Part shown: in pieces, positions 1 to 46,121 of the stretch
Numbering within the stretch: position 1 is the first letter of the stretch
How the letters are laid out: each line of letters opens with the position of its first letter
Assembly: GCA_021404905.1 (NCBI GenBank)
Contig: QWHN01000004.1
Location: 1-46,121, forward strand
Direction: 5' to 3'
Origin: Candidatus Saccharibacteria bacterium CPR2
GTDB taxonomy: Bacteria; Patescibacteriota; Saccharimonadia; Saccharimonadales; QWHN01
DNA: 46,121 bases
Program-made: the position numbers and the translations under genes
The notes under the pieces: generated by a model
Databases searched by the model: none
Seen by the model: the letters and a program-made list of their open reading frames with translations, nothing else
What the model was told of the DNA's origin: nothing

Positions 1-216
1 ACTCCCTTCGTATTAGTTGATTGTTGTAACCAACAGATTACGTGGAAGCCCAGTGGCTCATCAAGGATTAGATTTTCGCGTTTTGAGTGTTAATTCAGGG
101 AGTAAAGTTTGCAAAAAACTAATAAGTATAGTATAATATCCCTGTTATATAATTTGCACTGTGGATGTTAGTACTATAGTCTGTTAAATGGGCAGTAGCT
201 TAAGAGGAATGCCTTT

Positions 217-699
217 ATGAAAATACATGTAACCCACTCTGTGGGCAGAGGACCAACAAAGCTGAGCGCTTTTGATGACGCTTTATTATCTGCTGGTGTT
301 GCAAATTATAATTTAATTAGGCTAAGTTCTGTCATTCCCCCAAAATCAAAAATAATTGAGCATAGAGGTGTTATTAATGAAAATTTTGGCAAGTGGGGCG
401 ATAAACTCTATGTAGTTATGGCCGATCAACGCGTGGATATACCAAATGAAGAAGCATGGGCTGGTATTGGTTGGGTCCAAGATGGAAAGACTGGGAAGGG
501 CCTCTTTGTGGAGCATGAAGGACATAGCAAGAATACTGTAGAAAGAGATATACGCGATAGTTTAAACAAACTAGTCGAAGGCAGAAAAGATGTTAAATTT
601 GGCGAAATAAACATGATTCTTTCCGGTGCTACCTGTAATAGCGAACCAGTTTGCGCACTAGCTATAGCAGTTTATGAATCTAGTGGCTGGACAAATTAA
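217..699 (+). CDS. pdaD: Pyruvoyl-dependent arginine decarboxylase
   Basis: G.GPTKLSAFD.AL..AGVANYNLIRLSSVIPP matches the PdaD/PvlArgDC N-terminus, including the Ser-Ser autocleavage site (LS|SVIP); 160 aa is typical. Confidence 0.85.
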   Translation: MKIHVTHSVGRGPTKLSAFDDALLSAGVANYNLIRLSSVIPPKSKIIEHRGVINENFGKWGDKLYVVMADQRVDIPNEEAWAGIGWVQDGKTGKGLFVEHEGHSKNTVERDIRDSLNKLVEGRKDVKFGEINMILSGATCNSEPVCALAIAVYESSGWTN

Positions 700-726
700 C
701 CTAACTTATGCATTAGGAGAACTATT

Positions 727-1482
727 ATGACAGAATCAATACATCAATTTACGAGCAATAACCCCGAATTTTTAGTTGATGAAGTTGGGGAAACCATTGA
801 AGAAGAAAGTATTGGCAGAATAAGGCGTATTGGCAGAGCAGCGGTAGATTTATATGAAAGAGCAAAATATAGATTTGAGTATTCAACAGTAGCATTTAAT
901 AACGACCCCGTACACTATACGAAACGTGCAATCGAAGGCGCAGTATTATTTACACAAATAACACCTTTGAATGAAGCCTTAAGATTCAGTGCAGGTGGAG
1001 CTGCAATTGCTGCTGGTGCTGATCCTGTGGTAACCGCAGGTGTTTATGGCGCATCCACAGCGCTAATAGAAGGTTCTGCTGCTTTAGCGACGGCAAGCTG
1101 GTTAGATACCGAGAATAGCGACAAGGCAATTAGATGGTTTAATGATAAGTTAGAAAAGCGTGGAATCTCAGCTGATACTAAATTTAGCGCACTGACAAAA
1201 ACGTGTATTGCCATGATAGGGGGGACAGCAATCGTCCAGGCAGTAAAACATAGAGAAGATCCGGAACGTACAAAGAACGAAAATCGTCGATATGGATTAA
1301 AATCAGCCGCAGGTTTAGCTGGCATGACGGCAGTTCAAGGCTACTTAGTTGCAAAGGGCATTGATGCTCCTGATCCCCTAACCATTGGCGGCGCATTATT
1401 AGCCGTTGGCGGAACTGTAGGTATTTATAAATGGGGACGCAGAAAAATTGCACGCGAACAGGATACGCAAATTACATCTTAG
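727..1482 (+). CDS. Hypothetical membrane protein with Gly/Ala-rich hydrophobic helices
   Basis: 251-aa ORF with RBS (aggag); several small-residue-rich hydrophobic segments, e.g. PLTIGGALLAVGGTVGIYKW, then a basic tail. Confidence 0.6.
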   Translation: MTESIHQFTSNNPEFLVDEVGETIEEESIGRIRRIGRAAVDLYERAKYRFEYSTVAFNNDPVHYTKRAIEGAVLFTQITPLNEALRFSAGGAAIAAGADPVVTAGVYGASTALIEGSAALATASWLDTENSDKAIRWFNDKLEKRGISADTKFSALTKTCIAMIGGTAIVQAVKHREDPERTKNENRRYGLKSAAGLAGMTAVQGYLVAKGIDAPDPLTIGGALLAVGGTVGIYKWGRRKIAREQDTQITS

Positions 1483-1540
1483 CCCTATGTTAAGGCTTAC
1501 AAACTTATTATTCACAAAGAATTAACAATAATTTATTCCC

Positions 1541-2800
1541 ATGAAGAAAATAGTAGATATTTCCGAAACTAACGAGACTATTCATGATGCAGATGTTCTT
1601 TCTATAGAAATGAAACAAGATATTTTTTTAGAGCCAGAGATAGTCGACAAATCATTAGAGTTTTATAGAAACTTAAACACTGGCGCTGAATGTGATAGCC
1701 CTCAATTTCAAGGTTTATCAGATGATGAATTTATTTCATCTTTGCAAAACCCATATGTAATAAAAGAAGTAATCGGTTTATCATCCGAAGATGAAGTTGT
1801 ATTACCTATATTTATACCAATTACCTATAGTCTATGGCACAGTCCAACCTTTTACAGGGAAAAGTCTGGCAACGATGAAAAAAATATCTTTTATTACAAC
1901 GTGATTCCTGAGTTAACTAGAGTTCTTAGTGATGCTCGCTATAAGCAACACACTATGATAATTAATGAGCTGGCAAAAGATAAGGCTGTATTGGTTTTTG
2001 ACTTTCGGGAAGATCATGAGCTAGAGGGTATATCCATCATTGAGGACACATTGGAAAATGCTAGAGTTCAATATGAACATATAAAGCTTGGAGCTGAAAA
2101 TGAAGATCAGAATCAAGCATACCAGACCCACTACTTATTGAGCCTAAATAGGACGCAACAAGCATTGCCGCTTAAAGTAGAAAAAGCTAGTACAATGCTA
2201 AATTATGACGTGTACAGATTATTTATTGAAGGGAACAGTGTTTTTGCAAATTTAAATGCATCAGCTGAACAGATAATTGAAGGTCAGGAATTAATAGACT
2301 TGTGGGAAATATATGACAGAATTTTTAGTACTGTGTCATTAACTTCTCCTATAAGACAAGGTCTTAGCAAAGAAGAATTTGACGAATTTATGAGAGATCC
2401 TAGTACTACAAAGATTGTAAGAAGGTCTGACGGTAAAATTGCAGCTTTAGGCTTTTTCGTTGAGCATCCTAGTCAATGCAAGTGGTTGAACACAGAATAT
2501 TATAGAAATTTGTTAGGGGATAATGCTTTGCAGCATAGATTCTTATATTTTCCAGGTATTTTAACTAACGATAATTCCAGAGGCCTGCGTTATAGCCAAG
2601 ATATAATCGATACTGTCGGTGCAATTTATGCTGTGAAGGGGGTTAACCCTTATGTTGCATTTGAGTGTTGCGACATGAATGCTAGATTTCTGCCGGAGTT
2701 AATCAGTAATTCTATTAATGCAACTAATTTATACAATAGTGGTAAGAGTCAAAAAATTGCTGCTCAAAAATATTTTGCGGTTCACTTAAAATCGAAATAA
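1541..2800 (+). CDS. Hypothetical protein with internal two-domain duplication, possibly tandem GNAT-like
   Basis: 419-aa ORF; the halves share SPQFQGLSDDEF..L.NP / SPIRQGLSKEEF..M.DP and W.SPTFYR / WLNTEYYR. The GNAT fold is inferred only. Confidence 0.5.
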   Translation: MKKIVDISETNETIHDADVLSIEMKQDIFLEPEIVDKSLEFYRNLNTGAECDSPQFQGLSDDEFISSLQNPYVIKEVIGLSSEDEVVLPIFIPITYSLWHSPTFYREKSGNDEKNIFYYNVIPELTRVLSDARYKQHTMIINELAKDKAVLVFDFREDHELEGISIIEDTLENARVQYEHIKLGAENEDQNQAYQTHYLLSLNRTQQALPLKVEKASTMLNYDVYRLFIEGNSVFANLNASAEQIIEGQELIDLWEIYDRIFSTVSLTSPIRQGLSKEEFDEFMRDPSTTKIVRRSDGKIAALGFFVEHPSQCKWLNTEYYRNLLGDNALQHRFLYFPGILTNDNSRGLRYSQDIIDTVGAIYAVKGVNPYVAFECCDMNARFLPELISNSINATNLYNSGKSQKIAAQKYFAVHLKSK

Positions 2801-2808
2801 TTTTGTTT

Positions 2809-3732
2809 TTACGTTTTTTTTGAAATAGTGTATTTTTTTAAAAAAATAGAGGGATGATAAGTTAATTTTGAGCATCTGAGACCAGGAATTCCCAGGTCTT
2901 GCTCAAAGTTTATTTTTTTAGCGCCCAAGTCTAAAGCTAATCCCGCAACTTGTCTGTTTAGATAATGAAAAATTCCTTTATAAAGTATATTTGCTTTTTC
3001 AAAGTGTAGCAGCGCAAAATCCTTATCGCATTTTTCAACGATTGCAAATGCTGCTACATTTTCTTTTACTATGATTTTAATTATGTACAAATTTGATAGG
3101 TTGTTTCGTGATTTGATAATACGTAATAATGCCCTTTTTTCAATGAACGATTCATTCTCCGATAGATTTCTTGAGAGCATCCATTGTTCAAATACTGATA
3201 TCATACTGTCTATATCTGCTTGTGATAGATGTGTCATATTTTTTCTTTCTACTAATATATGTGGGCTATATATTCTACAAAAACGATTCACCGAACTTCT
3301 CTTACCTCTAAACTCGTTTGCTCTTAATTCCACTAGAGGCCATGCTGGAACTATGTAATCATGATTGTCTCTGTCTTCTTGGATCTTAACAAAATCTAAA
3401 TCTTTTATTTGCTTTATGGTCTCTTCGGGAATAAGTCTAATTTTGTTACCCACTGTTTTTAGTTCAGAAGACTTTAAGCAAATCTTTATAGTTTCTTCGA
3501 TCTTATTCATGCCAATTAAAGTTAGTATTTCATCATTACTATTTTCATAATCCGTAAGTTTTATTATTAGATTGTCGTGCAATAAAGATAGTTTAGTAGA
3601 GTCATAAACATTCCACGCCCATAAGCTTGAAAAATTGTGATCAGAATATGGTGGAAATAACTTGGTAATATTTTCAATCTCTTTCCTGTCGGATAAAGTG
3701 AGTTTAGAAAATTTTGGAAATTTTGCAATCAT
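2809..3732 (-). CDS. DUF2156 / phosphatidylglycerol lysyltransferase C-terminal-like (FemAB/GNAT-type) protein
   Basis: Motifs YSDHNFSSLWAW, DNHDYI, HFEKAN..YKGI and INFEQDLGIPGLRCSKLTYHP resemble the DUF2156 consensus (INREEDxGxxGLRxAKxSYHP). Confidence 0.8.
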   Translation of the reverse strand: MIAKFPKFSKLTLSDRKEIENITKLFPPYSDHNFSSLWAWNVYDSTKLSLLHDNLIIKLTDYENSNDEILTLIGMNKIEETIKICLKSSELKTVGNKIRLIPEETIKQIKDLDFVKIQEDRDNHDYIVPAWPLVELRANEFRGKRSSVNRFCRIYSPHILVERKNMTHLSQADIDSMISVFEQWMLSRNLSENESFIEKRALLRIIKSRNNLSNLYIIKIIVKENVAAFAIVEKCDKDFALLHFEKANILYKGIFHYLNRQVAGLALDLGAKKINFEQDLGIPGLRCSKLTYHPSIFLKKYTISKKT

Positions 3733-3798
3733 AACAACTTTTAAGCAATTACATTTATAATATTATTGAACGTACAAAATCTAAATGATTAAATCACA

Positions 3799-5964
3799 AT
3801 GATTCTACTCGCACTATCTTATGTCCCAACGCTTATACTTCTAGTGATTTTAGCAGTATTTATATTGCAGAAGAACAGCAAAGATAGAAAAAATCGTATA
3901 TTCGCACTAATTTTGTTATTTGTAGCTTTATGGCTTGTGTCTCTATATATTGCTGATTCATCTAGTAATTTAAGTTTGAGCTTAGTGTCTCTAAGGTTTG
4001 CAATGTTTTTTACAAACATAATACCCCCACTCTTTATATTATTTGCATTTTCCTTCCCGAATTATCAAAAAATCTCAAAACTACTTACTGTGCTTATAAT
4101 ACTGCCTTCAGTAGTTCTAGCCCCACTATCTTTAACTGATTTAGTTGTTAGGGAAGTAGGTCATGATTTGATGGTAGCAGAACCTAAAAATGTAGGTCTT
4201 ATGTACACGTTAATTTTAACTTATTTCTTTATTTATAATTTGGCAGCGTTGTTTATTTTAATTAAAAAGCACAAATACGCAACTGGTTCTGAAAAAGCAC
4301 AAATCAAACTCATATTTATTAGCGCTTTAGTAGCAATATTATTAAATCTCGTCGGAAATTACCTCTTTGTTTTGCTTGGTATCTCAGAATTTGCAGTGTT
4401 ACTTAATGGCCCATCGATAGTACTACTAGCTATTGGAATTACTTATGCAATTATAAGACATAAGCTGTTTGATATTAGGCTTATTGTTGCTAGATCAGTT
4501 GCATATGTGTTAACAGTAGCAACTATCAGTTTGATATACGGTTTTGGAGCATTTTCCATTTTGGGTATTTTTATATTTCAAGACCAACAAATACCATTTT
4601 CTCAACAAATAGTTTACACGTTTTTGGCTATAACATTGGTCTTTACTTTCCAGCCAATTAAGAAATTTTTTGATAAGGTTTCAAATAAAATTTTTTACCG
4701 AGATGCATATGATTCGCAGGAATTGCTGGACAATCTCGGTTCATTGATTGTAGGGCAAATAGATCTTGATGTGATAATGAGTGAAACTCTGGAGCTTCTC
4801 AACGATGGTTTGCGTCCAACAAAAAGCGTCTTTCTGCTTACCGACGAAAACAATGAATTTTATAAAAGGTATGGGAACGCGGACTTTATACGTTCCAGGG
4901 AAAAAATGATTCTTAAGGATCTTGATAGCCAACAAAATACCGTTATGATTCTGGATGAAGAAACTGATGGCATGGAGTCTTGGAAGAATCTAAAAAAATA
5001 TGATGTAGCAGTAAGTGTAAGAATGAGCACAACTACGCAAACTGTCGGCTATCTGTTACTAGGGTCTAAAAAGAGCGGGAACATATACAGTTCTCAGGAT
5101 TCAAAACTGCTAAACATTGCTTCGAGCGAACTTGCGGTCGCTACTGAAAACGCGTTGCGATTCGATGAAATCCAGAAATTCAACATTACTTTGCAGAAAA
5201 AGATCGAAGATGCTACGGCACAACTGCGGCGCACTAATGAAAAACTTCGCGCGCTGGACGAGGCAAAAGACGAATTTATCAGCATGGCTTCGCATCAGTT
5301 ACGCACACCCCTTACGTCTATAAAAGGTTATGTATCTATGTTAATGGACGGCGATGCTGGTAAGCCTAACACGGCTCAAGCAAAGTTGTTGGGAGAAGCT
5401 TTTGCCAGCTCCCAGCGAATGGTGTATTTAATCGCAGATTTGCTTAATGTCTCACGTCTTAAAACTGGAAAATTTGTCATTGAACCTACAGACATATTTT
5501 TACCAAAAGTCGTACAAGGAGAGGTGAGCCAAGTTTTGCCCAGCGCTAAATCAAAACACATAACTCTTACATATGATGCGCCGAAACATTTTCCAATGGT
5601 GTCTTTAGATGAGACTAAAATTCGCCAGGTGATAATGAATTTTATAGACAATGCCATTTACTATACACCTCAAGGTGGCAAAATTGATGTTCAGCTAATT
5701 GCCAAAAAAGATGTGATTGAATACAAGGTAGTGGATAATGGTATTGGCGTGCCGAGAGACCAACAGTCGAAACTGTTTAGCAAATTCTTTCGGGCAGATA
5801 ATGCTAAAAAAGCACGCCCGGATGGGACTGGTTTAGGACTTTATATGGCAAGCAAGGTTGTATCGGCGCAAGGCGGCTCAATAATTTTCAGCTCAGAGGT
5901 AGGCAAGGGAAGCACATTTGGCTTCTCTTTTCCACTTTCAAAAGTAAAGGCGAAGAAGTCCTAG
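3799..5964 (+). CDS. Sensor histidine kinase: N-terminal 7TM region, GAF-like domain, HisKA, HATPase_c
   Basis: Multi-TM N-terminus; GAF-like VGYLLLGSKKSGNIYSSQD; H-box SMASHQLRTPLT; N-box NFIDNAIYY; DNGIG; GTGLGL. Confidence 0.93.
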   Translation: MILLALSYVPTLILLVILAVFILQKNSKDRKNRIFALILLFVALWLVSLYIADSSSNLSLSLVSLRFAMFFTNIIPPLFILFAFSFPNYQKISKLLTVLIILPSVVLAPLSLTDLVVREVGHDLMVAEPKNVGLMYTLILTYFFIYNLAALFILIKKHKYATGSEKAQIKLIFISALVAILLNLVGNYLFVLLGISEFAVLLNGPSIVLLAIGITYAIIRHKLFDIRLIVARSVAYVLTVATISLIYGFGAFSILGIFIFQDQQIPFSQQIVYTFLAITLVFTFQPIKKFFDKVSNKIFYRDAYDSQELLDNLGSLIVGQIDLDVIMSETLELLNDGLRPTKSVFLLTDENNEFYKRYGNADFIRSREKMILKDLDSQQNTVMILDEETDGMESWKNLKKYDVAVSVRMSTTTQTVGYLLLGSKKSGNIYSSQDSKLLNIASSELAVATENALRFDEIQKFNITLQKKIEDATAQLRRTNEKLRALDEAKDEFISMASHQLRTPLTSIKGYVSMLMDGDAGKPNTAQAKLLGEAFASSQRMVYLIADLLNVSRLKTGKFVIEPTDIFLPKVVQGEVSQVLPSAKSKHITLTYDAPKHFPMVSLDETKIRQVIMNFIDNAIYYTPQGGKIDVQLIAKKDVIEYKVVDNGIGVPRDQQSKLFSKFFRADNAKKARPDGTGLGLYMASKVVSAQGGSIIFSSEVGKGSTFGFSFPLSKVKAKKS

Positions 5965-5969
5965 GCTTT

Positions 5970-6200
5970 TTAAAAGATCCATACTAGGAGCAGGTAAATC
6001 AAATAGAAAACCAGGGCCACTAAGGCTACAATGCCAATCTGAGCCAGGCGCATTAAAACTGAAACTTTGTTATCTTGCCACCACTGCCCAAATTTTGAAC
6101 GCTCAACAGCGCTGTAGCGATGAACAACAGGAGCTTGCCTCACCGCATCTTCACCAGTATATTTCTTACTCCGCTTTCTCTTATTCTTTCCCATATACAA
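5970..6200 (-). CDS. Small membrane protein (basic N-terminus, C-terminal TM helix)
   Basis: 76 aa; KNKRKRSKKY start and hydrophobic IGIVALVALVFYLIYLLLVWIF end. Confidence 0.6.
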   Translation of the reverse strand: MYMGKNKRKRSKKYTGEDAVRQAPVVHRYSAVERSKFGQWWQDNKVSVLMRLAQIGIVALVALVFYLIYLLLVWIF

Positions 6201-6225
6201 ATTCTACCACCTTACTCTAGCGATC

Positions 6226-6258
6226 TCTAATTTCCGAGGACAGTCCTTGGAAATTAGA
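6226..6258. repeat. REP-like palindrome (family A) upstream of RAYT
   Basis: TCTAATTTCCGAGGAC-A-GTCCTTGGAAATTAGA: 16-bp arms, one G.T pair, 1-nt centre. Confidence 0.85.
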
Positions 6259-6285
6259 AGTGTAGATGATATTGTTTCTATATAT

Positions 6286-6918
6286 ATGCCATCAAGAAAT
6301 ATCATCAAAGAATATGCATCGGATAGTTACTATCATGTTTACAATCGTGGCTTGAATAAATCAAAAATATTTCGCACAGATTATGATTATGCAGTTTTTT
6401 TAAATCTATTCAAAAGACATCTTAGTAAGAAACCGATACACGATAAAAAAGGGCGAGTGTACACACACTTAAGAAAAGATATTAAATTAACAGCTTTCTG
6501 CCTCATGCCAAACCATTTTCATCTTTTAATGTATCAGGAAGATGAACCACAGGCTCTCGTGACGATTATGCGTTGCGTTCTAACTAGTTATTCTAAATAT
6601 TTTAATAAGCGCTATAAAAGGGTTGGCCCGTTATTTCAAGCACGTTATAAAGCAGTTCGTATAACATCTGAGAGTTATTTGTGGCACATTTCACGTTATA
6701 TCCATTTAAATCCACTTGATATTGCAAGGGATTATAAGGCTTATCCATATTCTAGTTATCTTAACTTTACCGGAGAGCGTGATAGCGAATGGTTGAGCCC
6801 AGATATAATATTGGAAATGCATCGTGATGCAAATAACAATTACAAAAAATTTGTTGATGACTATATAAGTTATCGTGAGGATATAAGGGAATCTAAGTTT
6901 GAGCTAGCAAATTCCTAA
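6286..6918 (+). mobile_element. REP-associated tyrosine transposase (RAYT, Y1/HUH family)
   Basis: YYHVYNRG, IFR...DY..F, FCLMPNHFHLL (HUH), LFQARYKA, RYIHLNP (catalytic Tyr). Start moved from the ORF-track TTG (inside the palindrome) to the ATG at 6286. Confidence 0.9.
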
Positions 6919-6928
6919 GCATGACATT

Positions 6929-6951
6929 TTTCCAAGGACTGTCCTTGGAAA
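6929..6951. repeat. REP-like palindrome (family A) downstream of RAYT
   Basis: TTTCCAAGGAC-T-GTCCTTGGAAA, perfect 11-bp arms, followed by a partial extra arm (AACTTGGAAAT). Confidence 0.88.
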
Positions 6952-7008
6952 TAACTTGGAAATAAATGAAAAGAGGGTTTTTTATAGAGGGGTCTTATGA
7001 GGAAAAAG

Positions 7009-7040
7009 AAAACACCCCTGCGTGATTACAGGGGTGTTTT
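7009..7040. terminator. Bidirectional intrinsic terminator
   Basis: AAAACACCCCTG-cgtgatta-CAGGGGTGTTTT with A/T tracts on both sides, between convergent genes. Confidence 0.8.
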
Positions 7041-7186
7041 TGGTTGGGTATGGTTAGGTTTTTACCGATCGAATGCAAGCATTCTTCACCGTAGAGCTAA
7101 TTAAGTTAGCCTAGGATGATGGCACTACTTAACATGATGCGACTTACAGCCTAATCTAACCCAAAGCGCCTCTTGCTGATATGGAA

Positions 7187-9031
7187 TTATTTTCCAAGCA
7201 GGCTGCTACGCAAAGCACGTCGGCTTACGAGCCAGCTTCGGATACCCATTCCAAGAGCGCTTGTACTGAAGAAACCAGCTAGCACGCTACCGATACCTGT
7301 GTTAGGAAGCTCCTTAGCAGGCGGTGTTACGGGCGGCTGCTCTAAAGGTTGAACTTGTACTTTCGCGGTACATATATCTTCCTTGGTTTGCCCATCTACA
7401 TTGAAGAGCAATTTAGCAGTCACGTCGTAGTTGCCAGGTGCGGCGTAAGTGTGCTCAACTACGGTTTTATCAGTGTGGAACGGTTCTGTCCCATCACCAA
7501 AGTTATAGACGATTTTACTCAATGTTACTTTTCCTTCTGTAGTGTAAGTTACGGTAAATTTAAACTTGTCTCTAGCTAATTGTTCTACACTAAGCGCAGT
7601 ACATTCAAATATCGGTGTAACTGGCTTGTCGTCAACTTTAACCTTGGTTTTACAGTTGTCGCTGGTTACTTCTTTAACCTTGCCATCAACGTCTACCATA
7701 GCCCATACAGTAGCGGTGTATTCACCAGGCTTGCTGTATTTATGCTCAACTTCGTTTTTATCGGTTTCAAAGTTATCGGTTTTATCACCAAAGTCAAATT
7801 TGTAACCTACGATTTTTGCTCCACCCTGGGCCGTAGCTTTAGCAGTAAGTTTGTATGTATCTTTGCTAATTGCTACCGCGCTTAGCGCGTCACAAGAATA
7901 GACAGGTTTTTCACATGGTGGTTGGTCGATTTTTACAAGTGCTGTGTCGTTGACAGCACCATATCCATCTGGAGTCGCAAATGCGTTGTTCCAGAGTTCG
8001 TGTTGACCACATTGTAGCTCTGCAACATCGTTAACTTTAGCTTTGAATATAACCCACGCATTAATGTCTGGGTCATAGTTACCAATATCAACGTTTATTT
8101 GCTTACCGTTTGCCTGAATAGCACTGTCTGGATACGTATATCCGCTTGGGTAATTGCCGTTGTAAAGTTTTACACTTCCAGGAACTGGAGTCATGTTGGC
8201 TGGAACTTCATCGACAATCTTTACGCTTTTTAGCTCGGTCTTTCCGATATTGTCAAATTCAATTCCCCACTCAACTGTGTCACCTGGTTTAGCGGTGACT
8301 TCATTTTTCCAATCTTTTGAAGTTTGCCCGTCAAATCGGACTAATTTGTTAATTTTGTAGTGAGGCATATTAACTTTTACCTTAAAGGTAACAGCTACAG
8401 CGAATTCAAAGCATCCTTTGACATCACCAATACTTACACCTTTTCCTACAAGTTCGTCTGATACGGGCTGATTAATGCCGTTACCTACGAGTTTTGCAGA
8501 ACCAGGAACAAAGTCAAACTGGAAAAATCCGCCGTTATCGGCTTTTAGGTCAACAGTAGACCAAACAGATTTAGGCTGTGCATTATCTGCGTTTATAGTA
8601 GCTTTGGCCTGTCCGGATTTGATGCTGCCTTGTGGCAACTCCACCTTGACGTTGGTGTTTTTTGCAATTCCCTGACCACTGGCGTTAAGTGAAGGGTCCG
8701 CGCCGTTATGAATATAAACGTGCATGGTAATTTCATCACCTTGGCGAAGTTGGGTGAGTGTTGGGTAATATGTCTGATTTTGGTCGGCATATTGCCCGTT
8801 AAAGAATTGTCTCTCGTCACCAAATTTTGGAACATTGGTGAAAGAGTTAAAGGTTACGTAGTCGAAACCAGGGGTTCCGGGCCCGTTATAAACCTTTGTA
8901 GGCCGATCTGGCCCAAATCCTGCCACAGCAACGGCGGTTAAGCCGGCCAAAGCAGCAACTGCAATTAGAGCAAAAACTGCTTTCTTTGGCAGACGTGATA
9001 GAAAGTTAGAACGTATTTTAATGCGTTTCAT
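7187..9031 (-). CDS. Sortase-anchored surface protein with DUF11-like and two PKD domains, LPNTG motif
   Basis: Signal-like N-terminus; AKPGDTVEWGIEFDNIG..KIVDEVP (DUF11-like); two DFGD...H.Y..PG.Y PKD repeats; LPNTG + hydrophobic stretch + basic tail. The ATG at 9031 fits the AAGGAG spacing. Confidence 0.85.
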   Translation of the reverse strand: MKRIKIRSNFLSRLPKKAVFALIAVAALAGLTAVAVAGFGPDRPTKVYNGPGTPGFDYVTFNSFTNVPKFGDERQFFNGQYADQNQTYYPTLTQLRQGDEITMHVYIHNGADPSLNASGQGIAKNTNVKVELPQGSIKSGQAKATINADNAQPKSVWSTVDLKADNGGFFQFDFVPGSAKLVGNGINQPVSDELVGKGVSIGDVKGCFEFAVAVTFKVKVNMPHYKINKLVRFDGQTSKDWKNEVTAKPGDTVEWGIEFDNIGKTELKSVKIVDEVPANMTPVPGSVKLYNGNYPSGYTYPDSAIQANGKQINVDIGNYDPDINAWVIFKAKVNDVAELQCGQHELWNNAFATPDGYGAVNDTALVKIDQPPCEKPVYSCDALSAVAISKDTYKLTAKATAQGGAKIVGYKFDFGDKTDNFETDKNEVEHKYSKPGEYTATVWAMVDVDGKVKEVTSDNCKTKVKVDDKPVTPIFECTALSVEQLARDKFKFTVTYTTEGKVTLSKIVYNFGDGTEPFHTDKTVVEHTYAAPGNYDVTAKLLFNVDGQTKEDICTAKVQVQPLEQPPVTPPAKELPNTGIGSVLAGFFSTSALGMGIRSWLVSRRALRSSLLGK

Positions 9032-9066
9032 GACTATCATCTCCTTTCGTTAGATTAATTTATTTG

Positions 9067-9099
9067 CAAGGTCTGTCCCCGAAACAAGGACAGACCTTG
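9067..9099. repeat. REP-like palindrome (family A variant, AGGACAGACC)
   Basis: CAAGGTCTGTCC-ccgaaacaa-GGACAGACCTTG, perfect 12-bp arms. Confidence 0.75.
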
Positions 9100-9163
9100 A
9101 GTTAAGTTTCAAGGTTCTTCGGTTATAAATTGTTAATGTGCGCTATTTTGGTGGGCATCTTCA

Positions 9164-9189
9164 TCCTCCTTCGTCAAGACTACGGAGGA
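9164..9189. repeat. REP-like hairpin (family B)
   Basis: TCCTCC-ttcgtcaagactac-GGAGGA; related copies at 40624-40649 and about 40711-40733. Confidence 0.55.
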
Positions 9190-9361
9190 CTTCGCAAACC
9201 ACATCACTACAGTCAATTGGCACACTTCATGTATAAATTTCCAGTTTTCATTTGGCAACTTTCATTTATTTAACATTTTTCAATTCTCCAATTTCGTTCA
9301 ATGACAAATGGTAACTGGGAATTGCTAAATAAATGGTGTAACCATTTTATTGGGGTGAGAA

Positions 9362-9433
9362 CCGGACGGTGAGTGTTTGTCATTAAAGACAGACGAACAG
9401 CTTCATTGCTATTCATCACACATCACCGTCCGG
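9362..9433. ncRNA. Candidate structured RNA (three-way junction)
   Basis: CCGGACGGTGA (9362-9372) pairs perfectly with TCACCGTCCGG (9423-9433) and encloses two small hairpins; intergenic. Confidence 0.35.
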
Positions 9434-9527
9434 CGAAACTACTCCTTGCTCACCCAACACAAATGGGGGACACTGGACTTGTCAGTCTCAGATATTGTCT
9501 GTTACCAGACAAGCCCAGCGCGGGAAG

Positions 9528-10517
9528 TTACGGAGGATCGACCCGTCCACCAGGCGAACTGGTGGTCGGGGGCGCCGGAGGCGGCGCGTGGGTCGGGGGT
9601 GGGGACACAGTCCCACCAGCCCCCGGACCCGAGTCCGGGTTGGTGGGTGGTCCTGAAGACCCCCCTCCGCCGGATCCGCCTCCACCCGAAGGTGGAGGTG
9701 AGGGCGCGGGCGCCCGTCGGGGCTCCGGTCCAGTCTGGACCAGAACCTCCGGGGAGGCTTTGGTGTGATCCTTTCCGCCAGAAGGCGGAGAGGTGGTCAC
9801 TGTGGGGCCACCCGGAGGTGGGGGTGCCACTGTGGGAGGTGCCGCGGGGCGCGGAAGCACGAGTTGCGGGTTCCCACAACCGGCGCGGTGCGCCGTGGTT
9901 ACGTCTTCTGCAACCTCTGGCGGGATAATCCCGTCATCGGTGGCGTCGGGCGTCACCCTGACGCACTTGTCTGGATCGATGAAGATCCAGACAACATCAC
10001 CCTCCGCCGACTCTCGCGAGCCTGCCGGAACGGCTTCACCGCCTTTGTAGGCGGTGTTGCCGTCGAGAACCGACGGGACGAGGAGCTGTGCTGGAACCCA
10101 ATTGCTTGGGTCGAGCACGAGCTCTTGCCGGGCACCGGACTGCTCAAGCAGCGCGTTGAGCGCTGCTTGGGAGGTCTCGTCGTCAGCTTCAAGCTGAGCA
10201 ACGAGGTCTTCCGCAGTCCGGGCGGTTTCCGAGGCAAAAGAGGATTCACCTCTTTCGTTTGCCTCGGGGGACTCCCAGTTGATGTTGTCGTTGCCGACAA
10301 CGAACTGGGCGTCCGCAAACCCCTTCGCCCTCAACGCCGCCGAAGCGACTGCGATCTTGTCGCAGCCACCGCCGGCGGCGAGGACGTTGATCTCGGTAGC
10401 GCCTGCTGGTGCAGACGCCTGGGGGGTGCTCGGGCCCACGAGGAGGCCGAGCACGAGGAGGAAGGCAAGAACGATAGCTGAAGCTATCGTACCTCGCTTC
10501 CATGTGCCGATGCTCAT
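9528..10517 (-). CDS. GC-rich secreted protein with Pro/Gly/Thr-rich disordered C-terminus
   Basis: Signal/TM N-terminus (TIASAIVLAFLLVLGLLVG), perfect AGGAGGT RBS, Cys-containing core, PPPP/GGGG tail. Confidence 0.7.
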   Translation of the reverse strand: MSIGTWKRGTIASAIVLAFLLVLGLLVGPSTPQASAPAGATEINVLAAGGGCDKIAVASAALRAKGFADAQFVVGNDNINWESPEANERGESSFASETARTAEDLVAQLEADDETSQAALNALLEQSGARQELVLDPSNWVPAQLLVPSVLDGNTAYKGGEAVPAGSRESAEGDVVWIFIDPDKCVRVTPDATDDGIIPPEVAEDVTTAHRAGCGNPQLVLPRPAAPPTVAPPPPGGPTVTTSPPSGGKDHTKASPEVLVQTGPEPRRAPAPSPPPSGGGGSGGGGSSGPPTNPDSGPGAGGTVSPPPTHAPPPAPPTTSSPGGRVDPP

Positions 10518-10592
10518 GTGTAAACACCTCCTGTGGTGTCTTGAGCACTCCCCTTAATATTTTTGGAGTCCCAAGGGCGGATGGACTCTTGT

Positions 10593-10635
10593 GGGTGCGG
10601 TGGAATTGAACCACCCGTGGCTGCCTAGCACACCC
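10593..10635 (-). ncRNA. tRNA-like mini-element (acceptor stem + T-arm, no D or anticodon arm)
   Basis: Minus strand GGGTGT-gctaggcagccacg-GGTGG-TTCAATT-CCACC-GCACCC-ACA: 5-bp T-stem with canonical TTCRANT loop and a 6-bp acceptor-like stem. Confidence 0.4.
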
Positions 10636-10682
10636 TGATAGTTTTTATTTACATGAGGATATCAGCCTCATGTTCCTCGGTT

Positions 10683-11318
10683 TTAGGCCTGTCGGCGTCG
10701 CTCGATGAGCGCTCCGATCAGTCCGCCACCGAAGAATCCGACACCGCTCACAGCGAGGTACCACCCGAAGGTGAACCAGCCGTGACCGGCACCAGAAAGG
10801 TCATCTAGCCCGGCTGTGGCGGAAGCCACGACCAGGCCGACAATCAACCCAGCGAACGCCAGCAGCCACTGGAGCATGCTCCAGTGGCGCACGTCTATGA
10901 CGTGCGGGGTGACAGGGACGACCACATGGGTGGCGTCCTCCTCGCCGTCGTCGTCCGGCTCCTCGGGAGGATTCTCATCCTCCTCGCCGTTCCACCCAGT
11001 GGGTGGAGTTAGCGGTGCCGGTTCCGGTTCGGGCTCGGGAGGAGCGAGTGGCTCCTCCTCGGGTTCCTTGACATCGTCGAGAAGACGCGCAGCGCGCCTC
11101 TCGATTTCGTCAAGTTGGGCATCTTCCTCGTCCAGCTGCGCGCGCTTGTCGCGCGAACGCTGGATCGAGGCCGCCGCCCCGATAGCGAGATTGCGCTCGT
11201 GACGCACTCGCCCGTCCTGCTCCTTGCGGAGCTTGCCACGCCGCGCAGCCGCAGCTGCGCCGGCGCGCCCGAGAAGCTCTTCGAGCTCCTCGAGGCCGGG
11301 GATGTTTTCAGTTGACAT
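10683..11318 (-). CDS. GC-rich membrane protein (N-terminal coiled coil, acidic Pro-rich linker, two C-terminal TM helices)
   Basis: 211 aa; GGAGG RBS; WLLAFAGLIVGLVVA and WYLAVSGVGFFGGGLIGALI helices. Confidence 0.7.
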   Translation of the reverse strand: MSTENIPGLEELEELLGRAGAAAAARRGKLRKEQDGRVRHERNLAIGAAASIQRSRDKRAQLDEEDAQLDEIERRAARLLDDVKEPEEEPLAPPEPEPEPAPLTPPTGWNGEEDENPPEEPDDDGEEDATHVVVPVTPHVIDVRHWSMLQWLLAFAGLIVGLVVASATAGLDDLSGAGHGWFTFGWYLAVSGVGFFGGGLIGALIERRRQA

Positions 11319-11629
11319 TTTTCCTCCTCCCCTGGCTGGGGAAGTCGGTCGGCTTTCGGCCGATCTGCTAGGCGTGGTTGCCTAATCGGTTTCACCCGAC
11401 TCTTCAAACCCCTTTTGGGTCTTCAGAACAGCACGCTATTATCGAAATCTATCAATAACAAAGTGCCGTTCTGAAATGGAGAAAAAAATTGCGTTAGGTG
11501 TTGATCCCACTTCGCTCATGCGAGCTACGCGGGACTGCGTCCTATTTCACTTAAAGCAACATAGGACTAGAAGTAGTTTCATTTTTTGCGTCTTTCCGCA
11601 TGAACCTTCATGGTGATATACTTTTGTAT

Positions 11630-11947
11630 ATGAGTGCGAACCAAACTGTTACTAAAAAAGATATTGAAGAGCTAAGAGAGTTGATTATAGAAAATGCAAC
11701 TGATCTTGGAGAAAGTATAAATTCACTAGCAACCTCAGTTAGCAAGCGGTTTGACCAAGTTGATCAGCGGATTGATGAAGTTTATGGTGAGCTGAAAACA
11801 GATTTTCGCAAGCTCCAGTCGGCGGTTGACCATCTCACCGGAGAAGTTGCAGACTTTCGGATTGAAATGACTTCGTTCATGAGCCAGCTTAATCGAATGG
11901 ATGAGCAAATACACTCCTTGGCGGTGCAAACCGGGTCTTCCTTATGA
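11630..11947 (+). CDS. Small coiled-coil protein, paralogue of 15779-16243
   Basis: TVTKKDIEEL start and QLNRMDEQIHSLA.. GSSL end mirror TITKQDLKDL and QLDRLDRWVHELA..GYKL. Start set at the ATG at 11630. Confidence 0.65.
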   Translation: MSANQTVTKKDIEELRELIIENATDLGESINSLATSVSKRFDQVDQRIDEVYGELKTDFRKLQSAVDHLTGEVADFRIEMTSFMSQLNRMDEQIHSLAVQTGSSL

Positions 11948-12213
11948 ACAGCATTTATGAGGAGATATTGGCAAAGGATCCTGTGCTTGCAAAGAAAGTT
12001 GCCGAACGTCAAAAAACGTATAAAAACGTCGACGATATGATCGCTCGAGGGGTGACTATGCAAAAGAAATATCATGTTCACAAACGTTTCAGCAAAGAGA
12101 TGGACTATGCCATAGCCCGTCTCAGACGCATAAAGCACGATATCCGGAAGATTGCCAACCATACCGGGAAATCGTATCGGGAGATTGAGCGGTTGGTGAT
12201 GAAAACAGATTAG
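11944..12213 (+). CDS. Small basic hypothetical protein, possible C-terminal HTH-like segment
   Basis: 89 aa; ATGA overlap with the upstream gene; DIRKIANHTGKSYREIERL is helix-turn-helix-like. Confidence 0.5.
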   Translation: MNSIYEEILAKDPVLAKKVAERQKTYKNVDDMIARGVTMQKKYHVHKRFSKEMDYAIARLRRIKHDIRKIANHTGKSYREIERLVMKTD

Positions 12214-12772
12214 CGAGTTTTATTTCCTAAGTTGTACAGCTTCCGCAGACAGGGACTCCAAAAGCCTTGAAGATTCGTGCGGAAAGACGCTTAAATTTCT
12301 GCTCTGCTTTATTCGTCATAGCAATGAACCATAACCTAGAAGAGCAGCGTGGAATTCGCGAGTATGTTTTTGCGGCAAAATATACTCACAAACTCCAGGC
12401 TGCCCTCTATAAAACATAGAGCAGAAGACCTACAAATTTTCACTTGAGCTCAGTTTGGATTTTCTTCTTGAGAAGTGCAAAGAAGTCCCGATGTAACGTC
12501 GGGACGACTGCGCCTCACAGAGAAAAAATTCAAAATGTGTCAAGAACACCAGAAGTGTAGTTGGCTGTGCCAGCTGGCAGTCTAGTGTGGTGAAAGTTTG
12601 TAGAGAAATGAACTGTAATGATGTGGTTTGTTGTTAACGTACCCTACGTTTAATTGCGGGCTTATAGTTTGGGCTTTTAGAAATAAAAAATCCCTCAAAA
12701 CTCTCAGCAAAAAACTGAAAGCCTGTAAGGGTTTGATTGTCTAAGGGCCCAGAGCCGCTATTACTACGGGCA

Positions 12773-12802
12773 AAAGAAAAGGGCTAATTATTAGTCAGCC
12801 CC
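12773..12802 (-). terminator. Intrinsic terminator (minus strand)
   Basis: Minus strand GGGCTGA-ctaataa-TTAGCCC followed by TTTTCTTTT. Confidence 0.65.
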
Positions 12803-13113
12803 ACCTCACTCGCCGCAAAAACGATGACCCTCTATTCTTATCATTTTTTAACGCTAATGTCAATACTCAAAAAATAATCACAAGAAAAACACAAGCGTGC
12901 AAATTTAGCAAAATGCGAATTAGCATATTCGTAAATACACAGATTCAAGTGTATTTGCGAAGAAACTAATTTGTTTAAGCCAGGCGGATGAGGGTAAATG
13001 AGCAATCGTGCTCCCCTTTGACTAAACAAACTATGTATGTAAAAGCGCCGCAAGCAGGCGACTCCCAAATCAGATGCGTGTTATGGCATCAGCTCAGGAG
13101 CCGCCTGCGCGAC

Positions 13114-13836
13114 TTACTCTACTCGAAGAAGCATGAGCCGGAAGAACCGGTTGTACTTGCGGTGCCCCGCGTACGGACCAGACTCTTCCAGGTCATCTGT
13201 ACCGCAGGTGACGATCCACATGCCCTGATGAGCACGCAGCACGTCTAGTGGCACGTCATTTTTTGGCACCATACAGTTGACGTCGCCAATCGCACACTCG
13301 GCGATGACATACACCAAGCGGTGCCCCAGTTCATCAACGATGACAACTGTTTCTCCCACGGGGAGATCGTCATCAATTGTTGATCGGTTGTTGCCCAAAA
13401 CAGCGCCCAGAGTGTTGGTTACATGTCCTGCTAGTAGCGAGACAATACCGTTCCCCGGGGCGCTGAATCCGGCGTATTCGAACCAGGTGATCTTCCCCTT
13501 TGGAGGAGAAAGTATAAACTGGCCGGGTTGTTGACCTGGCACCGGAGCTTGAGGTTCCAGGGGCTCGTCAATCCCCAGAGCGGGGATTTGGATGCGCACT
13601 GGCTGCCCTATCACAATCGGCGGGGCCGTAGTGGCAGGCGCAACAGGCGCGCTGGTCGCGGTAGGCGGCGGCTGAGCAGGCATTTCAATGGACGGCTTGC
13701 TCGGTCTGTCTGAAGTCCTGTATTCAGTGCCGTCTACCCAAGGTCTTGGCCGGCTGACGATGATAATGCACGCGACCGCTCCGACGAGGAGCAGAAAATG
13801 CCACCATCGCCTTAGGAATTGAGCAGCCGCAGACAT
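13114..13836 (-). CDS. Sortase, class F-like
   Basis: N-terminal TM; PVRIQIPALGID; catalytic-type LAGHV, IVTCG and RKYNR (His/Cys/Arg). Confidence 0.85.
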   Translation of the reverse strand: MSAAAQFLRRWWHFLLLVGAVACIIIVSRPRPWVDGTEYRTSDRPSKPSIEMPAQPPPTATSAPVAPATTAPPIVIGQPVRIQIPALGIDEPLEPQAPVPGQQPGQFILSPPKGKITWFEYAGFSAPGNGIVSLLAGHVTNTLGAVLGNNRSTIDDDLPVGETVVIVDELGHRLVYVIAECAIGDVNCMVPKNDVPLDVLRAHQGMWIVTCGTDDLEESGPYAGHRKYNRFFRLMLLRVE

Positions 13837-13837
13837 A

Positions 13838-15043
13838 TTAGCTCAGCCAGTGTACTACTCTGACCGGCATGAGTCGTCTCAGCCACGATTCGCGCATGAA
13901 CGCGAATATGGCGAAGACGAGCGCTAGCATCAAGAGGACGAACCTCTCGATATTCCAGCCAGTTTCACTTGGGAGGTCTGTCTCAAAGCGGACGGATTCT
14001 CCGTTGGAAACTGGTTGCACTGTTGGTGCTGGTGTCGCAACTGGTGTCGTTGTTGGCGGAGGAGTAGGCCCTGGTGGTGACGTTGGTGGTGGCTCGGGCG
14101 GTCCCGTGGTTGGGACTGGGATGATGCCACAGTCCTTTGGACCATGAACCATTGCAGAGTCCACTGTCTCGCCGAGGTATGGATCCTCTGGGTCGACGAC
14201 GATCAGAAAGACCTCGAGGCTCTCACCCTCGCCAACCTGCACCGTGAATGGGTAGCTCGAGTTCGGCTGGGCATTGTCGACGAAAGCAACGTCATTGTTG
14301 TTTTCGTCTATGACCAAGAGGTCATGCACAGAGCCGTTGCCGGTGATGATCGTGCCCTTGACAGTACCATCCTTGCAGCTAGGCGAGAACGAACTGCCGA
14401 AATGAGCTTCGAGATTGCTTGGCGGTGGTAGAGTTGTTGTCGTAGTTGTAGTCGAGGGTGGCGTACAGATACGCTGCCCCGATCCACTGGTATTCCCGCC
14501 ACTGAAAGCTGTGAGTTGCACCCACACACTTTCACCGCACTCGAGAGCACCTGTTTCCAGAGTATATGTTGCCCCTGGGCCCAGATACAACTGAGCATGA
14601 GTCAGCCCGTTCACCGATAGGATGAATCCTTCGGTATTGGAGCTTGTGTTTGTTACCTTGATGACAACTTTAGGGTTGTTGTCATCAGCGTTGCTCACGT
14701 CGAGATCGAACGGAAAACCGCTCGACGACTCTTCTGCTGGTGCTGCTTGAGGGGCCGTCGTTGGCTCCTCTGCAACCGGTTCAGGAGGAGGTGGAACGGT
14801 AGGCACGTCTTCGGCGCCGTCGCTGTTTTCAGCTTCATCAGTTGTCTCGCTAGCTTCCTCCTCTGGGAGGGGGTCGGGTTCTACGGTTGTGGTCGTGGTG
14901 GAGTCGACCTCTGGGGTCGTCTCCACGACTTCCACGTTGTCGGGTGCAGCGGTAGTTGTTGTGCTTTCTTGAGCACTGGCTCGAACGCCCAAAAAGGCGA
15001 AGAGCAGGCTCAGCACCACGCAGACGACTCGGAATTTTCGCAC
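13838..15043 (-). CDS. Secreted Thr/Pro/Glu-rich surface protein, probable substrate of the adjacent sortase
   Basis: Signal peptide ..VRASA|QE; C-terminal LPSETG + hydrophobic helix + RR tail; stop codon 1 nt from the sortase ATG; AAGGAG RBS before the GTG. Confidence 0.8.
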   Translation of the reverse strand: MRKFRVVCVVLSLLFAFLGVRASAQESTTTTAAPDNVEVVETTPEVDSTTTTTVEPDPLPEEEASETTDEAENSDGAEDVPTVPPPPEPVAEEPTTAPQAAPAEESSSGFPFDLDVSNADDNNPKVVIKVTNTSSNTEGFILSVNGLTHAQLYLGPGATYTLETGALECGESVWVQLTAFSGGNTSGSGQRICTPPSTTTTTTTLPPPSNLEAHFGSSFSPSCKDGTVKGTIITGNGSVHDLLVIDENNNDVAFVDNAQPNSSYPFTVQVGEGESLEVFLIVVDPEDPYLGETVDSAMVHGPKDCGIIPVPTTGPPEPPPTSPPGPTPPPTTTPVATPAPTVQPVSNGESVRFETDLPSETGWNIERFVLLMLALVFAIFAFMRESWLRRLMPVRVVHWLS

Positions 15044-15384
15044 ATTCTCTCCTTGTCCTCAATCGCTCTCCTGCGATTACCTTTACTGCAAATCCTTTGC
15101 AGCAACCTCTCACTGTTGAGGGGTAATGGGCTCCAGATTGTTCTGGCTCCTATTGCCCCTCAACAACGTATACATAATTTGTCTTCCACCTGGCTTGTTA
15201 AGGTTCTACTGTGCTCAAAACATGATCACAGACTATCCCGATAGGAAGCCCCATCTGGCCAAAGGATAATATTTCAATAAAATGAAGAGAAGTCAAGAAT
15301 ATGTTCAAACAAATGAACAGTAACGGTAAGCCACAAAGGAAATGGCACACCTTGCAAATAACGTTAAAATCTGTCTGGTTTTTC

Positions 15385-15693
15385 TCATTCGCAGGTGTTG
15401 AGCAAAACAATTTCATCGCCAGGTTGCATTAAACCTGGGTCTTCAATATCATTCAATTCTCTTAAATAAAACACTGCTTCATCTGTAGACATTTTTTGGC
15501 AATGCTCTCGCGCAACTCCCCACAAAGTGTCTCCGCGCTCTACGGTTACAGAGGAGTCACCAAGCTTGGGTTCGTTGTTGGCTTTGTTTAGTCCAATTGC
15601 TCCCAAAACAGCAACTCCCGCTAGAGTTGCCGCGACAACAGCCCGTCTGAACGGGTAGTTTGGAGCTTTCTCAGCATTCAAAACATGGTTCAT
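15385..15693 (-). CDS. Single-TM LysM-domain protein (YneA/ChiZ-like architecture)
   Basis: TM helix RRAVVAATLAGVAVLGAIGL then LysM VTVERGDTLWGVA...LRELNDI..PGDEI. Start trimmed to the ATG at 15693. Confidence 0.8.
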   Translation of the reverse strand: MNHVLNAEKAPNYPFRRAVVAATLAGVAVLGAIGLNKANNEPKLGDSSVTVERGDTLWGVAREHCQKMSTDEAVFYLRELNDIEDPGLMQPGDEIVLLNTCE

Positions 15694-15778
15694 AAAAAAA
15701 CACCCTAAATTAAGTGATGCCATAAAATACCATGAGCATGATAAAATGTCAATAATATTGTGGCTCTTTACTGAATTA

Positions 15779-16243
15779 CTAAGTAGAAAGCTTATAGCCG
15801 ATTTTTTCGGCCAATTCGTGCACCCATCTATCCAGACGATCCAGCTGATGTCCAATAACCATTCGTTCATCACTATCAATTTCTGACTGTTTTTCTATTG
15901 CGTCGAGATGGTTAAGAATTTTTCGAATGTCTTCTCTGTTTCTGCTAAGTTCTGTTTTTATATCTAAAAATTGTTCGTGTGCGTCTTGAGCTAAAGTTTT
16001 TACTATTCCAAGTACGTCATCAATATTTTCGTGCATTTCTTTTCGTAAATCTTTCATCTCGCCACGCAATCCAGCTTGCATCTCTTTCATCTCGCCACGC
16101 AATCCAGCTTGCATCTCTTTCATCTCGCCACGCAATCCTTTAATCTCACCATGAATATTTTTCTGGAAACCTTGAATATGCGTAGAAAAACTATCTTGTA
16201 AGTCTTTCAAGTCTTGTTTTGTTATCGTGTCGGCCTTACCCAT
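15779..16243 (-). CDS. Coiled-coil protein with 11-aa tandem repeats
   Basis: GLRGEMKEMQA x2.7; termini similar to 11630-11947. Confidence 0.75.
   Translation of the reverse strand: MGKADTITKQDLKDLQDSFSTHIQGFQKNIHGEIKGLRGEMKEMQAGLRGEMKEMQAGLRGEMKDLRKEMHENIDDVLGIVKTLAQDAHEQFLDIKTELSRNREDIRKILNHLDAIEKQSEIDSDERMVIGHQLDRLDRWVHELAEKIGYKLST
16050..16138. repeat. Perfect 33-bp tandem repeat, 2.7 copies (coding)
   Basis: TCTTTCATCTCGCCACGCAATCCAGCTTGCATC at 16050 and 16083, partial copy at 16116. Confidence 0.9.
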
Positions 16244-16369
16244 AAAAAAATTATAACACGCACTTATTCACAGTTTTACATAGACAATAATTATAAAAAC
16301 TTGAAGCTTAAGCTTGTGTTTGTAATTTAAATGCCGGAAAATACTGCTAAGCGAAATGGAGGGTAATGG

Positions 16370-17065
16370 GTGAGTAAAAAACCTCAATCTCATGGTTTTT
16401 CTTTAGTGGTGGTGCTGGTTACGGTAGCTGTTATTGCGGCTGCAGGCTCTGGTGGGTGGTATGTTTGGCAAAAAAATAAAAATAGTGAATCAACGGATAA
16501 TGAAGCTGTTAGCTCTATTCAGAATGATAAGGTCACGTCAGAATCCGAGGAACAAACAAAAACGTTTCTCTTTCTCGATGGGAAAATTAGTTTCCCTGAC
16601 GACGGCACATGGCAAGTAGCTACAGGTGGTTATTGGAGCAAGGAAAGTCAGCGCTGCGGACGAGGAACAGATCCGGATCCAGGGTGTCTTGACCATAAAA
16701 TGCTAATACCTTCAACTGAAACGTTTACCAACCCTGATCAATATCAGATCAACATAGCAGTTTTTGAAAGAGAGGGAGTGGCGCCTGAGAATTGGAGTTT
16801 AACCTCTGAAGGGATAAAAAAGAATGGGGAACAGATTAAAATAGGAAACCTTAATGGATATCGCACGGAAGAGAACTACAGTGAGACTGGAGGCTCAAAA
16901 GACGAAATACGAGTAACTTATGCAATTGCATGGGAAGACAAAATGATAGTGGTAAATTCCACATTCTTCAATGGTAACTATGCAAGCTTTAAGTCGAATA
17001 CGAACTACAATATTTACATACCTAAACTCGATTCACTTGTAAAGGGATTAGTCGTTAACGAGTGA
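16370..17065 (+). CDS. Membrane-anchored extracellular protein with prepilin-like N-terminus
   Basis: QSHG|FSLVVVLVTVAVIAAAGSGGWYVW resembles a type IV prepilin leader but lacks Glu5. Confidence 0.65.
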   Translation: MSKKPQSHGFSLVVVLVTVAVIAAAGSGGWYVWQKNKNSESTDNEAVSSIQNDKVTSESEEQTKTFLFLDGKISFPDDGTWQVATGGYWSKESQRCGRGTDPDPGCLDHKMLIPSTETFTNPDQYQINIAVFEREGVAPENWSLTSEGIKKNGEQIKIGNLNGYRTEENYSETGGSKDEIRVTYAIAWEDKMIVVNSTFFNGNYASFKSNTNYNIYIPKLDSLVKGLVVNE

Positions 17066-17113
17066 TGTTTAATAATTTTAATTTAATAGCGGGTGGGGTA
17101 AAAAGGAGTTCCA

Positions 17114-18601
17114 ATGCCAAACCCGGAATCAACACAACAAACAGAAATACTACAAGAGAAGACTATAGAGCAAGAAACAGACAATCTGAGATTTAAAAGA
17201 ATCAAAAGTTTAATAGGTAAAGTAGCTTTATCGTTGACACTGGTAACTGGCGCGGGAATCGGAGCTGTTGCAGAAGAAGTAGTTAATCCACAGCCGGCAG
17301 AAGCTACAGAATTTGTTAATGATTATCCGAATTTAAATGCAAGCCCATATAATCCATCTGCCTATGAATGGTGGGTTGACGAAAACGGCAATGGCCATCC
17401 AGATGTTAACAATGAACTTATAAGTCCACGTAATTACTATTACCGTAATTGTACTGACGGTGCTGCATATTGGACAGCTAAATATACAGGAGTTAATGTT
17501 ACGGGATGGGGTAATGCTGTAAATTGGGATAATGCTGCTACTGCTTACACTGTAAAACCTGGTAATTCAAATAGCATTGAGCCGGGAGATATTGCCCAGA
17601 GTGACGATGATGGATACTATGGTCATGTAGGTTTTGTGGCAAATGTGGCTAAAGACGCAAGCGGTAACATTACAGCTGTTAATGTTGCGGAACTAAATAA
17701 AGTGGGTACGGGAGAATATAGTTACAGCACATATACATCAAAAAATGCTTCTGGAAAATTTACTCGTGGTGGCACAAAAGACTGGGATCATTTTATAGAT
17801 GTCAATGGAGCTGGCAAAGGGCTGAATGGCGATGTCTTGGGGGGTGGCAACAATGGTGGCAGTGGCGGAAATGGCAACGGCGGAGGCAGCAACGGCATTG
17901 ACACTATAGGTGTTTATAATCCCAATATTGCTACTTTCGATTTACGCAACAGCAACACAACAGGGATTCATGACGTAACACTAGCATATGGAAATATTGG
18001 AGCTGTGGCTCTAACCGGCGACTGGAACGGAGATGGCATTGACACCATCGGTGTCTATAACCCAAGTTTGGCAACATTCGATCTGCGCAATAGTAACACA
18101 ACTGGAAACCATGATATAACTCTTGCTTATGGTAATATTGGCGCGAAACCCCTAGTCGGAGATTGGAATGGTGACGGCATAGATACGATTGGAGTGTATA
18201 ATCCAACACTCGGTACATTTGATCTCAGAAATAGTAATACAACCGGCAATCATGATATAACCCTAGCGTACGGAAACATTGGTGCCATTCCGCTTGTAGG
18301 AGATTGGAACGGGGATGGTATAGACACGATCGGCGTGTACAACCCAAGTTTAGCCACCTTTGATCTACGAAATAGCAATACCACTGGTATCCACGACATT
18401 ACTCTAGCTTATGGAAATATAGGCGCCATCCCTGTGGTCGGAGATTGGAATGGTGACGGCATAGATACTATAGGTGTATATAACCCTACACTTGGCACCT
18501 TTGATCTACGAAATAGCAATACAACAGGTAACCATGACATCACTCTTGCATACGGAAATATTGGTGCCAAGCCGATTATAGGCGACTGGAACGGACAATA
18601 A
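17114..18601 (+). CDS. CHAP-domain peptidoglycan hydrolase with five 47-aa FG-GAP-like (GDWNGDG) repeats
   Basis: CHAP motifs RNCTD, GWGNA..W and YGHVGFV; Gly/Asn linker; five GIDTIGVYNP...GDWNGD repeats. Confidence 0.88.
   Translation: MPNPESTQQTEILQEKTIEQETDNLRFKRIKSLIGKVALSLTLVTGAGIGAVAEEVVNPQPAEATEFVNDYPNLNASPYNPSAYEWWVDENGNGHPDVNNELISPRNYYYRNCTDGAAYWTAKYTGVNVTGWGNAVNWDNAATAYTVKPGNSNSIEPGDIAQSDDDGYYGHVGFVANVAKDASGNITAVNVAELNKVGTGEYSYSTYTSKNASGKFTRGGTKDWDHFIDVNGAGKGLNGDVLGGGNNGGSGGNGNGGGSNGIDTIGVYNPNIATFDLRNSNTTGIHDVTLAYGNIGAVALTGDWNGDGIDTIGVYNPSLATFDLRNSNTTGNHDITLAYGNIGAKPLVGDWNGDGIDTIGVYNPTLGTFDLRNSNTTGNHDITLAYGNIGAIPLVGDWNGDGIDTIGVYNPSLATFDLRNSNTTGIHDITLAYGNIGAIPVVGDWNGDGIDTIGVYNPTLGTFDLRNSNTTGNHDITLAYGNIGAKPIIGDWNGQ
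17894..18598 (+). repeat. Five tandem 141-bp coding repeats
   Basis: 5 x 141 bp exactly fills 17894-18598; near-identical protein, many synonymous differences. Confidence 0.9.
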
Positions 18602-18602
18602 T

Positions 18603-18750
18603 TGGCGACCCCAGGGGGAGTCCGTCGTCAGCTTCGCTTCCTTTGGGGAAATCTTCGGCGATTCTCGAAAACCTTTGGTTTTCTGCGCCGTTGCCTTGAT
18701 TATCGAACCCCTGTTTTCCCGATGCAATCGGGATGCTTAGGCCACTAGAC
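18603..18750 (-). pseudogene. Degenerate tRNA relic / distal att site, with an 82-nt insertion in the T-arm
   Basis: 18603-18619 matches 30234-30250 at 16/17; 18702-18750 matches 30251-30300 at 41/50; the 5' acceptor strand is absent. Confidence 0.75.
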
Positions 18751-18926
18751 TAATAATTAAGTACTATGGCAACAAATATCTCTATCTAGCCATTTTCTTT
18801 AATTTGGTGAACTATCAAATATCGGATTGGAACCAACTCAAGAAGGAATTGGTCTCCTGGAATACTGTACTAGATAGACCGTCAGTTAAAAAGGTGCGTG
18901 AATTAGTACTGGCGTAGACTGGAACC

Positions 18927-19823
18927 TTATATAAGAGGTTGGTTGCGAGAATAGTGGTCCGAGTTTTTTGTATAAGTAATAGCTTGAACGATGTCTAACA
19001 GACTACTGCCTTCTAGTGAAACATTAGCGTTAGGATTAAGTAGTACGTGTAAATCCCTTGATTCAGGCAGGTACTCCGTAGTCCAAAGCACTGCTGATAG
19101 GTCCTTATACTCCTCTTTCTGAAAGTAGCCAATTTCAATCTGGCTACCATTTCTGGTAGTTATCGTGCTCCTGGATGAAACGCTACTCGTTGCGGTATTC
19201 GTTGCCGAGTTTATTGTTACCTGTATAGGACCGATGCCCATTACCATTTCTTCAACAATACTCATACCAGATTTACCCATTGCACTCATATAGTTGCTTT
19301 CGGGAAGGCAAAGAGCAATTACGTATGGTGTTGCTGTGTAGTCAATCCTTGATTGGTTGGAACGCAGCCTAGTTTTGAGCTGTTCGTTCTTGGAGTTTAT
19401 AGCTGTTGTTATTCTGCGTGCAATTTCTTCGTCAGGATAGTCATACAGTCTGCCGTCTAATCTTAACTCGGGAACGTCCGTAGGTGCTGGCACTACACAT
19501 TCAGCCACGTACGAATCCGCTAATATATCTGGCTCTCCTGCACCTGGTTTTCTAACCAATTGTTCAAGTAGTAGGAATCTAAGATTTAGCTCCCAAAGTC
19601 TACTGTAAAACTTTGCCTTTTCACGAAACTCGTTGATAAAGTTTGGCTCTGAGAAACCACCGACAGCTTGCCACCTCTTGTTTATTTCGGCTCTGATATC
19701 TGGTCTGATAGCCATCCAAACAAAGTCACGTTGGTAATCTGGATTATTCTTTACGGCATCGTCAATGTCCTTTTGGGACTTTGGGTCAATGCACTCAACT
19801 GGTTCAAATAAGTCTTGCGTCAT
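18927..19823 (-). CDS. Hypothetical protein, putative PD-(D/E)xK-like nuclease fold
   Basis: EPNFINEF...FYSRLWELNL, GEPDIL..YVAECV, PYVIAL, SAVLW, LNPNA pattern. The ATG at 19823 lies 1 nt after the upstream stop. The fold is an inference. Confidence 0.5.
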   Translation of the reverse strand: MTQDLFEPVECIDPKSQKDIDDAVKNNPDYQRDFVWMAIRPDIRAEINKRWQAVGGFSEPNFINEFREKAKFYSRLWELNLRFLLLEQLVRKPGAGEPDILADSYVAECVVPAPTDVPELRLDGRLYDYPDEEIARRITTAINSKNEQLKTRLRSNQSRIDYTATPYVIALCLPESNYMSAMGKSGMSIVEEMVMGIGPIQVTINSATNTATSSVSSRSTITTRNGSQIEIGYFQKEEYKDLSAVLWTTEYLPESRDLHVLLNPNANVSLEGSSLLDIVQAITYTKNSDHYSRNQPLI

Positions 19824-19824
19824 C

Positions 19825-20418
19825 TTAACCTCTGGCAATAAAATCTATACCCGTTTTTGCACTTGTTACCCATTCAGGTTCTTTGTCCTCAAAAATACGT
19901 TTATAGAAATTGTCTATTGCTTGCTCCAGTTCATTTACGTAATTTTTAGTTGCAATTACAAAATAACCCTTGCCGTCAATGCCCATAGGTGGGCAACCTT
20001 TAATTTTTCCGTTCATCTTGGCAACTTTGGCAACTGCAACTGGCGTATAGCTAATAGTGCCGTCTCGTGCTCTACGTTTGATGCGTGGGGCATAGGCGTG
20101 TGTCGCACTATGGCGAAGGTGCTGGTACAGACCCTGTTGCTTGGTGGTTTCGTCACGAATTATCTCGTCTAGACTTCTGAACTCATCTGCTGACGGTAAT
20201 CTAAATAGACAACGATAAAACCGTCTTTCCTCGGTCTTGCCAGTTTCGCCGTTAACTTTAGGTAAGAAAGCTCCTATTACCTCTGTGTAAGTCAGACAAC
20301 CAAGTGCTGTCAGGAAGTTATTCCCAGCACTAACTGAACGCTTTAGGTCAGTAATCATCCAGCCCTTAACTCGCTCATCAAAGAATTTTTTCGCCTCTGT
20401 TAATTTCTCGTCACTCAT
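19825..20418 (-). CDS. HEPN-like protein (RxxxxH)
   Basis: Mainly helical 197 aa; NFLTALGCLTYTEVIGAF helix and YQHLRHSATHAY (R-H-S-A-T-H = RX4H). Confidence 0.6.
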   Translation of the reverse strand: MSDEKLTEAKKFFDERVKGWMITDLKRSVSAGNNFLTALGCLTYTEVIGAFLPKVNGETGKTEERRFYRCLFRLPSADEFRSLDEIIRDETTKQQGLYQHLRHSATHAYAPRIKRRARDGTISYTPVAVAKVAKMNGKIKGCPPMGIDGKGYFVIATKNYVNELEQAIDNFYKRIFEDKEPEWVTSAKTGIDFIARG

Positions 20419-20436
20419 AGGTATATTATACCACTT

Positions 20437-20682
20437 TTACCCCTGTTTTTTCTCCTTGTACATATCGTAAAGTAGTTTGGCTAGTTCCTCGGCATCTTCT
20501 TTACGTTTGTCTCTAAGCACAAGTTCGTCTAATTGTTCCTTTGTTATCGGCTGGTAAACGGTTTTCATCATCAACACCAGCTTTGACAGTTTGCTGTATG
20601 CCGTCTGGTAGTCCAGTTCTTTATTAAACTTTTGCTTGTATAGCCTTTGAAATTCAGCTACGTCTGACTTAGTTAATTCCAT
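20437..20682 (-). CDS. Small helical hypothetical protein of a type I associate with CPR integrative elements
   Basis: 81 aa, MELTKSDVAEFQRLYKQKFNKELDYQTA; GGAGG RBS upstream. Confidence 0.6.
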   Translation of the reverse strand: MELTKSDVAEFQRLYKQKFNKELDYQTAYSKLSKLVLMMKTVYQPITKEQLDELVLRDKRKEDAEELAKLLYDMYKEKKQG

Positions 20683-20836
20683 ATTTTACCTCCACCCTAA
20701 TGTTAAAACGGATACGTATTCTGTACTGCAATTTTGAGCAGTTGACTAGCACTTATTTTATGGTAAAACATTTGATTTAACAGAGGTAATTTGCTATAAT
20801 TATTTACACATACATTAACAATTTGGGGGTAAAATT

Positions 20837-21466
20837 ATGGCAAATAATGACACCAAAAGCACAGCTAAAAAGTCATCATATCGTGGTGGGTACGAGCTAA
20901 AAGTCATCGGCGATTACGAGTTTGATGAAGTCAGTTCTGCGATGCAGAAGATGATTCGCCGAAATCAGGAGTATGAAGCCTGTTGGTGGGCTTACGTGCT
21001 ACACGATAGCGGTTATTACAAATACGTCTGGCGTAGGCTGATGATAATAGCTTCGGAAGATATAGGTAATGCTAACCCGATGGCAGCCATAATGGTAAAT
21101 ACCCTCAGACAGAATTATGAAGCCACTATGGACAGTAAGACCCGATTCGGTGGCAACGGTGCATTGTTCTTATTCCAAGCCATAATGTACCTCTGCTCCT
21201 CCGAAAAGGTACGTGAAGCCGATACTCTAGCCAACTTAGTTATCAAAGAGTTCAAGGACGGTAAACGCCTAGAGATACCAGAGGTCGCCGTAGATGTACA
21301 CACTGCTAGAGGCAAGGCTATACACGGTAAGTGGGAACAAGGCACGGACAAAGAAAAATCGGAGAGAGCGAAAAAATGGTACGAGGTATGGTCAGTCGTA
21401 ACCCCAGCCTCAAAAATGCCAGACAAGTACCTAGATAAGTGGAAAGAAGTGGAGGGTCATCTATGA
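20837..21466 (+). CDS. Stand-alone MgsA/RarA C-terminal-domain-like protein (no AAA+ ATPase module)
   Basis: SAMQKMIRR..EYEACWW, G..KYVWRRLMIIASEDIGNANP match the RarA C-terminal consensus; no Walker A/B in 209 aa. Confidence 0.75.
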   Translation: MANNDTKSTAKKSSYRGGYELKVIGDYEFDEVSSAMQKMIRRNQEYEACWWAYVLHDSGYYKYVWRRLMIIASEDIGNANPMAAIMVNTLRQNYEATMDSKTRFGGNGALFLFQAIMYLCSSEKVREADTLANLVIKEFKDGKRLEIPEVAVDVHTARGKAIHGKWEQGTDKEKSERAKKWYEVWSVVTPASKMPDKYLDKWKEVEGHL

Positions 21467-22356
21467 ACAATTTAGTAGAAGTAACGATACCCAAAGACTA
21501 CACAGCCGTCTTTGATAACTTGGACGTAGCTGAAAGCACCAGAGCCGATTATTGCTACCGATTGCCGTTGTTCGTGGAGTTCGTGAACACTCACGGCTTT
21601 ACACCAAATACGTACTTAGATTATAAAAAGCATTTGCGGACAATGCCGTGGTCAGTATCAACCAAGAATAAGCATCTGATAGTTGCGAGGGTTTTTCTAA
21701 AAGAACTGCACCGCCAAGGCTTAATTCCAACCGACATCACACATAACGTGAAGTCGTTCAAACAAAGCAAGAAGCACAAGAAGCGTGGGCTAAATGACTT
21801 AGAAGCTAAGCGACTAGCTACGTGGCTATCCGAGCGTCCAGATACGCCAGAAAACGACAGGCTAAAAGCTATCTTTTGCTTACTGCTATTACAAGGCTTG
21901 CGTCTTATTGAATTGTGCAGGCTTGACGTTGAAGACATAGACTTTGAAAACGAAGTGCTATATGTGTGGGGTAAAGGACAAGACGATAAAGACCCAATAA
22001 TACTACTGCCTCAAACTGTTTCCTGCTTACGACAATATCTAAAGAGTAACGGACTAAAAGAAGGTGCATTATTCAGGAGTAACAGTCACAGTCAAATGGG
22101 TCAAAGATTATCTACTCGTGGGCTTCGTGAAATTGTAATGGTCATATTCAAAATGCTGAACATCAACAAGACAGCTCACGGTACACGGCACTTCTACACT
22201 AGTCAGTTACTTCTGATTATGCCTGGACATTTAATAGATGTAGCCCTGTACACCAGACACCGTAGCATAGAGATGTTAAGAGTTTACGATAATCGCAACA
22301 AACAGGACTACACTTTAGATAAAGTCGTATCGGCGTTTGCAGGCATTAACTTTTAA
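21463..22356 (+). CDS. Tyrosine recombinase (Xer/integrase family)
   Basis: GLRLIEL (R), GKG (K), AHGTRH (HxxR), RHRSIEMLRVY (H..Y). The ATG at 21463 overlaps the upstream TGA. Confidence 0.9.
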   Translation: MNNLVEVTIPKDYTAVFDNLDVAESTRADYCYRLPLFVEFVNTHGFTPNTYLDYKKHLRTMPWSVSTKNKHLIVARVFLKELHRQGLIPTDITHNVKSFKQSKKHKKRGLNDLEAKRLATWLSERPDTPENDRLKAIFCLLLLQGLRLIELCRLDVEDIDFENEVLYVWGKGQDDKDPIILLPQTVSCLRQYLKSNGLKEGALFRSNSHSQMGQRLSTRGLREIVMVIFKMLNINKTAHGTRHFYTSQLLLIMPGHLIDVALYTRHRSIEMLRVYDNRNKQDYTLDKVVSAFAGINF

Positions 22357-22660
22357 GCCACTACGAGCTAAAAGCCCTAACAAGCCCCTGCAATTTCCCT
22401 AACTTAGCCCTACAAAAACGCTGTTTTGAGCTAAATAGTCCAACAATTCCCTACAAATTGGTAGGCAAAATCTAGGTTTTTGACGGATTTTTGCCTATTT
22501 TTTTAGGGAAAAGGCTGGAAATAGGTAGGGTAAGCCCAGTCATTTACTGCCAATAACTATAATTACAAGCACTAAACTTACTCCCTAAAAAATATAAAAT
22601 TGGGCGATTATTGCTAGTTATGTTGTGATTGGTATATCTAAGGAGTTAGAATAGATACAT

Positions 22661-24916
22661 ATGATTTTAAGCGACAATGAAAAAAGAGATGTTATAAAGT
22701 ACCTTGAAGCAGGAAAACCATTACCCGAAAAGTATCGCTTTCTACTCTTTGAAGATGACCGTGAAGTTGAACTACTATGGAACGGCAAAACTGACGAAGT
22801 TACCACCACCGTTCTACCATTCCAAGTAATTGAACAGATTGACGAACCAAGAAGTGACGATAGGATTGGCTTACAATCAACGTTATTTGATGATACTGGT
22901 CGGCAGATAACTGGCTGGACTAATAAGCTAATTTGGGGCGATAACAAGCTTATACTTTCTTCGCTAAAAAACGGCCCTATGAGAAAAGAAATAGAAGCTC
23001 AAGGCGGTCTCAAGCTAATTTACATTGACCCCCCGTTTGACGTAGGTGCGGACTTCTCAATGGAGTTAAAAATTGGTGAGGGTGACGATGAGGAAACATT
23101 TACTAAACGACCCTCAATAATTGAAGAGGTTGCATATAGGGATACTTGGGGTAAGGGTGCTGATAGTTTCATAGCTATGATTTACGAACGTTTAAGGTTG
23201 ATGAACGAACTTCTGGCAGACGATGGCACCATCTATGTCCACTGTGATTGGCGTGTAAGTGGATATATGCGTTTAGTTCTTGATGAAATTTTCGGGAAAA
23301 ATAACTTTGTTAATGAAATTATTTGGCAAAAAGTCAGAGCTTCAAAGGGGCAAGCAAAAGCATTTGGTAATGTACACGACACCATTTTTGCTTATAGAAA
23401 AAACGACTATAACAAGTTTAATAAACAGTATGGTGAGCACGATGAAGCTCGCCTCAAAAGCCACTATAATAATTGGGAAAAAGATGGCAGACAATACCAG
23501 TTAGCAGACTTTACACAAAAAGGACAAGGTGAACCTAAAGTATTCGGAGACAAAGGACTCCTTTATCCACCAACAGGAAAACACTGGATTTGGTCGCAAG
23601 AACGAATAGACGAAGGCTTAAAAGATGGTTTGATTATCTTTACTGACTCAGGAAAGCCTAGAGTAAAAAGGTATTTGGATACCTCGCAAGGTTCACCGAT
23701 TGAAGATATTTGGAATGATATTTTCCCAATAAACTCACAGGCGAAGGAATCGGTTGATTATCCTACCCAGAAGCCAGAAACACTTTTGGAAAGAATAATT
23801 AAAACTTCTTCTGACGAGGGAGACTTAATTGCAGACTTCTTTGTCGGTTCAGGTACAACACTTGCGGTCGCAGAAAAAATGGGACGCAAGTGGATAGGGT
23901 CAGATTTAGGCAAGTTCAGTATACATACATCTAGAAAAAGAATGATAGATGTTCAAAGAAAAAAGAAGAAAGATGGTGAAGATTTTAGGGCTTTTGAGAT
24001 TCTGAACGTTGGTAGATACGAGCGTGAAAATTATGTAGATATTAACGATGACCTTAGAGCAGAAGAAAGAGCAAAACAAGCAAAACACAAAGAAAATGCG
24101 TTCGTTCAACTAATACTATCCGCATATAAAGCAGAGCCCGTTGAGTCGTTTGTAAATTTTGTTGGCAAAAAACGCGACAGACTGGTAGCAGTTGGCCCCA
24201 TTTCAACACCTGTTTCGTCAAAACAAGTTCACGACATCGTTAGCGAATGTAAAGACAAAGGCATAACCAAAGTTGATATTCTAGGCTTTGATTATGAGAT
24301 GGGTCTAGATTTTCAAGAGTATGCAGACCAAGGAGTTGATGTTGCATTCCGAATTATTCCACGAGAAGTATTTGATAAAAAAGCCGTAGAACGAGGCCAC
24401 GTGAAGTTCTATGATGTTGCGTTTATTGAGGCTATGTCAATAGTTAAAGGCCCACAAAATAAAAAGGAATTAACCATAGAACTTACGGATTTCTCTGTGT
24501 TCTATAATCAAGATGATTCTGGTGAGGTGTCAGAAACTTTAAAGCCTGGTGGTTCAAAAGTAATAGTTGAAGATGGTCAGGTAGTTAAAATAACCAAAAA
24601 TAAAGACGGTGGCGGTGAGGTCAAAGAAATTATTACTAAAAAGTGGAGCGATTGGATAGACTACTGGGCGGTTGATTTTAACTTTGCTGATAGAAAAGAA
24701 ATCATAAAGGTGCTTGAGGGCGACGAAGAAAAAGAAGTCTGGACTGGTGATTATATCTTTGATAACGAATGGCAAAGTTTTAGGACAAAGAAAAATCGTA
24801 ATCTTGAACTGACTTCTGCCGCTAGAGAAATAGTTAGAGGAAAACACAAGGTCGCAATAAAAGTAGTTGATATTTTTGGCAACGACACAACAAAAGTTAT
24901 TGAGGTAGAGGTCTAG
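22661..24916 (+). CDS. mod: Type III R-M methyltransferase (Mod)
   Basis: LIYIDPPF, YPTQKPETLLERII, DFFVGSGTT; directly upstream of a Res gene. Confidence 0.92.
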   Translation: MILSDNEKRDVIKYLEAGKPLPEKYRFLLFEDDREVELLWNGKTDEVTTTVLPFQVIEQIDEPRSDDRIGLQSTLFDDTGRQITGWTNKLIWGDNKLILSSLKNGPMRKEIEAQGGLKLIYIDPPFDVGADFSMELKIGEGDDEETFTKRPSIIEEVAYRDTWGKGADSFIAMIYERLRLMNELLADDGTIYVHCDWRVSGYMRLVLDEIFGKNNFVNEIIWQKVRASKGQAKAFGNVHDTIFAYRKNDYNKFNKQYGEHDEARLKSHYNNWEKDGRQYQLADFTQKGQGEPKVFGDKGLLYPPTGKHWIWSQERIDEGLKDGLIIFTDSGKPRVKRYLDTSQGSPIEDIWNDIFPINSQAKESVDYPTQKPETLLERIIKTSSDEGDLIADFFVGSGTTLAVAEKMGRKWIGSDLGKFSIHTSRKRMIDVQRKKKKDGEDFRAFEILNVGRYERENYVDINDDLRAEERAKQAKHKENAFVQLILSAYKAEPVESFVNFVGKKRDRLVAVGPISTPVSSKQVHDIVSECKDKGITKVDILGFDYEMGLDFQEYADQGVDVAFRIIPREVFDKKAVERGHVKFYDVAFIEAMSIVKGPQNKKELTIELTDFSVFYNQDDSGEVSETLKPGGSKVIVEDGQVVKITKNKDGGGEVKEIITKKWSDWIDYWAVDFNFADRKEIIKVLEGDEEKEVWTGDYIFDNEWQSFRTKKNRNLELTSAAREIVRGKHKVAIKVVDIFGNDTTKVIEVEV

Positions 24917-24918
24917 CT

Positions 24919-27606
24919 ATGGCTCTGCACAAGGACTTTCCTAGAGACCCATACGCAATTCTAGACCCTAGTATCAGATGGTTTCCTGCTGATGAGGACT
25001 TGCGTGATAAAGGCCACGAAAAACTTTTACCCCCTCTTGTTGCTGAACTTAGAAAAAAAGTAAAAGATTGGCGGAACGATAATTACAAAGGTGCTAGTGA
25101 AACTTCACAAGCCCTGCTTAACTGGTGGTTCAAAGAGGACCACATACTTTATAACGCAGATGGTACATCATTCAACTTCCGATACTACTTTGCACAAAGA
25201 GAGGCCTTGGAGACTGTTGTGTGGCTCTATGAGGTCGCTCAAGTAAAAGACAAGTATGATTTGATACGCTACAACTCTACAGGTGTTATAAGTGCTGGTA
25301 TGTTCCCTGAGGAATGGCTAAGGTTTGTAATAAAGATGGCCACTGGTGCAGGTAAGACCAAGGTTATGAGTCTCGTGTTAGCTTGGGCTTACTTTCACAG
25401 GCTATATGAGGACGATTCACAGCTTGCAAAGAACTTTTTACTAATAACACCCAACGTTATCGTCTTTGAAAGAATAAAGAACGATTTTGAGGGCTTAAAG
25501 ATTTTTTATCAGGACCCTATATTGCCTGAAAACGGTTATAGAGGCCAAAACTGGCAAGACGACTTCCAAGTTACCCTGCACCTACAAGATGAACTACGCA
25601 ATATATCTGATACTGGCAACATATTCTTAACAAACATTCACAGGGTGTTTGAAAGCGATGTTAGAGCACCTAGAGCTGATGACGAAGATTCAAGTGCATA
25701 TTTTCTTGGTAGCAAGCCAGTTACCAAAACCAATGATTCAACTGTTGATTTAGGAATGATTGTCAGGGATATTGACGAACTTATCGTTATAAACGACGAA
25801 GCCCACCATATCTGGGACGAGAAGATGGCTTGGGCTAAGTCTATTCAGGATATTGACAATCAGCTAAAGCAAAAAGGCTCTGGTCTTGCCCTGCAACTTG
25901 ACGTTACTGCAACACCAAAAAAGCGAGACGGTTCAATTTTTGTGCAAACAATATCTGACTACCCGCTTGTTGAAGCAATACACCAAAGAATTGTTAAAAA
26001 TCCAGTTGTGCCTGACGCTGCAAGCCGAGGCAAGCTACAAGAGAATCAGAGTTCATTGTTCAGCGAAAAGTATCGTGACTTTATAAACCTTGGTGTTGAG
26101 GAATGGAGAAAGACTTACAAGACCCTAGAGCCTATGGGCAAAAAGTCAATTCTGTTCATTATGACTGACGATACTAAGAATTGTGATGAGGTCGCTGGCT
26201 ATATCAAAGATACCTTTTCAGACTTACGAAACGCTGTGCTGACGATTCACACCAACAAAAGCGGTGATATATCCGAAACTACAAGCGGCAAGAACAAAGA
26301 CGAGCTTGAACTACTACGCAAACAAGCTAACGAAATAGATAGCTGGGAAAGCCCTTTCAAGGTCATTGTGTCGGTGATGATGCTAAAAGAAGGTTGGGAC
26401 GTAAAGAACGTTACTACCATTGTGGGACTACGTCCTTATGCTGCCGATTCAAAGATTCTACCCGAACAAACTCTAGGTCGTGGTCTAAGGCGAATGTTCT
26501 TTGGTAATGACGAAGTTGAAGAATATGTGAGCGTCATTGGTACTCCTGCGTTTATGGAGTTCGTTGAATCTATCAAGGGTGAAGGCGTGATACTTGAGAA
26601 GAAAGCTATGGGAACTGGTGCTAAACCTATTGCTCCAACAGTTATTGAAGTAGACCGAGAAAATCCAAACAAAGATATTGAAAAGTTGGACATAGAGATT
26701 CCTGTAATGACACCACGTATTGAACGTGAGTATAAGAACCTTGCAGACCTAGACGTTACGAAGTTTGACAACAAGCGTGTTGCCGTAAAAACCTTTAGTG
26801 AAGAAGAAAAGCGAGAGATTGTATTCAAGGACGTTGTTGGCGAAAGCCATCATCACACAACTGTTCTTAACGGTAACCTTACGCCGAACTACCAGAGCGT
26901 TGTTGGATTCTTTGTGCAAGCCATAATGCGAGAACTGAGGCTCTTTGGTTGTTACGATATTCTATTCGGCAAAGTGAAGGCTTTCATTGAACATCAACTG
27001 TTTGTGGAAGATATTGAGCTGACCGACTTGAATATACTTAGAAACTTATCAGAAGTTGAATACATCAAGTTGATACGAGAGACTTTCAAGAAAGCCATAA
27101 ACGAACTTACCGTACAGGATAGTGGTGACACCGAAATAAAGAACTACATTAAGATTAGCGAATCACGACCCTTCGTGGTAAACGACAAAGGATTCTTACT
27201 TCCCAAGAAATCAGTGTTTAATAAAATTGTCGGTGACGGTGGTTTTGAGCTTGAGTTCTCTGGATTTCTGGAAAGTTGCGACGATATAATTTCGTTTTCA
27301 AAGAACTTCCAGAACAAGGAAGCCAATGCCCTTAGGATTGAGTACAAGAACTCGGAAGGCTTCATAGCTTATTACTACCCCGATTTCTTTGTAAAGACTA
27401 CACCTAAGACTGTTTACATAGTAGAGACAAAAGGTCGCGAAGAAGAAGATGACAAACTTAAGTTTGAGCGGCTTGAGAAATGGTGTGATGACGTTAATAA
27501 CAGACAAAGCAAAATGTCCTACAAAGCAATTTACGTTAAGCAGTCTGAGTGGAACAAAGACAAGTTGAAGAACTTTGATGAAGTAGTTCGTGTATTTGGG
27601 GATTAG
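24919..27606 (+). CDS. res: Type III R-M restriction subunit (Res; SF2 helicase + PD-(D/E)xK)
   Basis: YFAQREA, KMATGAGKT, NDEAHH, TATP, LKEGWDV, EQTLGRGLR; C-terminal YYPDF..IVETKG. Confidence 0.92.
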   Translation: MALHKDFPRDPYAILDPSIRWFPADEDLRDKGHEKLLPPLVAELRKKVKDWRNDNYKGASETSQALLNWWFKEDHILYNADGTSFNFRYYFAQREALETVVWLYEVAQVKDKYDLIRYNSTGVISAGMFPEEWLRFVIKMATGAGKTKVMSLVLAWAYFHRLYEDDSQLAKNFLLITPNVIVFERIKNDFEGLKIFYQDPILPENGYRGQNWQDDFQVTLHLQDELRNISDTGNIFLTNIHRVFESDVRAPRADDEDSSAYFLGSKPVTKTNDSTVDLGMIVRDIDELIVINDEAHHIWDEKMAWAKSIQDIDNQLKQKGSGLALQLDVTATPKKRDGSIFVQTISDYPLVEAIHQRIVKNPVVPDAASRGKLQENQSSLFSEKYRDFINLGVEEWRKTYKTLEPMGKKSILFIMTDDTKNCDEVAGYIKDTFSDLRNAVLTIHTNKSGDISETTSGKNKDELELLRKQANEIDSWESPFKVIVSVMMLKEGWDVKNVTTIVGLRPYAADSKILPEQTLGRGLRRMFFGNDEVEEYVSVIGTPAFMEFVESIKGEGVILEKKAMGTGAKPIAPTVIEVDRENPNKDIEKLDIEIPVMTPRIEREYKNLADLDVTKFDNKRVAVKTFSEEEKREIVFKDVVGESHHHTTVLNGNLTPNYQSVVGFFVQAIMRELRLFGCYDILFGKVKAFIEHQLFVEDIELTDLNILRNLSEVEYIKLIRETFKKAINELTVQDSGDTEIKNYIKISESRPFVVNDKGFLLPKKSVFNKIVGDGGFELEFSGFLESCDDIISFSKNFQNKEANALRIEYKNSEGFIAYYYPDFFVKTTPKTVYIVETKGREEEDDKLKFERLEKWCDDVNNRQSKMSYKAIYVKQSEWNKDKLKNFDEVVRVFGD

Positions 27607-27612
27607 GTTGAT

Positions 27613-28347
27613 ATGTCGCTCTCACCGGAAGATAAGTATCATCTGGATAAGTGGTGGCTACTGCAAGAGTTAAAAGCTGAATATCTAGTATCGGACTCTT
27701 ACGAGCTGAGTACCGTATTCCATCTAAGAGAAAATAACGCACCAACTAAGCTAGTTCAGGAGAGATTATTAAAGCAGCTAGCTTCTAAAGAAGCATTTGA
27801 GCTAGAGAAGATTGACGACAATTCGTACAAGGTTGTGTTTTTGCATAACTTCACAAAAGCATATAACGCTACGGACCTTTGGTTTAGAGACTTCTATGCG
27901 ACAACGGGCATAAAACCAGAATATGAAACAATTCCTACCGCAAAGCCAGAGTTAATTACCGTTAGGCTATCAAAAGAAGGCAGAGGGCTGTGGTTAGTTG
28001 CTGGTGAAGATGACCAAGTATTACTAAATAGATTCGCGTCTAATAGGCCACCTGACTTGATATTTGGCTATTTAATAAACAATAGGCCTGGTTCATTAGT
28101 TAGATTGGGCGAACTTAAAAGAGAATTTGAGAATGTGGGGAAAGTTAGTAATTTAGAGGACCTGGTGCGTAAGGTTGGGTTTGATAAAGAACTTAAAAAA
28201 CTATTCTTCAAACGCTCTGGAGCCAAAGAATTAGAGCTAACAAATCCAATTCAAATTACTGGTTCTGAGTGGCAAGAAATAAAGCAAAAATTGGAAACGT
28301 CAAGAACCGGCAAAAAACCGGCAAGTTCAAACTCTAGCAAACTGTAG
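27613..28347 (+). CDS. Hypothetical protein (possible C-terminal winged helix)
   Basis: 244-aa ORF 6 nt after res; no clear motif. Confidence 0.5.
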   Translation: MSLSPEDKYHLDKWWLLQELKAEYLVSDSYELSTVFHLRENNAPTKLVQERLLKQLASKEAFELEKIDDNSYKVVFLHNFTKAYNATDLWFRDFYATTGIKPEYETIPTAKPELITVRLSKEGRGLWLVAGEDDQVLLNRFASNRPPDLIFGYLINNRPGSLVRLGELKREFENVGKVSNLEDLVRKVGFDKELKKLFFKRSGAKELELTNPIQITGSEWQEIKQKLETSRTGKKPASSNSSKL

Positions 28348-28421
28348 CAAAATTCAATTCTCAAAAATCATTCCGGCGTTGCCTGAAAGCATTTTTTGTA
28401 ACCCCTATACTTCCGCTTGCA

Positions 28422-28598
28422 ATGAACAGCAAGCAGGACAAAATCATAACAACTAGCGAAATGCGAAAGCTACTTGGAAAGGAGTATGCCAGCATTTCAG
28501 ACAGTGAGGTTGACACTGTCATAGTTCAGCTTGAGTTGATGGCAGAAATAGCAATTAAACGCATCAAGAAAGACCTCGTGGTTCCAAAGTCTACGTAG
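28422..28598 (+). CDS. 58-aa protein upstream of the serine recombinase (missing from the ORF track)
   Basis: MNSKQDKIITTSEMRKLLGKEYASISDSEVDTVIVQLELMAEIAIKRIKKDLVVPKST*, ATG 28422 to TAG 28598. Confidence 0.55.
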   Translation: MNSKQDKIITTSEMRKLLGKEYASISDSEVDTVIVQLELMAEIAIKRIKKDLVVPKST

Positions 28599-28642
28599 GT
28601 TACTTGTATGCAGTTTTTAATAGAACATAATAGGGGTTACAA

Positions 28643-30274
28643 ATGAAAGTCGTAATTTACACAAGGGTCTCTACGGTTGAGCAGGCTGAAAAGAATAAGA
28701 GCCTAGAGGTCCAGGAAAAAGCCTGCCGTGACTATGTCGCAAGACATAACTTAGGTGATGTTGTTGAGGTTTACAAAGAAGAAGGAGAAAGTGCCAAGAC
28801 AGCTAATCGTACTCAATTAAAAAGAATGTTAAGGGAGTTGGCTAGCGACCATAAAGAAGTCAGGCATTTGATAGTCTTTAAGTTGGATAGGCTGGCAAGA
28901 CGAACAGAGGACCACATAGCATTAGCAAACATACTTGTTAAGCTGGGAGTTAAACTACACTCCGCTACAGAAGTCCTTGAGGACACACCGTCAGGTAAGT
29001 TAATGGAGCATATACTTGCATCGTTTGCTGAGTTTGATAATTCAGTACGTTCTGAGCGTTCAGCCAAAGGAATGATGGCTAGATTACAAGAAGGTGGCTG
29101 GGTACACTTAGCACCGATTGGCTACAGAAATATCAAGGACTCACTAGGTCGTCCTACTGTAGAGCCTGATGAAATGGCTAAACCAGTACAAAAATTCCTT
29201 AAAGACTTTGCAAAAGGATTATACAACCAAGACAACGCTGCTGAGTTAGCAGCAACAAAGTACAAAATAAAGGCCAGAAGCTACAGTATAGTCAACGGTA
29301 AACGTAAGTACAGTAAAAACTACGATAAACCTGTTGGGAAAAGCACGGTCTACTCTATGCTTAGAAATCCTTTGTATGCAGGATACGTAACCGGCAAAGG
29401 TATTGACGAACCAATCAAGGGTCTGCATATGCACAATGCTCTGATAACAAAAGATGAGTTTGATGCAATTCAGATGATATTAACTGGTACCGATAAGCCA
29501 GTGTTGCGACCCTATGGGGTTAATAAAGAATACTGGCCATTACGTAGGTACTTACGTTGTGCTTACTGCAATAGCCATCTTACAGGTAGCAGGTCTAAAG
29601 GTAGAAATGATACTTATGAGTACTACCACTGCACAAGGTGCAAGGGTGTAAAAGTTAAAGGCGAGACATATAAGCACCTTACCTTGCCTCGTCAGACTGT
29701 ACACGATGCTTATCTGAGACTTATGGAGGGCGTTCAGCCCTCCGTAGGTGCCTTGCGAGCCTTCAAAGAGATTGTTGTGCGTAAATGGAATGCTGATTAT
29801 GCTGCTACCATTGCAAGACGTGGCAGTGTTGAGGCTGACATTTCTGCACTGGACAAGAAAAAGTCTGACTTAATTGAGATGTGTCGTGTTAGTACGATAA
29901 CTGAGGACGAGCTAAAGAACGAGAGAGACAAGATTGCCATTGACCGCTCCAGACTTGAACTAGAGCTCTTAGAAATCAAACAAGAGTTTATTGACACTGA
30001 CCGTGTACTAAATTTGGCTATAGATTTTATGGCAAACGTTGCCAGTATGTGGTCTACAGCACAGGACGACGACAGAGTACGGTTCCAATATATGGCTTTA
30101 CCTGAGGGTGTGACGATAAACGCAAACAAAAAATTTGGAACCGTCAAAATTGGTCTGCCATTTAAGCAAGCTAAAGTGTTAGAAGCCAAGTTATCTGCAT
30201 CAAAAAAGACCCAAAGTAACTCTGAGTCTTTTATGGTGACCCCAGGGGGAATCGAACCCCCGTTTTCAGGATGA
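28643..30274 (+). CDS. Large serine recombinase (integrase)
   Basis: YTRVST (catalytic Ser), KLDRLAR, recombinase domain APIGY, Zn ribbon CAYC...YYHCTRC, coiled coil; the last 13 codons are antisense to the tRNA. Confidence 0.93.
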   Translation: MKVVIYTRVSTVEQAEKNKSLEVQEKACRDYVARHNLGDVVEVYKEEGESAKTANRTQLKRMLRELASDHKEVRHLIVFKLDRLARRTEDHIALANILVKLGVKLHSATEVLEDTPSGKLMEHILASFAEFDNSVRSERSAKGMMARLQEGGWVHLAPIGYRNIKDSLGRPTVEPDEMAKPVQKFLKDFAKGLYNQDNAAELAATKYKIKARSYSIVNGKRKYSKNYDKPVGKSTVYSMLRNPLYAGYVTGKGIDEPIKGLHMHNALITKDEFDAIQMILTGTDKPVLRPYGVNKEYWPLRRYLRCAYCNSHLTGSRSKGRNDTYEYYHCTRCKGVKVKGETYKHLTLPRQTVHDAYLRLMEGVQPSVGALRAFKEIVVRKWNADYAATIARRGSVEADISALDKKKSDLIEMCRVSTITEDELKNERDKIAIDRSRLELELLEIKQEFIDTDRVLNLAIDFMANVASMWSTAQDDDRVRFQYMALPEGVTINANKKFGTVKIGLPFKQAKVLEAKLSASKKTQSNSESFMVTPGGIEPPFSG

Positions 30275-30309
30275 AAACCTGATGTCCTAGGCCACTAGAC
30301 GATGGGGCC
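30234..30309 (-). tRNA. tRNA-Glu (TTC)
   Basis: GGCCCCATCGTCTAGTGGCCTAGGACATCAGGTTTTCATCCTGAAAACGGGGGTTCGATTCCCCCTGGGGTCACCA: 76 nt, cloverleaf, encoded CCA. Confidence 0.97.
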
Positions 30310-30561
30310 TCGTCGGAGTTCACTGTCAACTTTCGCATAGAGTTTAAAAACTCTCAATGCTTCAGTTTTTCGTCACTCCTCCTCTCAATTACTCAAACAT
30401 CTGCCAAAAGGCGGATTGGTTTGATTAATTATACAGAAGAAACAAGCGCATTCTATCATAATTACTGGGGTAGAACAACAAACAAACGTTTTCATTTGGA
30501 AAAACTTGAATTCAAAAAACCTCTGGAAGTATGTGCTAAAGCTTTGCTAAACTTGTTTGGG

Positions 30562-32010
30562 ATGAATCCATTTAAAAAAAATAACAAACAAAGAGCACCG
30601 GAAATACCACCTCATAAATTCAAGAGAACAAAGATCATAGCAACAGTTGGGCCATCTACTAACACCTATGAATCAATAATAGAGATGATCAAAGCCGGTG
30701 CCAATGCCATAAGATGCAATTTCTCGCATGGAAACCACGAGGAATGGGTTCAGATAGTAAAACTAATACGTAAAGCCTCCAAAGCGCATTCGAAGCCAGT
30801 TGCCATTATTCAAGACTTACAGGGGCCGAAAATGAGATTGGGAGATTTTGACGGAATTATTAATGTTGAGAAACATCAGGTTTTGCAGTTTGGGTATAAC
30901 TCAGATTACGATCCAACGGGAATAATTCCGACCCAATACGATCTAAGTAAAAAGGTTGAGCGAGGGCATAGATTATTACTATGCGACGGGCGCATTAGAA
31001 CAGAGGTGATAAGCGTTAAAAATGGGGTTATCTACGCGAAAGCCTTAAACGATGGCGTGTTAACAAAAAGAAAAGGCATAAACCTACCCGACACAGACTT
31101 TGAGGGAGATATTCTTACTCAAAAAGACAGGGCTGATATAACTTTCGGAGCCCAGAACGATTTTGACTACGTGGCTCTTTCTTTCCTGCAAACTGCGAAT
31201 GACGTCGAAAAACTCAGAAAGATTCTGAAAAACCACAACAGCACTGCCAAGATTATTTCCAAGATAGAAACCCATGCGGCAGTTGAAAATATTGAAGAGA
31301 TTGTCGAAGCCAGCGATGCTGTTATGGTCGCAAGGGGCGATCTGGCAAATGAGACTTCGCCGGAATCGGTGCCGATTGTTACCAGGAAAATCATCGGACT
31401 TTGCCAGGATAAGGGGAAAATATCTATCGTTGCAACCCAGATGCTAGGAAGCATGACTACCGAGCCTGAGCCAACCAGGGCTGAAATGTCAGATATTGCC
31501 ACCGCTGTAATAGTCGGTGCGGATTGTTTAATGTTGAGTGATGAGACCGCCAGCGGTAAATATCCCATAGAAGCGATTAGCGTCATGAAAAGAGGTATTT
31601 TGTATACACAGGAAAACTCACCTCTTACTCCTCTGTTTATTAAACACGAAGACAACAGAGTGCAGAGCGCGATCTCCTCGGCCGTTATTACTCTTGCGCA
31701 CCAAGTTAAAGCCAAGGCAATAGTTGCCGAAACTCATTCTGGGGCAACAGCGCTTAACATTGCTTCTCACCGCCCCAATATGCCGATTATTATGGTTACG
31801 CAATCCCCCAGAGTGGCTCAACAACTGGCAATTGTATATGGCGGGAAAGTTTTCACCAGGAGTGAAACTAAAGGTACGTCTCAAAAATTAACAGATTGGC
31901 TACATCGACAAAAAGTGTTTTCACCTGGCGATATCATCGTATCTGCCAGTGGCATGTATCCTGGCAAAGTCGGTGGAACTGACACCATTAAAGTACGCGT
32001 ACTAGAGTAA
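30562..32010 (+). CDS. pyk: Pyruvate kinase
   Basis: RTKIIATVGP, NFSHG, QDLQGPKMR, ISKIE, MVARGDL, ATQML.SM, PTRAE, MLSDETA. Start trimmed to the ATG at 30562. Confidence 0.96.
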   Translation: MNPFKKNNKQRAPEIPPHKFKRTKIIATVGPSTNTYESIIEMIKAGANAIRCNFSHGNHEEWVQIVKLIRKASKAHSKPVAIIQDLQGPKMRLGDFDGIINVEKHQVLQFGYNSDYDPTGIIPTQYDLSKKVERGHRLLLCDGRIRTEVISVKNGVIYAKALNDGVLTKRKGINLPDTDFEGDILTQKDRADITFGAQNDFDYVALSFLQTANDVEKLRKILKNHNSTAKIISKIETHAAVENIEEIVEASDAVMVARGDLANETSPESVPIVTRKIIGLCQDKGKISIVATQMLGSMTTEPEPTRAEMSDIATAVIVGADCLMLSDETASGKYPIEAISVMKRGILYTQENSPLTPLFIKHEDNRVQSAISSAVITLAHQVKAKAIVAETHSGATALNIASHRPNMPIIMVTQSPRVAQQLAIVYGGKVFTRSETKGTSQKLTDWLHRQKVFSPGDIIVSASGMYPGKVGGTDTIKVRVLE

Positions 32011-32069
32011 TTTTGTTTTCTTTAAGTTATCTGAAGTACAATTGATATGTCATTAATTGGACTTTTTAG

Positions 32070-33338
32070 GTGATAACCAAAAATTACCCGGAACTGGCAA
32101 CCAACGAAATACGCAAGGATGCTCTGGATATTGTCGAAGCGGGGTTTGGGGCTATAAGAGTAGAGAAGCTTATAAGATCAAGCATTTCACTGGATAGAAA
32201 CAGCCTTAAACTCTCAACTAACACTTATGATCTAAATAAGTTTAAACATATTTATTTGTTTGGGATCGGTAAGGGCTCGGCTCGCGCGGTTAGGGAAATA
32301 GAGAATGTTGTCGGTCCAGATAGAATTACCGCCGGACATGTTATAGATATACAAAAAACTGAGCTCAAAAAAGTAAAAAGCCACGTTGGCACTCACCCGC
32401 TGCCGTCAGATAAGAATATTCAGGCAACAAAGAAGATTATCAAGACTCTTGAGAGTGCAGGCGAAAATGATCTTGTAATTGTGATGATCTGTGGAGGTGG
32501 CTCCGCTCTAATGACAAAATTGGCCAATCTTAGCTGTCTTGAGGCTCAGTTTATTTCTAAAGTGTTGTTAATGCAGGAAGCTAAAATTCAGGAGATAAAT
32601 ACAGTCAGGAAACATATTTCACAAATTCATGGGGGCTATTTTGCAAAATATGCCTATCCAGCATCAGTGCAAACTCTAATCATATCTGATGTGCCGGACA
32701 ATGACTTATCCAGCATTGCTTCTGGTCCGACGGTGATGGATCTAACCACTAAAGAAGAGGCCGAAACGGTTGCGAAAAAATATGGCCTGCCTAAGTTTGA
32801 ATTTACAGAGACGCCTAAGGAGAATAAGTATTTCAAGAAAGTGAAAAACAACATAATCGCTAGTGGTCAAACCGCGCTTGAAGCAATGGAGAATAGAGCA
32901 AAAGAACTGGGCTACCATCCTAGAACAAAAAGCGCGAATTTATCGGGAATTGCCAAAGAAGTTGGCGACGAACTGGCAAAAGAAGTCAGGCCCGGAGAAG
33001 CACTTATGGCAGCTGGGGAAACTGTTGTTAAGGTGAATTTTCCAGGAAGAGGGGGCCGCAATCAAGAAGTTGCTTTAGGCTCGGTAGCAGCCCTCAAAGA
33101 AGGGACGGCAATTGTATCCGTAAATAGTGACGGAAAAGACAATATGCCGGTGGCTGGAGCAATTGTGGATTACTATCAAACCAGAAAAAAACTGGCAAAA
33201 ATTAATAAGTCTCCCAGAGAATATCTTCATAGAAATAATAGTTATGAATTGCTCGAGGAGCTTGACGACCTTATTCATATAGAAAAAGTAACGGCCAACG
33301 TCGCCGATTTTATGGTTGCCGTAAGGAGGGCTGAATGA
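32070..33338 (+). CDS. Glycerate 2-kinase (DUF4147/MOFRL family)
   Basis: GIGKGS, GTHPLP, ICGGGSAL, INTVRKHIS..GG, IISDV, IASGPT, GETVV, GGRNQE, SDGKD, TANVAD. Confidence 0.88.
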   Translation: MITKNYPELATNEIRKDALDIVEAGFGAIRVEKLIRSSISLDRNSLKLSTNTYDLNKFKHIYLFGIGKGSARAVREIENVVGPDRITAGHVIDIQKTELKKVKSHVGTHPLPSDKNIQATKKIIKTLESAGENDLVIVMICGGGSALMTKLANLSCLEAQFISKVLLMQEAKIQEINTVRKHISQIHGGYFAKYAYPASVQTLIISDVPDNDLSSIASGPTVMDLTTKEEAETVAKKYGLPKFEFTETPKENKYFKKVKNNIIASGQTALEAMENRAKELGYHPRTKSANLSGIAKEVGDELAKEVRPGEALMAAGETVVKVNFPGRGGRNQEVALGSVAALKEGTAIVSVNSDGKDNMPVAGAIVDYYQTRKKLAKINKSPREYLHRNNSYELLEELDDLIHIEKVTANVADFMVAVRRAE

Positions 33339-34534
33339 AAATAACAGATATTAAAGCGCGAGAAATCTTGGATTCCAGAGGCAATCCGACTCTTGAAGTT
33401 TCAATGATGAACGACAAGGGGCAAAGCGTAGTTTTTGGAGTTCCATCTGGAGCCAGCACTGGCGAAAAAGAGGCTCTTGAGAGAAGAGATGGCGACATTA
33501 ACAGATACAATGGCATGGGAGTAAAAAATTGCGTTGATGAAATTGAGAATAATTTGAAAGAGGGTTTAATGCGGATACCTCTAGGTGATCAGAGCGAATT
33601 TGATGGTGCATTAGCCACATTTGACCCTAGCGAAAAGAAGGAGAAACTCGGCGCCAATACAATGCTTGGGTTAAGTGGGGCCTATCTTAAACTAAGTGCC
33701 TTGTCATCTGGGCAAAAACTTTGGCAATATATATCTGAAATTAGTAAATCCGGGCCCAGTCTCCCCAGAATTTATGCGAACCTGATTAACGGGGGTAAAC
33801 ATGCTCCTGGTTTGGATATACAAGAGGTAATGGTCGTTCCCAAAGAAACTCGGCCCAGTGTCGCGGTAGAACAAATTGTATCTTTTCGCAGGGAACTGGC
33901 AAAAAAGCTATCTGAGGAATATGGAGAAAGTAGCTTATTAATTGGAGATGAGGGCGGGTTTGTCCCGCAAAACGCGCGCCACGCCAAGGTGCTTGCCATT
34001 TTCAGTAGCATTGAAGGTGATTTTGAAATCGCTCTTGACGTAGCAGCAAGCTCGTTTTATGAAAATGGTAAATATCATTTTGAGGGGAAGGATGTCACCG
34101 CCGAAGAATTAGGAGGATGGTACCAGGCGAATTCGAATAATATTTTATCTGTTGAAGATCCGTTTGAAGAGCATGACAGCGAATCTTTTGCGAATTTGGC
34201 TTCAAACGCATCGTTTTTTGTCATTGGCGATGACCTAACAGTGACATCGGCTACTCTTATAGATGAGTTTGCGACAAAAAGTGCTATTAGTGGAGTGATT
34301 ATTAAGCCAAATCAGATAGGAACAATTAGCGAAACGCTGGCGGCTGTTGCCGCGGCGCAAGCGAGCGATGTTAAAATAATAGTCAGCCACAGGAGTGGTG
34401 AAACCAACGATGATTTTATAGCTGATCTGGCGTGTGGTATTGGGGCTTTTGGCATAAAGATCGGAGCGCCTGTCAGAGGTGAGCGAGTTGCAAAATATAA
34501 CAGATTACTGCAAATAGAAAAGGAGGGATTATAA
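33335..34534 (+). CDS. eno: Enolase
   Basis: REILDSRGNPT, VPSGASTG, NGGKHA, GDEGG, VEDP, IGDDL, IKPNQIG, SHRSGET, GERVAKYNRLL. Confidence 0.97.
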   Translation: MKITDIKAREILDSRGNPTLEVSMMNDKGQSVVFGVPSGASTGEKEALERRDGDINRYNGMGVKNCVDEIENNLKEGLMRIPLGDQSEFDGALATFDPSEKKEKLGANTMLGLSGAYLKLSALSSGQKLWQYISEISKSGPSLPRIYANLINGGKHAPGLDIQEVMVVPKETRPSVAVEQIVSFRRELAKKLSEEYGESSLLIGDEGGFVPQNARHAKVLAIFSSIEGDFEIALDVAASSFYENGKYHFEGKDVTAEELGGWYQANSNNILSVEDPFEEHDSESFANLASNASFFVIGDDLTVTSATLIDEFATKSAISGVIIKPNQIGTISETLAAVAAAQASDVKIIVSHRSGETNDDFIADLACGIGAFGIKIGAPVRGERVAKYNRLLQIEKEGL

Positions 34535-35566
34535 ATGGCTCAAACGATATACTTTTACAACGCGACGGATGAAGATGAGGAATTTTTCTCTCATGAACTT
34601 TCAGATCAGGAGAAATGGCATGTGCATTTTTCAGAGAAGTGTTTAAAAGAAATATGCGATCCGGCAGATTCCACCCCGCCCCAAGATACGACAATTTTGT
34701 GTGTTAATCACACCTCTAATGTTACTAAAGAGTTTATTGATACGTTACCCCAATTAAAAATGATTGCTACTCGGTCTACAGGTTTTAATCATATAGATCT
34801 GGATGCGGCTAAAGAAAAGGGCATTATAGTTACGAACGTGCCAACATACGGGGAGAACACGGTCGCGGAATTTGCTTTCTCTATTTTGCTGGCGCTTTCC
34901 AGGAAAATTAAACCGTGCATAGAAAGTGTTGATACGGGACAGGTGGATTATGGCCAGCTACGTGGGTTTGATCTAGCCGGCAAAACTATAGGGGTAATTG
35001 GTACTGGCAGGATAGGAGCGCACGTTATCAAGATCGCCAAAGGGTTTGAAATGGATGTTTTGGGTTATGACCCATATCCTAATGAAGAATTAAGGCAAAA
35101 ATATGAGTTTGAATATGTTGATTTGGACACGCTTCTAGGTAAATCGGATGTAGTGACGTTGCATGCGCCAAGCACCGAAGAAAACACGCATTTAATAAAC
35201 AAAAAGACTCTTGCCAAAATGAAAAATACTGCTGTTTTGGTCAACACCGCCAGAGGCGATTTAGTCGAAACTACTGATCTCATAGATGCACTAAAAGACG
35301 GAGTAATTGCCGGTGCGGCGCTGGATGTAATGGAGGGTGAAAATCTGTTGAATTTCGATGAAGAGGCGAACTTGATCCATTCCCAGGCCAAGACGCACGA
35401 ACTGCAGCTTGCGATAGAACACGAAATTTTAGAGAAAATGCCAAACGTCGTTTTAACCCCTCACAATGCTTTTAACACCGAAGGCGCCCTTGCCCGCATC
35501 CGCCAAACCAGTTTGGAAAACATACGAGCATTTGCCGATGGCAATCCTAAAAACATAGTCTCCTAA
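34535..35566 (+). CDS. D-isomer-specific 2-hydroxyacid dehydrogenase (D-lactate dehydrogenase-like)
   Basis: RSTGFNHID, TNVPTY, GVIGTGRIG, VNTARG, ALDV.EGE, LTPHNAF. Confidence 0.92.
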   Translation: MAQTIYFYNATDEDEEFFSHELSDQEKWHVHFSEKCLKEICDPADSTPPQDTTILCVNHTSNVTKEFIDTLPQLKMIATRSTGFNHIDLDAAKEKGIIVTNVPTYGENTVAEFAFSILLALSRKIKPCIESVDTGQVDYGQLRGFDLAGKTIGVIGTGRIGAHVIKIAKGFEMDVLGYDPYPNEELRQKYEFEYVDLDTLLGKSDVVTLHAPSTEENTHLINKKTLAKMKNTAVLVNTARGDLVETTDLIDALKDGVIAGAALDVMEGENLLNFDEEANLIHSQAKTHELQLAIEHEILEKMPNVVLTPHNAFNTEGALARIRQTSLENIRAFADGNPKNIVS

Positions 35567-35607
35567 AGAACGATACACAAATTTTCGCAGAAAGTTTTAT
35601 CTGTCAA

Positions 35608-35680
35608 TCAAGGACAGACCCTGTAAATAACAGAGGTATCCTATATTTCCAAGTATTTACAAGGACTGTCCTTGGAAATT
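35608..35680. repeat. REP-like cluster (19-mer TCAAGGACAGACCCTGTAA + family A palindrome)
   Basis: 19-mer at 35608-35626 is identical to 39896-39914; CAAGGAC-T-GTCCTTG at 35660-35674. Confidence 0.8.
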
Positions 35681-35753
35681 ACCTAGAAATTATATTAAAA
35701 GTATGCAGCAAATATTGTTAGATAACTCGTTGTTTTTGTCTTGATAGGTGTTG

Positions 35754-36875
35754 CTAATATGTATTTTGTTCAAACTTGGCATCAAATTGTTGTAATGTAG
35801 TTGCATCATAGGTCCCGTAGTCGCTATTAAGCTCAACCATATTAGCTCCCATGGTAGCTTCTGCCCAATTTAGAGTATTAATCCAGTTGCCGATCTTGTT
35901 GCTTGTTGCGGTTTGGAAAGTAATCGGAGCACCTTTCGATTTCATATGTGAATACATAACGGTGTAATTATCGCCAAGCGGGCTGGAAGTAGTGGATGCG
36001 TCCCGAATTGAATTATTAGCAAGAACGCAACGGTTCCCAAGAGTTTGTCGGCAATAGTCCATCAGTGAATTAGTAAAATTAACATCCATACTTACAGTGT
36101 TGTTGTCATTGATAGCTTGGTATGGATTAAGCGCTATACTACTTCGGGTATATTTATATATGCTATGAGCTGCAATCTGATCTTTTTGACACTGCTTGTC
36201 TTTTTCTAGCGTAAATCCTGCTGCATGTAGATTAGTAATATTTCTAGTATCGCTGGCGCCTCTAATGAGCGGTTCAGCATACACCGTCATACAGCCGTTT
36301 ATAGTAATATCGCGAACATAAGGGCTTCTATCAAACCACGCAGAAATCTTTTTATGTAGATCTGTGTACGCCCTTTTATAATTTGGAGTCCAAAAGCGGG
36401 GAATTTGATAAGATGGCTGTTTTGCATCCTCGGGTTCATAATAGGTGACTGGTGATCCATCTAGGTTTTTAACCCACGTTGGGCTTTTATCACCCGCAAA
36501 AATCCGTAGCTTAATCGTGGCCTTTTTTAATTTAGCGGCGTCAATAGCCGACTTGATTTTATCGGGCACAAATCCGCTTGCTGATGCAGGTTGCAAATCA
36601 CTCCAATTAATGTTTACAACATAGCTGTTGATGAAGCTAGTGTGGCTTGTAGGTGGGCCACTCCGCGTTGCGACACCTTGAATGGGTGGCTTAAGACTGG
36701 ATACTAAACCTGTTGCGGCAAAACTTCTTATTACCAGGTATCCCACCACTCCCGTAATTAGCATAATTATTGCAAGCTGCATTGGGCTAAAAGATCGCAT
36801 AATGCGTACTTTCAGCACTTTATTTTTAATATTTGCTAAAAATTTTTTATTTTTTCTGGATGTTGCTTTTCTCAT
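35754..36875 (-). CDS. Membrane-anchored extracellular glycoside-hydrolase-like protein (TIM-barrel, clan A-like)
   Basis: N-terminal basic region + TM; INWSDLQP, IKLRIFAG..SPTWV, IPRFWTP.Y..AY, GCMTVYAEP; antisense to the glycolytic cluster. Confidence 0.6.
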   Translation of the reverse strand: MRKATSRKNKKFLANIKNKVLKVRIMRSFSPMQLAIIMLITGVVGYLVIRSFAATGLVSSLKPPIQGVATRSGPPTSHTSFINSYVVNINWSDLQPASASGFVPDKIKSAIDAAKLKKATIKLRIFAGDKSPTWVKNLDGSPVTYYEPEDAKQPSYQIPRFWTPNYKRAYTDLHKKISAWFDRSPYVRDITINGCMTVYAEPLIRGASDTRNITNLHAAGFTLEKDKQCQKDQIAAHSIYKYTRSSIALNPYQAINDNNTVSMDVNFTNSLMDYCRQTLGNRCVLANNSIRDASTTSSPLGDNYTVMYSHMKSKGAPITFQTATSNKIGNWINTLNWAEATMGANMVELNSDYGTYDATTLQQFDAKFEQNTY

Positions 36876-36960
36876 AACGGCCTTCGTTTATATTAATGAA
36901 CTTATTTAATCACAAGCGTATTGTAGTTGATTGAACTGTATCTGCATAGATGATAGGGGA

Positions 36961-37030
36961 ATTTCCAAGGACTGTCCTTGGAAATGAGAAACCTGTTCAT
37001 TTATTGCCCGATTTTTTGTCCGATCGGACA
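36961..37030. repeat. Family A palindrome + TGTCCGATCGGACA palindrome
   Basis: ATTTCCAAGGAC-T-GTCCTTGGAAAT (36961-36985, perfect) and a perfect 14-bp palindrome at 37017-37030. Confidence 0.85.
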
Positions 37031-37151
37031 TCAAAATGGGCAAGTTGGTGATTTGTAATTTAGGGGGATTTTAATGATAAATCCATTTACATTTATTAGT
37101 TTAAGCGTGATACAATTTTTAGTGAATAAAAACTAAAATAACGGTGGGATT

Positions 37152-39581
37152 ATGGATAAACAAAACGCTTGGATTTTGTGGCTGGATCAACTGAGTAATG
37201 ATGATGTGGGCCTTGTTGGTGGCAAAAACGCGTCACTCGGCGAGATGTACACCCAATTAACACCTAAAGGCATCAAAATCCCAAACGCTTTTGTTGTCAC
37301 CTCAAACGGATACAAGCACTTCGTGCAAACGACTGGTTTGGCGGAAAAAATAAAGTCTGAACTGGCCGAACTTAAAATAGAAGACGTTCATTCGCTTCAA
37401 GAAACTGGCAAGAGTATAAGGGAGGCCTTTCTAAGTGTAAATTTTCCGGAAGATTTGGCGGCTCAAGTACGTGAAAATTATCGACATCTTTGCAATGATG
37501 CTGGAGTGGAAAACATCGACACCGCCGTGCGTTCAAGCGCGACCGCGGAAGATTTGCCTGGAGCATCTTTCGCGGGTGAGCACGAAACATTTTTAAATGT
37601 ATCTGGCGATGAAAATGTTTTAAACGCCATAAAAGGTTGTTTCGCGTCGCTTTTTACAGACAGAGCAATTTCTTATCGCGTAGACAAGGGTTTTGACCAC
37701 CTTGACATTTATCTATCTGTTGGAATTCAACGCATGGTTCATTCCGATCGTGCTTCTAGTGGGGTAATGTTTTCTCTTGATACAGAGAGTGGTTTTCGTG
37801 ACGTGGTTCAAATTACTAGCGCATGGGGACTAGGAGAAATGGTTGTTCAGGGCAAGGTTGTGCCAGATGAATTTATGGTTTATAAACCGTCACTAAAGCG
37901 CACTTTGCCGGGAATAATTAAGAAAAATCTTGGGCCCAAAGCAACGAAAATGATTTACGATACGTCCGAAAACGCCGAGCGTCCGGTGAAAGAAGTGGAT
38001 GTTCCAGCGGAAGATAGAAAGAAGTTTTCCATTTCAGACGATGAGGTTTTGACTCTAGCGCGTTGGGCGGTGGCAATTGAAGACCACTACACCGAACGTG
38101 CCGGCAAAGATATGCCAATGGATATGGAATGGGCAAAAGACGGTGTTAGTGGAGAGCTTTATATTGTCCAGGCTAGACCCGAGACGGTTCAGGCAGAAAA
38201 GAAAGGCTTTATCCACGAAGAATATCAGCTTCAGGAAACCGGCGAGATAATATCTGAAGGCATTTCGGTTGGAACGAAAATAGCTACCGGCAAAGCAAAA
38301 ATTATTCTCTCTACGGGACACCTGGACGAATTTAACGAAGGTGAAATTTTGTTCACCGAAATTACTGACCCCGACTGGGAACCAATAATGAAAAAAGCTT
38401 CGGCAATTGTGACTGAAAAAGGCGGGCGCACATCGCACGCAGCGATTGTCTCGCGCGAGCTTGGAATTCCGGCGGTGGTTGGCGCTGAGGGTGTTCTGGA
38501 TAAGATAAAAACCGGTGATGAAGTAACCATCGATACGTCTTCAGGTGATGTTGGCAAAATATATTCGGGAACATTGAAGTTTGACAAAAAAGTTTATGAG
38601 CTTAATAAAATTCCAGAGATTAAGACCAAAATAGCCATGAATATCGGCACTCCAGACGGCGCGTTTATGCATTCCAAGCTGCCCCATAAAGGCGTGGGGC
38701 TAGCGAGAGAAGAATTTATTATTGCTTCCCAGATACAGGTACATCCAAATGCATTAATAAATTATGAAACTTTAGAAAATGAAGAATTAAAACGAAAAAT
38801 TGACGATATTACCACTGGTTACGAAAGTAAAACGGATTTTTACGTTCACAAACTTGCTCAAGGAATAGCCCAAATTGGGGCGGCTTTCGCGCCCGAGCAA
38901 GTAATAGTTAGATTTTCAGATTTTAAAACCAATGAGTATCGTGCCTTGCTTGGTGGAGATTTATACGAGCCGAAAGAAGAAAATCCAATGCTTGGTTGGC
39001 GGGGTGCGTCGCGTTACTATCACAAAGATTTTAAAGATGCTTTCAAGCTGGAATGCCAGGCGATAAAGATTGTCCGCGAGGAGTTTGGGTTGACCAATGT
39101 TCAAGTAATGGTGCCGTTTTGCAGGACTCCCGAAGAAGGCAAAAAAGTCGTTGAGGTGGTAGAAGAAGCCGGGCTAAAACGCGGCGATGGTGAGCATGGG
39201 CTCAAAATATACGTTATGTGCGAGATTCCAACCAATGTAATTCGCGCGGATGATTTCCTGGAAATATTTGATGGGTTTTCTATTGGTTCAAATGATTTAG
39301 CGCAATTAACTCTTGGGATGGATAGGGACTCGAGTGTAATTTCTGGTATTTCTAATGAAAATGACAAAGCTGTAAAGTCACTAGTTTCTAGAGCCATAAA
39401 AATTTGTCATGAAAAAGGCAAATACATTGGTTTTTGTGGACAAGCACCATCAGATTATCCGGAATTCTTTAGATTTTTAGTAAGCCAAGGCATAGACACA
39501 ATTTCGCTCAATCCAGATTCAGTGATTCCGATGATACTTGAGGCAGAGAAGGTTGAGGCCCAGATTGGCAATAACGAGTAA
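37152..39581 (+). CDS. ppsA: Phosphoenolpyruvate synthase
   Basis: VGGKNASLGEM, AVRSSATAEDLP.ASFAG, QARPETV, GGRTSHAAI (phospho-His), EENPMLGWRGA, FSIGSNDL, FCGQAPSDYP. Confidence 0.97.
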   Translation: MDKQNAWILWLDQLSNDDVGLVGGKNASLGEMYTQLTPKGIKIPNAFVVTSNGYKHFVQTTGLAEKIKSELAELKIEDVHSLQETGKSIREAFLSVNFPEDLAAQVRENYRHLCNDAGVENIDTAVRSSATAEDLPGASFAGEHETFLNVSGDENVLNAIKGCFASLFTDRAISYRVDKGFDHLDIYLSVGIQRMVHSDRASSGVMFSLDTESGFRDVVQITSAWGLGEMVVQGKVVPDEFMVYKPSLKRTLPGIIKKNLGPKATKMIYDTSENAERPVKEVDVPAEDRKKFSISDDEVLTLARWAVAIEDHYTERAGKDMPMDMEWAKDGVSGELYIVQARPETVQAEKKGFIHEEYQLQETGEIISEGISVGTKIATGKAKIILSTGHLDEFNEGEILFTEITDPDWEPIMKKASAIVTEKGGRTSHAAIVSRELGIPAVVGAEGVLDKIKTGDEVTIDTSSGDVGKIYSGTLKFDKKVYELNKIPEIKTKIAMNIGTPDGAFMHSKLPHKGVGLAREEFIIASQIQVHPNALINYETLENEELKRKIDDITTGYESKTDFYVHKLAQGIAQIGAAFAPEQVIVRFSDFKTNEYRALLGGDLYEPKEENPMLGWRGASRYYHKDFKDAFKLECQAIKIVREEFGLTNVQVMVPFCRTPEEGKKVVEVVEEAGLKRGDGEHGLKIYVMCEIPTNVIRADDFLEIFDGFSIGSNDLAQLTLGMDRDSSVISGISNENDKAVKSLVSRAIKICHEKGKYIGFCGQAPSDYPEFFRFLVSQGIDTISLNPDSVIPMILEAEKVEAQIGNNE

Positions 39582-39602
39582 AGCTGACGCTTTAAGAGAT
39601 TA

Positions 39603-39712
39603 GCAAAACTTGCGTTTTGCATTTTCTCTCTTCTTTTGTACCGACACTCCCAAGTTAAAAGTCTTCGACTTTTTGAACTTCATACTTTTTCTCATCAGCA
39701 AGAAAAAGTATG
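39603..39712. repeat. Cluster of three AT-rich hairpins after ppsA (first is terminator-like)
   Basis: GCAAAAC/GTTTTGC (39603-39620), AAAAGTC/GACTTTT (39657-39673), CATACTTTTTCT/AGAAAAAGTATG (39681-39712). Confidence 0.6.
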
Positions 39713-39932
39713 CAAAAAGTGCCGCCCCGATCAAAAACATGCCTTATACTTCAGTCTCGCCAAAAACAGACTGTGATTTGCGGAACGACCCTAAAGGGTT
39801 CGCCCTCGCTAACACTCGGGTGGTCCTCACCCCAATCTGTTTTGGCTCAACTTCCGCAAAGGTGTTTTTGAGAAGGGATAAATAATGAAGGATCTTCAAG
39901 GACAGACCCTGTAATTACCAACTGATTATGGA

Positions 39933-40235
39933 CTACATATCGAAGTCACCCATAATTTCATCAAGTTTGGTGCGTAGTTCTTCCTCAGTTTTTGGCAAAC
40001 CAGCTAAAGTTTTTCCAATTATATCTGCATCGAAATGGTCTGGCCAAACCTCTGGCGGGATAGGGTTCTCTACCCACGGCCCGACTCTAATTGCTAGGGG
40101 ATCATACCAATCATCCTCTGTAGACGGTCGTTCTTCTTTATTGTCGCTAAAGGTGTTCATAGCAGTTTGAGCGATTTTCTTAATAATTTGCTTTGGGAAA
40201 AACTCTTTTGCTTCTGGCTTGTCCAATTCAAACAT
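39933..40235 (-). CDS. Small acidic hypothetical protein
   Basis: 100-aa ORF with ATG, antisense to its neighbours, bounded by REP-like repeats. Confidence 0.55.
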   Translation of the reverse strand: MFELDKPEAKEFFPKQIIKKIAQTAMNTFSDNKEERPSTEDDWYDPLAIRVGPWVENPIPPEVWPDHFDADIIGKTLAGLPKTEEELRTKLDEIMGDFDM

Positions 40236-40410
40236 TTAGGGTTATACTCCATTTTCATTTTAGCATAGATGTTACTGTTAATATTTTGTATTAGTCCGTT
40301 AGTCATAACATATTGGATTACCAATGATTTAATCAGAGTATGTCAAGCAAGGTTTCTAAAAAGTTTTTGGCCTGAAACAAACACGTCAAAGTAACAACTG
40401 CAAGCTTTGC

Positions 40411-40497
40411 TTTCCAAGTTCCGTCCAAGGACAGTCCTTGGAAATAGATAACGAGACAATCTCCACACTTATGTGTCCGATCGGACATATAAGTGTG
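40411..40497. repeat. Family A palindrome + extended TGTCCGATCGGACA palindrome
   Basis: CCAAGGAC-A-GTCCTTGG (40425-40441); CACACTTATGTGTCCGA/TCGGACATATAAGTGTG (40464-40497), 17-bp arms with one mismatch. Confidence 0.85.
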
Positions 40498-40923
40498 TAT
40501 GGTTAATTGCTTTTTCTTTGTAAGCATTTGGGACAATCCTATCTCGAAAACACTTTTTGTATAAGTTGCGGTAAAAACAAATTGCTTCCAAGACCTACTA
40601 TTTTTTGCCAGACTCTGAAAGTTCCCATCGTCGCTAAAGCTATGGTGGGCAGGCCTGATGAAAAGAATGTCAAAATAACAATAATTGCGTAAGTGTGTCT
40701 GAGCACTACTTAGCTTTAGCGAAGGAGGGCGAGTTCGCTGAAGCATTGTTATTATGACAATGAAATAATCAAGAACTGGAAGCGTCTGTCGGCTTTGGAC
40801 TCAGGCGTTTGCCGAAACAAATGGTGGCAAATAAATCAAATCGGTAGATTTGACAACCTCATTGTCGGAGACAAATCCCTCCTCTTTTGGTATCATTACA
40901 AAGACTTTTCGAGTAAAAAAAAT

Positions 40924-42117
40924 ATGTTTCACAAAAAAACCATTCGTGATGTTCCGATTGATAATAAATCTGTTTTAGTGCGGGTAGATTACAATGTTCC
41001 ACTGGAGGAAGACGGCACTATTGCTGATGATTTTCGAATCCGGCAATCTCTTGAAACGCTAAAGTATTTAATTAAACGGAAATGTAAAATTACTATTTGC
41101 TCGCATCTGGGTCGTCCGGAAGGCAAACCAGATAAAAAATATTCACTGGAACGAGTAGCCGAGCGTTTGCAAAAATTGATCGGTATTGAAGTTATTTTTG
41201 TAGACGAAGCAGTTGGCGACAGGGCATTTATCACCCGAAAAAAACAGACTACTAATGAAATCATTATGTTAGAAAATTTGAGATTTGACGCGCGAGAAGA
41301 AGGAAATGACGCGCATTTCGCCAAAGAACTGGTCAAAAATGCCGAGTATTTTGTGCAAGACGGTTTTGGAGTTGTGCACCGCGCACACGCGTCAACGGAC
41401 GCGATAACACATTATTTACCAGGTGTAGCAGGATTCTTGCTTGAAAAGGAAGTATCGACAATTTTAGGCGCCATGAAATCGCCCAAACATCCGGTAATAT
41501 CAATCGTTGGCGGTGCAAAAATAAAAGACAAAATCGACGTGATAAAAAACTTTATGAAAATATCTGAAACAGTAATAGTCGGCGGCGTGATGGCGAATAC
41601 TTTAATGGTGGCCAAGGGATATGGGGTTGGTAACAGTAAATATGAGGACGAAGAAATCCCCGAGGCAAATCACCTGCTCGAACATGCTGCAGAAAATGAT
41701 TGCGAGCTTTTTGTGCCGCACGAAGATGTCGCGGTGGGCGATAAATTTGATGAAACCGCTAAGCGGCGCGAAATAGATATAGAAGACGTTAAGTCGAATG
41801 ATATTATCATGGATTTTGGCCGCAAGACGATGGAGGAAGTTTGCCACAATATTTCAAACGCGCACACAGTATTTTGGAATGGCCCTCTCGGAGTAATCGA
41901 ATTTAAAAATTTTAACTGGGCGACCACAAAGCTTTCCGAATGCATTGCTGCCAATAATCACTTGACCAGTATCGTTGGCGGTGGAGATACCACTGGATTC
42001 ATTGATGAACTTGGCATGAGAGATAAATTTACTCATGTTTCCACCGGCGGAGGTGCCAGCTTGGAACTCATGGCAGGATACAAATTGCCTGGAATCGAAG
42101 CCCTTTTAGATTCTTAA
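40924..42117 (+). CDS. pgk: Phosphoglycerate kinase
   Basis: VRVDYNVP, DDFRI, SHLGRP, LENLRF, DGFGVVHRAHAS, GGAKI, FWNGPLG, GGGDT, STGGGASLE. Start trimmed to the ATG at 40924. Confidence 0.97.
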   Translation: MFHKKTIRDVPIDNKSVLVRVDYNVPLEEDGTIADDFRIRQSLETLKYLIKRKCKITICSHLGRPEGKPDKKYSLERVAERLQKLIGIEVIFVDEAVGDRAFITRKKQTTNEIIMLENLRFDAREEGNDAHFAKELVKNAEYFVQDGFGVVHRAHASTDAITHYLPGVAGFLLEKEVSTILGAMKSPKHPVISIVGGAKIKDKIDVIKNFMKISETVIVGGVMANTLMVAKGYGVGNSKYEDEEIPEANHLLEHAAENDCELFVPHEDVAVGDKFDETAKRREIDIEDVKSNDIIMDFGRKTMEEVCHNISNAHTVFWNGPLGVIEFKNFNWATTKLSECIAANNHLTSIVGGGDTTGFIDELGMRDKFTHVSTGGGASLELMAGYKLPGIEALLDS

Positions 42118-42150
42118 ATATTAGACAACAGGTTGGCAGGCTTTTCCTGA

Positions 42151-42173
42151 TTTGCAAGGAGGCTCCTTGCAAA
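42151..42173. repeat. Family A palindrome variant
   Basis: TTTGCAAGGAG-G-CTCCTTGCAAA, perfect 11-bp arms with the same CAAGGA-N3-TCCTTG core. Confidence 0.65.
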
Positions 42174-42299
42174 ATCGTTATGTTAATTGAAGATTGCCGA
42201 CATGTTTTTGATTACGCTGGCAGGTGATAATGACCAGTAGTTTTGCGCTTGGACCAAGCGTGATATTATAAAATGCATAAGCAGTATCGGATGGGATAA

Positions 42300-43067
42300 A
42301 TGCGTAAAAAAATAATTGCCGGAAATTGGAAAATGAACCTAAACGTCTCCCAAGGAAGTGTTTTGGTCCATAGGCTTCAGGAGAGAATCAAAACTACCAA
42401 AAACGTGGAGGTTATTTTGTGCCCAAGTTTTGTTTCCTTGCAACCTTTGTCTCTGCAAATCGATCGCCGTAAATTTAAGCTCGGCGCCCAGAACGCGTAC
42501 TTTGAAGACGAAGGCGCTTTTACGGGAGAAGTTTCTATTGCTATGCTCAGAGATTTGGCGAGCTATATTATCGTCGGTCACTCAGAAAGAAGGCATAAAT
42601 TTGGCGAAAATGACGACTTGATCGCAAAAAAGGTAGCCGCTTGCGTGCGCAATGATATCGCGCCGATTCTTTGCGTTGGCGAAACCGCCAGCGAAAGAGC
42701 CGCGAAAGAAACCAAGCAAACAGTTCACGACCAATTAAGCGTCGGTGTTCGCGACTTAACGTCTCAAAACATAAAGCATTTGGTAGTCGCTTACGAGCCA
42801 GTTTGGGCAATTGGCAGCGGCAGGTTGCCAAAGCCTCATGAAGTTGAAGAAGTAACTAGCCTAATCCGCAGCACGATAGCTCACATTTACGGCCAAAACG
42901 TCGCGGAGAAAATCCGAATTTTATACGGCGGAAGCGTTAACCCCGACATCACCAAAGGGTATTTAGAAATAGAGGGTATCGATGGCTTCTTGGTTGGAGG
43001 CGCCAGCCTAAATTATGAATATTTCTCAAGAATTGTAGCCACTGCACAAGAGCTGGAAGGTGAATAG
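42300..43067 (+). CDS. tpiA: Triosephosphate isomerase
   Basis: IAGNWKMN, GAFTGEVS, VGHSERR, AYEPVWAIG, LYGGSV, GFLVGGASL. Confidence 0.98.
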   Translation: MRKKIIAGNWKMNLNVSQGSVLVHRLQERIKTTKNVEVILCPSFVSLQPLSLQIDRRKFKLGAQNAYFEDEGAFTGEVSIAMLRDLASYIIVGHSERRHKFGENDDLIAKKVAACVRNDIAPILCVGETASERAAKETKQTVHDQLSVGVRDLTSQNIKHLVVAYEPVWAIGSGRLPKPHEVEEVTSLIRSTIAHIYGQNVAEKIRILYGGSVNPDITKGYLEIEGIDGFLVGGASLNYEYFSRIVATAQELEGE

Positions 43068-43968
43068 TCAAATGCCGAAAGATAATGACACTAATGAAAC
43101 CAAAATTTCAGTTAACGGCCAGACCGACGCGGCAGAGGCTAAAACTATTAAGGATTCCGGCAAGGATCCCAACGAACTTGTATCCGCTATAAACCATTCG
43201 GTTAGTGTTGCCGTTAAGTCCAAGTCTGAGGACTCTTCAAAAAAACTCTCGCCAAGAGCGGGCACCCGGCCATCACCGGGTCGTGTTTCGATCGACGGGA
43301 TCAGAGGGCCATCAAGACATTATTTGAGCCAGAAAGAATCAAAGCCTGAAAATGAAGCTCCAAAAAATGTAAATAACAATGATGCGGAGCCGAGCAAAGC
43401 TGAGGATGAGAAAAATGAATCACCGCGTGTTGGCAAAACTATTACCCCAGTAACAGATAACGATGACAAATCTCATGAGCACAAGGAGAAAACCGAGGAA
43501 CCTGAGATACAAGAAAACAAAAAAAATGAAAACACAGGAAGCGATTCTCCCAAAGACAACGCTCCTACAAATTTATATATGTATTCGAATCAAACCATTG
43601 GTGAAATCGCTTCGCAGCTTTCCGGCACAAAAAACCCAGAGGAGAGTCCTCAAAAGCCGGAGGAAAAAAATGTGGCTGCCGAGCAAAAACAAGCTGAGAC
43701 TAACGATGGTCAAGATCAAAAAGAAACTGACGAAAAAACTCCCGGTAAAACTGAGAAGAAAAATAAAAAAGAAACGCCAGAACTTCAAAATCCAAAAGTT
43801 TTTGACACCACGCAGTACCATTTGCCAATATCTGCCAAGCATCATAAAAAAGCCAGCTCAACTTCAACTGCTGTGGCTCTTATCTTCCTAATTATACTTG
43901 TTATAGCTGTTGGAGCTGGAATATACTTTCATTTTATTAAACTGGATTTTCTTAAAAATATTTTTTAA
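43060..43968 (+). CDS. Low-complexity acidic/polar protein with C-terminal TM anchor
   Basis: E/K/N/P/S-rich 302 aa; ends AVALIFLIILVIAVGAGIYFHF; overlaps the tpiA stop. Confidence 0.7.
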   Translation: MNSQMPKDNDTNETKISVNGQTDAAEAKTIKDSGKDPNELVSAINHSVSVAVKSKSEDSSKKLSPRAGTRPSPGRVSIDGIRGPSRHYLSQKESKPENEAPKNVNNNDAEPSKAEDEKNESPRVGKTITPVTDNDDKSHEHKEKTEEPEIQENKKNENTGSDSPKDNAPTNLYMYSNQTIGEIASQLSGTKNPEESPQKPEEKNVAAEQKQAETNDGQDQKETDEKTPGKTEKKNKKETPELQNPKVFDTTQYHLPISAKHHKKASSTSTAVALIFLIILVIAVGAGIYFHFIKLDFLKNIF

Positions 43969-43997
43969 GCGTTTTTTATCTGCTAAAATTAACCCCA

Positions 43998-46121
43998 GTG
44001 AAACGCATCTTTGAGGGGTTAAATGAGGCGCAAAAAGGGGCCGTCGTTGAAATAAACGGTCCTTTATTAATATTGGCCGGAGCGGGCAGCGGCAAAACAA
44101 AAACCCTCACGCACAGAATTGCTTATCTTATCTCTGAAAAAAAAATAGATCCGGCTCGCATTTTAGCCGTTACTTTTACTAATAAAGCCGCGCGCGAAAT
44201 GCGCGAACGAATCGCCAAGTTAATGTATGGCGACCGTGGAGATATGAATTGGGAAGAAATAGCATTTCGGCGCGACTGGATGCCATTTACGGGTACTTTT
44301 CATGGAATATGCGTAAAAATATTACGTCGGGACGGGGAGCACCTTGGTATTCCGAAATCTTTCGTAATTTTCGATGAACAAGACAGAACCGGCGCGGTCA
44401 AACAAGCTCTACGCGAGTTTGGAATAGATGAAAAAAAATATACTCCCAGAGCAATTGCCGCCGTTATATCTTCATCAAAAAACGAACTTATAGATTCTGG
44501 GTCTTTTCGAAATTTCGCGTCTACACCCATGCAAAAAGTTGCCGCTAGCGTTTTTCCGGTTTATGAAAAGATCCTTGAAGAAGCATCGGCTCTTGATTTT
44601 GATGACTTAATCTTAAAAACAGTTAGATTGCTTGAAATCCCGGATTTAAGAGAAAAATGGCGCAATCAATTTGAATATATCCTTGTTGACGAGTATCAAG
44701 ACACCAACAGTGCTCAATACAAGCTCGTGAAATTGCTCGTAAACTCCCAGCGAAACATTTGTGTTATCGGGGATGATTGGCAAAATGTGTACATGTGGAG
44801 AGGGGCGGATTTTCGCAATATTTTAAATTTTGAAACGGAATACCCCGACGCGAAAATTGTAAAGCTGGAGCAAAACTATCGTTCAACCAAGCAAATACTG
44901 GACGCGGCTCAAACAATAATTAGTAAAAACCGCCAAAGATCAGATAAAAAACTGTGGACCAAAAATAACTCCGGCAAACCCGTTTGCGTACAACAGGTAG
45001 CTGACGAACGAGCTGAAGCTGAGTGGATCGTCAGTAAAACAAAAGCCGAGATTTCAACGGGCTCAAGAGGCTACAAGGATTTTACGGTTTTATATCGTAC
45101 AAACGCGCAATCCAGACCAATTGAGGACGCTTTGGTTAAGTATGGGATTCCCTACAAAATTGTTGGCGGCCAAAGATTTTATGATCGCAAAGAGATTAAA
45201 GACATCATTGCCTATTTGCGTTTAATTTTTCAGCCGGAAGATAAAACCAGTTTTAATCGGATCATTAACGTTCCAAGCAGAAAAATTGGCGACACCAGCC
45301 TGGAGAAATTTTTTGCCTGGCAGGAGGAGAATTCGTATAAATTATCCGACGCTTTAAGTAATGTGCGTGGAGCGAATTGTTTGACGGCCAGGGCAGTAAA
45401 ATCATTCGTTGACTTCGCCAATTTATTGGAACAAATGCGAACCCTTGCATCCGAGTCCAGCCCATCGATGCTTATTGACGTGCTTCTTAAGAGAATAAAA
45501 TACATCGAATATTTGGATGATGGCAGTCTGAAGGCTGAGGAGCGAATAGAAAATGTTAAAGAACTCGTATCTGTTGCCAAGGAATACGACAATGTTGGCT
45601 TGGCGGGCTTTTTGGAGGAAGTCGCTTTGATGAGCGACGTTGACAACTATCAGGAAGGAAGCGACAGTCTAACCTTAATGACAATTCACGCCGCCAAAGG
45701 TCTTGAATTTCCGGTTGTAATAATGTGCGGCATGGAAGAAGGTTTATTCCCGCATTCGCAGTCTATGTTTGAAGAGGACAAAATGGAGGAAGAGAGGCGA
45801 CTTTGCTATGTCGGCATGACAAGGGCCAAAGAAGAACTTTACTTGCTTCACGCGCGCTCGCGCATGGTTTTTGGGTCTCTTTCTCATAACATACCATCGA
45901 GATTTTTGAACGAAATCGGGAATTTTTCAACTACGGATGAACCAAGCTTAAGTGACACGACCGTCCTATCGAGTTTAGATCGCCAAAGACAACCTGAAAC
46001 GATTCAAGTTGAGGTTAAGGTTGGCGATAAAGTAAGGCATAAATTTTTTGGTGAAGGTATAGTTTCAGCTTTGGACGGTGATGTGGCGGATATTGTCTTT
46101 GCTGGGCGAGGCAGCAAAAAA
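43998..46121 (+). CDS. pcrA: ATP-dependent DNA helicase PcrA/UvrD (3' end beyond the window; absent from the ORF track)
   Basis: GTG at 43998; LNEAQ, ILAGAGSGKT, VDEYQDTN, LEQNYRST, MTIHAAKGLEF, EEERRLCYVGMTRAK, C-terminal VGDKVRHKFFGEG. Confidence 0.95.
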   Translation, partial: MKRIFEGLNEAQKGAVVEINGPLLILAGAGSGKTKTLTHRIAYLISEKKIDPARILAVTFTNKAAREMRERIAKLMYGDRGDMNWEEIAFRRDWMPFTGTFHGICVKILRRDGEHLGIPKSFVIFDEQDRTGAVKQALREFGIDEKKYTPRAIAAVISSSKNELIDSGSFRNFASTPMQKVAASVFPVYEKILEEASALDFDDLILKTVRLLEIPDLREKWRNQFEYILVDEYQDTNSAQYKLVKLLVNSQRNICVIGDDWQNVYMWRGADFRNILNFETEYPDAKIVKLEQNYRSTKQILDAAQTIISKNRQRSDKKLWTKNNSGKPVCVQQVADERAEAEWIVSKTKAEISTGSRGYKDFTVLYRTNAQSRPIEDALVKYGIPYKIVGGQRFYDRKEIKDIIAYLRLIFQPEDKTSFNRIINVPSRKIGDTSLEKFFAWQEENSYKLSDALSNVRGANCLTARAVKSFVDFANLLEQMRTLASESSPSMLIDVLLKRIKYIEYLDDGSLKAEERIENVKELVSVAKEYDNVGLAGFLEEVALMSDVDNYQEGSDSLTLMTIHAAKGLEFPVVIMCGMEEGLFPHSQSMFEEDKMEEERRLCYVGMTRAKEELYLLHARSRMVFGSLSHNIPSRFLNEIGNFSTTDEPSLSDTTVLSSLDRQRQPETIQVEVKVGDKVRHKFFGEGIVSALDGDVADIVFAGRGSKK

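Follow-up and report, generated by a model that had tools for sequence, protein, structure and literature searches.

An interrupted tRNA-Glu copy beside a serine-recombinase island of a Saccharibacteria genome looks like an atypical member of a family of folded elements behind tRNA genes

The locus described here raises the question of what a truncated and interrupted copy of a tRNA gene represents when it is found at the edge of an integrated island. The copy, termed the relic, occupies positions 18603 to 18750 of the window, i.e., the whole stretch of 46,121 nucleotides that was analyzed, which corresponds to one contig (C7) of the genome of Candidatus Saccharibacteria bacterium CPR2 (G000; 829 kb, nine contigs, 45 tRNA genes). 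Saccharibacteria have tiny genomes of 0.6 to 1.2 Mb, and the metagenomes containing the source organism derive from bioreactor, sludge and wastewater samples. The sole tRNA called by ARAGORN in the window is a functional tRNA-Glu(UUC) on the minus strand (30234 to 30309), an assignment consistent with the tRNA-Glu genes of relatives. An island lies between this gene and the relic, while on the other side the terminal tRNA-Glu copy of the relic (18603 to 18622) abuts the stop codon of a CHAP gene (17114 to 18601). A previous interpretation made from the letters of the window, referred to here as the sequence-only reading, took the relic for the distal att end of the island and described a 17-bp att repeat followed by an anticodon-switched tRNA that was split by an 82-nt insertion in the T arm.

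The island and its distal junction

The island spans 11.4 kb (18805 to 30233), as delimited by Pfam assignments and a comparison of junctions. Pfam domains identified, among other genes, a large serine recombinase (LSR) gene (28643 to 30274), a type III restriction-modification (R-M) pair (22661 to 27606) and a tyrosine recombinase gene (21439 to 22356). Relatives of the LSR with 62 to 82% identity were always adjoined by a tRNA-Glu on the opposite strand. The last gene of the island, on the minus strand (18927 to 19823), encodes a 298-aa protein, and an exact protein look-up detected this protein on 20 contigs with three different downstream host flanks. The island sequence was common to all three flanks until ...GATAGTTCACCA, with divergence directly after this point, and the end of the island at the three chromosomal junctions was always ...GTTCACCA, equivalent to window position 18805. 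In one flank the island was followed by the relic and the CHAP gene, as in the window; a second flank continued with the end of an unrelated gene and the third with a terminator and then an enolase gene, both of them without the relic. This shared end and the divergence of the host flanks demonstrate that the true distal junction of the island is at 18805 and not at the relic, which is located on the chromosome side, 55 nt beyond the island end. A 6-bp repeat, TGGTGA, is present at both ends of the island (18805 to 18810 and 30234 to 30239); read in the sense of the tRNA, it is the TCACCA formed by the last six nucleotides of tRNA-Glu, which provide the proximal copy of the att core, and the copy at 18805 to 18810 is the distal one.

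The island is, therefore, wedged between tRNA-Glu and the trailer element described below, is no part of that element and does not bring the relic into other hosts. With two of the three host contexts of the island being devoid of the relic, the identification of the relic as the distal att end was abandoned, as were the proposals of an island-borne tRNA mimic or decoy and of a structured attP. The supposed 17-bp repeat (18603 to 18622 against 30234 to 30253) matched at 18 of 20 positions in the repeat finder, with a longest exact run of 13 nt. This 20-nt 'att repeat' is the trailer element's own copy of a tRNA 3′ end, which is present in most members of the family, and it was insertion of the island between tRNA-Glu and the trailer that made the terminal tRNA copy resemble a distal att repeat.

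The distal half-site of the island (18805 to 18840), GGTTCCAATCC-N13-TCACCA, is like the end of the tRNA (30234 to 30260), GGTTCGATTCC-N8-TCACCA, with a spacing that is 5 bp longer, which would be the kind of difference that typically separates attP from attB half-sites in serine integrase systems. Crossover of the island must have occurred within TCACCA. The LSR frame extends 41 nt into the antisense strand of tRNA-Glu; a C terminus encoded across attL in this manner would be expected to change upon excision, the partner sequence being supplied from 18804 and not from 18620. No excision joints or empty-site joint were seen in the contigs of four DNA runs, and exact look-ups of the flanking host proteins for an island-free strain were without result. 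The occurrence of an identical island on three host flanks (L029 to L038, from wastewater and bioreactor assemblies) implies recent spread between Saccharibacteria hosts or loci. Debris of another kind was observed at the same hotspot in relatives, namely 5′ fragments of tRNA-Glu (nucleotides 1 to 17, 41 to 49 or 1 to 33) located 140 to 160 nt upstream of the functional tRNA-Glu (L025:11785-11860 and G012:C5:30927-30959).

A family of folded elements behind tRNA genes

A search with the relic detected a first relative of the 82 nt in another genome (G002), downstream of tRNA-Leu(UAA), where a hairpin was preserved with compensatory and G-U changes. The substitutions between G000 and G002 in a conserved segment of 60 nt led us to reject a coding sequence, only 2 of 10 being located at third codon positions. 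A narrow model (R1), built from the G000 copy and the G002 tRNA-Leu copy, matched only those two in 400 genomes, a misleading indication of a rare element; a weak match in G262 was located within coding sequence. The tRNA-Glu genes of 40 relatives were collected, and partial tRNA copies were sought in their vicinity. At least 10 of 29 related loci had an exact 12- to 22-nt copy of the 3′ end of their own tRNA-Glu 130 to 170 nt downstream, and the sequence between the tRNA and this copy was homologous to the '82 nt' (for example, at the tRNA-Glu locus of G002).

Typical units of this family consist, in order, of a terminator hairpin, an antisense copy of tRNA nucleotides ~40 to 58, a short loop or hairpin, a sense copy of nucleotides ~40 to 58 ending in the T-loop sequence TTCGA, a central domain of 60 to 80 nt and a terminal copy of tRNA nucleotides 59 to 76, including CCA. 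The central domain contains the helices P2 and P3, a hairpin C flanked by GCGCAG...GAGCA and a hairpin D, and this core is placed within the T-loop copy at about nucleotide 58/59. All 33 copies with a neighbouring tRNA were on the strand of that tRNA, with the model match starting 32 to 90 nt downstream, and an exact 3′ suffix of 14 to 20 nt was common to tRNA and copy in ~20 of the 33. The tRNA-derived arms match the local tRNA; subfamilies of the central domain occur across different tRNA loci and genomes. Analysis of nine copies with RNAalifold recovered P2, P3 and hairpin C, with compensatory changes in 13 of 19 pairs. For 54 distinct copies, in an alignment that had been fitted to the model, 88.8% of pair cells were standard pairs, as compared to 62% in column shuffles and 27 to 36% with slid partners; changes on both sides were present in 154 cells versus 43 expected, and 14 of 15 pairs covaried. 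G-U and A-C cells (16 and 11, respectively) were about equally rare, a balance that reveals neither the strand of the fold nor whether it forms in RNA or in DNA.

Membership of the family was defined by the presence of P2, P3 and a hairpin C with GCGCAG...GAG(C/A)A and by a score above noise with a covariance model (R2). With at most 10 candidates scored per genome, a census using R2 detected the element in 262 of 401 genomes of the order, representing 182 of 255 genera. The '82-nt T-arm insertion' of the relic is, therefore, the conserved core of this element and not a private event. Numbers of copies varied from 0 to 13 per genome, the highest being for one genome in which all candidates were scored, and whole families were without any copy. 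Matches to R2 in a sample of 251 genomes of the phylum were restricted to the same class, the Saccharimonadia. No family match to Rfam 15 was obtained for 12 loci at E ≤ 1 or E ≤ 5 except for the tRNA genes, and full-text literature searches aimed at such an element yielded no description; the element is apparently undescribed. Exact-pattern scans of genome, metagenome and viral contigs yielded chance or coding matches only, and BLAST against phages and plasmids yielded nothing.

At least six copies are present in G000, including those after tRNA-Lys(UUU), tRNA-Lys(CUU), tRNA-Met and tRNA-Asp and one with the 3′ end of tRNA-Asn. A putative remnant downstream of tRNA-Leu(UAA) in this genome was discarded, as 272 of 500 shuffles scored as well. 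Copies in other genomes follow Ser, Arg, Trp, Phe, Val, Pro, Gly, Ala, Tyr, Thr, Asn and Leu tRNAs. In one genome (G095), 6 of 11 copies (L137, L141, L143, L147, L155 and L160) had no tRNA on the same strand within 1.5 kb upstream; either islands have been inserted at these loci or the element is able to exist away from tRNAs. The G002 tRNA-Leu copy was considered as a type II pseudo-tRNA and rejected on the grounds that its left part fits no host tRNA; the right part proved to be hairpin D, a module of which G002 has further copies at other sites. One variant of hairpin D, TATATGCGCGAAGGCGCTATAT, recurred in several genomes and at several tRNAs (L082:780-813, L002:1558-1595, L065, L093 and L103) and once in G002 away from any tRNA, which suggests that modules are exchanged between elements.

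Tandem arrays of two to three units, each with its own terminator, were also observed. Units within one array belonged to different subfamilies, indicative of separate arrivals rather than local duplication. The central domain of the G000 tRNA-Met copy exhibited 71 to 73% identity to the tRNA-Glu copies of other genomes versus 61% to the tRNA-Lys(UUU) copy of G000 itself. Three species of one genus differed in the sets of tRNAs served, with only Arg(UCG) and Arg(CCU) being common to all three. No insertion polymorphism was seen within a species. The LSR was rejected as the mobilizing enzyme as it does not track the element, being present in 9 of 12 element-free genomes and 8 of 12 element-rich genomes. 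The arrays of unlike units and the differences within a genus favour a non-autonomous mobile element.

The relic as an atypical member of the family

All parts of the relic are on the minus strand, the strand of tRNA-Glu. After a D-arm remnant, the order on this strand is TCCCG-ATTGCAT-CGGGA, AAAC, AGGGG-TTCGA, the 82 nt and then CT-CCCCC-TGGGGTC-G-CCA. The sense copy (18702 to 18750), detected with the repeat finder and BLAST, covers tRNA-Glu nucleotides 10 to 58 and consists of the D-arm remnant (GTCTAGTGGCCTAAGCA, in which a 1-nt deletion has broken the D stem), a hairpin, the variable loop AAAC, the T-stem 5′ strand AGGGG and the T-loop TTCGA. Identity to the tRNA was 79% in the repeat finder (18702 to 18735 against 30251 to 30284) and ~82% after BLAST extension over 18702 to 18750 (tRNA-Glu nucleotides 10 to 59), in agreement with the previous claim that the tRNA match resumes beyond the 82 nt. 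The central domain (18623 to 18701), delimited by RNAalifold, pair counts and a covariance model score of 76 bits, contains P2 (AATC/GATT, 18650 to 18653 and 18698 to 18701), P3 (CGGCG/CGCCG, 18656 to 18660 and 18686 to 18690), hairpin C (GAAAACC/GGTTTTC, 18667 to 18673 and 18677 to 18683, with flanks GCGCAG...CGAGAA) and the hairpin D region (CCCCAAAGG..GACGACGG, 18623 to 18649). The hairpins that had been noted within the 82 nt (18620 to 18701) were real, P2 and hairpin C being two helices of the covarying family fold. The terminal copy (18603 to 18622) contains the 3′ nucleotides of the T loop, the 3′ strands of the T stem and acceptor stem, a G and CCA. On the other side of the relic is an AT-rich spacer of 54 nt (18751 to 18804), which was directly downstream of tRNA-Glu before arrival of the island; at that time the terminal copy was located 203 nt downstream of tRNA-Glu.

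The relic matched R2 over the full length of the model (18603 to 18718; 76.1 bits, E = 2.7e-17) and aligned with 39 other full-length copies, and its terminal copy is that of the upstream tRNA on the same strand. The spacer, however, has neither the terminator hairpin nor the antisense copy of tRNA nucleotides ~40 to 58 that typical members carry upstream of the sense copy. Elsewhere in the family the sense copy is limited to nucleotides 49 to 58 or ~40 to 58, while that of the relic extends back to nucleotide 10; D-arm or anticodon-arm sequence was present in none of 33 other copies. Because of this long sense copy and of the AT-rich spacer in place of the terminator and antisense arm, the relic was classified as what looks like an atypical, hybrid member of the family. 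The former anticodon arm, hairpin TCCCGATTGCATCGGGA (18717 to 18733), identified by sequence, fold and family comparison, is found at the position, immediately before the T-stem copy, at which a hairpin is present in other members. In addition the relic is a mosaic, its long hairpin C being common only to the G002 tRNA-Leu copy and its tail to tRNA-Glu copies elsewhere.

The relic is not a working tRNA. Its acceptor 5′ strand is missing, as had been recognized, and its D stem is broken; neither ARAGORN nor the Rfam tRNA model RF00005 (no match at E ≤ 5) recognized it, whether the 82 nt were kept or removed. Capture of another host tRNA was rejected, as tRNA-Glu was not surpassed in fit by any other of the 45 tRNAs of the host. 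A relic of a previous host tRNA was similarly discounted: the anticodon stem, G73 and the ATTGCAT loop of the relic were absent from 30 tRNA-Glu genes of 29 related genomes, and a pattern combining its anticodon stem and T stem matched only the relic in 400 genomes.

Relative to tRNA-Glu, the four substitutions in the anticodon-like stem amount to two compensated base-pair swaps (A29-U41 to C-G and G30-C40 to C-G), and pairing is retained as the sequence-only reading had stated. The chance of two fully compensated pairs among four stem substitutions is ~0.005 to 0.01 by our own estimate, made without a tool; the paired changes thus exceed chance, in keeping with the earlier argument against random decay. 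Differences from the tRNA were present at 6 of 17 positions in the old anticodon arm versus ~4 of 33 elsewhere, with pairing being kept and even extended. The loop does read ATTGCAT, but its TGC is an Ala anticodon only in a formal sense, as TCCCGAT-TGC-ATCGGGA can form an alternative 7-bp hairpin with a 3-nt loop. Removal of the core restores a T arm, AAAAC-AGGGG-TTCGACT-CCCCC, that is normal for tRNA-Glu except for an A49-C65 mismatch (compare G022). The relic hairpin, written as TCCCGA-TTGC-ATCGGGA, is nearly identical to the variable arms of tRNA-Ser(GCU) and tRNA-Ser(GGA) of G000 (TCCCGA-GCA/GTG-ATCGGGA), a likeness that could be due to chance or to sequence exchange.

Mobile element, RNA or scar

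The reading that we prefer, with a probability of roughly 0.55, is that the trailer elements are a non-autonomous mobile element and that the relic is one atypical copy. Such an element would insert downstream of a tRNA gene or of a unit already present there, and its folded core would be read by an enzyme supplied in trans. Recombination between two identical T-arm sequences, one in a tRNA-Glu copy and the other in a trailer, may have generated the relic in the order of tRNA 5′ part, core and tRNA 3′ end, with the first nine bases being lost subsequently. Of the old anticodon arm, only a hairpin would then have persisted, at a position where one is usual in the element, and this would account for the compensated stem changes; selection for the hairpin itself, whatever its sequence, is a plausible proposal. 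We infer both the hybrid origin and this selection from one sequence. In a later step the LSR island integrated at TCACCA, between tRNA-Glu and the trailer. The locus-specific tRNA arms count against mobility in that they are hard to fit to a simple cut-and-paste or att-type element, and some copying from the target would be needed. A more specific proposal, which we regard as improbable, is a tRNA-templated mobile element with a folded core of RNA or single-stranded DNA, whose antisense arm and 3′ tail are copied from the target tRNA; the arms would direct, or result from, RNA-guided or tRNA-primed insertion, and the relic, with its order of nucleotides 10 to 58, core and nucleotides 59 to 76, would be a trapped intermediate or a primary product. 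Retroviral primer-binding sites have an 18-nt limit, the same boundary as that between core and tRNA at nucleotide 58/59.

Strong covariation and a preserved T-loop motif would equally fit a functional RNA. A structured noncoding RNA made with or next to tRNAs, with a T-loop module, a K-turn-like internal loop and a tRNA-identical 3′ tail acting in tRNA biology, is thus the principal rival, though it appears distinctly less probable than mobility; the relic would be a variant gene. Enzymes or toxins that recognize tRNA 3′ ends might, for example, encounter the RNA as a mimic or decoy; alternatively, the antisense arm might switch between pairing with the tRNA and pairing with the sense arm, and in this way control folding or processing. 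The conserved loop motifs GCGCAG...GAGCA, the constant orientation, the 3′ end located exactly at CCA and the retention of TTCGA with the domain at nucleotide 58/59 agree with this proposal, and T-loop motifs tolerate insertions at that position. A presence of 0 to 13 copies per genome, the families without the element and the variation of tRNA sets within a genus are, however, unlike a housekeeping RNA; every unit is situated behind a terminator, and there is no excess of G-U over A-C. One metatranscriptome assembly contained a 269-nt contig covering 18509 to 18777, but this run had been picked partly because it contains the words of the relic, only three other short contigs of the run were spread across the 46-kb window, and the trailers of tRNA-Lys(UUU) and tRNA-Met were uncovered. 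The contig is one of several sparse, random pieces and is no evidence of specific expression. No promoter was predicted at the relic. The two remaining explanations fared worse. A passive scar, i.e., a decaying, 5′-truncated pseudo-tRNA-Glu of an older integration with a chance 82-nt insertion, would suit the broken D stem, the absent 5′ acceptor strand and the debris gathered at tRNA-Glu loci of the group (L025 and G012). The census and covariation have largely refuted it, as the 82 nt and terminal 20 nt form a covarying unit of discrete size in hundreds of genomes, which independent decay would not produce, and as the stem changes are compensated; we consider it very unlikely. Least probable of all, to the point of being nearly negligible, is ownership of the relic by the island, whether as a tRNA mimic or decoy or as a structured attP marking the distal att site. 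Proximity to the island end and the 18 of 20 nucleotides in common with the tRNA 3′ end are outweighed by the relic-free island ends in two other hosts, by the island having a degenerate tRNA-like half-site of its own and by the trailers at many tRNAs without any island.

A non-autonomous mobile element of this type has partial counterparts among known systems. Both genomic islands and CIME-type remnants without a recombinase build up in tandem at the 3′ ends of tRNA genes. The trailers are like such remnants in being directly behind a tRNA, in having a 14- to 20-nt direct repeat of the tRNA 3′ end without a recombinase gene and in forming tandem arrays of unlike units, each of which brings a terminator for the sequence ahead of it. 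Direct repeats and the absence of genes thus agree with a CIME, while no excision joints were present in the contig data and no partner enzyme was found; we know of no cognate integrase for the trailer elements. Unlike CIMEs, the trailers are only ~130 to 200 bp with a conserved covarying fold, add sense and antisense copies of tRNA nucleotides ~40 to 58 that are tailored to each locus, and have a core that is inside the T-loop copy rather than beside the repeat, with core subfamilies being common to different tRNAs. The sublocations of integration within tRNA genes were reportedly treated by Williams in 2002, and CIMEs are said to have been treated by Pavlovic et al. in 2004. Similarities to MITEs and hairpin-ended IS200/IS605 derivatives (PATEs) include the small size, lack of coding capacity, multiple copies, patchy distribution, conserved hairpins and ends that are partly inverted copies of each other (TGGTG...CACCA). 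The trailer termini are, however, copies of the local tRNA that differ between loci, which sets these elements apart from MITEs, as do the strict one-strand association with tRNAs and the lack of a constant target duplication and of a matching transposase.

Among tRNA-like noncoding RNAs (YrlA Y-RNA-like RNAs, viral tRNA-like structures and mascRNA), the trailers share a T-arm-like module with TTCGA and a 3′ end composed of a tRNA-identical acceptor 3′ strand and NCCA. They differ in having no acceptor 5′ strand and hence no acceptor stem, in containing a 60- to 80-nt domain in the T loop, in being multicopy and specific for each tRNA and in being without an Rfam match. As leads only, a conserved scaffold followed by a variable 14- to 20-nt match to a tRNA 3′ end resembles TnpB omega-RNA, IS110 bridge RNA and those homing crRNAs of type V-K CAST that match tRNA genes, and the trailer boundary at nucleotide 58/59 coincides with the 18-nt limit of the tRNA primer-binding site in retroelements. 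The trailers differ from these guide-bearing RNAs and retroelements in that no nuclease, recombinase or reverse transcriptase gene is adjacent to them and in that the 'guide' is oriented like the tRNA and located next to its own match.

Two-thirds of the sampled genomes of the order thus give up to 13 intergenic regions to one folded, tRNA-tailored element that is absent from databases. If mobile, it would parasitize tRNA loci and have its arms rebuilt from every target, by a mechanism outside those of known transposons and integrative elements; if an RNA, it would give an episymbiotic lineage a large and novel family of RNAs that mimic tRNA ends. A further consequence concerns annotation, in that the terminal tRNA copy of a trailer imitates an att repeat and hence leads to wrong boundaries for islands located between a tRNA and its trailer, of which G000 has two. 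The second involves another LSR gene (C5:156861-158420) that adjoins tRNA-Asn. A trailer copy (L114; C5:148798-148885) with the exact 3′ end of tRNA-Asn is present 9.46 kb from the tRNA-Asn gene, and this island looks to be wedged in the same manner between tRNA-Asn and its trailer.

Follow-up and report, generated by a model that had tools for sequence, protein, structure and literature searches.

The three adjacent genes studied here, termed g81, g197 and g298, are probably separate defence cassettes stacked head to tail, rather than the parts of one system. They occupy positions 20682-18927, on the minus strand, of the window, the whole stretch of 46,121 nucleotides of Candidatus Saccharibacteria bacterium CPR2 DNA that was analysed, and the ORF listing places them in a common orientation in the order g81 (81 amino acids), g197 (197 amino acids) and g298 (298 amino acids). 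An initial annotation had described this arrangement correctly, including the 1-nt gap between the stop codon of the HEPN-like gene and the next ATG (the junction reads TAA-G-ATG), and had interpreted g197 and g298 as a coupled module. The coupling is not supported, as the two families do not occur together beyond one close relative. Given the small genomes of Saccharibacteria (about 0.8 Mb) and their life on host bacteria, every defence gene that is retained is informative. The features of the trio and its surroundings are as follows.

18603..18735, strand not assigned: degenerate direct repeat of the 3' part of tRNA-Glu (repeats D8 and D1)
18804..18917, plus strand: conserved 37-codon frame, convergent with g298, with the peptide LVNYQISDWNQLKKELVSWNTVLDRPSVKKVRELVLA; small ORF or gene remnant
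18927..19823, minus strand: g298, 298 amino acids from an ATG start, distantly PD-T7-5/PD-T7-1-like, putative PD-(D/E)xK-type nuclease
19825..20418, minus strand: g197, 197 amino acids, HEPN-like putative RNase from an uncharacterised family with an R-x4-H motif
20437..20682, minus strand: g81, 81 amino acids, first gene of the trio, product charged and probably helical, no family assignment
20837..21466, plus strand: MgsA/RarA C-terminal-like protein, 209 amino acids, divergent from the trio (Pfam MgsA_C, 3.2e-14; phrog_33349, 8.9e-23)
21439..22356, plus strand: tyrosine recombinase (Pfam Phage_integrase, 2e-16; NCBIfam XerA-type, 4e-26)
22661..24916, plus strand: type III restriction-modification (R-M) methyltransferase, Mod (N6_N4_Mtase, 1.1e-42; PADLOC MTase_III, 3.3e-113)
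24919..27606, plus strand: type III R-M restriction subunit, Res (ResIII, 1.7e-16; PADLOC REase_III, 1.4e-18)
28643..30274, plus strand: large serine recombinase (Resolvase, 2e-33; Recombinase, 4e-07), 3' end overlapping tRNA-Glu
30234..30309, minus strand: tRNA-Glu(UUC), identified by ARAGORN

These surroundings support the view that the trio lies within a defence island or a mobile element, and the earlier statement that it shares an island with a type III R-M system is borne out by the Mod and Res matches, the recombinases and the tRNA-Glu gene in the region. Mod and Res adjoin, with 2 nt between them, and form the adjacent pair of methyltransferase and helicase-nuclease expected of a type III system. 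The tRNA-Glu(UUC) gene is the probable integration target. Segments of its 3' part recur in degenerate form at 18603-18622 (D8, 90% identical to 30234-30253) and at 18702-18735 (D1, 79% identical to 30251-30284), and the island may have its distal boundary there. The trio would be cargo of a variable region that is linked to tRNA-Glu and that also carries recombinases and the type III R-M system. Between g81 and g197 there are 18 nt from stop to start, and this spacer contains the palindrome GGTATAATATACC, TATAAT included. A promoter and terminator scan yielded nothing above shuffled sequence, and an Rfam scan of 18400-21000 returned no match. An alternative TTG reading of g298 starts at 19838, overlaps g197 and gives 303 amino acids.

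Among 400 sampled genomes of the phylum, the g197 family was present in three, the g298 family in one and both in none. When all fetched loci were searched by hmmsearch with profiles of the two families (A1 for g197, A2 for g298), no A2 match was found in approximately 16 distinct other loci of the g197 family, and no A1 match in seven loci of the g298 family. A single close relative (loci L038-L040) has the trio again, with protein identity of 85% and 75%, the same order and a g197-g298 spacing of 2 nt, at a chromosomal place that differs from that in the window. Neighbourhood conservation, proposed at the outset as a check, is seen in this one relative; in the other loci and the sampled genomes the families are apart. 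A further locus, L041, encodes a g298 homologue (57% identical) without g197 and with a Schlafen/AlbA_2 gene upstream. This homologue and the g197-g298 pair of L038 sit at the same chromosomal site, a tRNA-Glu(CUC) followed by a PAS kinase, which is empty in the window's own genome. It is because the two families are apart everywhere except in one close relative that we read g197 and g298 as island neighbours.

Following the initial annotation, one could instead propose one defence system of three genes, with an RNase (g197) and a DNase (g298) acting jointly and g81 as the regulator or antitoxin. Such a design would be in keeping with the co-orientation, the gaps of 18 and 1 nt and the nuclease-type conserved residues in both g197 and g298, and the order and spacing retained in L038-L040 at approximately 75-85% identity in another location indicate that the genes have moved or persisted as a unit. 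We regard it as improbable, however, given that the families are separate in about 23 other loci and in the 400 sampled genomes, that a lone g298 homologue occupies in L041 the site used in L038, and that no other g197 homologue has a g81 homologue beside it. Tight packing of unrelated systems is, moreover, usual in defence islands. The nearest named relatives of g298, PD-T7-5 and PD-T7-1, also act as single genes (PMC9519451). The spacing, and a trio kept at 85% and 75% identity in a different place, mean that the genes may be functionally linked within this clade. It would be surprising, on present evidence, if the trio were integrated at the level of the clade, such that g81 checks a g197 that is translationally coupled to g298 and one trigger launches an attack on both RNA and DNA. 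A more modest possibility is that the g197 family is an unrecognised minimal HEPN-type effector that lacks a sensor and has been repeatedly recruited to R-M loci of types I and III to back up restriction.

The smallest gene can be considered in a similar manner. Searches with g81 gave nothing below E 0.01 in Pfam, NCBIfam, PHROGs or PADLOC, and no antitoxin or DNA-binding family. Homologues of g81 came to light in L039 and L040 of the close relative, together with g197, and in no other locus. The 81-residue protein, suggested as a possible regulator or antitoxin, is thus not a conserved partner of the g197 family. We consider it unlikely that g81 and g197 constitute a toxin-antitoxin-like module in which g197 is the RNase toxin, g81 its cognate inhibitor and autoregulator and g298 unrelated cargo. 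This arrangement would account for the small ORF immediately upstream of the putative toxin, the palindrome with TATAAT in the spacer and the retention of g81 with g197 in L039 and L040, and for most other g197 homologues, too, the gene upstream overlaps or is tightly packed. Those upstream genes, however, show no relationship to g81 or among themselves (they encode a 65-residue Zn-ribbon, a 128-residue protein, a 268-residue membrane protein, HsdS and a protease), and g81 matches neither an antitoxin nor a DNA-binding family. The trio is similar to HEPN toxin/small-antitoxin pairs (HEPN-MNT, RnlA-RnlB) in having a small gene directly upstream of a putative RNase, but g81 is neither a nucleotidyltransferase nor a known antitoxin and is not kept with the g197 family. 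Returning to the reading of separate cassettes, g81 would be a lineage-specific small protein that may regulate or inhibit g197 locally, for which the support lies within this clade.

In the case of g298, a relationship to named systems is evident. The protein is detected by the PADLOC models of PD-T7-5 (1e-9) and PD-T7-1 (3.5e-6), and by phrog_8571 of PHROGs (1.2e-9), and within its family all 23 members match PD-T7-5 (best E 7.5e-15) and 17 of the 23 match PD-T7-1 (best 8.8e-10). The view that the genes belong to no named system thus fails for g298, while g197 and g81 match no PADLOC model; what stands against a new module is the lack of co-occurrence elsewhere and the match to a named system of g298 alone. 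The aligned part of g298 covers positions 131-234 of the 346 in the PD-T7-5 model (about 104 positions, approximately 30%, which is less than a full-length match) and 152-341 of the 452 in the PD-T7-1 model, and for distant relatives in genomes G091 and G192 the alignment reaches model positions 35-233. Down to 22% identity E78, P98-D99, E108 and K145 are invariant, and these residues are located on a predicted helix, strand, strand and helix, respectively, of the AF2 model (pLDDT 88). R137 is also invariant and, like K145, lies on the helix after the strands. The canonical Lys of the ExK motif is absent from the family, in which V, G, T or I is found instead. Comparison of the model with the PDB by Foldseek revealed no significant nuclease fold (best match SfiI, E 1.0), g298 has no Pfam PDDEXK match, tblastn against phage and plasmid collections gave no match, and distant relatives were not reached when the A2 profile was used in a second, word-indexed search. 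The invariant E, PD, E and K, together with the kinship to PD-T7-5 and PD-T7-1, support the assignment of g298 as nuclease-like, and the PD-(D/E)xK-like character that had been ascribed to it is favoured by these residues and by the PADLOC relatives, although a fold match was not recovered.

PD-T7-5 and PD-T7-1 are anti-phage systems of E. coli that consist of one gene each (Vassallo et al. 2022, PMC9519451), and a PD-(D/E)xK or weak RmuC-like domain is predicted in them (PMC9519451, PMC10952713, PMC10270631). The g298 family shares with them profile similarity in every member, a predicted PD-(D/E)xK-type acidic site and a usually solitary occurrence in islands, in prophages or on mobile elements. 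The genes next to g298 homologues change from locus to locus, which fits autonomy, and ten such neighbours gave no match in PADLOC. In contrast to the E. coli proteins, g298 is shorter, belongs to Saccharibacteria, aligns over about 104 of 346 PD-T7-5 positions and has a replaced ExK Lys. It may be viewed as a distant branch of PD-T7-5/PD-T7-1 that most likely acts on its own as a Mg-dependent PD-(D/E)xK-type nuclease, in which E78, D99 and E108 would form the acidic site and the following helix would supply K145 or R137; it may cut the DNA of the phage or, in an abortive response, that of the host. Proteins related to PD-T7-5 and PD-T7-1 exist far outside Enterobacteria, with E78, D99, E108 and K145 as a clear candidate active site.

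The R-x4-H motif of g197 is RHSATH (R102-x4-H107). The long frames of the window contain about 0.34 such motifs per 197 amino acids, and since 17 of 40 of these frames carry one, a single occurrence in one protein means little. Across an alignment of 118 diverse g197 relatives, however, no column is invariant except R102 and H107 (118/118), and the motif ascribed to g197 in the initial annotation is therefore a true family signature. Position 46 is acidic in 117 of the 118 (E in 112, D in 5), D24 is D in 113, and N34, Y98 and Y109 are also conserved; the Ex3[K/R] form of the upstream acidic motif was not seen in these relatives. The residue after R102 is C in 70, N in 19, H in 14 and S in 13, His being found in the g197 of the window and its close family. 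The family is rare and small: 1.84 billion representative proteins contain 226 clusters of it (at 50% identity), and no model in Pfam, NCBIfam, PHROGs or PADLOC covers it or matches g197 itself. Two multidomain relatives contain a second R-x4/5-H segment, as read by eye only, and PDB searches with the extra domains of the multidomain proteins P0182 and P0058 gave no match.

The identification of g197 as a HEPN protein, as had been claimed, is plausible from its sequence: the R-x4-H motif is family-wide, but no sequence, profile or fold match to HEPN is significant. The AF2 model (pLDDT 89.9) is mostly helical, with a beta-sheet module after the motif helix that is atypical for HEPN. Foldseek against the PDB returned nothing below E 1, such that neither this model nor that of g298 has a significant PDB match, and the only recurrent similarity, to AbiV, was not significant (E 2.7-9, TM 0.26-0.41, rmsd above 10 Å). 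Against BFVD the matches were uncharacterised phage proteins only, and neither single sequences nor the profiles A1, A2 and A3 found a match among PDB sequences. Scans of 118 family members gave one chance-level match each in Pfam (HEPN_Apea, 0.0059) and PADLOC (CARF_HEPN, 0.0023), and hmmsearch of thin AbiV and ApeA HEPN profiles against the family produced noise. Alignments of AbiV-HEPN and ApeA-HEPN were built for comparison by hhalign, and the family reached less than 1% probability against them. It should be stressed that the control comparison of AbiV with ApeA fails too, and the silence of these tests says little because they cannot join two true HEPN families. Nevertheless, there is an appreciable, if minority, chance that g197 is not a nuclease but a non-catalytic R-M accessory or regulator, or another factor borne by phages or mobile elements, in which the Arg and His serve binding or structure. 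The want of a significant HEPN profile or structure match, the beta-sheet module and the uncharacterised phage proteins as closest predicted-structure neighbours are what such a role would lead one to expect. Strict invariance of an Arg and a His four residues apart at about 20% identity, joined by acidic and Tyr residues that are conserved as well, is by contrast a catalytic-site pattern, the genomic context resembles the one known for HEPN RNases linked to R-M systems (PMC3710099), and the second R-x4/5-H segment in the two multidomain relatives, though read by eye, also argues for a nuclease. The motif, the helical build and the placement near R-M genes point to g197 having a putative metal-independent RNase activity.

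This placement is a recurrent one. About half of the g197-family homologues lie within R-M systems or next to them or to genes for DNA methyltransferases; in the remaining half, approximately, R-M genes were not seen nearby. In L023 the homologue is embedded in a type I operon (hsdS-[g197 homologue]-x-hsdR), in L027 the order is hsdS-protease-[g197 homologue]-hsdR with a 4-nt overlap, and in L014 it overlaps hsdS. The homologues in L001 and L021 adjoin a LexA-S24-methyltransferase fusion, that in L025 is beside an N6_N4 methyltransferase and Mrr_N, and that in L004 is in an Eco57I/SNF2/PLD island. Such a link to R-M systems is known for at least 16 clades of HEPN proteins (PMC3710099). The g197 family is similar to R-M-linked HEPN RNases (PrrC/RloC, ApeA, Abi2/AbiD/AbiF and others; Anantharaman et al. 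2013, PMC3710099) in its invariant R-x4-H, upstream acidic residue, helical build and location between type I R-M subunit genes or beside methyltransferases, and the logic of a second line of defence may be common to both. It differs from them in that g197 matches none by sequence or profile, has no ABC-ATPase or other sensor domain, contains a beta-sheet insert behind the motif helix and belongs to a family with mostly Cys, rather than N, D or H, after the Arg. AbiV, a lactococcal HEPN RNase (PDB 9bj5, 9bj6 and 9bj7), is like g197 in its size of about 200 amino acids and in recurring among the weak fold matches, but the motif His that g197 retains is typically missing in the AbiV family (PMC3710099).

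The enzymatic activity, trigger and defence role that we infer for g197 are those of a HEPN-type metal-independent RNase acting as a second line behind restriction, according to the logic of PrrC/EcoprrI; it would normally be silent and would be released once restriction is overwhelmed or inhibited. With 226 clusters, repeatedly wedged into R-M operons, the family is a reasonable candidate for an R-M-linked abortive-infection effector. Tblastn of g197 against phage and plasmid collections found no match; in the searches with g197 and g298 together, one Kosakonia ParR-like sequence appeared at E 0.4 and was judged by hhalign to be a chance match. The trio also shows that tight spacing and common orientation within an island do not suffice to call a system.

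The conserved 125 nt that follow g298 are single-copy in this genome, and their assignment to a multi-copy tRNA-tail element was rejected on this ground. The short frame that converges on g298 encodes a peptide with 92% conservation across L038-L040 and 71% in L041 and L042, and was not found downstream of distant g298 homologues.

The region is a defence island in which a type III restriction-modification (R-M) system is accompanied by a distant PD-T7-5/PD-T7-1-like putative nuclease, g298, and by a member of an R-x4-H family, g197. The initial annotation had joined these proteins in a candidate new module, an HEPN protein coupled to a nuclease-like protein. Its observation of three genes in a row, a 1-nt gap and a nearby type III R-M system was confirmed, the gap being borne out by the junction between the g197 stop and the g298 start, TAA-G-ATG. 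Of its interpretation the defence island, the nuclease-like nature of g298 and the R-x4-H family of g197 stand; g81, g197 and g298 are not, however, an obligately coupled new module.

Features of the island
20682-20437, minus strand: g81, 81 aa
20418-19825, minus strand: g197, 197 aa
19823-18927, minus strand: g298, ATG start, 298 aa
18804-18917, plus strand: 37-codon frame LVNYQISDWNQLKKELVSWNTVLDRPSVKKVRELVLA followed by a stop, convergent with g298 and ending 12 nt from the g298 stop
18603-18735: degenerate direct repeat of the tRNA-Glu 3' part, just past g298
Divergent from g81: MgsA/RarA C-terminal-like gene, 209 aa, overlapping a tyrosine recombinase gene
22661-24916: type III R-M Mod
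24919-27606: type III R-M Res
28643-30274: large serine recombinase
30234-30309: tRNA-Glu(UUC)

Beyond the tyrosine recombinase the order is Mod, Res, a 244-aa unknown, the large serine recombinase and tRNA-Glu(UUC). The genome is of Saccharibacteria type (0.83 Mb, G+C about 0.40-0.42 versus blocks of 0.51-0.62 at 9000-15000 of the window), in agreement with how the homologues are named. In the relatives G405 and G409 the homologue of the gene at 7187-9040 sits 0.4-0.7 kb from tRNA-Glu(UUC), a distance that is 21 kb in the window; thus the stretch at about 9-30 kb may tentatively be regarded as variable or inserted, the homology in these two genomes being weak (28-39%). The 18-nt spacer between g81 and g197 consists almost entirely of the palindrome GGTATAATATACC (20421-20433, minus strand). 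The palindrome includes a perfect TATAAT, which also occurs at the same position in the homologous locus L038, and could be an internal promoter or operator.

It could be argued that the tight spacing reflects a true three-gene system. Indeed L038-L040 contain the trio once more, spaced by 2 nt and located upstream of a PAS histidine kinase (identity 85% for g197, 75% for g298 and roughly 75% for g81); L038 (1-1933) displays g197-g298, and g81 is seen upstream in L039 and L040, other contigs with the same protein. This is the sole exception, however, to the finding that hmmsearch of all fetched loci revealed no g298 homologue near other g197 homologues, nor the reverse. In a sample of 400 genomes from the phylum, three others were matched by the g197 profile and one by the g298 profile, with both together in none. 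The proposed 81-aa partner fares no better, as homologues of g81 occur only in the close relative, and the g197 homologues are directly preceded by genes that are related neither to g81 nor to one another. The site that follows tRNA-Glu(CUC) and precedes the PAS histidine kinase is a hot spot: in L041 (4370-7124), whose flanking kinase and response regulator show 65% and 84% identity, it holds a g298 homologue of 57% identity, g81-g197 being replaced by a divergent Schlafen/AlbA_2 gene, and in the window's own genome it is empty (contig 9, L047 3969-4236). Comparison of L038-L040 with L041 thus indicates that g298 stays in place whereas the genes upstream of it are swapped. A three-gene system is therefore unlikely; g298 behaves as independent cargo at a tRNA-linked hot spot, and the trio may travel as a block within one clade.

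Although g298 has no match in Pfam or NCBIfam, it matches PADLOC PD-T7-5 (E 1e-9) and PD-T7-1 (3.5e-6), and phrog_8571 at 1.2e-9. The family is small (29 clusters in a word-indexed search), and since all 23 aligned members match PD-T7-5 (best 7.5e-15) and 17 match PD-T7-1, the link is robust. Both are single-gene systems selected in E. coli (PMC9519451), listed with a predicted PD-(D/E)xK domain (PMC10952713) or, alternatively, a weak RmuC-like domain (PMC10270631). When the alignment was extended with two distant relatives from the phylum sample, G091 (27% identity) and G192 (22%), E78, P98-D99, E108, R137 and K145 stayed invariant. The AF2 model, which is confident (pLDDT 88), places these residues on helix 72-84, strands 100-102 and 106-110, and helix 131-154, a predicted layout consistent with a PD-(D/E)xK site in which the following helix, instead of an ExK triplet, would supply the lysine. 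Foldseek of the model against the PDB returned no significant match (the restriction enzyme SfiI ranked second, E 1.0), and thus the putative fold assignment derives from family relationship and motif rather than structure comparison.

The 37-codon frame beside g298 has counterparts at L038 1533-1643 and L041 6910-7020. In three related lineages its peptide is kept beside the g298 homologue (92% and 71% aa), at the DNA level the frame is better conserved than g298 itself, and it is single-copy in the window's genome. It was not found beside distant g298 homologues, and may represent a small ORF, the remnant of a gene or a site.

Of the two proteins, g197 with its R-x4-H family offers the lead of greater interest. 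No match to g197 was found in Pfam, NCBIfam, PHROGs, PADLOC or PDB sequences, and when 1.84 billion representative proteins were scanned in full by HMMER, an 18-sequence profile yielded 226 clusters at E up to 1e-3; the family is thus rare. Aligning 118 diverse members leaves R102 and H107 as the sole invariant columns (consensus Y-x3-R-C-G-L-x-H-E-Y), while D24, N34, A38, E46, G49, Y98 and Y109 are at least 90% conserved. It should be emphasized that chance alone predicts about 0.34 R-x4-H motifs per g197-sized protein in this window, and that the evidence lies in the family-wide invariance, not in the single motif.

Whether g197 is an HEPN-type RNase is finely balanced. With published HEPN domains the g197 family shares the motif and, upstream of it, a conserved acidic residue; in those domains, however, N, D or H usually follows the arginine (PMC3710099), whereas the g197 family mostly has Cys. 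Helices make up most of the AF2 model (pLDDT 89.9), and past the motif helix there is an inserted sheet of four strands. Foldseek gave no PDB match below E 1, the only recurring protein being the HEPN RNase AbiV (E 2.7-9, TM 0.26-0.41), and against BFVD two uncharacterised phage proteins (E 1.3e-3 and 2.4e-2). The 118 members gave only chance-level matches to Pfam and PADLOC. Profile-profile comparison with AbiV-type and ApeA-type HEPN alignments, made from genome hits, was negative, a result without weight because the AbiV-ApeA control was left unlinked by the same test. Read by eye, longer relatives carry extra parts that hint at domain partners: YELRSKIAHG, a second R-x4-H, in the N-terminal part of P0182 (501 aa), IDSRHTFFSH in the C-terminal region of P0058 (410 aa) and N-terminal zinc ribbons in P0160 (338 aa); profile confirmation was sought for these and none was obtained. 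Tandem HEPN domains are common, and the second R-x4-H-like segments thus mildly favour HEPN, an identity we consider slightly the more probable. In L001 a separate 65-aa Zn-ribbon-like gene overlaps the g197 homologue by 4 nt.

These unannotated R-x4-H proteins are often embedded in R-M loci, with an R-M or methyltransferase context in about 8 of 16 distinct loci, the type III system of the window counted. L023 runs from hsdM through Fic, a pair of short genes and hsdS to the g197 homologue (4-nt overlap), which is followed by a 344-aa gene and then hsdR; in L027 the homologue comes after hsdS and an SDH-type protease and before hsdR (4-nt overlap); and in L014 it overlaps an hsdS-type gene at that gene's end. 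L025 contains an N6_N4 methyltransferase and an Mrr_N protein, and L004 Eco57I-type methylases, an SNF2 helicase and a PLD protein. The same pattern was described for no fewer than 16 HEPN clades with links to R-M systems, and was read there by analogy with PrrC/EcoprrI (PMC3710099). The remaining homologues have resolvases nearby (L003, L019), are surrounded by housekeeping genes (L013, L018, L029) or belong to an array of small genes that share one orientation (L030).

Two metagenome contigs that are unrelated to each other have, next to the g197 homologue, a 515-530-aa protein in which a LexA DNA-binding domain is joined to an S24 peptidase and a DNA methyltransferase (L001 4163-5710, L021 1951-3543), a fusion that suggests a methyltransferase responsive to DNA damage. 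The long small-gene array of L030 (contig Ga0114930_10000003, 541 kb) is phage-like in look and the closest BFVD predicted-structure neighbour of g197 is an Arthrobacter phage protein; phages may thus also carry the family.

Follow-up and report, generated by a model that had tools for sequence, protein, structure and literature searches.

The island found in the window (the whole stretch of 46,121 nucleotides analysed here, which is one complete contig out of the nine that make up a genome of 829 kb) is very probably a member of a family of tRNA-targeting elements that have attP inside their own integrase gene, the circle encoding a long form of the enzyme and the integrated copy a short one. 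Because the recombination site lies within the integrase gene, a conserved tail of 35 residues would be joined to the enzyme on the free circle only. This family is common in this order of small-genome bacteria. The original prediction, made from the sequence of the window, had proposed that the integrase has one C-terminus when integrated and another when excised, attP being placed inside its gene. That principle stands, and the arrangement is conserved, but both the site and the tail put forward were wrong.

Integrase gene and its junction with tRNA-Glu

The large serine integrase gene occupies positions 28643 to 30274 of the plus strand and in its integrated, short form encodes a protein of 543 amino acids. 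Its resolvase-type catalytic domain was identified by Pfam (Resolvase PF00239, E=2e-33, residues 3-153) and includes the YTRVST motif at residues 6-11; in addition, the N-terminal domain gave sequence matches in the PDB with 3guv and with the TP901-1 integrase, 3bvp. The recombinase domain (PF07508, E=4e-7) and a Cys4 zinc ribbon with an embedded coiled coil are also present, and the four cysteines are invariant across an alignment of 17 integrase sequences. The open reading frame has no stop codon of its own. After its C-terminal end, ...SESFMVTPGGIEPPFSG, it terminates 41 nt into the antisense of tRNA-Glu(UUC) (30234-30309, minus strand), which is the integration target (attB) and is intact after integration. 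Anticodon bases 35-36 plus A37, read in antisense, make up the stop codon TGA. The element itself contributes residues 1-532, and the last 11, TPGGIEPPFSG, which together with the stop TGA occupy 30239-30274 of the plus strand, are the antisense of the tRNA from its acceptor end to the anticodon loop. A serine recombinase reading into an antisense tRNA and stopping there had been described in the original prediction, and this was confirmed.

The same was observed in relatives. The integrase stops inside an antisense tRNA (Met, Glu or Arg) in 24 of the 30 best relative loci. The other six of these best loci comprise one that reads right through its tRNA, one in which a tail of tRNA-Glu type stands at the beginning of a contig, three with contiguous forms belonging to tandem arrays or remnants, and one unscorable locus at a contig edge. 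This read-through into tRNA is far above chance, and integrase homologues in relatives also read through into tRNAs Glu, Met, Leu, Trp and Asp. For annotation this means that integrase stops inside tRNA genes are real. The tails of the integrated forms, of 11-12 residues dictated by the tRNA, are plainly without conservation at the protein level, being set by the tRNA and unselected. At tRNA-Glu(CUC), where no in-frame TGA arises, a relative has a junk tail of 56 residues.

The integrated island measures 11,429 bp from core to core (18811-30239). Its cargo consists of three unnamed minus-strand genes, an MgsA_C protein with a tyrosine recombinase, the Mod and Res proteins of a type III restriction-modification system, a 244-aa protein and the serine integrase; it is thus a defence island of 11.4 kb located at the last bases of the tRNA-Glu gene. 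The integrase-proximal core, TGGTGA (30234-30239), is the antisense of the tRNA 3' end TCACCA. The distal core, also TGGTGA (18805-18810), is found at the far junction of the island and corresponds to the displaced last bases of the original tRNA end. The adjoining segment 18751-18804 would be the original trailer of tRNA-Glu, that is, host DNA now parted from its tRNA by the island.

In this family the crossover falls in the terminal 6-8 nt of the tRNA, a stretch made up of CCA, the discriminator and the first acceptor bases. That of the window's island was bracketed to the 6-nt core and would have taken place within its proximal copy, 30234-30239; the shortness of this core, only 6 nt, counts against the explanation that we prefer. 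An integrase with 95% identity was found in another assembly; its DNA shows no difference as far as TGGTGACC, beyond which come another tRNA-Glu and other flanks. Another integrase, with 81% identity and the same cargo, lies at tRNA-Glu(CUC) in another genome. The presence of such closely related integrases at other tRNA-Glu genes indicates that the island is mobile between hosts and that the integrated tail is unselected. The predicted attP junction of the window's island would be GAGTCTTTTATGGTGAACTATCAAATATCGGATTGGAAC and its predicted empty site CATTTTCTTTAATTTGGTGACCCCAGGGGGAATCG. Neither the circle nor the empty site of this island was detected among the four public contigs with the same pyruvate kinase, all of which are integrated, a result that also counts against the preferred explanation, and no public record was found for the protein at the left flank of the island.

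Detached integrase tail and free circles of relatives

At the far junction, the plus strand carries the detached 3' end of the integrase gene (18810-18917), which is in frame through the core and comprises 35 codons, NYQISDWNQLKKELVSWNTVLDRPSVKKVRELVLA, followed by the stop TAG (18915-18917) ten bases from the end of a convergent gene. It has the same orientation and frame as the integrase, whose integrated 3' end is different, and it includes the family motif WNx(I/L)xxELx(R/S)W. Joining the integrase to this tail at the core yields a protein of 567 amino acids. When the 23,299 six-frame ORFs of the genome were searched with a tail profile built from 18 other tails, leaving out the window's copy, the only match was the window's frame, with E=0.009 against 1.5 for the next best. 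The motif of the window has Ser where relatives have Arg, and this point was counted against the preferred explanation.

In the 20 kb examined on the element side, relatives have a copy of only the last 6-12 nt of the tRNA and, directly after it, a short frame that shares the strand of the integrase and lies 4-11 kb upstream of it; a tail at this distance and on this strand is present in at least 12 genomes. The frame encodes V-x6-W-N-x-I-x-x-E-L-x-R-W-x-x-L-L and then 12-18 variable residues before the stop. The 15 far-end copies, belonging to 12 elements, all continue the integrase frame and all keep the V-x6-W spacing, with tails of 29-62 codons (mostly 32-37) and cores of 6-18 nt. The profile of the integrase end plus the tail was matched by 211 of the 401 genomes of the order.

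Free forms were searched for with the last 62 residues of a rebuilt relative of tRNA-fMet type, by means of a word-based protein search, and four proteins of 548-552 aa with an uninterrupted tail were obtained; the same kind of search with the window's rebuilt protein returned integrated forms only. One of the four, P0007 (550 aa, uninterrupted with its tail), is encoded by contigs of 8,462 nt from three sequencing runs, each with a terminal overlap of 30 nt, and after trimming these contigs are exact rotations of one circle of 8,432 bp. P0005 is encoded by a 6,325-nt contig of one assembly with a 127-nt terminal overlap, giving a circle of 6,198 bp. The attP of the P0007 and P0005 circles, ...AAGTCTTTCTTGGTAGC directly followed by CCAAGTACATTCGAATTGGAAC, is the same as that rebuilt from integrated copies. 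Both have the core 33 codons before the stop, so the core of these relatives is inside the open reading frame in the free form, and no tRNA-like element occurs in the relatives' circles between integrase, core and tail. The core of the window's island would likewise lie inside the frame of its free form, as reconstructed from the two ends. The original prediction that the excised circle encodes a longer integrase therefore holds in its general form, with 567 aa by reconstruction and a long form in the circles of relatives, although the tail is a different one. Two other kinds of candidate were discarded: an uninterrupted 573-aa integrase in G311, considered as a circle, was the junction of a tandem array with a second integrase and tRNA-Glu 8 kb downstream, and two uninterrupted frames of 120 aa were remnants.

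The constancy of the frame bears on whether 18810-18917 could be an independent small gene of the island, for instance one encoding an accessory factor. Such a gene could in principle be translated, since the core always offers a TTG, ATG or GTG codon at the start of the frame. However, by-eye reading of the window revealed no ribosome-binding site upstream, the frame is fused to the integrase in every free circle and in the tandem junction, and the frame relation to the integrase is kept in 15 of 15 copies, all of which make an independent gene extremely improbable.

An AlphaFold2 model of P0007, the circle-encoded relative, was obtained from an alignment of 17 sequences (mean pLDDT 76). The model contains the catalytic domain, the recombinase domain and the zinc ribbon with a long coiled coil made of two long antiparallel helices (358-405 and 411-452). 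A disordered linker (497-526) follows and leads to a helix, 523-536, which corresponds to the tail motif. In the proposed long form, an amphipathic helix that is conserved, WNxIxxELxRW, comes after a flexible linker. The pLDDT of the modelled helix is about 46-55 and it has no confident docking, which was also counted against the preferred explanation.

Protein-level constraint on the tail was apparent in the detached copies. The motif shows a pN/pS of 0.41, and its Leu and Arg residues are kept through different codon families (TTG, CTG, CTT and TTA for Leu; CGN and AGR for Arg). Moreover, 15 of 15 copies have no fewer than 29 open codons in this frame, with the stop falling in a narrow range thereafter, and conservation extends to +51 and beyond, outside the 25 bp of a serine integrase half-site (PMC3783163). 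These data speak against a neutral layout in which a compact element simply has its attP overlapping the integrase 3' end, the enzyme can do without the tail, and the tail is conserved through constraints on the DNA of the P' half-site. We regard this explanation as unlikely, even if several observations fit it: the TGGAAC sequence is invariant also at the synonymous position of Asn (AAC in 15 of 15 copies, within TGG AAC), the six codons adjoining the core have a low pS with a pN/pS of 1.15, the model of the tail is of low confidence, and the integrated tails are unselected, with 11-12 aa or 56 aa depending on the tRNA. On the evidence of these sequences, the tail is both a protein under selection and a DNA site.

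In an alignment of the att sites on the terminal base of the tRNA, the sequence of P' is TGGT.gCCCaagTAcA.tCG.ATTGGAACC and that of the tRNA side (B') is TGGT.gC.......GGAcTCGAACC. In 12 of 12 elements the nine-base sequence A(T/C)T(G/C)GAACC occurs in P' as ATTGGAACC at +22..30 and in B' as ACTCGAACC at +17..25, the invariant TGGAAC being 5 bp further out than the TCGAAC of the tRNA T loop. In serine integrases the motif of the zinc-ribbon domain is shifted 5 bp outward in attP with respect to attB (PMC3783163), and the P'/B' side displays this same displacement from the centre. From this rule the crossover is placed at about +4..+7, inside the core. No clear motif shifted by 5 bp was seen on the P/B side, and the dyad symmetry between the P and P' arms is weak. 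The motif on the tRNA side coincides with the universal T loop, which would explain the moves of the family between tRNAs.

The 17-nt repeat outside the island

The original prediction had relied on a second copy of the tRNA tail, and this copy does exist: 18603-18622 (TGGCGACCCCAGGGGGAGTC) and 30234-30253 (TGGTGACCCCAGGGGGAATC) are identical at 18 of 20 positions. Repeats running from the T loop to the CCA end are the usual signature of tRNA-targeting islands. In the version proposed, 17-nt repeats (18603-18623 and 30234-30252) bound the island, the crossover falls in the T loop, the circle junction is GGGGGA followed by GTCCGTCG, and the circle encodes an Arg-rich tail of 42 aa. The frame joined after GGGGGA to position 18624 onward is indeed open for 42 codons as written; the chance of such an open frame is about 0.13 ((61/64)^42). 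Real as the repeat and the open frame are, that version is very improbable in view of the following results.

The repeat was found to belong to a separate small tRNA-like element (18603-18750, minus strand) outside the island, and not to be the att site of the latter. It is composed, on the minus strand, of a tRNA-like body (18700-18750) corresponding to tRNA positions about 8-59 with an altered anticodon arm, an insert of 76 nt (18624-18699) and the tRNA-tail copy (18603-18623) that had been taken for the other att copy. The 5' acceptor strand is absent. An Rfam scan of 18300-19100 gave no relevant match for the tRNA-like piece. The 42-codon frame runs through this element. Similar units are associated with six other tRNAs of the genome (Lys-CUU, Lys-UUU, Met, Arg-GCG, Thr-UGU and Asp), the last 16 nt of which are recopied 125-322 nt downstream, in each case with a T-arm-like piece and some 75 nt of insert ahead of the copy. 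No island is located between the tRNA and the tail copy at any of these six tRNAs, which indicates that the 17-nt repeat is systematic but is part of a different element. Behind tRNA-Ile there is a seventh tail copy; it is a simple duplication of the 3' half, and the insert is absent.

The position of the crossover also disagreed with the 17-bp repeat. It is placed outside the repeat, within the last 6-8 tRNA nucleotides, by the core that both ends share, by the DNA of the 95%-identical integrase, in which divergence begins at +9 of the tRNA instead of beyond the T loop, and by the contiguity of integrase, core and conserved tail on the free circles of relatives. In addition, the frame inside the corresponding T-loop-type repeat of relatives stops after about 7-16 codons, and a DNA motif shared there is read in different frames according to by-eye inspection of the sequences. 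Both observations indicate that the 42-aa Arg-rich tail, although its frame is open, is not a real isoform. The 'excised' tails that had been rebuilt at the T loop in relatives, of 7-42 aa and unconserved, were abandoned in favour of the short core and the conserved tail. Regarding annotation, the ends of islands at such tRNAs are the CCA end, and longer tRNA-tail repeats nearby may be those of other elements.

Proposed mechanism and comparison with known systems

According to the explanation that we prefer, an integrase gene that contains its own attP, recombination would take place in about six terminal bases of the tRNA gene (TCACCA in tRNA sense). The free circle would encode the long integrase, with 567 aa predicted, and integration would leave the final 35 codons of that gene at the opposite end of the island (18810-18917). 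The form encoded in the chromosome would then have 543 aa, its last 11 residues being an arbitrary translation of the tRNA antisense, and in this way integration would swap a conserved C-terminal helix for 11 tRNA-derived residues. The helix would matter for the enzyme made by the circle, that is, for the integration step, and by analogy with phage Mx8 its loss may change the activity, the directionality or the stability of the chromosomal form. A further idea, which we hold to be doubtful, is that the exchange of tails acts as a state switch: the long form would integrate, the coiled-coil control of the short form would differ, and excision or its block would require no directionality factor or a different one. 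If this were true, the DNA substrate would set the directionality of its own recombinase.

Serine integrases are valued tools for genome engineering, since they work strictly in one direction and need a separate directionality factor to be reversed. A family in which integration alters the C-terminus of the enzyme offers a direct route for asking whether the tail has a part in directionality or stability. Experimental characterisation of the layout exists for one tyrosine integrase only, that of Mx8, and for a serine recombinase it has been noted in passing (DsiB, 2011). Here it proves to be widespread in an order of bacteria with very small genomes, with a conserved detached helix and free circles. 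A literature search of incomplete coverage found no description of this tRNA-targeting family, of the conserved tail or of the circles.

The DsiB recombinases of the ssrA islands of Dehalococcoides are a case in which the 3' end of dsiB always overlaps attL, and it was suggested that DsiB may be fully functional only from the circle or from an adjoining island (McMurdie et al., 2011, PMC3146451). At the level of layout, both systems have a serine recombinase gene overlapping att and both form tandem arrays, but the target there is the tmRNA gene instead of tRNAs, and the host phylum is different. The overlapping part was called divergent in that work, which identified no conserved detached tail, att geometry or circles (PMC3146451).

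The canonical serine integrases of A118/LI, TP901-1, phiC31 and Bxb1 share with the island enzyme the catalytic domain, the recombinase domain and the zinc ribbon with embedded coiled coil, and also the outer motif shifted 5 bp in attP relative to attB. To our knowledge, attP is outside the gene in all four. A tblastn comparison with 539 phage records yielded distant integrases only (25-28% identity, TP901-1 included), and the tail was not found in these records, with no match past residue 520 of the rebuilt protein.

Broussard and colleagues reportedly described in 2013 mycobacteriophages with attP in the 3' end of the repressor gene, where integration swaps off an ssrA-like degradation tag. 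The likeness consists in an attP at the 3' end of a gene and a C-terminus altered by integration, but the gene is that of the repressor there and that of the integrase here. The degradation-tag analogy drawn in the original prediction does not extend to the island: it is the integrase gene that is concerned, and no C-terminal tag is common to the restored tails, their ends being VLA, RRT, AVR, TGS, STP, SWD, QGF, LQY, AHY, AAD and others.

The integrase of the island is like that of Mx8 in layout, with attP inside the integrase gene and a new 3' end upon integration, and it is outside the Mx8 Int protein family. The Mx8 target is likewise the end of a tRNA gene. Passages of PMC6070905 that deal with Mx8 place attP in the integrase coding sequence and relate that integration converts intP into intX, with a new 3' end, and that the altered integrase remains active with changed properties (Tojo, 1996; Magrini, 1999; in PMC6070905). 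Mx8 Int is a tyrosine recombinase, whereas the island's enzyme is a serine recombinase with other chemistry and directionality logic, and it matches PF00239 and PF07508, not PF00589.

Finally, the SSV-type 'suicidal' tyrosine integrases also have attP in the open reading frame, tRNA targets, a translated att site and hybrids in tandem copies (PMC7253208), features that all have their counterpart here. [quoted passage not shown] In contrast, 532 of the 567 residues of the island's integrase, including all recognisable domains, are kept in one piece, the relatives conserve frames of more than 500 aa, and the tail alone is exchanged.

Free circles, and elements accreted in tandem at the same tRNA

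The long integrase, that is, the uninterrupted form carrying its own 3' tail, was found to be encoded on free circular elements of 8,432 and 6,198 bp (loci L085-L087, Logan ERR14787029/31/33, and L088, ENA ERZ15185090). The larger circle also contains a gene faintly resembling FtsK/SpoIIIE (DUF87), together with one encoding a DUF3761 protein, and it may be a small transferable element. At L085, ARAGORN called a 92-nt putative tRNA-Trp (345-436).

Elements accreted in tandem at the same tRNA were identified in three relatives, at loci L078 (G297:C2), L026 (G013:C15) and L082 (G311:C24). The tRNA-fMet of L078 is accompanied by three consecutive detached tails and the tRNA-Glu of L026 by two; L082 holds a hybrid 573-aa gene in which a full integrase is fused in frame with the tail of the next element.

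Island cargo and further recombinases

In another genome (L072 and L073; NCBI GCA_013694995.1 and GCA_020063845.1), a cargo set identical in kind to that of the window island was present, comprising an MgsA_C protein, a tyrosine recombinase, type III Mod and Res, small proteins and a serine integrase with 81% identity to that of the window. This island is located at tRNA-Glu(CUC), adjoining a two-component system, and both assemblies break within it. In the window, at 20837-22356, the tyrosine recombinase of the island (PF00589) immediately follows an MgsA_C-only protein and may act on other repeats, for instance the tail copies of T-loop type.

Serine recombinases were also noted on contig C5 of the window's genome. 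A second one (156834-158387; 517 aa), a distant relative of the island integrase, likewise stops within an antisense tRNA, in this case tRNA-Asn, with the tail ...WLPGPDSNRQPRS. A third (120585-122204; 539 aa) has a C-terminal tail of its own (...KKDPQNGGQFLQSNQDLFSWLRKMMASDS), and the sequence inspected directly 3' of it holds no tRNA.

Small units behind tRNAs and flanking repeats

Two stretches at 9000-15000 of the window showed a G+C content of 0.51-0.62, versus about 0.40 in the remaining contig. Five 141-nt (47-aa) tandem repeats (17892-18596) are located at the 3' end of the gene at 17114-18601; these repeats probably break assemblies, because one publicly available contig from this organism begins within them. 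The stop of this gene lies one base ahead of the tRNA-tail copy at 18603.

Small units were also located behind tRNAs, in the window (18603-18750) and elsewhere in its genome: on C5 at tRNA-Lys(CUU) (5496-5572), tRNA-Lys(UUU) (50052-50128), tRNA-Met (72830-72904), tRNA-Arg(GCG) (248743-248819) and tRNA-Asp (313750-313827), the last with a tandem pair, and on contig C8 at tRNA-Thr(UGU) (108095-108170). Each contains a hairpin resembling a terminator, a 5' piece that is T-arm-like and matches the tRNA concerned, an insert (about 75 nt) in which the motifs GCGCAGAA... and CGAGCA are common to the units, and a tail copy exactly matching the last 16-21 nt of its tRNA. Scanning window positions 18300-19100 against Rfam gave no match for the unit. 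At locus L029, from a different family within the order, a unit of this type is conserved behind tRNA-fMet.

Follow-up and report, generated by a model that had tools for sequence, protein, structure and literature searches.

Two antisense genes inserted into a Saccharibacteria glycolytic operon: a hairpin-rich hotspot is favoured over delivery by a RAYT

We analysed a 46,121-nt contig of a Candidatus Saccharibacteria bacterium (the window), in which two genes lie backwards within a glycolytic operon. Judging from close relatives, from which they are absent, both were inserted there. The preliminary description had proposed that a RAYT brought them in as cargo; the evidence assembled here leans towards a hairpin-rich hotspot over a RAYT carrying genes in. 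We put a probability of about 0.55 on the reading in which a REP-rich hotspot running from ldh to tpi has taken up small insertions, and no pair of cassettes was delivered by a RAYT. The prevailing view holds RAYTs to be domesticated enzymes whose activity extends at most to spreading their own hairpins of 20-40 nt. A RAYT that did move genes would open a new way of gaining them, which would matter in the ultra-small, transposon-poor genomes of Saccharibacteria. The locus is a clean case: small insertions have opened a compact essential operon at three junctions in a row, each of these insertions carries very rare REPs, with three classes together, and a relative that has diverged by about 25% keeps an orthologous REP, unaltered, in its empty site. 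It offers a small test case for REPs as footprints, targets or vehicles of insertion.

Results

Two genes lie antisense in a glycolytic operon

Assignment of the neighbouring genes confirmed that the two antisense genes lie within a plus-strand glycolytic cluster, as first described: the plus-strand neighbours are pyruvate kinase, glycerate kinase (DUF4147/MOFRL), enolase, a 2-hydroxyacid dehydrogenase, ppsA, pgk and tpi. The PEP synthase gene ppsA (37152-39581, plus strand) is a resident operon gene with a terminator at 39603-39620, and pgk spans 40924-42117 on the plus strand, homology with the relative L021 placing its true start at the ATG at 40924. The first antisense gene (35754-36875, minus strand), a lineage-specific insertion, encodes a 373-aa protein. 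A structure model with a mean pLDDT of 88 predicts a membrane-anchored (beta/alpha)8 barrel, a GH-A-like TIM barrel that resembles GH35, GH5 and beta-amylase enzymes most closely in structure, and the label "GH-like" given to it earlier thus stands at the level of the fold. A Pfam search with this protein returned zero matches, and its nearest homologues are 48-50% identical; REPs were sought alongside the closest homologues in other genomes and none was found. Contigs from RNA runs span 35741-36274, within the region of the GH-like gene. A candidate paralogue at C5:240079-241200 (373 aa, adjoining a paralogous non-coding element) was rejected, being tsaD. The second antisense gene (39933-40235, minus strand) encodes an acidic orphan protein of 100 aa, which retrieved itself alone among 5.8 billion proteins; a single remote homologue shares 46% identity with it across 54 aa.

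Empty sites were looked for in relatives, and both genes proved to be absent there. L021, whose ppsA is 87% identical, has the order ldh-ppsA-pgk-tpi without either antisense gene, with successive spacers of 554, 60 and 25 bp against 1535, 1329 and 118 bp here. The GH-like gene is missing from both L021 and L022, the latter having only 55 bp between ldh and ppsA, and the more distant relatives L060-L062 carry tight co-directional operons. As far as these alignments go, they show that a compact co-directional operon took up two lineage-specific segments, one at ldh|ppsA and the other at ppsA|pgk, and that both antisense genes are derived insertions. With the nearest relative at 74-77% nucleotide identity, exact insertion junctions are not readable and all borders are approximate; the right border of the GH insert falls at about 37060-37095, near one of the palindromes described below (pal14), and divergence, together with a class B REP already resident there, blurs the left one. 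Among strains at about 99% identity, both genes were kept in all (Logan contigs, four DNA runs). Excision or empty-site variants were looked for in the Logan contigs of four DNA and four RNA runs; the contigs were collinear, and the apparent "joints" are attributable to other REP loci. Neither this genome nor the 5.8 billion proteins held a second copy or a paralogue of either cassette. Mosaic SNP tracts were observed in ppsA between strains, suggesting that recombination is active in the region.

A RAYT-like gene and its hairpins

At the other end of the window lies RAYT-1 (6289-6918, plus strand), a 209-aa class 2 Y1 HUH nuclease with HFH at residues 76-78 and RYIHLNP at residues 136-142; the Y---NP signature is that of class 2 TnpA-Y1 (PMC6006769). 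It scored 34.1 bits against Pfam Y1_Tnp, above the cut-off of 23, and 53.2 bits against the NCBIfam equivalog REP_Tyr_transpos, under the cut-off of 80. Residues H76, H78, Y137, N141 and P142 were invariant in 12 homologues, and from its sequence RAYT-1 looks catalytically intact. Homologues were present in 89 of the 301 genomes of the order. At about 30 homologous loci, most RAYT genes had their own palindromes on either side, with lineage-specific, co-varying cores, and the same palindrome-bracketed layout was found at four metagenome loci. When the PDB was searched with RAYT-1 alone (phmmer), zero chains were returned; a profile of the family gave a weak match to IS200/IS605 TnpA only (ISDra2 TnpA, 2XM3, E = 0.03). 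The initial call of a RAYT holds, given its HUH and Y---NP motifs, the 23-nt palindrome of its own that flanks it on either side, and homologues with a matching layout, and the core palindrome does bracket the gene as had been stated (6231-6253 and 6929-6951). That the palindromes are REP-type hairpins cognate to this RAYT-like Y1 HUH gene is supported by these sequence features. The second RAYT of the genome, RAYT-2, is on contig C5 and is flanked by class C REPs.

The class A REP, in its full unit TTTCCAAGGACWGTCCTTGGAAA, is a perfect 23-nt palindrome. Its core CCAAGGACWGTCCTTGG was found at 6234 (one mismatch), 6932, 36965, 40425 and 35659 (one mismatch), with a chance expectation of 0.00, so that the palindromes reported near 36973 and 40433 were recovered by the motif search far above chance. 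The copy at 35659, within 35646-35678, had been overlooked. Two copies flank RAYT-1, one upstream (6231-6253, TTTCCGAGGACAGTCCTTGGAAA) and one downstream with an extra half-site (6929-6962, ..GGAAAtaACTTGGAAA). The other three are an extended copy on the minus strand at 35646-35678 (tttccaagta + TTTACAAGGACTGTCCTTGGAAA), a copy at 36962-36984 that shares 24 identical nt with the one at 6929, and another extended copy on the minus strand at 40411-40444 (tttccaagttc + CGTCCAAGGACAGTCCTTGGAAA). These five are all the class A copies in the genome, every one on the 46-kb contig of RAYT-1, and the three dispersed ones all adjoin the two inserted genes. None of the class A hairpins has a U-tract.

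Class B, an imperfect derivative, has about nine copies in the genome. Here it lies on the plus strand at 35605-35627, as an imperfect hairpin containing the 19-mer TCAAGGACAGACCCTGTAA, and at 39893-39915, again with the 19-mer. The identity of this 19-mer at 35608 and 39896, noted at the outset, is exact and far above chance (0.04 matches expected even at up to 3 mismatches). A class B 18-mer searched against 185,579 species genomes gave two hits only, in unrelated organisms, which we took as chance. The copy at 35605-35627 is the first arm, and the class A copy at 35646-35678 the second arm, of a REPIN-like doublet, of which 39 nt (35607-35645) are 95% identical to a doublet at about C1:23503-23504; doublets without an enclosed gene occur at C1:23504 and C5:1604. 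Class B lies downstream of the stop codons of both antisense genes, by 19 nt for the 100-aa gene and 128 nt for the GH-like gene, and at 39893 it forms with its flank a terminator-like hairpin on the minus strand. A class C REP cognate to RAYT-2 (TTTGCAAGGAGGCTCCTTGCAAA) was found at 42151-42173, where about 93 bp carrying no gene have been inserted between pgk and tpi; this REP was absent from the preliminary description. REPs have been described as bearing a conserved GTAG (or CGTC) tetranucleotide at the 5' foot (PMC8266576). None was found at the 5' foot of the REPs here, whose flanking sequences are ..ctaa, ..catt, ..agta, ..ggaa and ..gttc.

REPs cluster between ldh and tpi

About 25 REP-like hairpins of four classes were found in the 829-kb genome. 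The motifs do not fill most intergenic regions: REPs occupy 13 of 787 spacers, and 6% of the spacers of at least 150 bp. REP-like copies also occur within the coding sequences of uvrC and ligA. Every true spacer from ldh to tpi carries a REP, and this clustering is real and exceeds what spacer availability explains. In L021, the empty ldh-ppsA spacer already holds an exact 22-nt class B copy and a second copy (B'); class B is 100% conserved, against 74-77% nucleotide identity in the flanking coding DNA. This class B doublet of L021 immediately precedes the conserved ppsA promoter, at the place that the GH segment occupies here. A REP was looked for in the ppsA-pgk spacer of L021 and was absent. 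In the pgk-tpi spacer, the class C REP is the sole gain relative to L021.

Composition of the ppsA-pgk insert and the pal14 family

The ppsA-pgk insert of about 1.3 kb has a mosaic make-up, combining the 100-aa gene with a structured non-coding element and further fragments of repeats, and it extends far past the 0.6 kb bounded by the motifs. Homology with L021 stops at about 39556-39622 and restarts at 40886, while the motifs occupy 39896-40487; relative to L021, the indel thus overshoots the motifs by about 270 bp on one side and 390 bp on the other. The non-coding element (39666-39877), in DNA absent from L021, has a paralogue at C5:241240-241450 and fold z-scores of -4.6 on the plus strand and -6.7 on the minus strand; other genomes of the order contain multiple copies of its hairpin. 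Rfam searched against 39.5-40.9 kb gave zero families at gathering or permissive thresholds. In a repeat fragment at 40753-40797 (plus strand), 27 of 29 nt match, when the sequences are compared directly, the promoter-like flank that this hairpin element has in the other Saccharibacteria L072 and L069.

A further palindrome, pal14, lies beyond the class A copy at each of the two inserted genes, at 37004-37043 (TTGCCC-N-TGTCCGATCGGACA-N-GGGCAA) and, as a variant with CACACTTAT and ATAAGTGTG arms, at 40464-40497. The second palindrome described 41-44 nt beyond the class A centres is indeed exact at both loci, TGTCCGATCGGACA standing at 37017 and 40474, 44 and 41 nt off those centres. This spacing holds for two of the three dispersed class A copies, which by our own estimate would occur by chance about 3 times in 10,000. 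A duplicated composite module of class A and pal14 was considered and rejected; the motifs alone align and the spacers are unrelated. Genome-wide, pal14 is a 34-40-nt palindrome around the core TGTCCGATCGGACA with seven copies, of which five are in divergent promoter regions; five loci carry it without class A or B REPs, and one pair brackets a PaaX-like regulator gene (PaaX_M domain, C5:298689-299192). It is probably an operator-like site, and possibly the operator of the PaaX-like regulator whose gene it brackets. The single end architecture that had been described for the two genes therefore did not hold, as it resolves into three independent repeat families with distinct genome-wide distributions.

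Discussion

The REP in the empty spacer of the relative indicates that the REP at ldh|ppsA is older than the gene, or independent of it. The co-clustering of three REP classes, one of them cognate to RAYT-2, points to a property of the region and not to the cargo of one enzyme. In such a hotspot, class 2 Y1 HUH enzymes would nick and rejoin single-stranded REP hairpins, which would seed new REP copies locally, in the few long or hairpin-prone spacers. The antisense genes may have created such spacers or may have landed beside pre-existing REPs, and the REPs may by now insulate the sense operon from the antisense genes or provide 3' hairpins between them. In published REPtrons, REPs are concentrated near tnpA, which has been read as local multiplication (PMC8266576).

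Under the cargo proposal, modelled on IS200/IS605 TnpA moving DNA between left-end and right-end hairpins, RAYT-1 would have cut out REP-bounded cassettes in single-stranded form and pasted them in trans, class B forming one end and class A, alone or together with pal14, the other. We consider this doubtful. Relatives do have empty sites, two unrelated genes share one polarity (B, minus-strand gene, A, pal14), dispersed class A is restricted to these two genes on the same contig as an enzyme that appears intact in sequence, and REPs are so rare that adjacency by chance is implausible. REP-gene-REP arrangements are also found in two unrelated metagenome contigs, with a TPR gene beside a RAYT in L082 and a NUDIX gene in L101. 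However, a second copy of either cassette was absent everywhere searched, class B was already in the empty site of L021, GH-like homologues elsewhere come without REPs, and the second insert runs about 270 and 390 bp beyond its motifs and contains other elements. Moreover, pal14 is an independent family, the two units differ (a doublet and a simple class A at one, a single class B and an extended class A at the other), and the next spacer holds the REP class of the other RAYT without any cargo. In about seven of 10 genomes of the order, REP pairs less than 3 kb apart bracketed no non-RAYT gene among the matches listed; they lay around RAYT genes, within uvrD (one) and in non-coding DNA (one). 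Movement of a gene has yet to be demonstrated for any RAYT, and REP mobilisation itself is mechanistically unproven (PMC8266576). Altogether, the REP-only sites, the wider insert border, the three families and the single copies mean that RAYT delivery is not the most economical reading.

Insertion sequences have been documented to target REPs, which are also hotspots of recombination. Resident REP hairpins could have served as a target or short homology for incoming DNA, without being transposed ends, either by REP-REP recombination in natural transformation or by hairpin-targeting insertion of foreign or relocated DNA. We regard this as unlikely, though a slightly better candidate than delivery by RAYT-1. 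The class B doublet of L021 stands in the empty ldh-ppsA spacer at the present position of the GH segment, the mosaic tracts in ppsA fit an exchange of DNA between strains, and the REP at 35646 joins a TTTACAAGGAC arm, like that of class B and of B' in L021, to the right arm of class A. This "hybrid" is, however, one base off class A and may be a point mutation, the reciprocal hybrid expected at the other junction is missing, and the ppsA-pgk spacer of L021 has no REP to land on. The copy at 36962 was considered as that reciprocal recombination scar and rejected, being pure class A. Less probable still is that each antisense gene recruited a 3' hairpin (B), an upstream element (A) and an operator (pal14) independently, with no mobility involved. 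The position of class B 19 and 128 nt past the stop codons, its terminator-like fold with its flank on the minus strand, its full conservation against about 75% for its flanks, and the preference of pal14 for divergent promoter regions and its bracketing of the PaaX-like gene would agree with this; exact identity over 19-23 nt implies copying, though, and class A lacks a U-tract and is demonstrably cognate to a RAYT. The REP-rich hotspot is the reading that we retain.

Comparison with known systems

REPtrons, which associate REPs or BIMEs with a RAYT (TnpAREP), are described in E. coli, Stenotrophomonas, Marinomonas and Pseudomonas (PMC8266576, PMC3116915, PMC3337134). As in these, a low-copy class 2 Y1 HUH gene (Y---NP) lies here between its own palindromes, extra intergenic copies are dispersed, some as inverted, REPIN-like doublets, and distinct REP classes are paired with distinct RAYT paralogues within one genome; as in Marinomonas, REPs are concentrated near the gene. 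Unlike in REPtrons, the hairpins have no GTAG/CGTC tag on their 5' side, class A stems are perfect, the genome holds about 25 REPs (5 of class A) and not hundreds, RAYT-1 scores under the NCBIfam equivalog cut-off, and REP-like copies lie inside uvrC and ligA. Class A copies also stand in divergent promoter spacers, an uncommon position for classical REPs.

In IS200/IS605 elements and the transposase-less PATEs, whatever DNA stands between the left-end and right-end hairpins is, in principle, moved by "peel and paste" single-strand transposition. The likeness is that of a coding sequence between subterminal hairpins and an enzyme of the same superfamily. Unlike in that family, neither unit is multi-copy, the borders show no conserved tetranucleotide that could mark cleavage or a target, and, for the second unit at least, the hairpins do not coincide with the insert borders; RAYT-type enzymes are, moreover, regarded as a domesticated branch and are not known to be mobile.

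Integron cassettes differ in having an adjoining integrase and attI platform (no recombinase gene was found between positions 30 and 46 kb of the window), in forming arrays, where ppsA separates the two units here, and in carrying attC sites in place of RAYT-cognate REPs; in addition, the genes here appear to have their own upstream regions. As in integron cassettes, the units are single, unrelated and mostly orphan genes, each with a short imperfect palindrome that could fold as single-stranded DNA. In Saccharibacteria, REPs that are untagged and perfectly palindromic, and that belong to a CPR-specific RAYT-like clade, might be portable ends or docking sites for single-gene cassettes, an idea to which we give about as little credence as to delivery by RAYT-1. 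A Y1 nuclease or single-stranded REP-REP exchange would slot accessory genes between the genes of an essential operon. If true, this would be a hairpin-based form of gene capture, an analogue of the integron cassette driven by an HUH enzyme.

The antisense genes are insertions in a glycolytic cluster

The window is an entire contig (C7) of an 829-kb, 40% G+C assembly in nine contigs (G000), and its sequence was also present in bioreactor and sludge metagenomes. G000 was alone in its family in the species set, and the 300 relatives sampled share only its order. The ppsA homologues were named Parcubacteria, Paceibacterota and Yonathbacteria, Patescibacteria lineages outside Saccharibacteria; these names fit the phylum Patescibacteria, but not the class of Saccharibacteria. 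As already described, pyruvate kinase, glycerate kinase, enolase, 2-hydroxyacid dehydrogenase (ldh), ppsA, pgk (true start 40924) and tpi all lie on the + strand. The antisense gene between ldh and ppsA encodes a 373-aa protein, predicted to be a membrane-anchored, clan GH-A-like TIM barrel, and was partially covered by metatranscriptome contigs. Its nearest homologues (48-50% identity) lie within fn3/dockerin surface-protein clusters, and no REPs were found beside them. For the 100-aa protein encoded antisense between ppsA and pgk, an orphan, a single remote homologue was found.

Relatives were aligned for empty sites at ldh-ppsA and ppsA-pgk, and these were found in L021 and, for ldh-ppsA, in L022. 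L021, a Logan contig, is the closest relative found (ppsA 87% identical in protein, 74-77% in DNA) and is collinear with the window from pyruvate kinase to uvrD. Its ldh-ppsA, ppsA-pgk and pgk-tpi spacers measure 554, 60 and 25 bp versus 1535, 1329 and 118 bp in the window, and the antisense genes, the class A palindrome and pal14 were all absent from the 18 kb searched. In L022 (75%), 55 bp separate ldh from ppsA, and the operon glxK-ppsA-eno-ldh is tight in three relatives at 69-71%. Strains ~99% identical retain both antisense genes. Judged by these alignments, both genes are insertions.

The ldh-ppsA spacer of L021 (5170-5400) also carries a near-consensus promoter, TTGACA-17-TATATT, followed ~150 nt on by an intrinsic-terminator-like hairpin; this stretch, which the window lacks, could be a small RNA gene. 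Between strains otherwise ~99% identical, ppsA SNPs fall in dense clusters (37196-37421 and 38702-38783), which suggests recombination tracts, and the adjoining GH-like segment differs at four positions only. Elsewhere, ORF 17114-18601 contains five tandem 141-nt repeats (17892-18596), 71-74% identical.

Downstream of ppsA lies a structured non-coding element of ~210 nt (39666-39877), with a paralogue of ~75-80% identity downstream of tsaD (C5:241240-241450, L055). A hairpin change between the two copies is compensatory (CATAC..GTATG vs CCTAC..GTAGG), the fold z-scores are -4.6 (+ strand) and -6.7 (- strand), and no Rfam family matched. Several other genomes of the order also contain the hairpin (ACTTTTTC-loop-GAAAAAGT, then GCAAAAAG-GCCGCC), some of them in more than one copy, and its stem bases covary.

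The repeats belong to separate families

The motif coordinates of the preliminary description were all correct, and the motifs are non-random. Exact copies of the 19-mer lie at 35608 and 39896 (0.04 matches expected by chance even allowing up to three mismatches), five copies of the palindrome CCAAGGACWGTCCTTGG are present in the window versus 0.00 expected, and the pal14 core TGTCCGATCGGACA occurs twice. The full class A unit is a 23-nt perfect palindrome, TTTCCAAGGACWGTCCTTGGAAA, three copies of which (6929, 35656 and 40422) are extended at one side by a further half-site, ACTTGGAAA. A class A copy at 35646-35678, overlooked before, forms with the 19-mer an inverted doublet that matches another, at C1:23503, with 95% identity over its first 39 nt.

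A genome-wide census did not bear out a single end architecture shared by the three motifs, which proved to be separate families. All five class A copies lie on C7. The hairpin of class B, the 19-mer family, resembles that of class A, except that positions 4/20 carry a compensatory change and two mismatches are fixed; its approximately nine copies are the two in the window, those of the doublets C1:23504/23543 and C5:1604/1663, two in uvrC and a 16-nt core in ligA. Of the five class C copies, one is in the pgk-tpi spacer (42151-42173). Class D (TGCAGGGWGSCWCCCTGCA) has four (C1:23614/23658, C1:85937 and C2:6141), and no cognate RAYT for it was found in the G000 assembly. Rather than filling most intergenic regions, the motifs are rare, REPs occurring in 13 of 787 spacers and in 6% of the spacers that are 150 bp or longer. 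REP-like hairpins were also seen within the coding regions of genes for DNA repair and replication: the uvrC copies are in different frames (C1:50411 and C1:50472), the ligA core (C1:62924) encodes QGQTLF, and uvrD of a relative (G026, L077) holds two palindromes of other classes, with cores CAAGGACAGTCCTTG and CAAGGCCCGGCCTTG. At 9064-9099, within the 487-bp spacer upstream of gene 7187-9040, two class B-like half-sites in inverted orientation (CAAGGTCTGTCC..GGACAGACCTTG) make up a hairpin of 12 bp.

Pal14 is unrelated to the REP classes. It forms the centre of a palindrome of 34-40 nt whose arms are of two types (TTGCCC..TTTT / AAAA..GGGCAA and CACACTTAT / ATAAGTGTG), and five of its seven copies (C5:298641, C5:299214, C5:286555, C2:14853, C9:81633, and 37004-43 and 40464-97 in the window) are in divergent promoter regions; it probably acts as an operator-like site. 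A 167-aa PaaX_M (Cas2-like) domain gene (C5:298689-299192), adjoining pilin and prepilin-peptidase genes, lies between two of the copies, and palindrome and gene look like a candidate operator and regulator.

RAYT-1 and its palindromes

RAYT-1 (ORF 6289-6918) scored above the Pfam Y1_Tnp threshold and carries HFH and RYIHLNP, the residues of both motifs being invariant among homologues; Y---NP is the signature of class 2 TnpA-Y1 (PMC6006769). It fell below the NCBIfam RAYT equivalog cut-off, and its family profile matched IS200/IS605 TnpA structures only, weakly. Among 301 genomes of the order, 89 encode homologues of ~208 aa (45-58% identity), with 1-8 copies each. In most of the 30 homologue loci fetched, the RAYT lies between perfect palindromes, TTTCCAAGG-N5-CCTTGGAAA, and the cores differ by lineage. 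RAYT-2 (C5:385518-386303, L056), 52% identical to RAYT-1, lies between its own class C palindromes, TTGCAAGGAGSCTCCTTGCAA. Because of the Y1_Tnp match, the HFH and Y---NP motifs, the palindrome-bracketed homologues and the second RAYT with its own class, RAYT-1 and its palindromes are, at the sequence level, a genuine, though atypical, REP/RAYT-type system, as first proposed.

RAYT homologues on metagenome contigs L081, L082 and L102 are only 31-33% identical to RAYT-1, yet are flanked by the same CCAAGGACWGTCCTTGG core. Since such divergent RAYTs keep this core, the hairpin would be either far more conserved than the enzyme or repeatedly adopted.

Cargo delivery or a REP-rich insertion hotspot

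The RAYT/REP identity and the empty sites thus stood, but the proposal that RAYT-1 delivered both genes as REP-bounded cargo did not, and we consider such transport an unlikely, minority explanation. What keeps it alive is that each true spacer from ldh to tpi holds a REP, although only 13/787 spacers do so, that the three dispersed copies of class A all lie directly beside the two inserted genes, with a pal14 core 41-44 nt away from two of these copies, and that motif polarity is identical in both units. Two further REP-gene-REP cases were found, in L082 (REP-RAYT-REP-TPR gene-REP) and L101 (REP-NUDIX-REP). The 21-mer of class A was found in 27 metagenome stretches, flanking RAYT genes 31-45% identical to RAYT-1 in four of them, and 14 of 33 metagenome class A copies fall within ORFs whose sizes recur (293-299, 493-519 and 96 aa; L083-L105).

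Against cargo, class B is already present in the empty ldh-ppsA spacer of L021, where one copy is exact over 22 nt and another follows 62 nt further on, immediately upstream of the conserved ppsA promoter. Because a neutral 22-mer at 75% background identity has a ~0.2% chance of surviving unchanged, class B is either constrained or re-seeded, and at ldh-ppsA it is independent of the GH-like gene. The pgk-tpi spacer gained ~93 bp holding a class C REP only. The second insert reaches ~270 bp beyond class B on the left and ~390 bp beyond pal14 on the right, and is a mosaic of the 210-nt element, class B, the 100-aa gene, an extended class A, pal14 and a fragment matching, at 27/29 nt, the promoter-like flank of the hairpin element in other genomes. 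The class A-to-pal14 regions of the two units align at the motifs alone, and paralogue and protein searches found neither unit in a second copy. Among the matches listed for 10 other genomes of the order, which cover about seven of these genomes, REP pairs less than 3 kb apart bracket only RAYT genes or lie in uvrD or non-coding DNA. The idea of RAYT-mobilised cargo is cheap to test.

The most economical reading is that the ldh-tpi region is a REP-rich insertion hotspot. Y1 nucleases would seed REPs of several classes locally into scarce non-coding DNA, and resident REPs may have acted as landing pads for the inserts. For Marinomonas, where REPs are concentrated around tnpA, such local seeding has been proposed (PMC8266576). 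Whereas studied REPtrons require a GTAG tag (PMC8266576), the REPs here have none, and they also differ from those of studied REPtrons in their perfect stems and very few copies.
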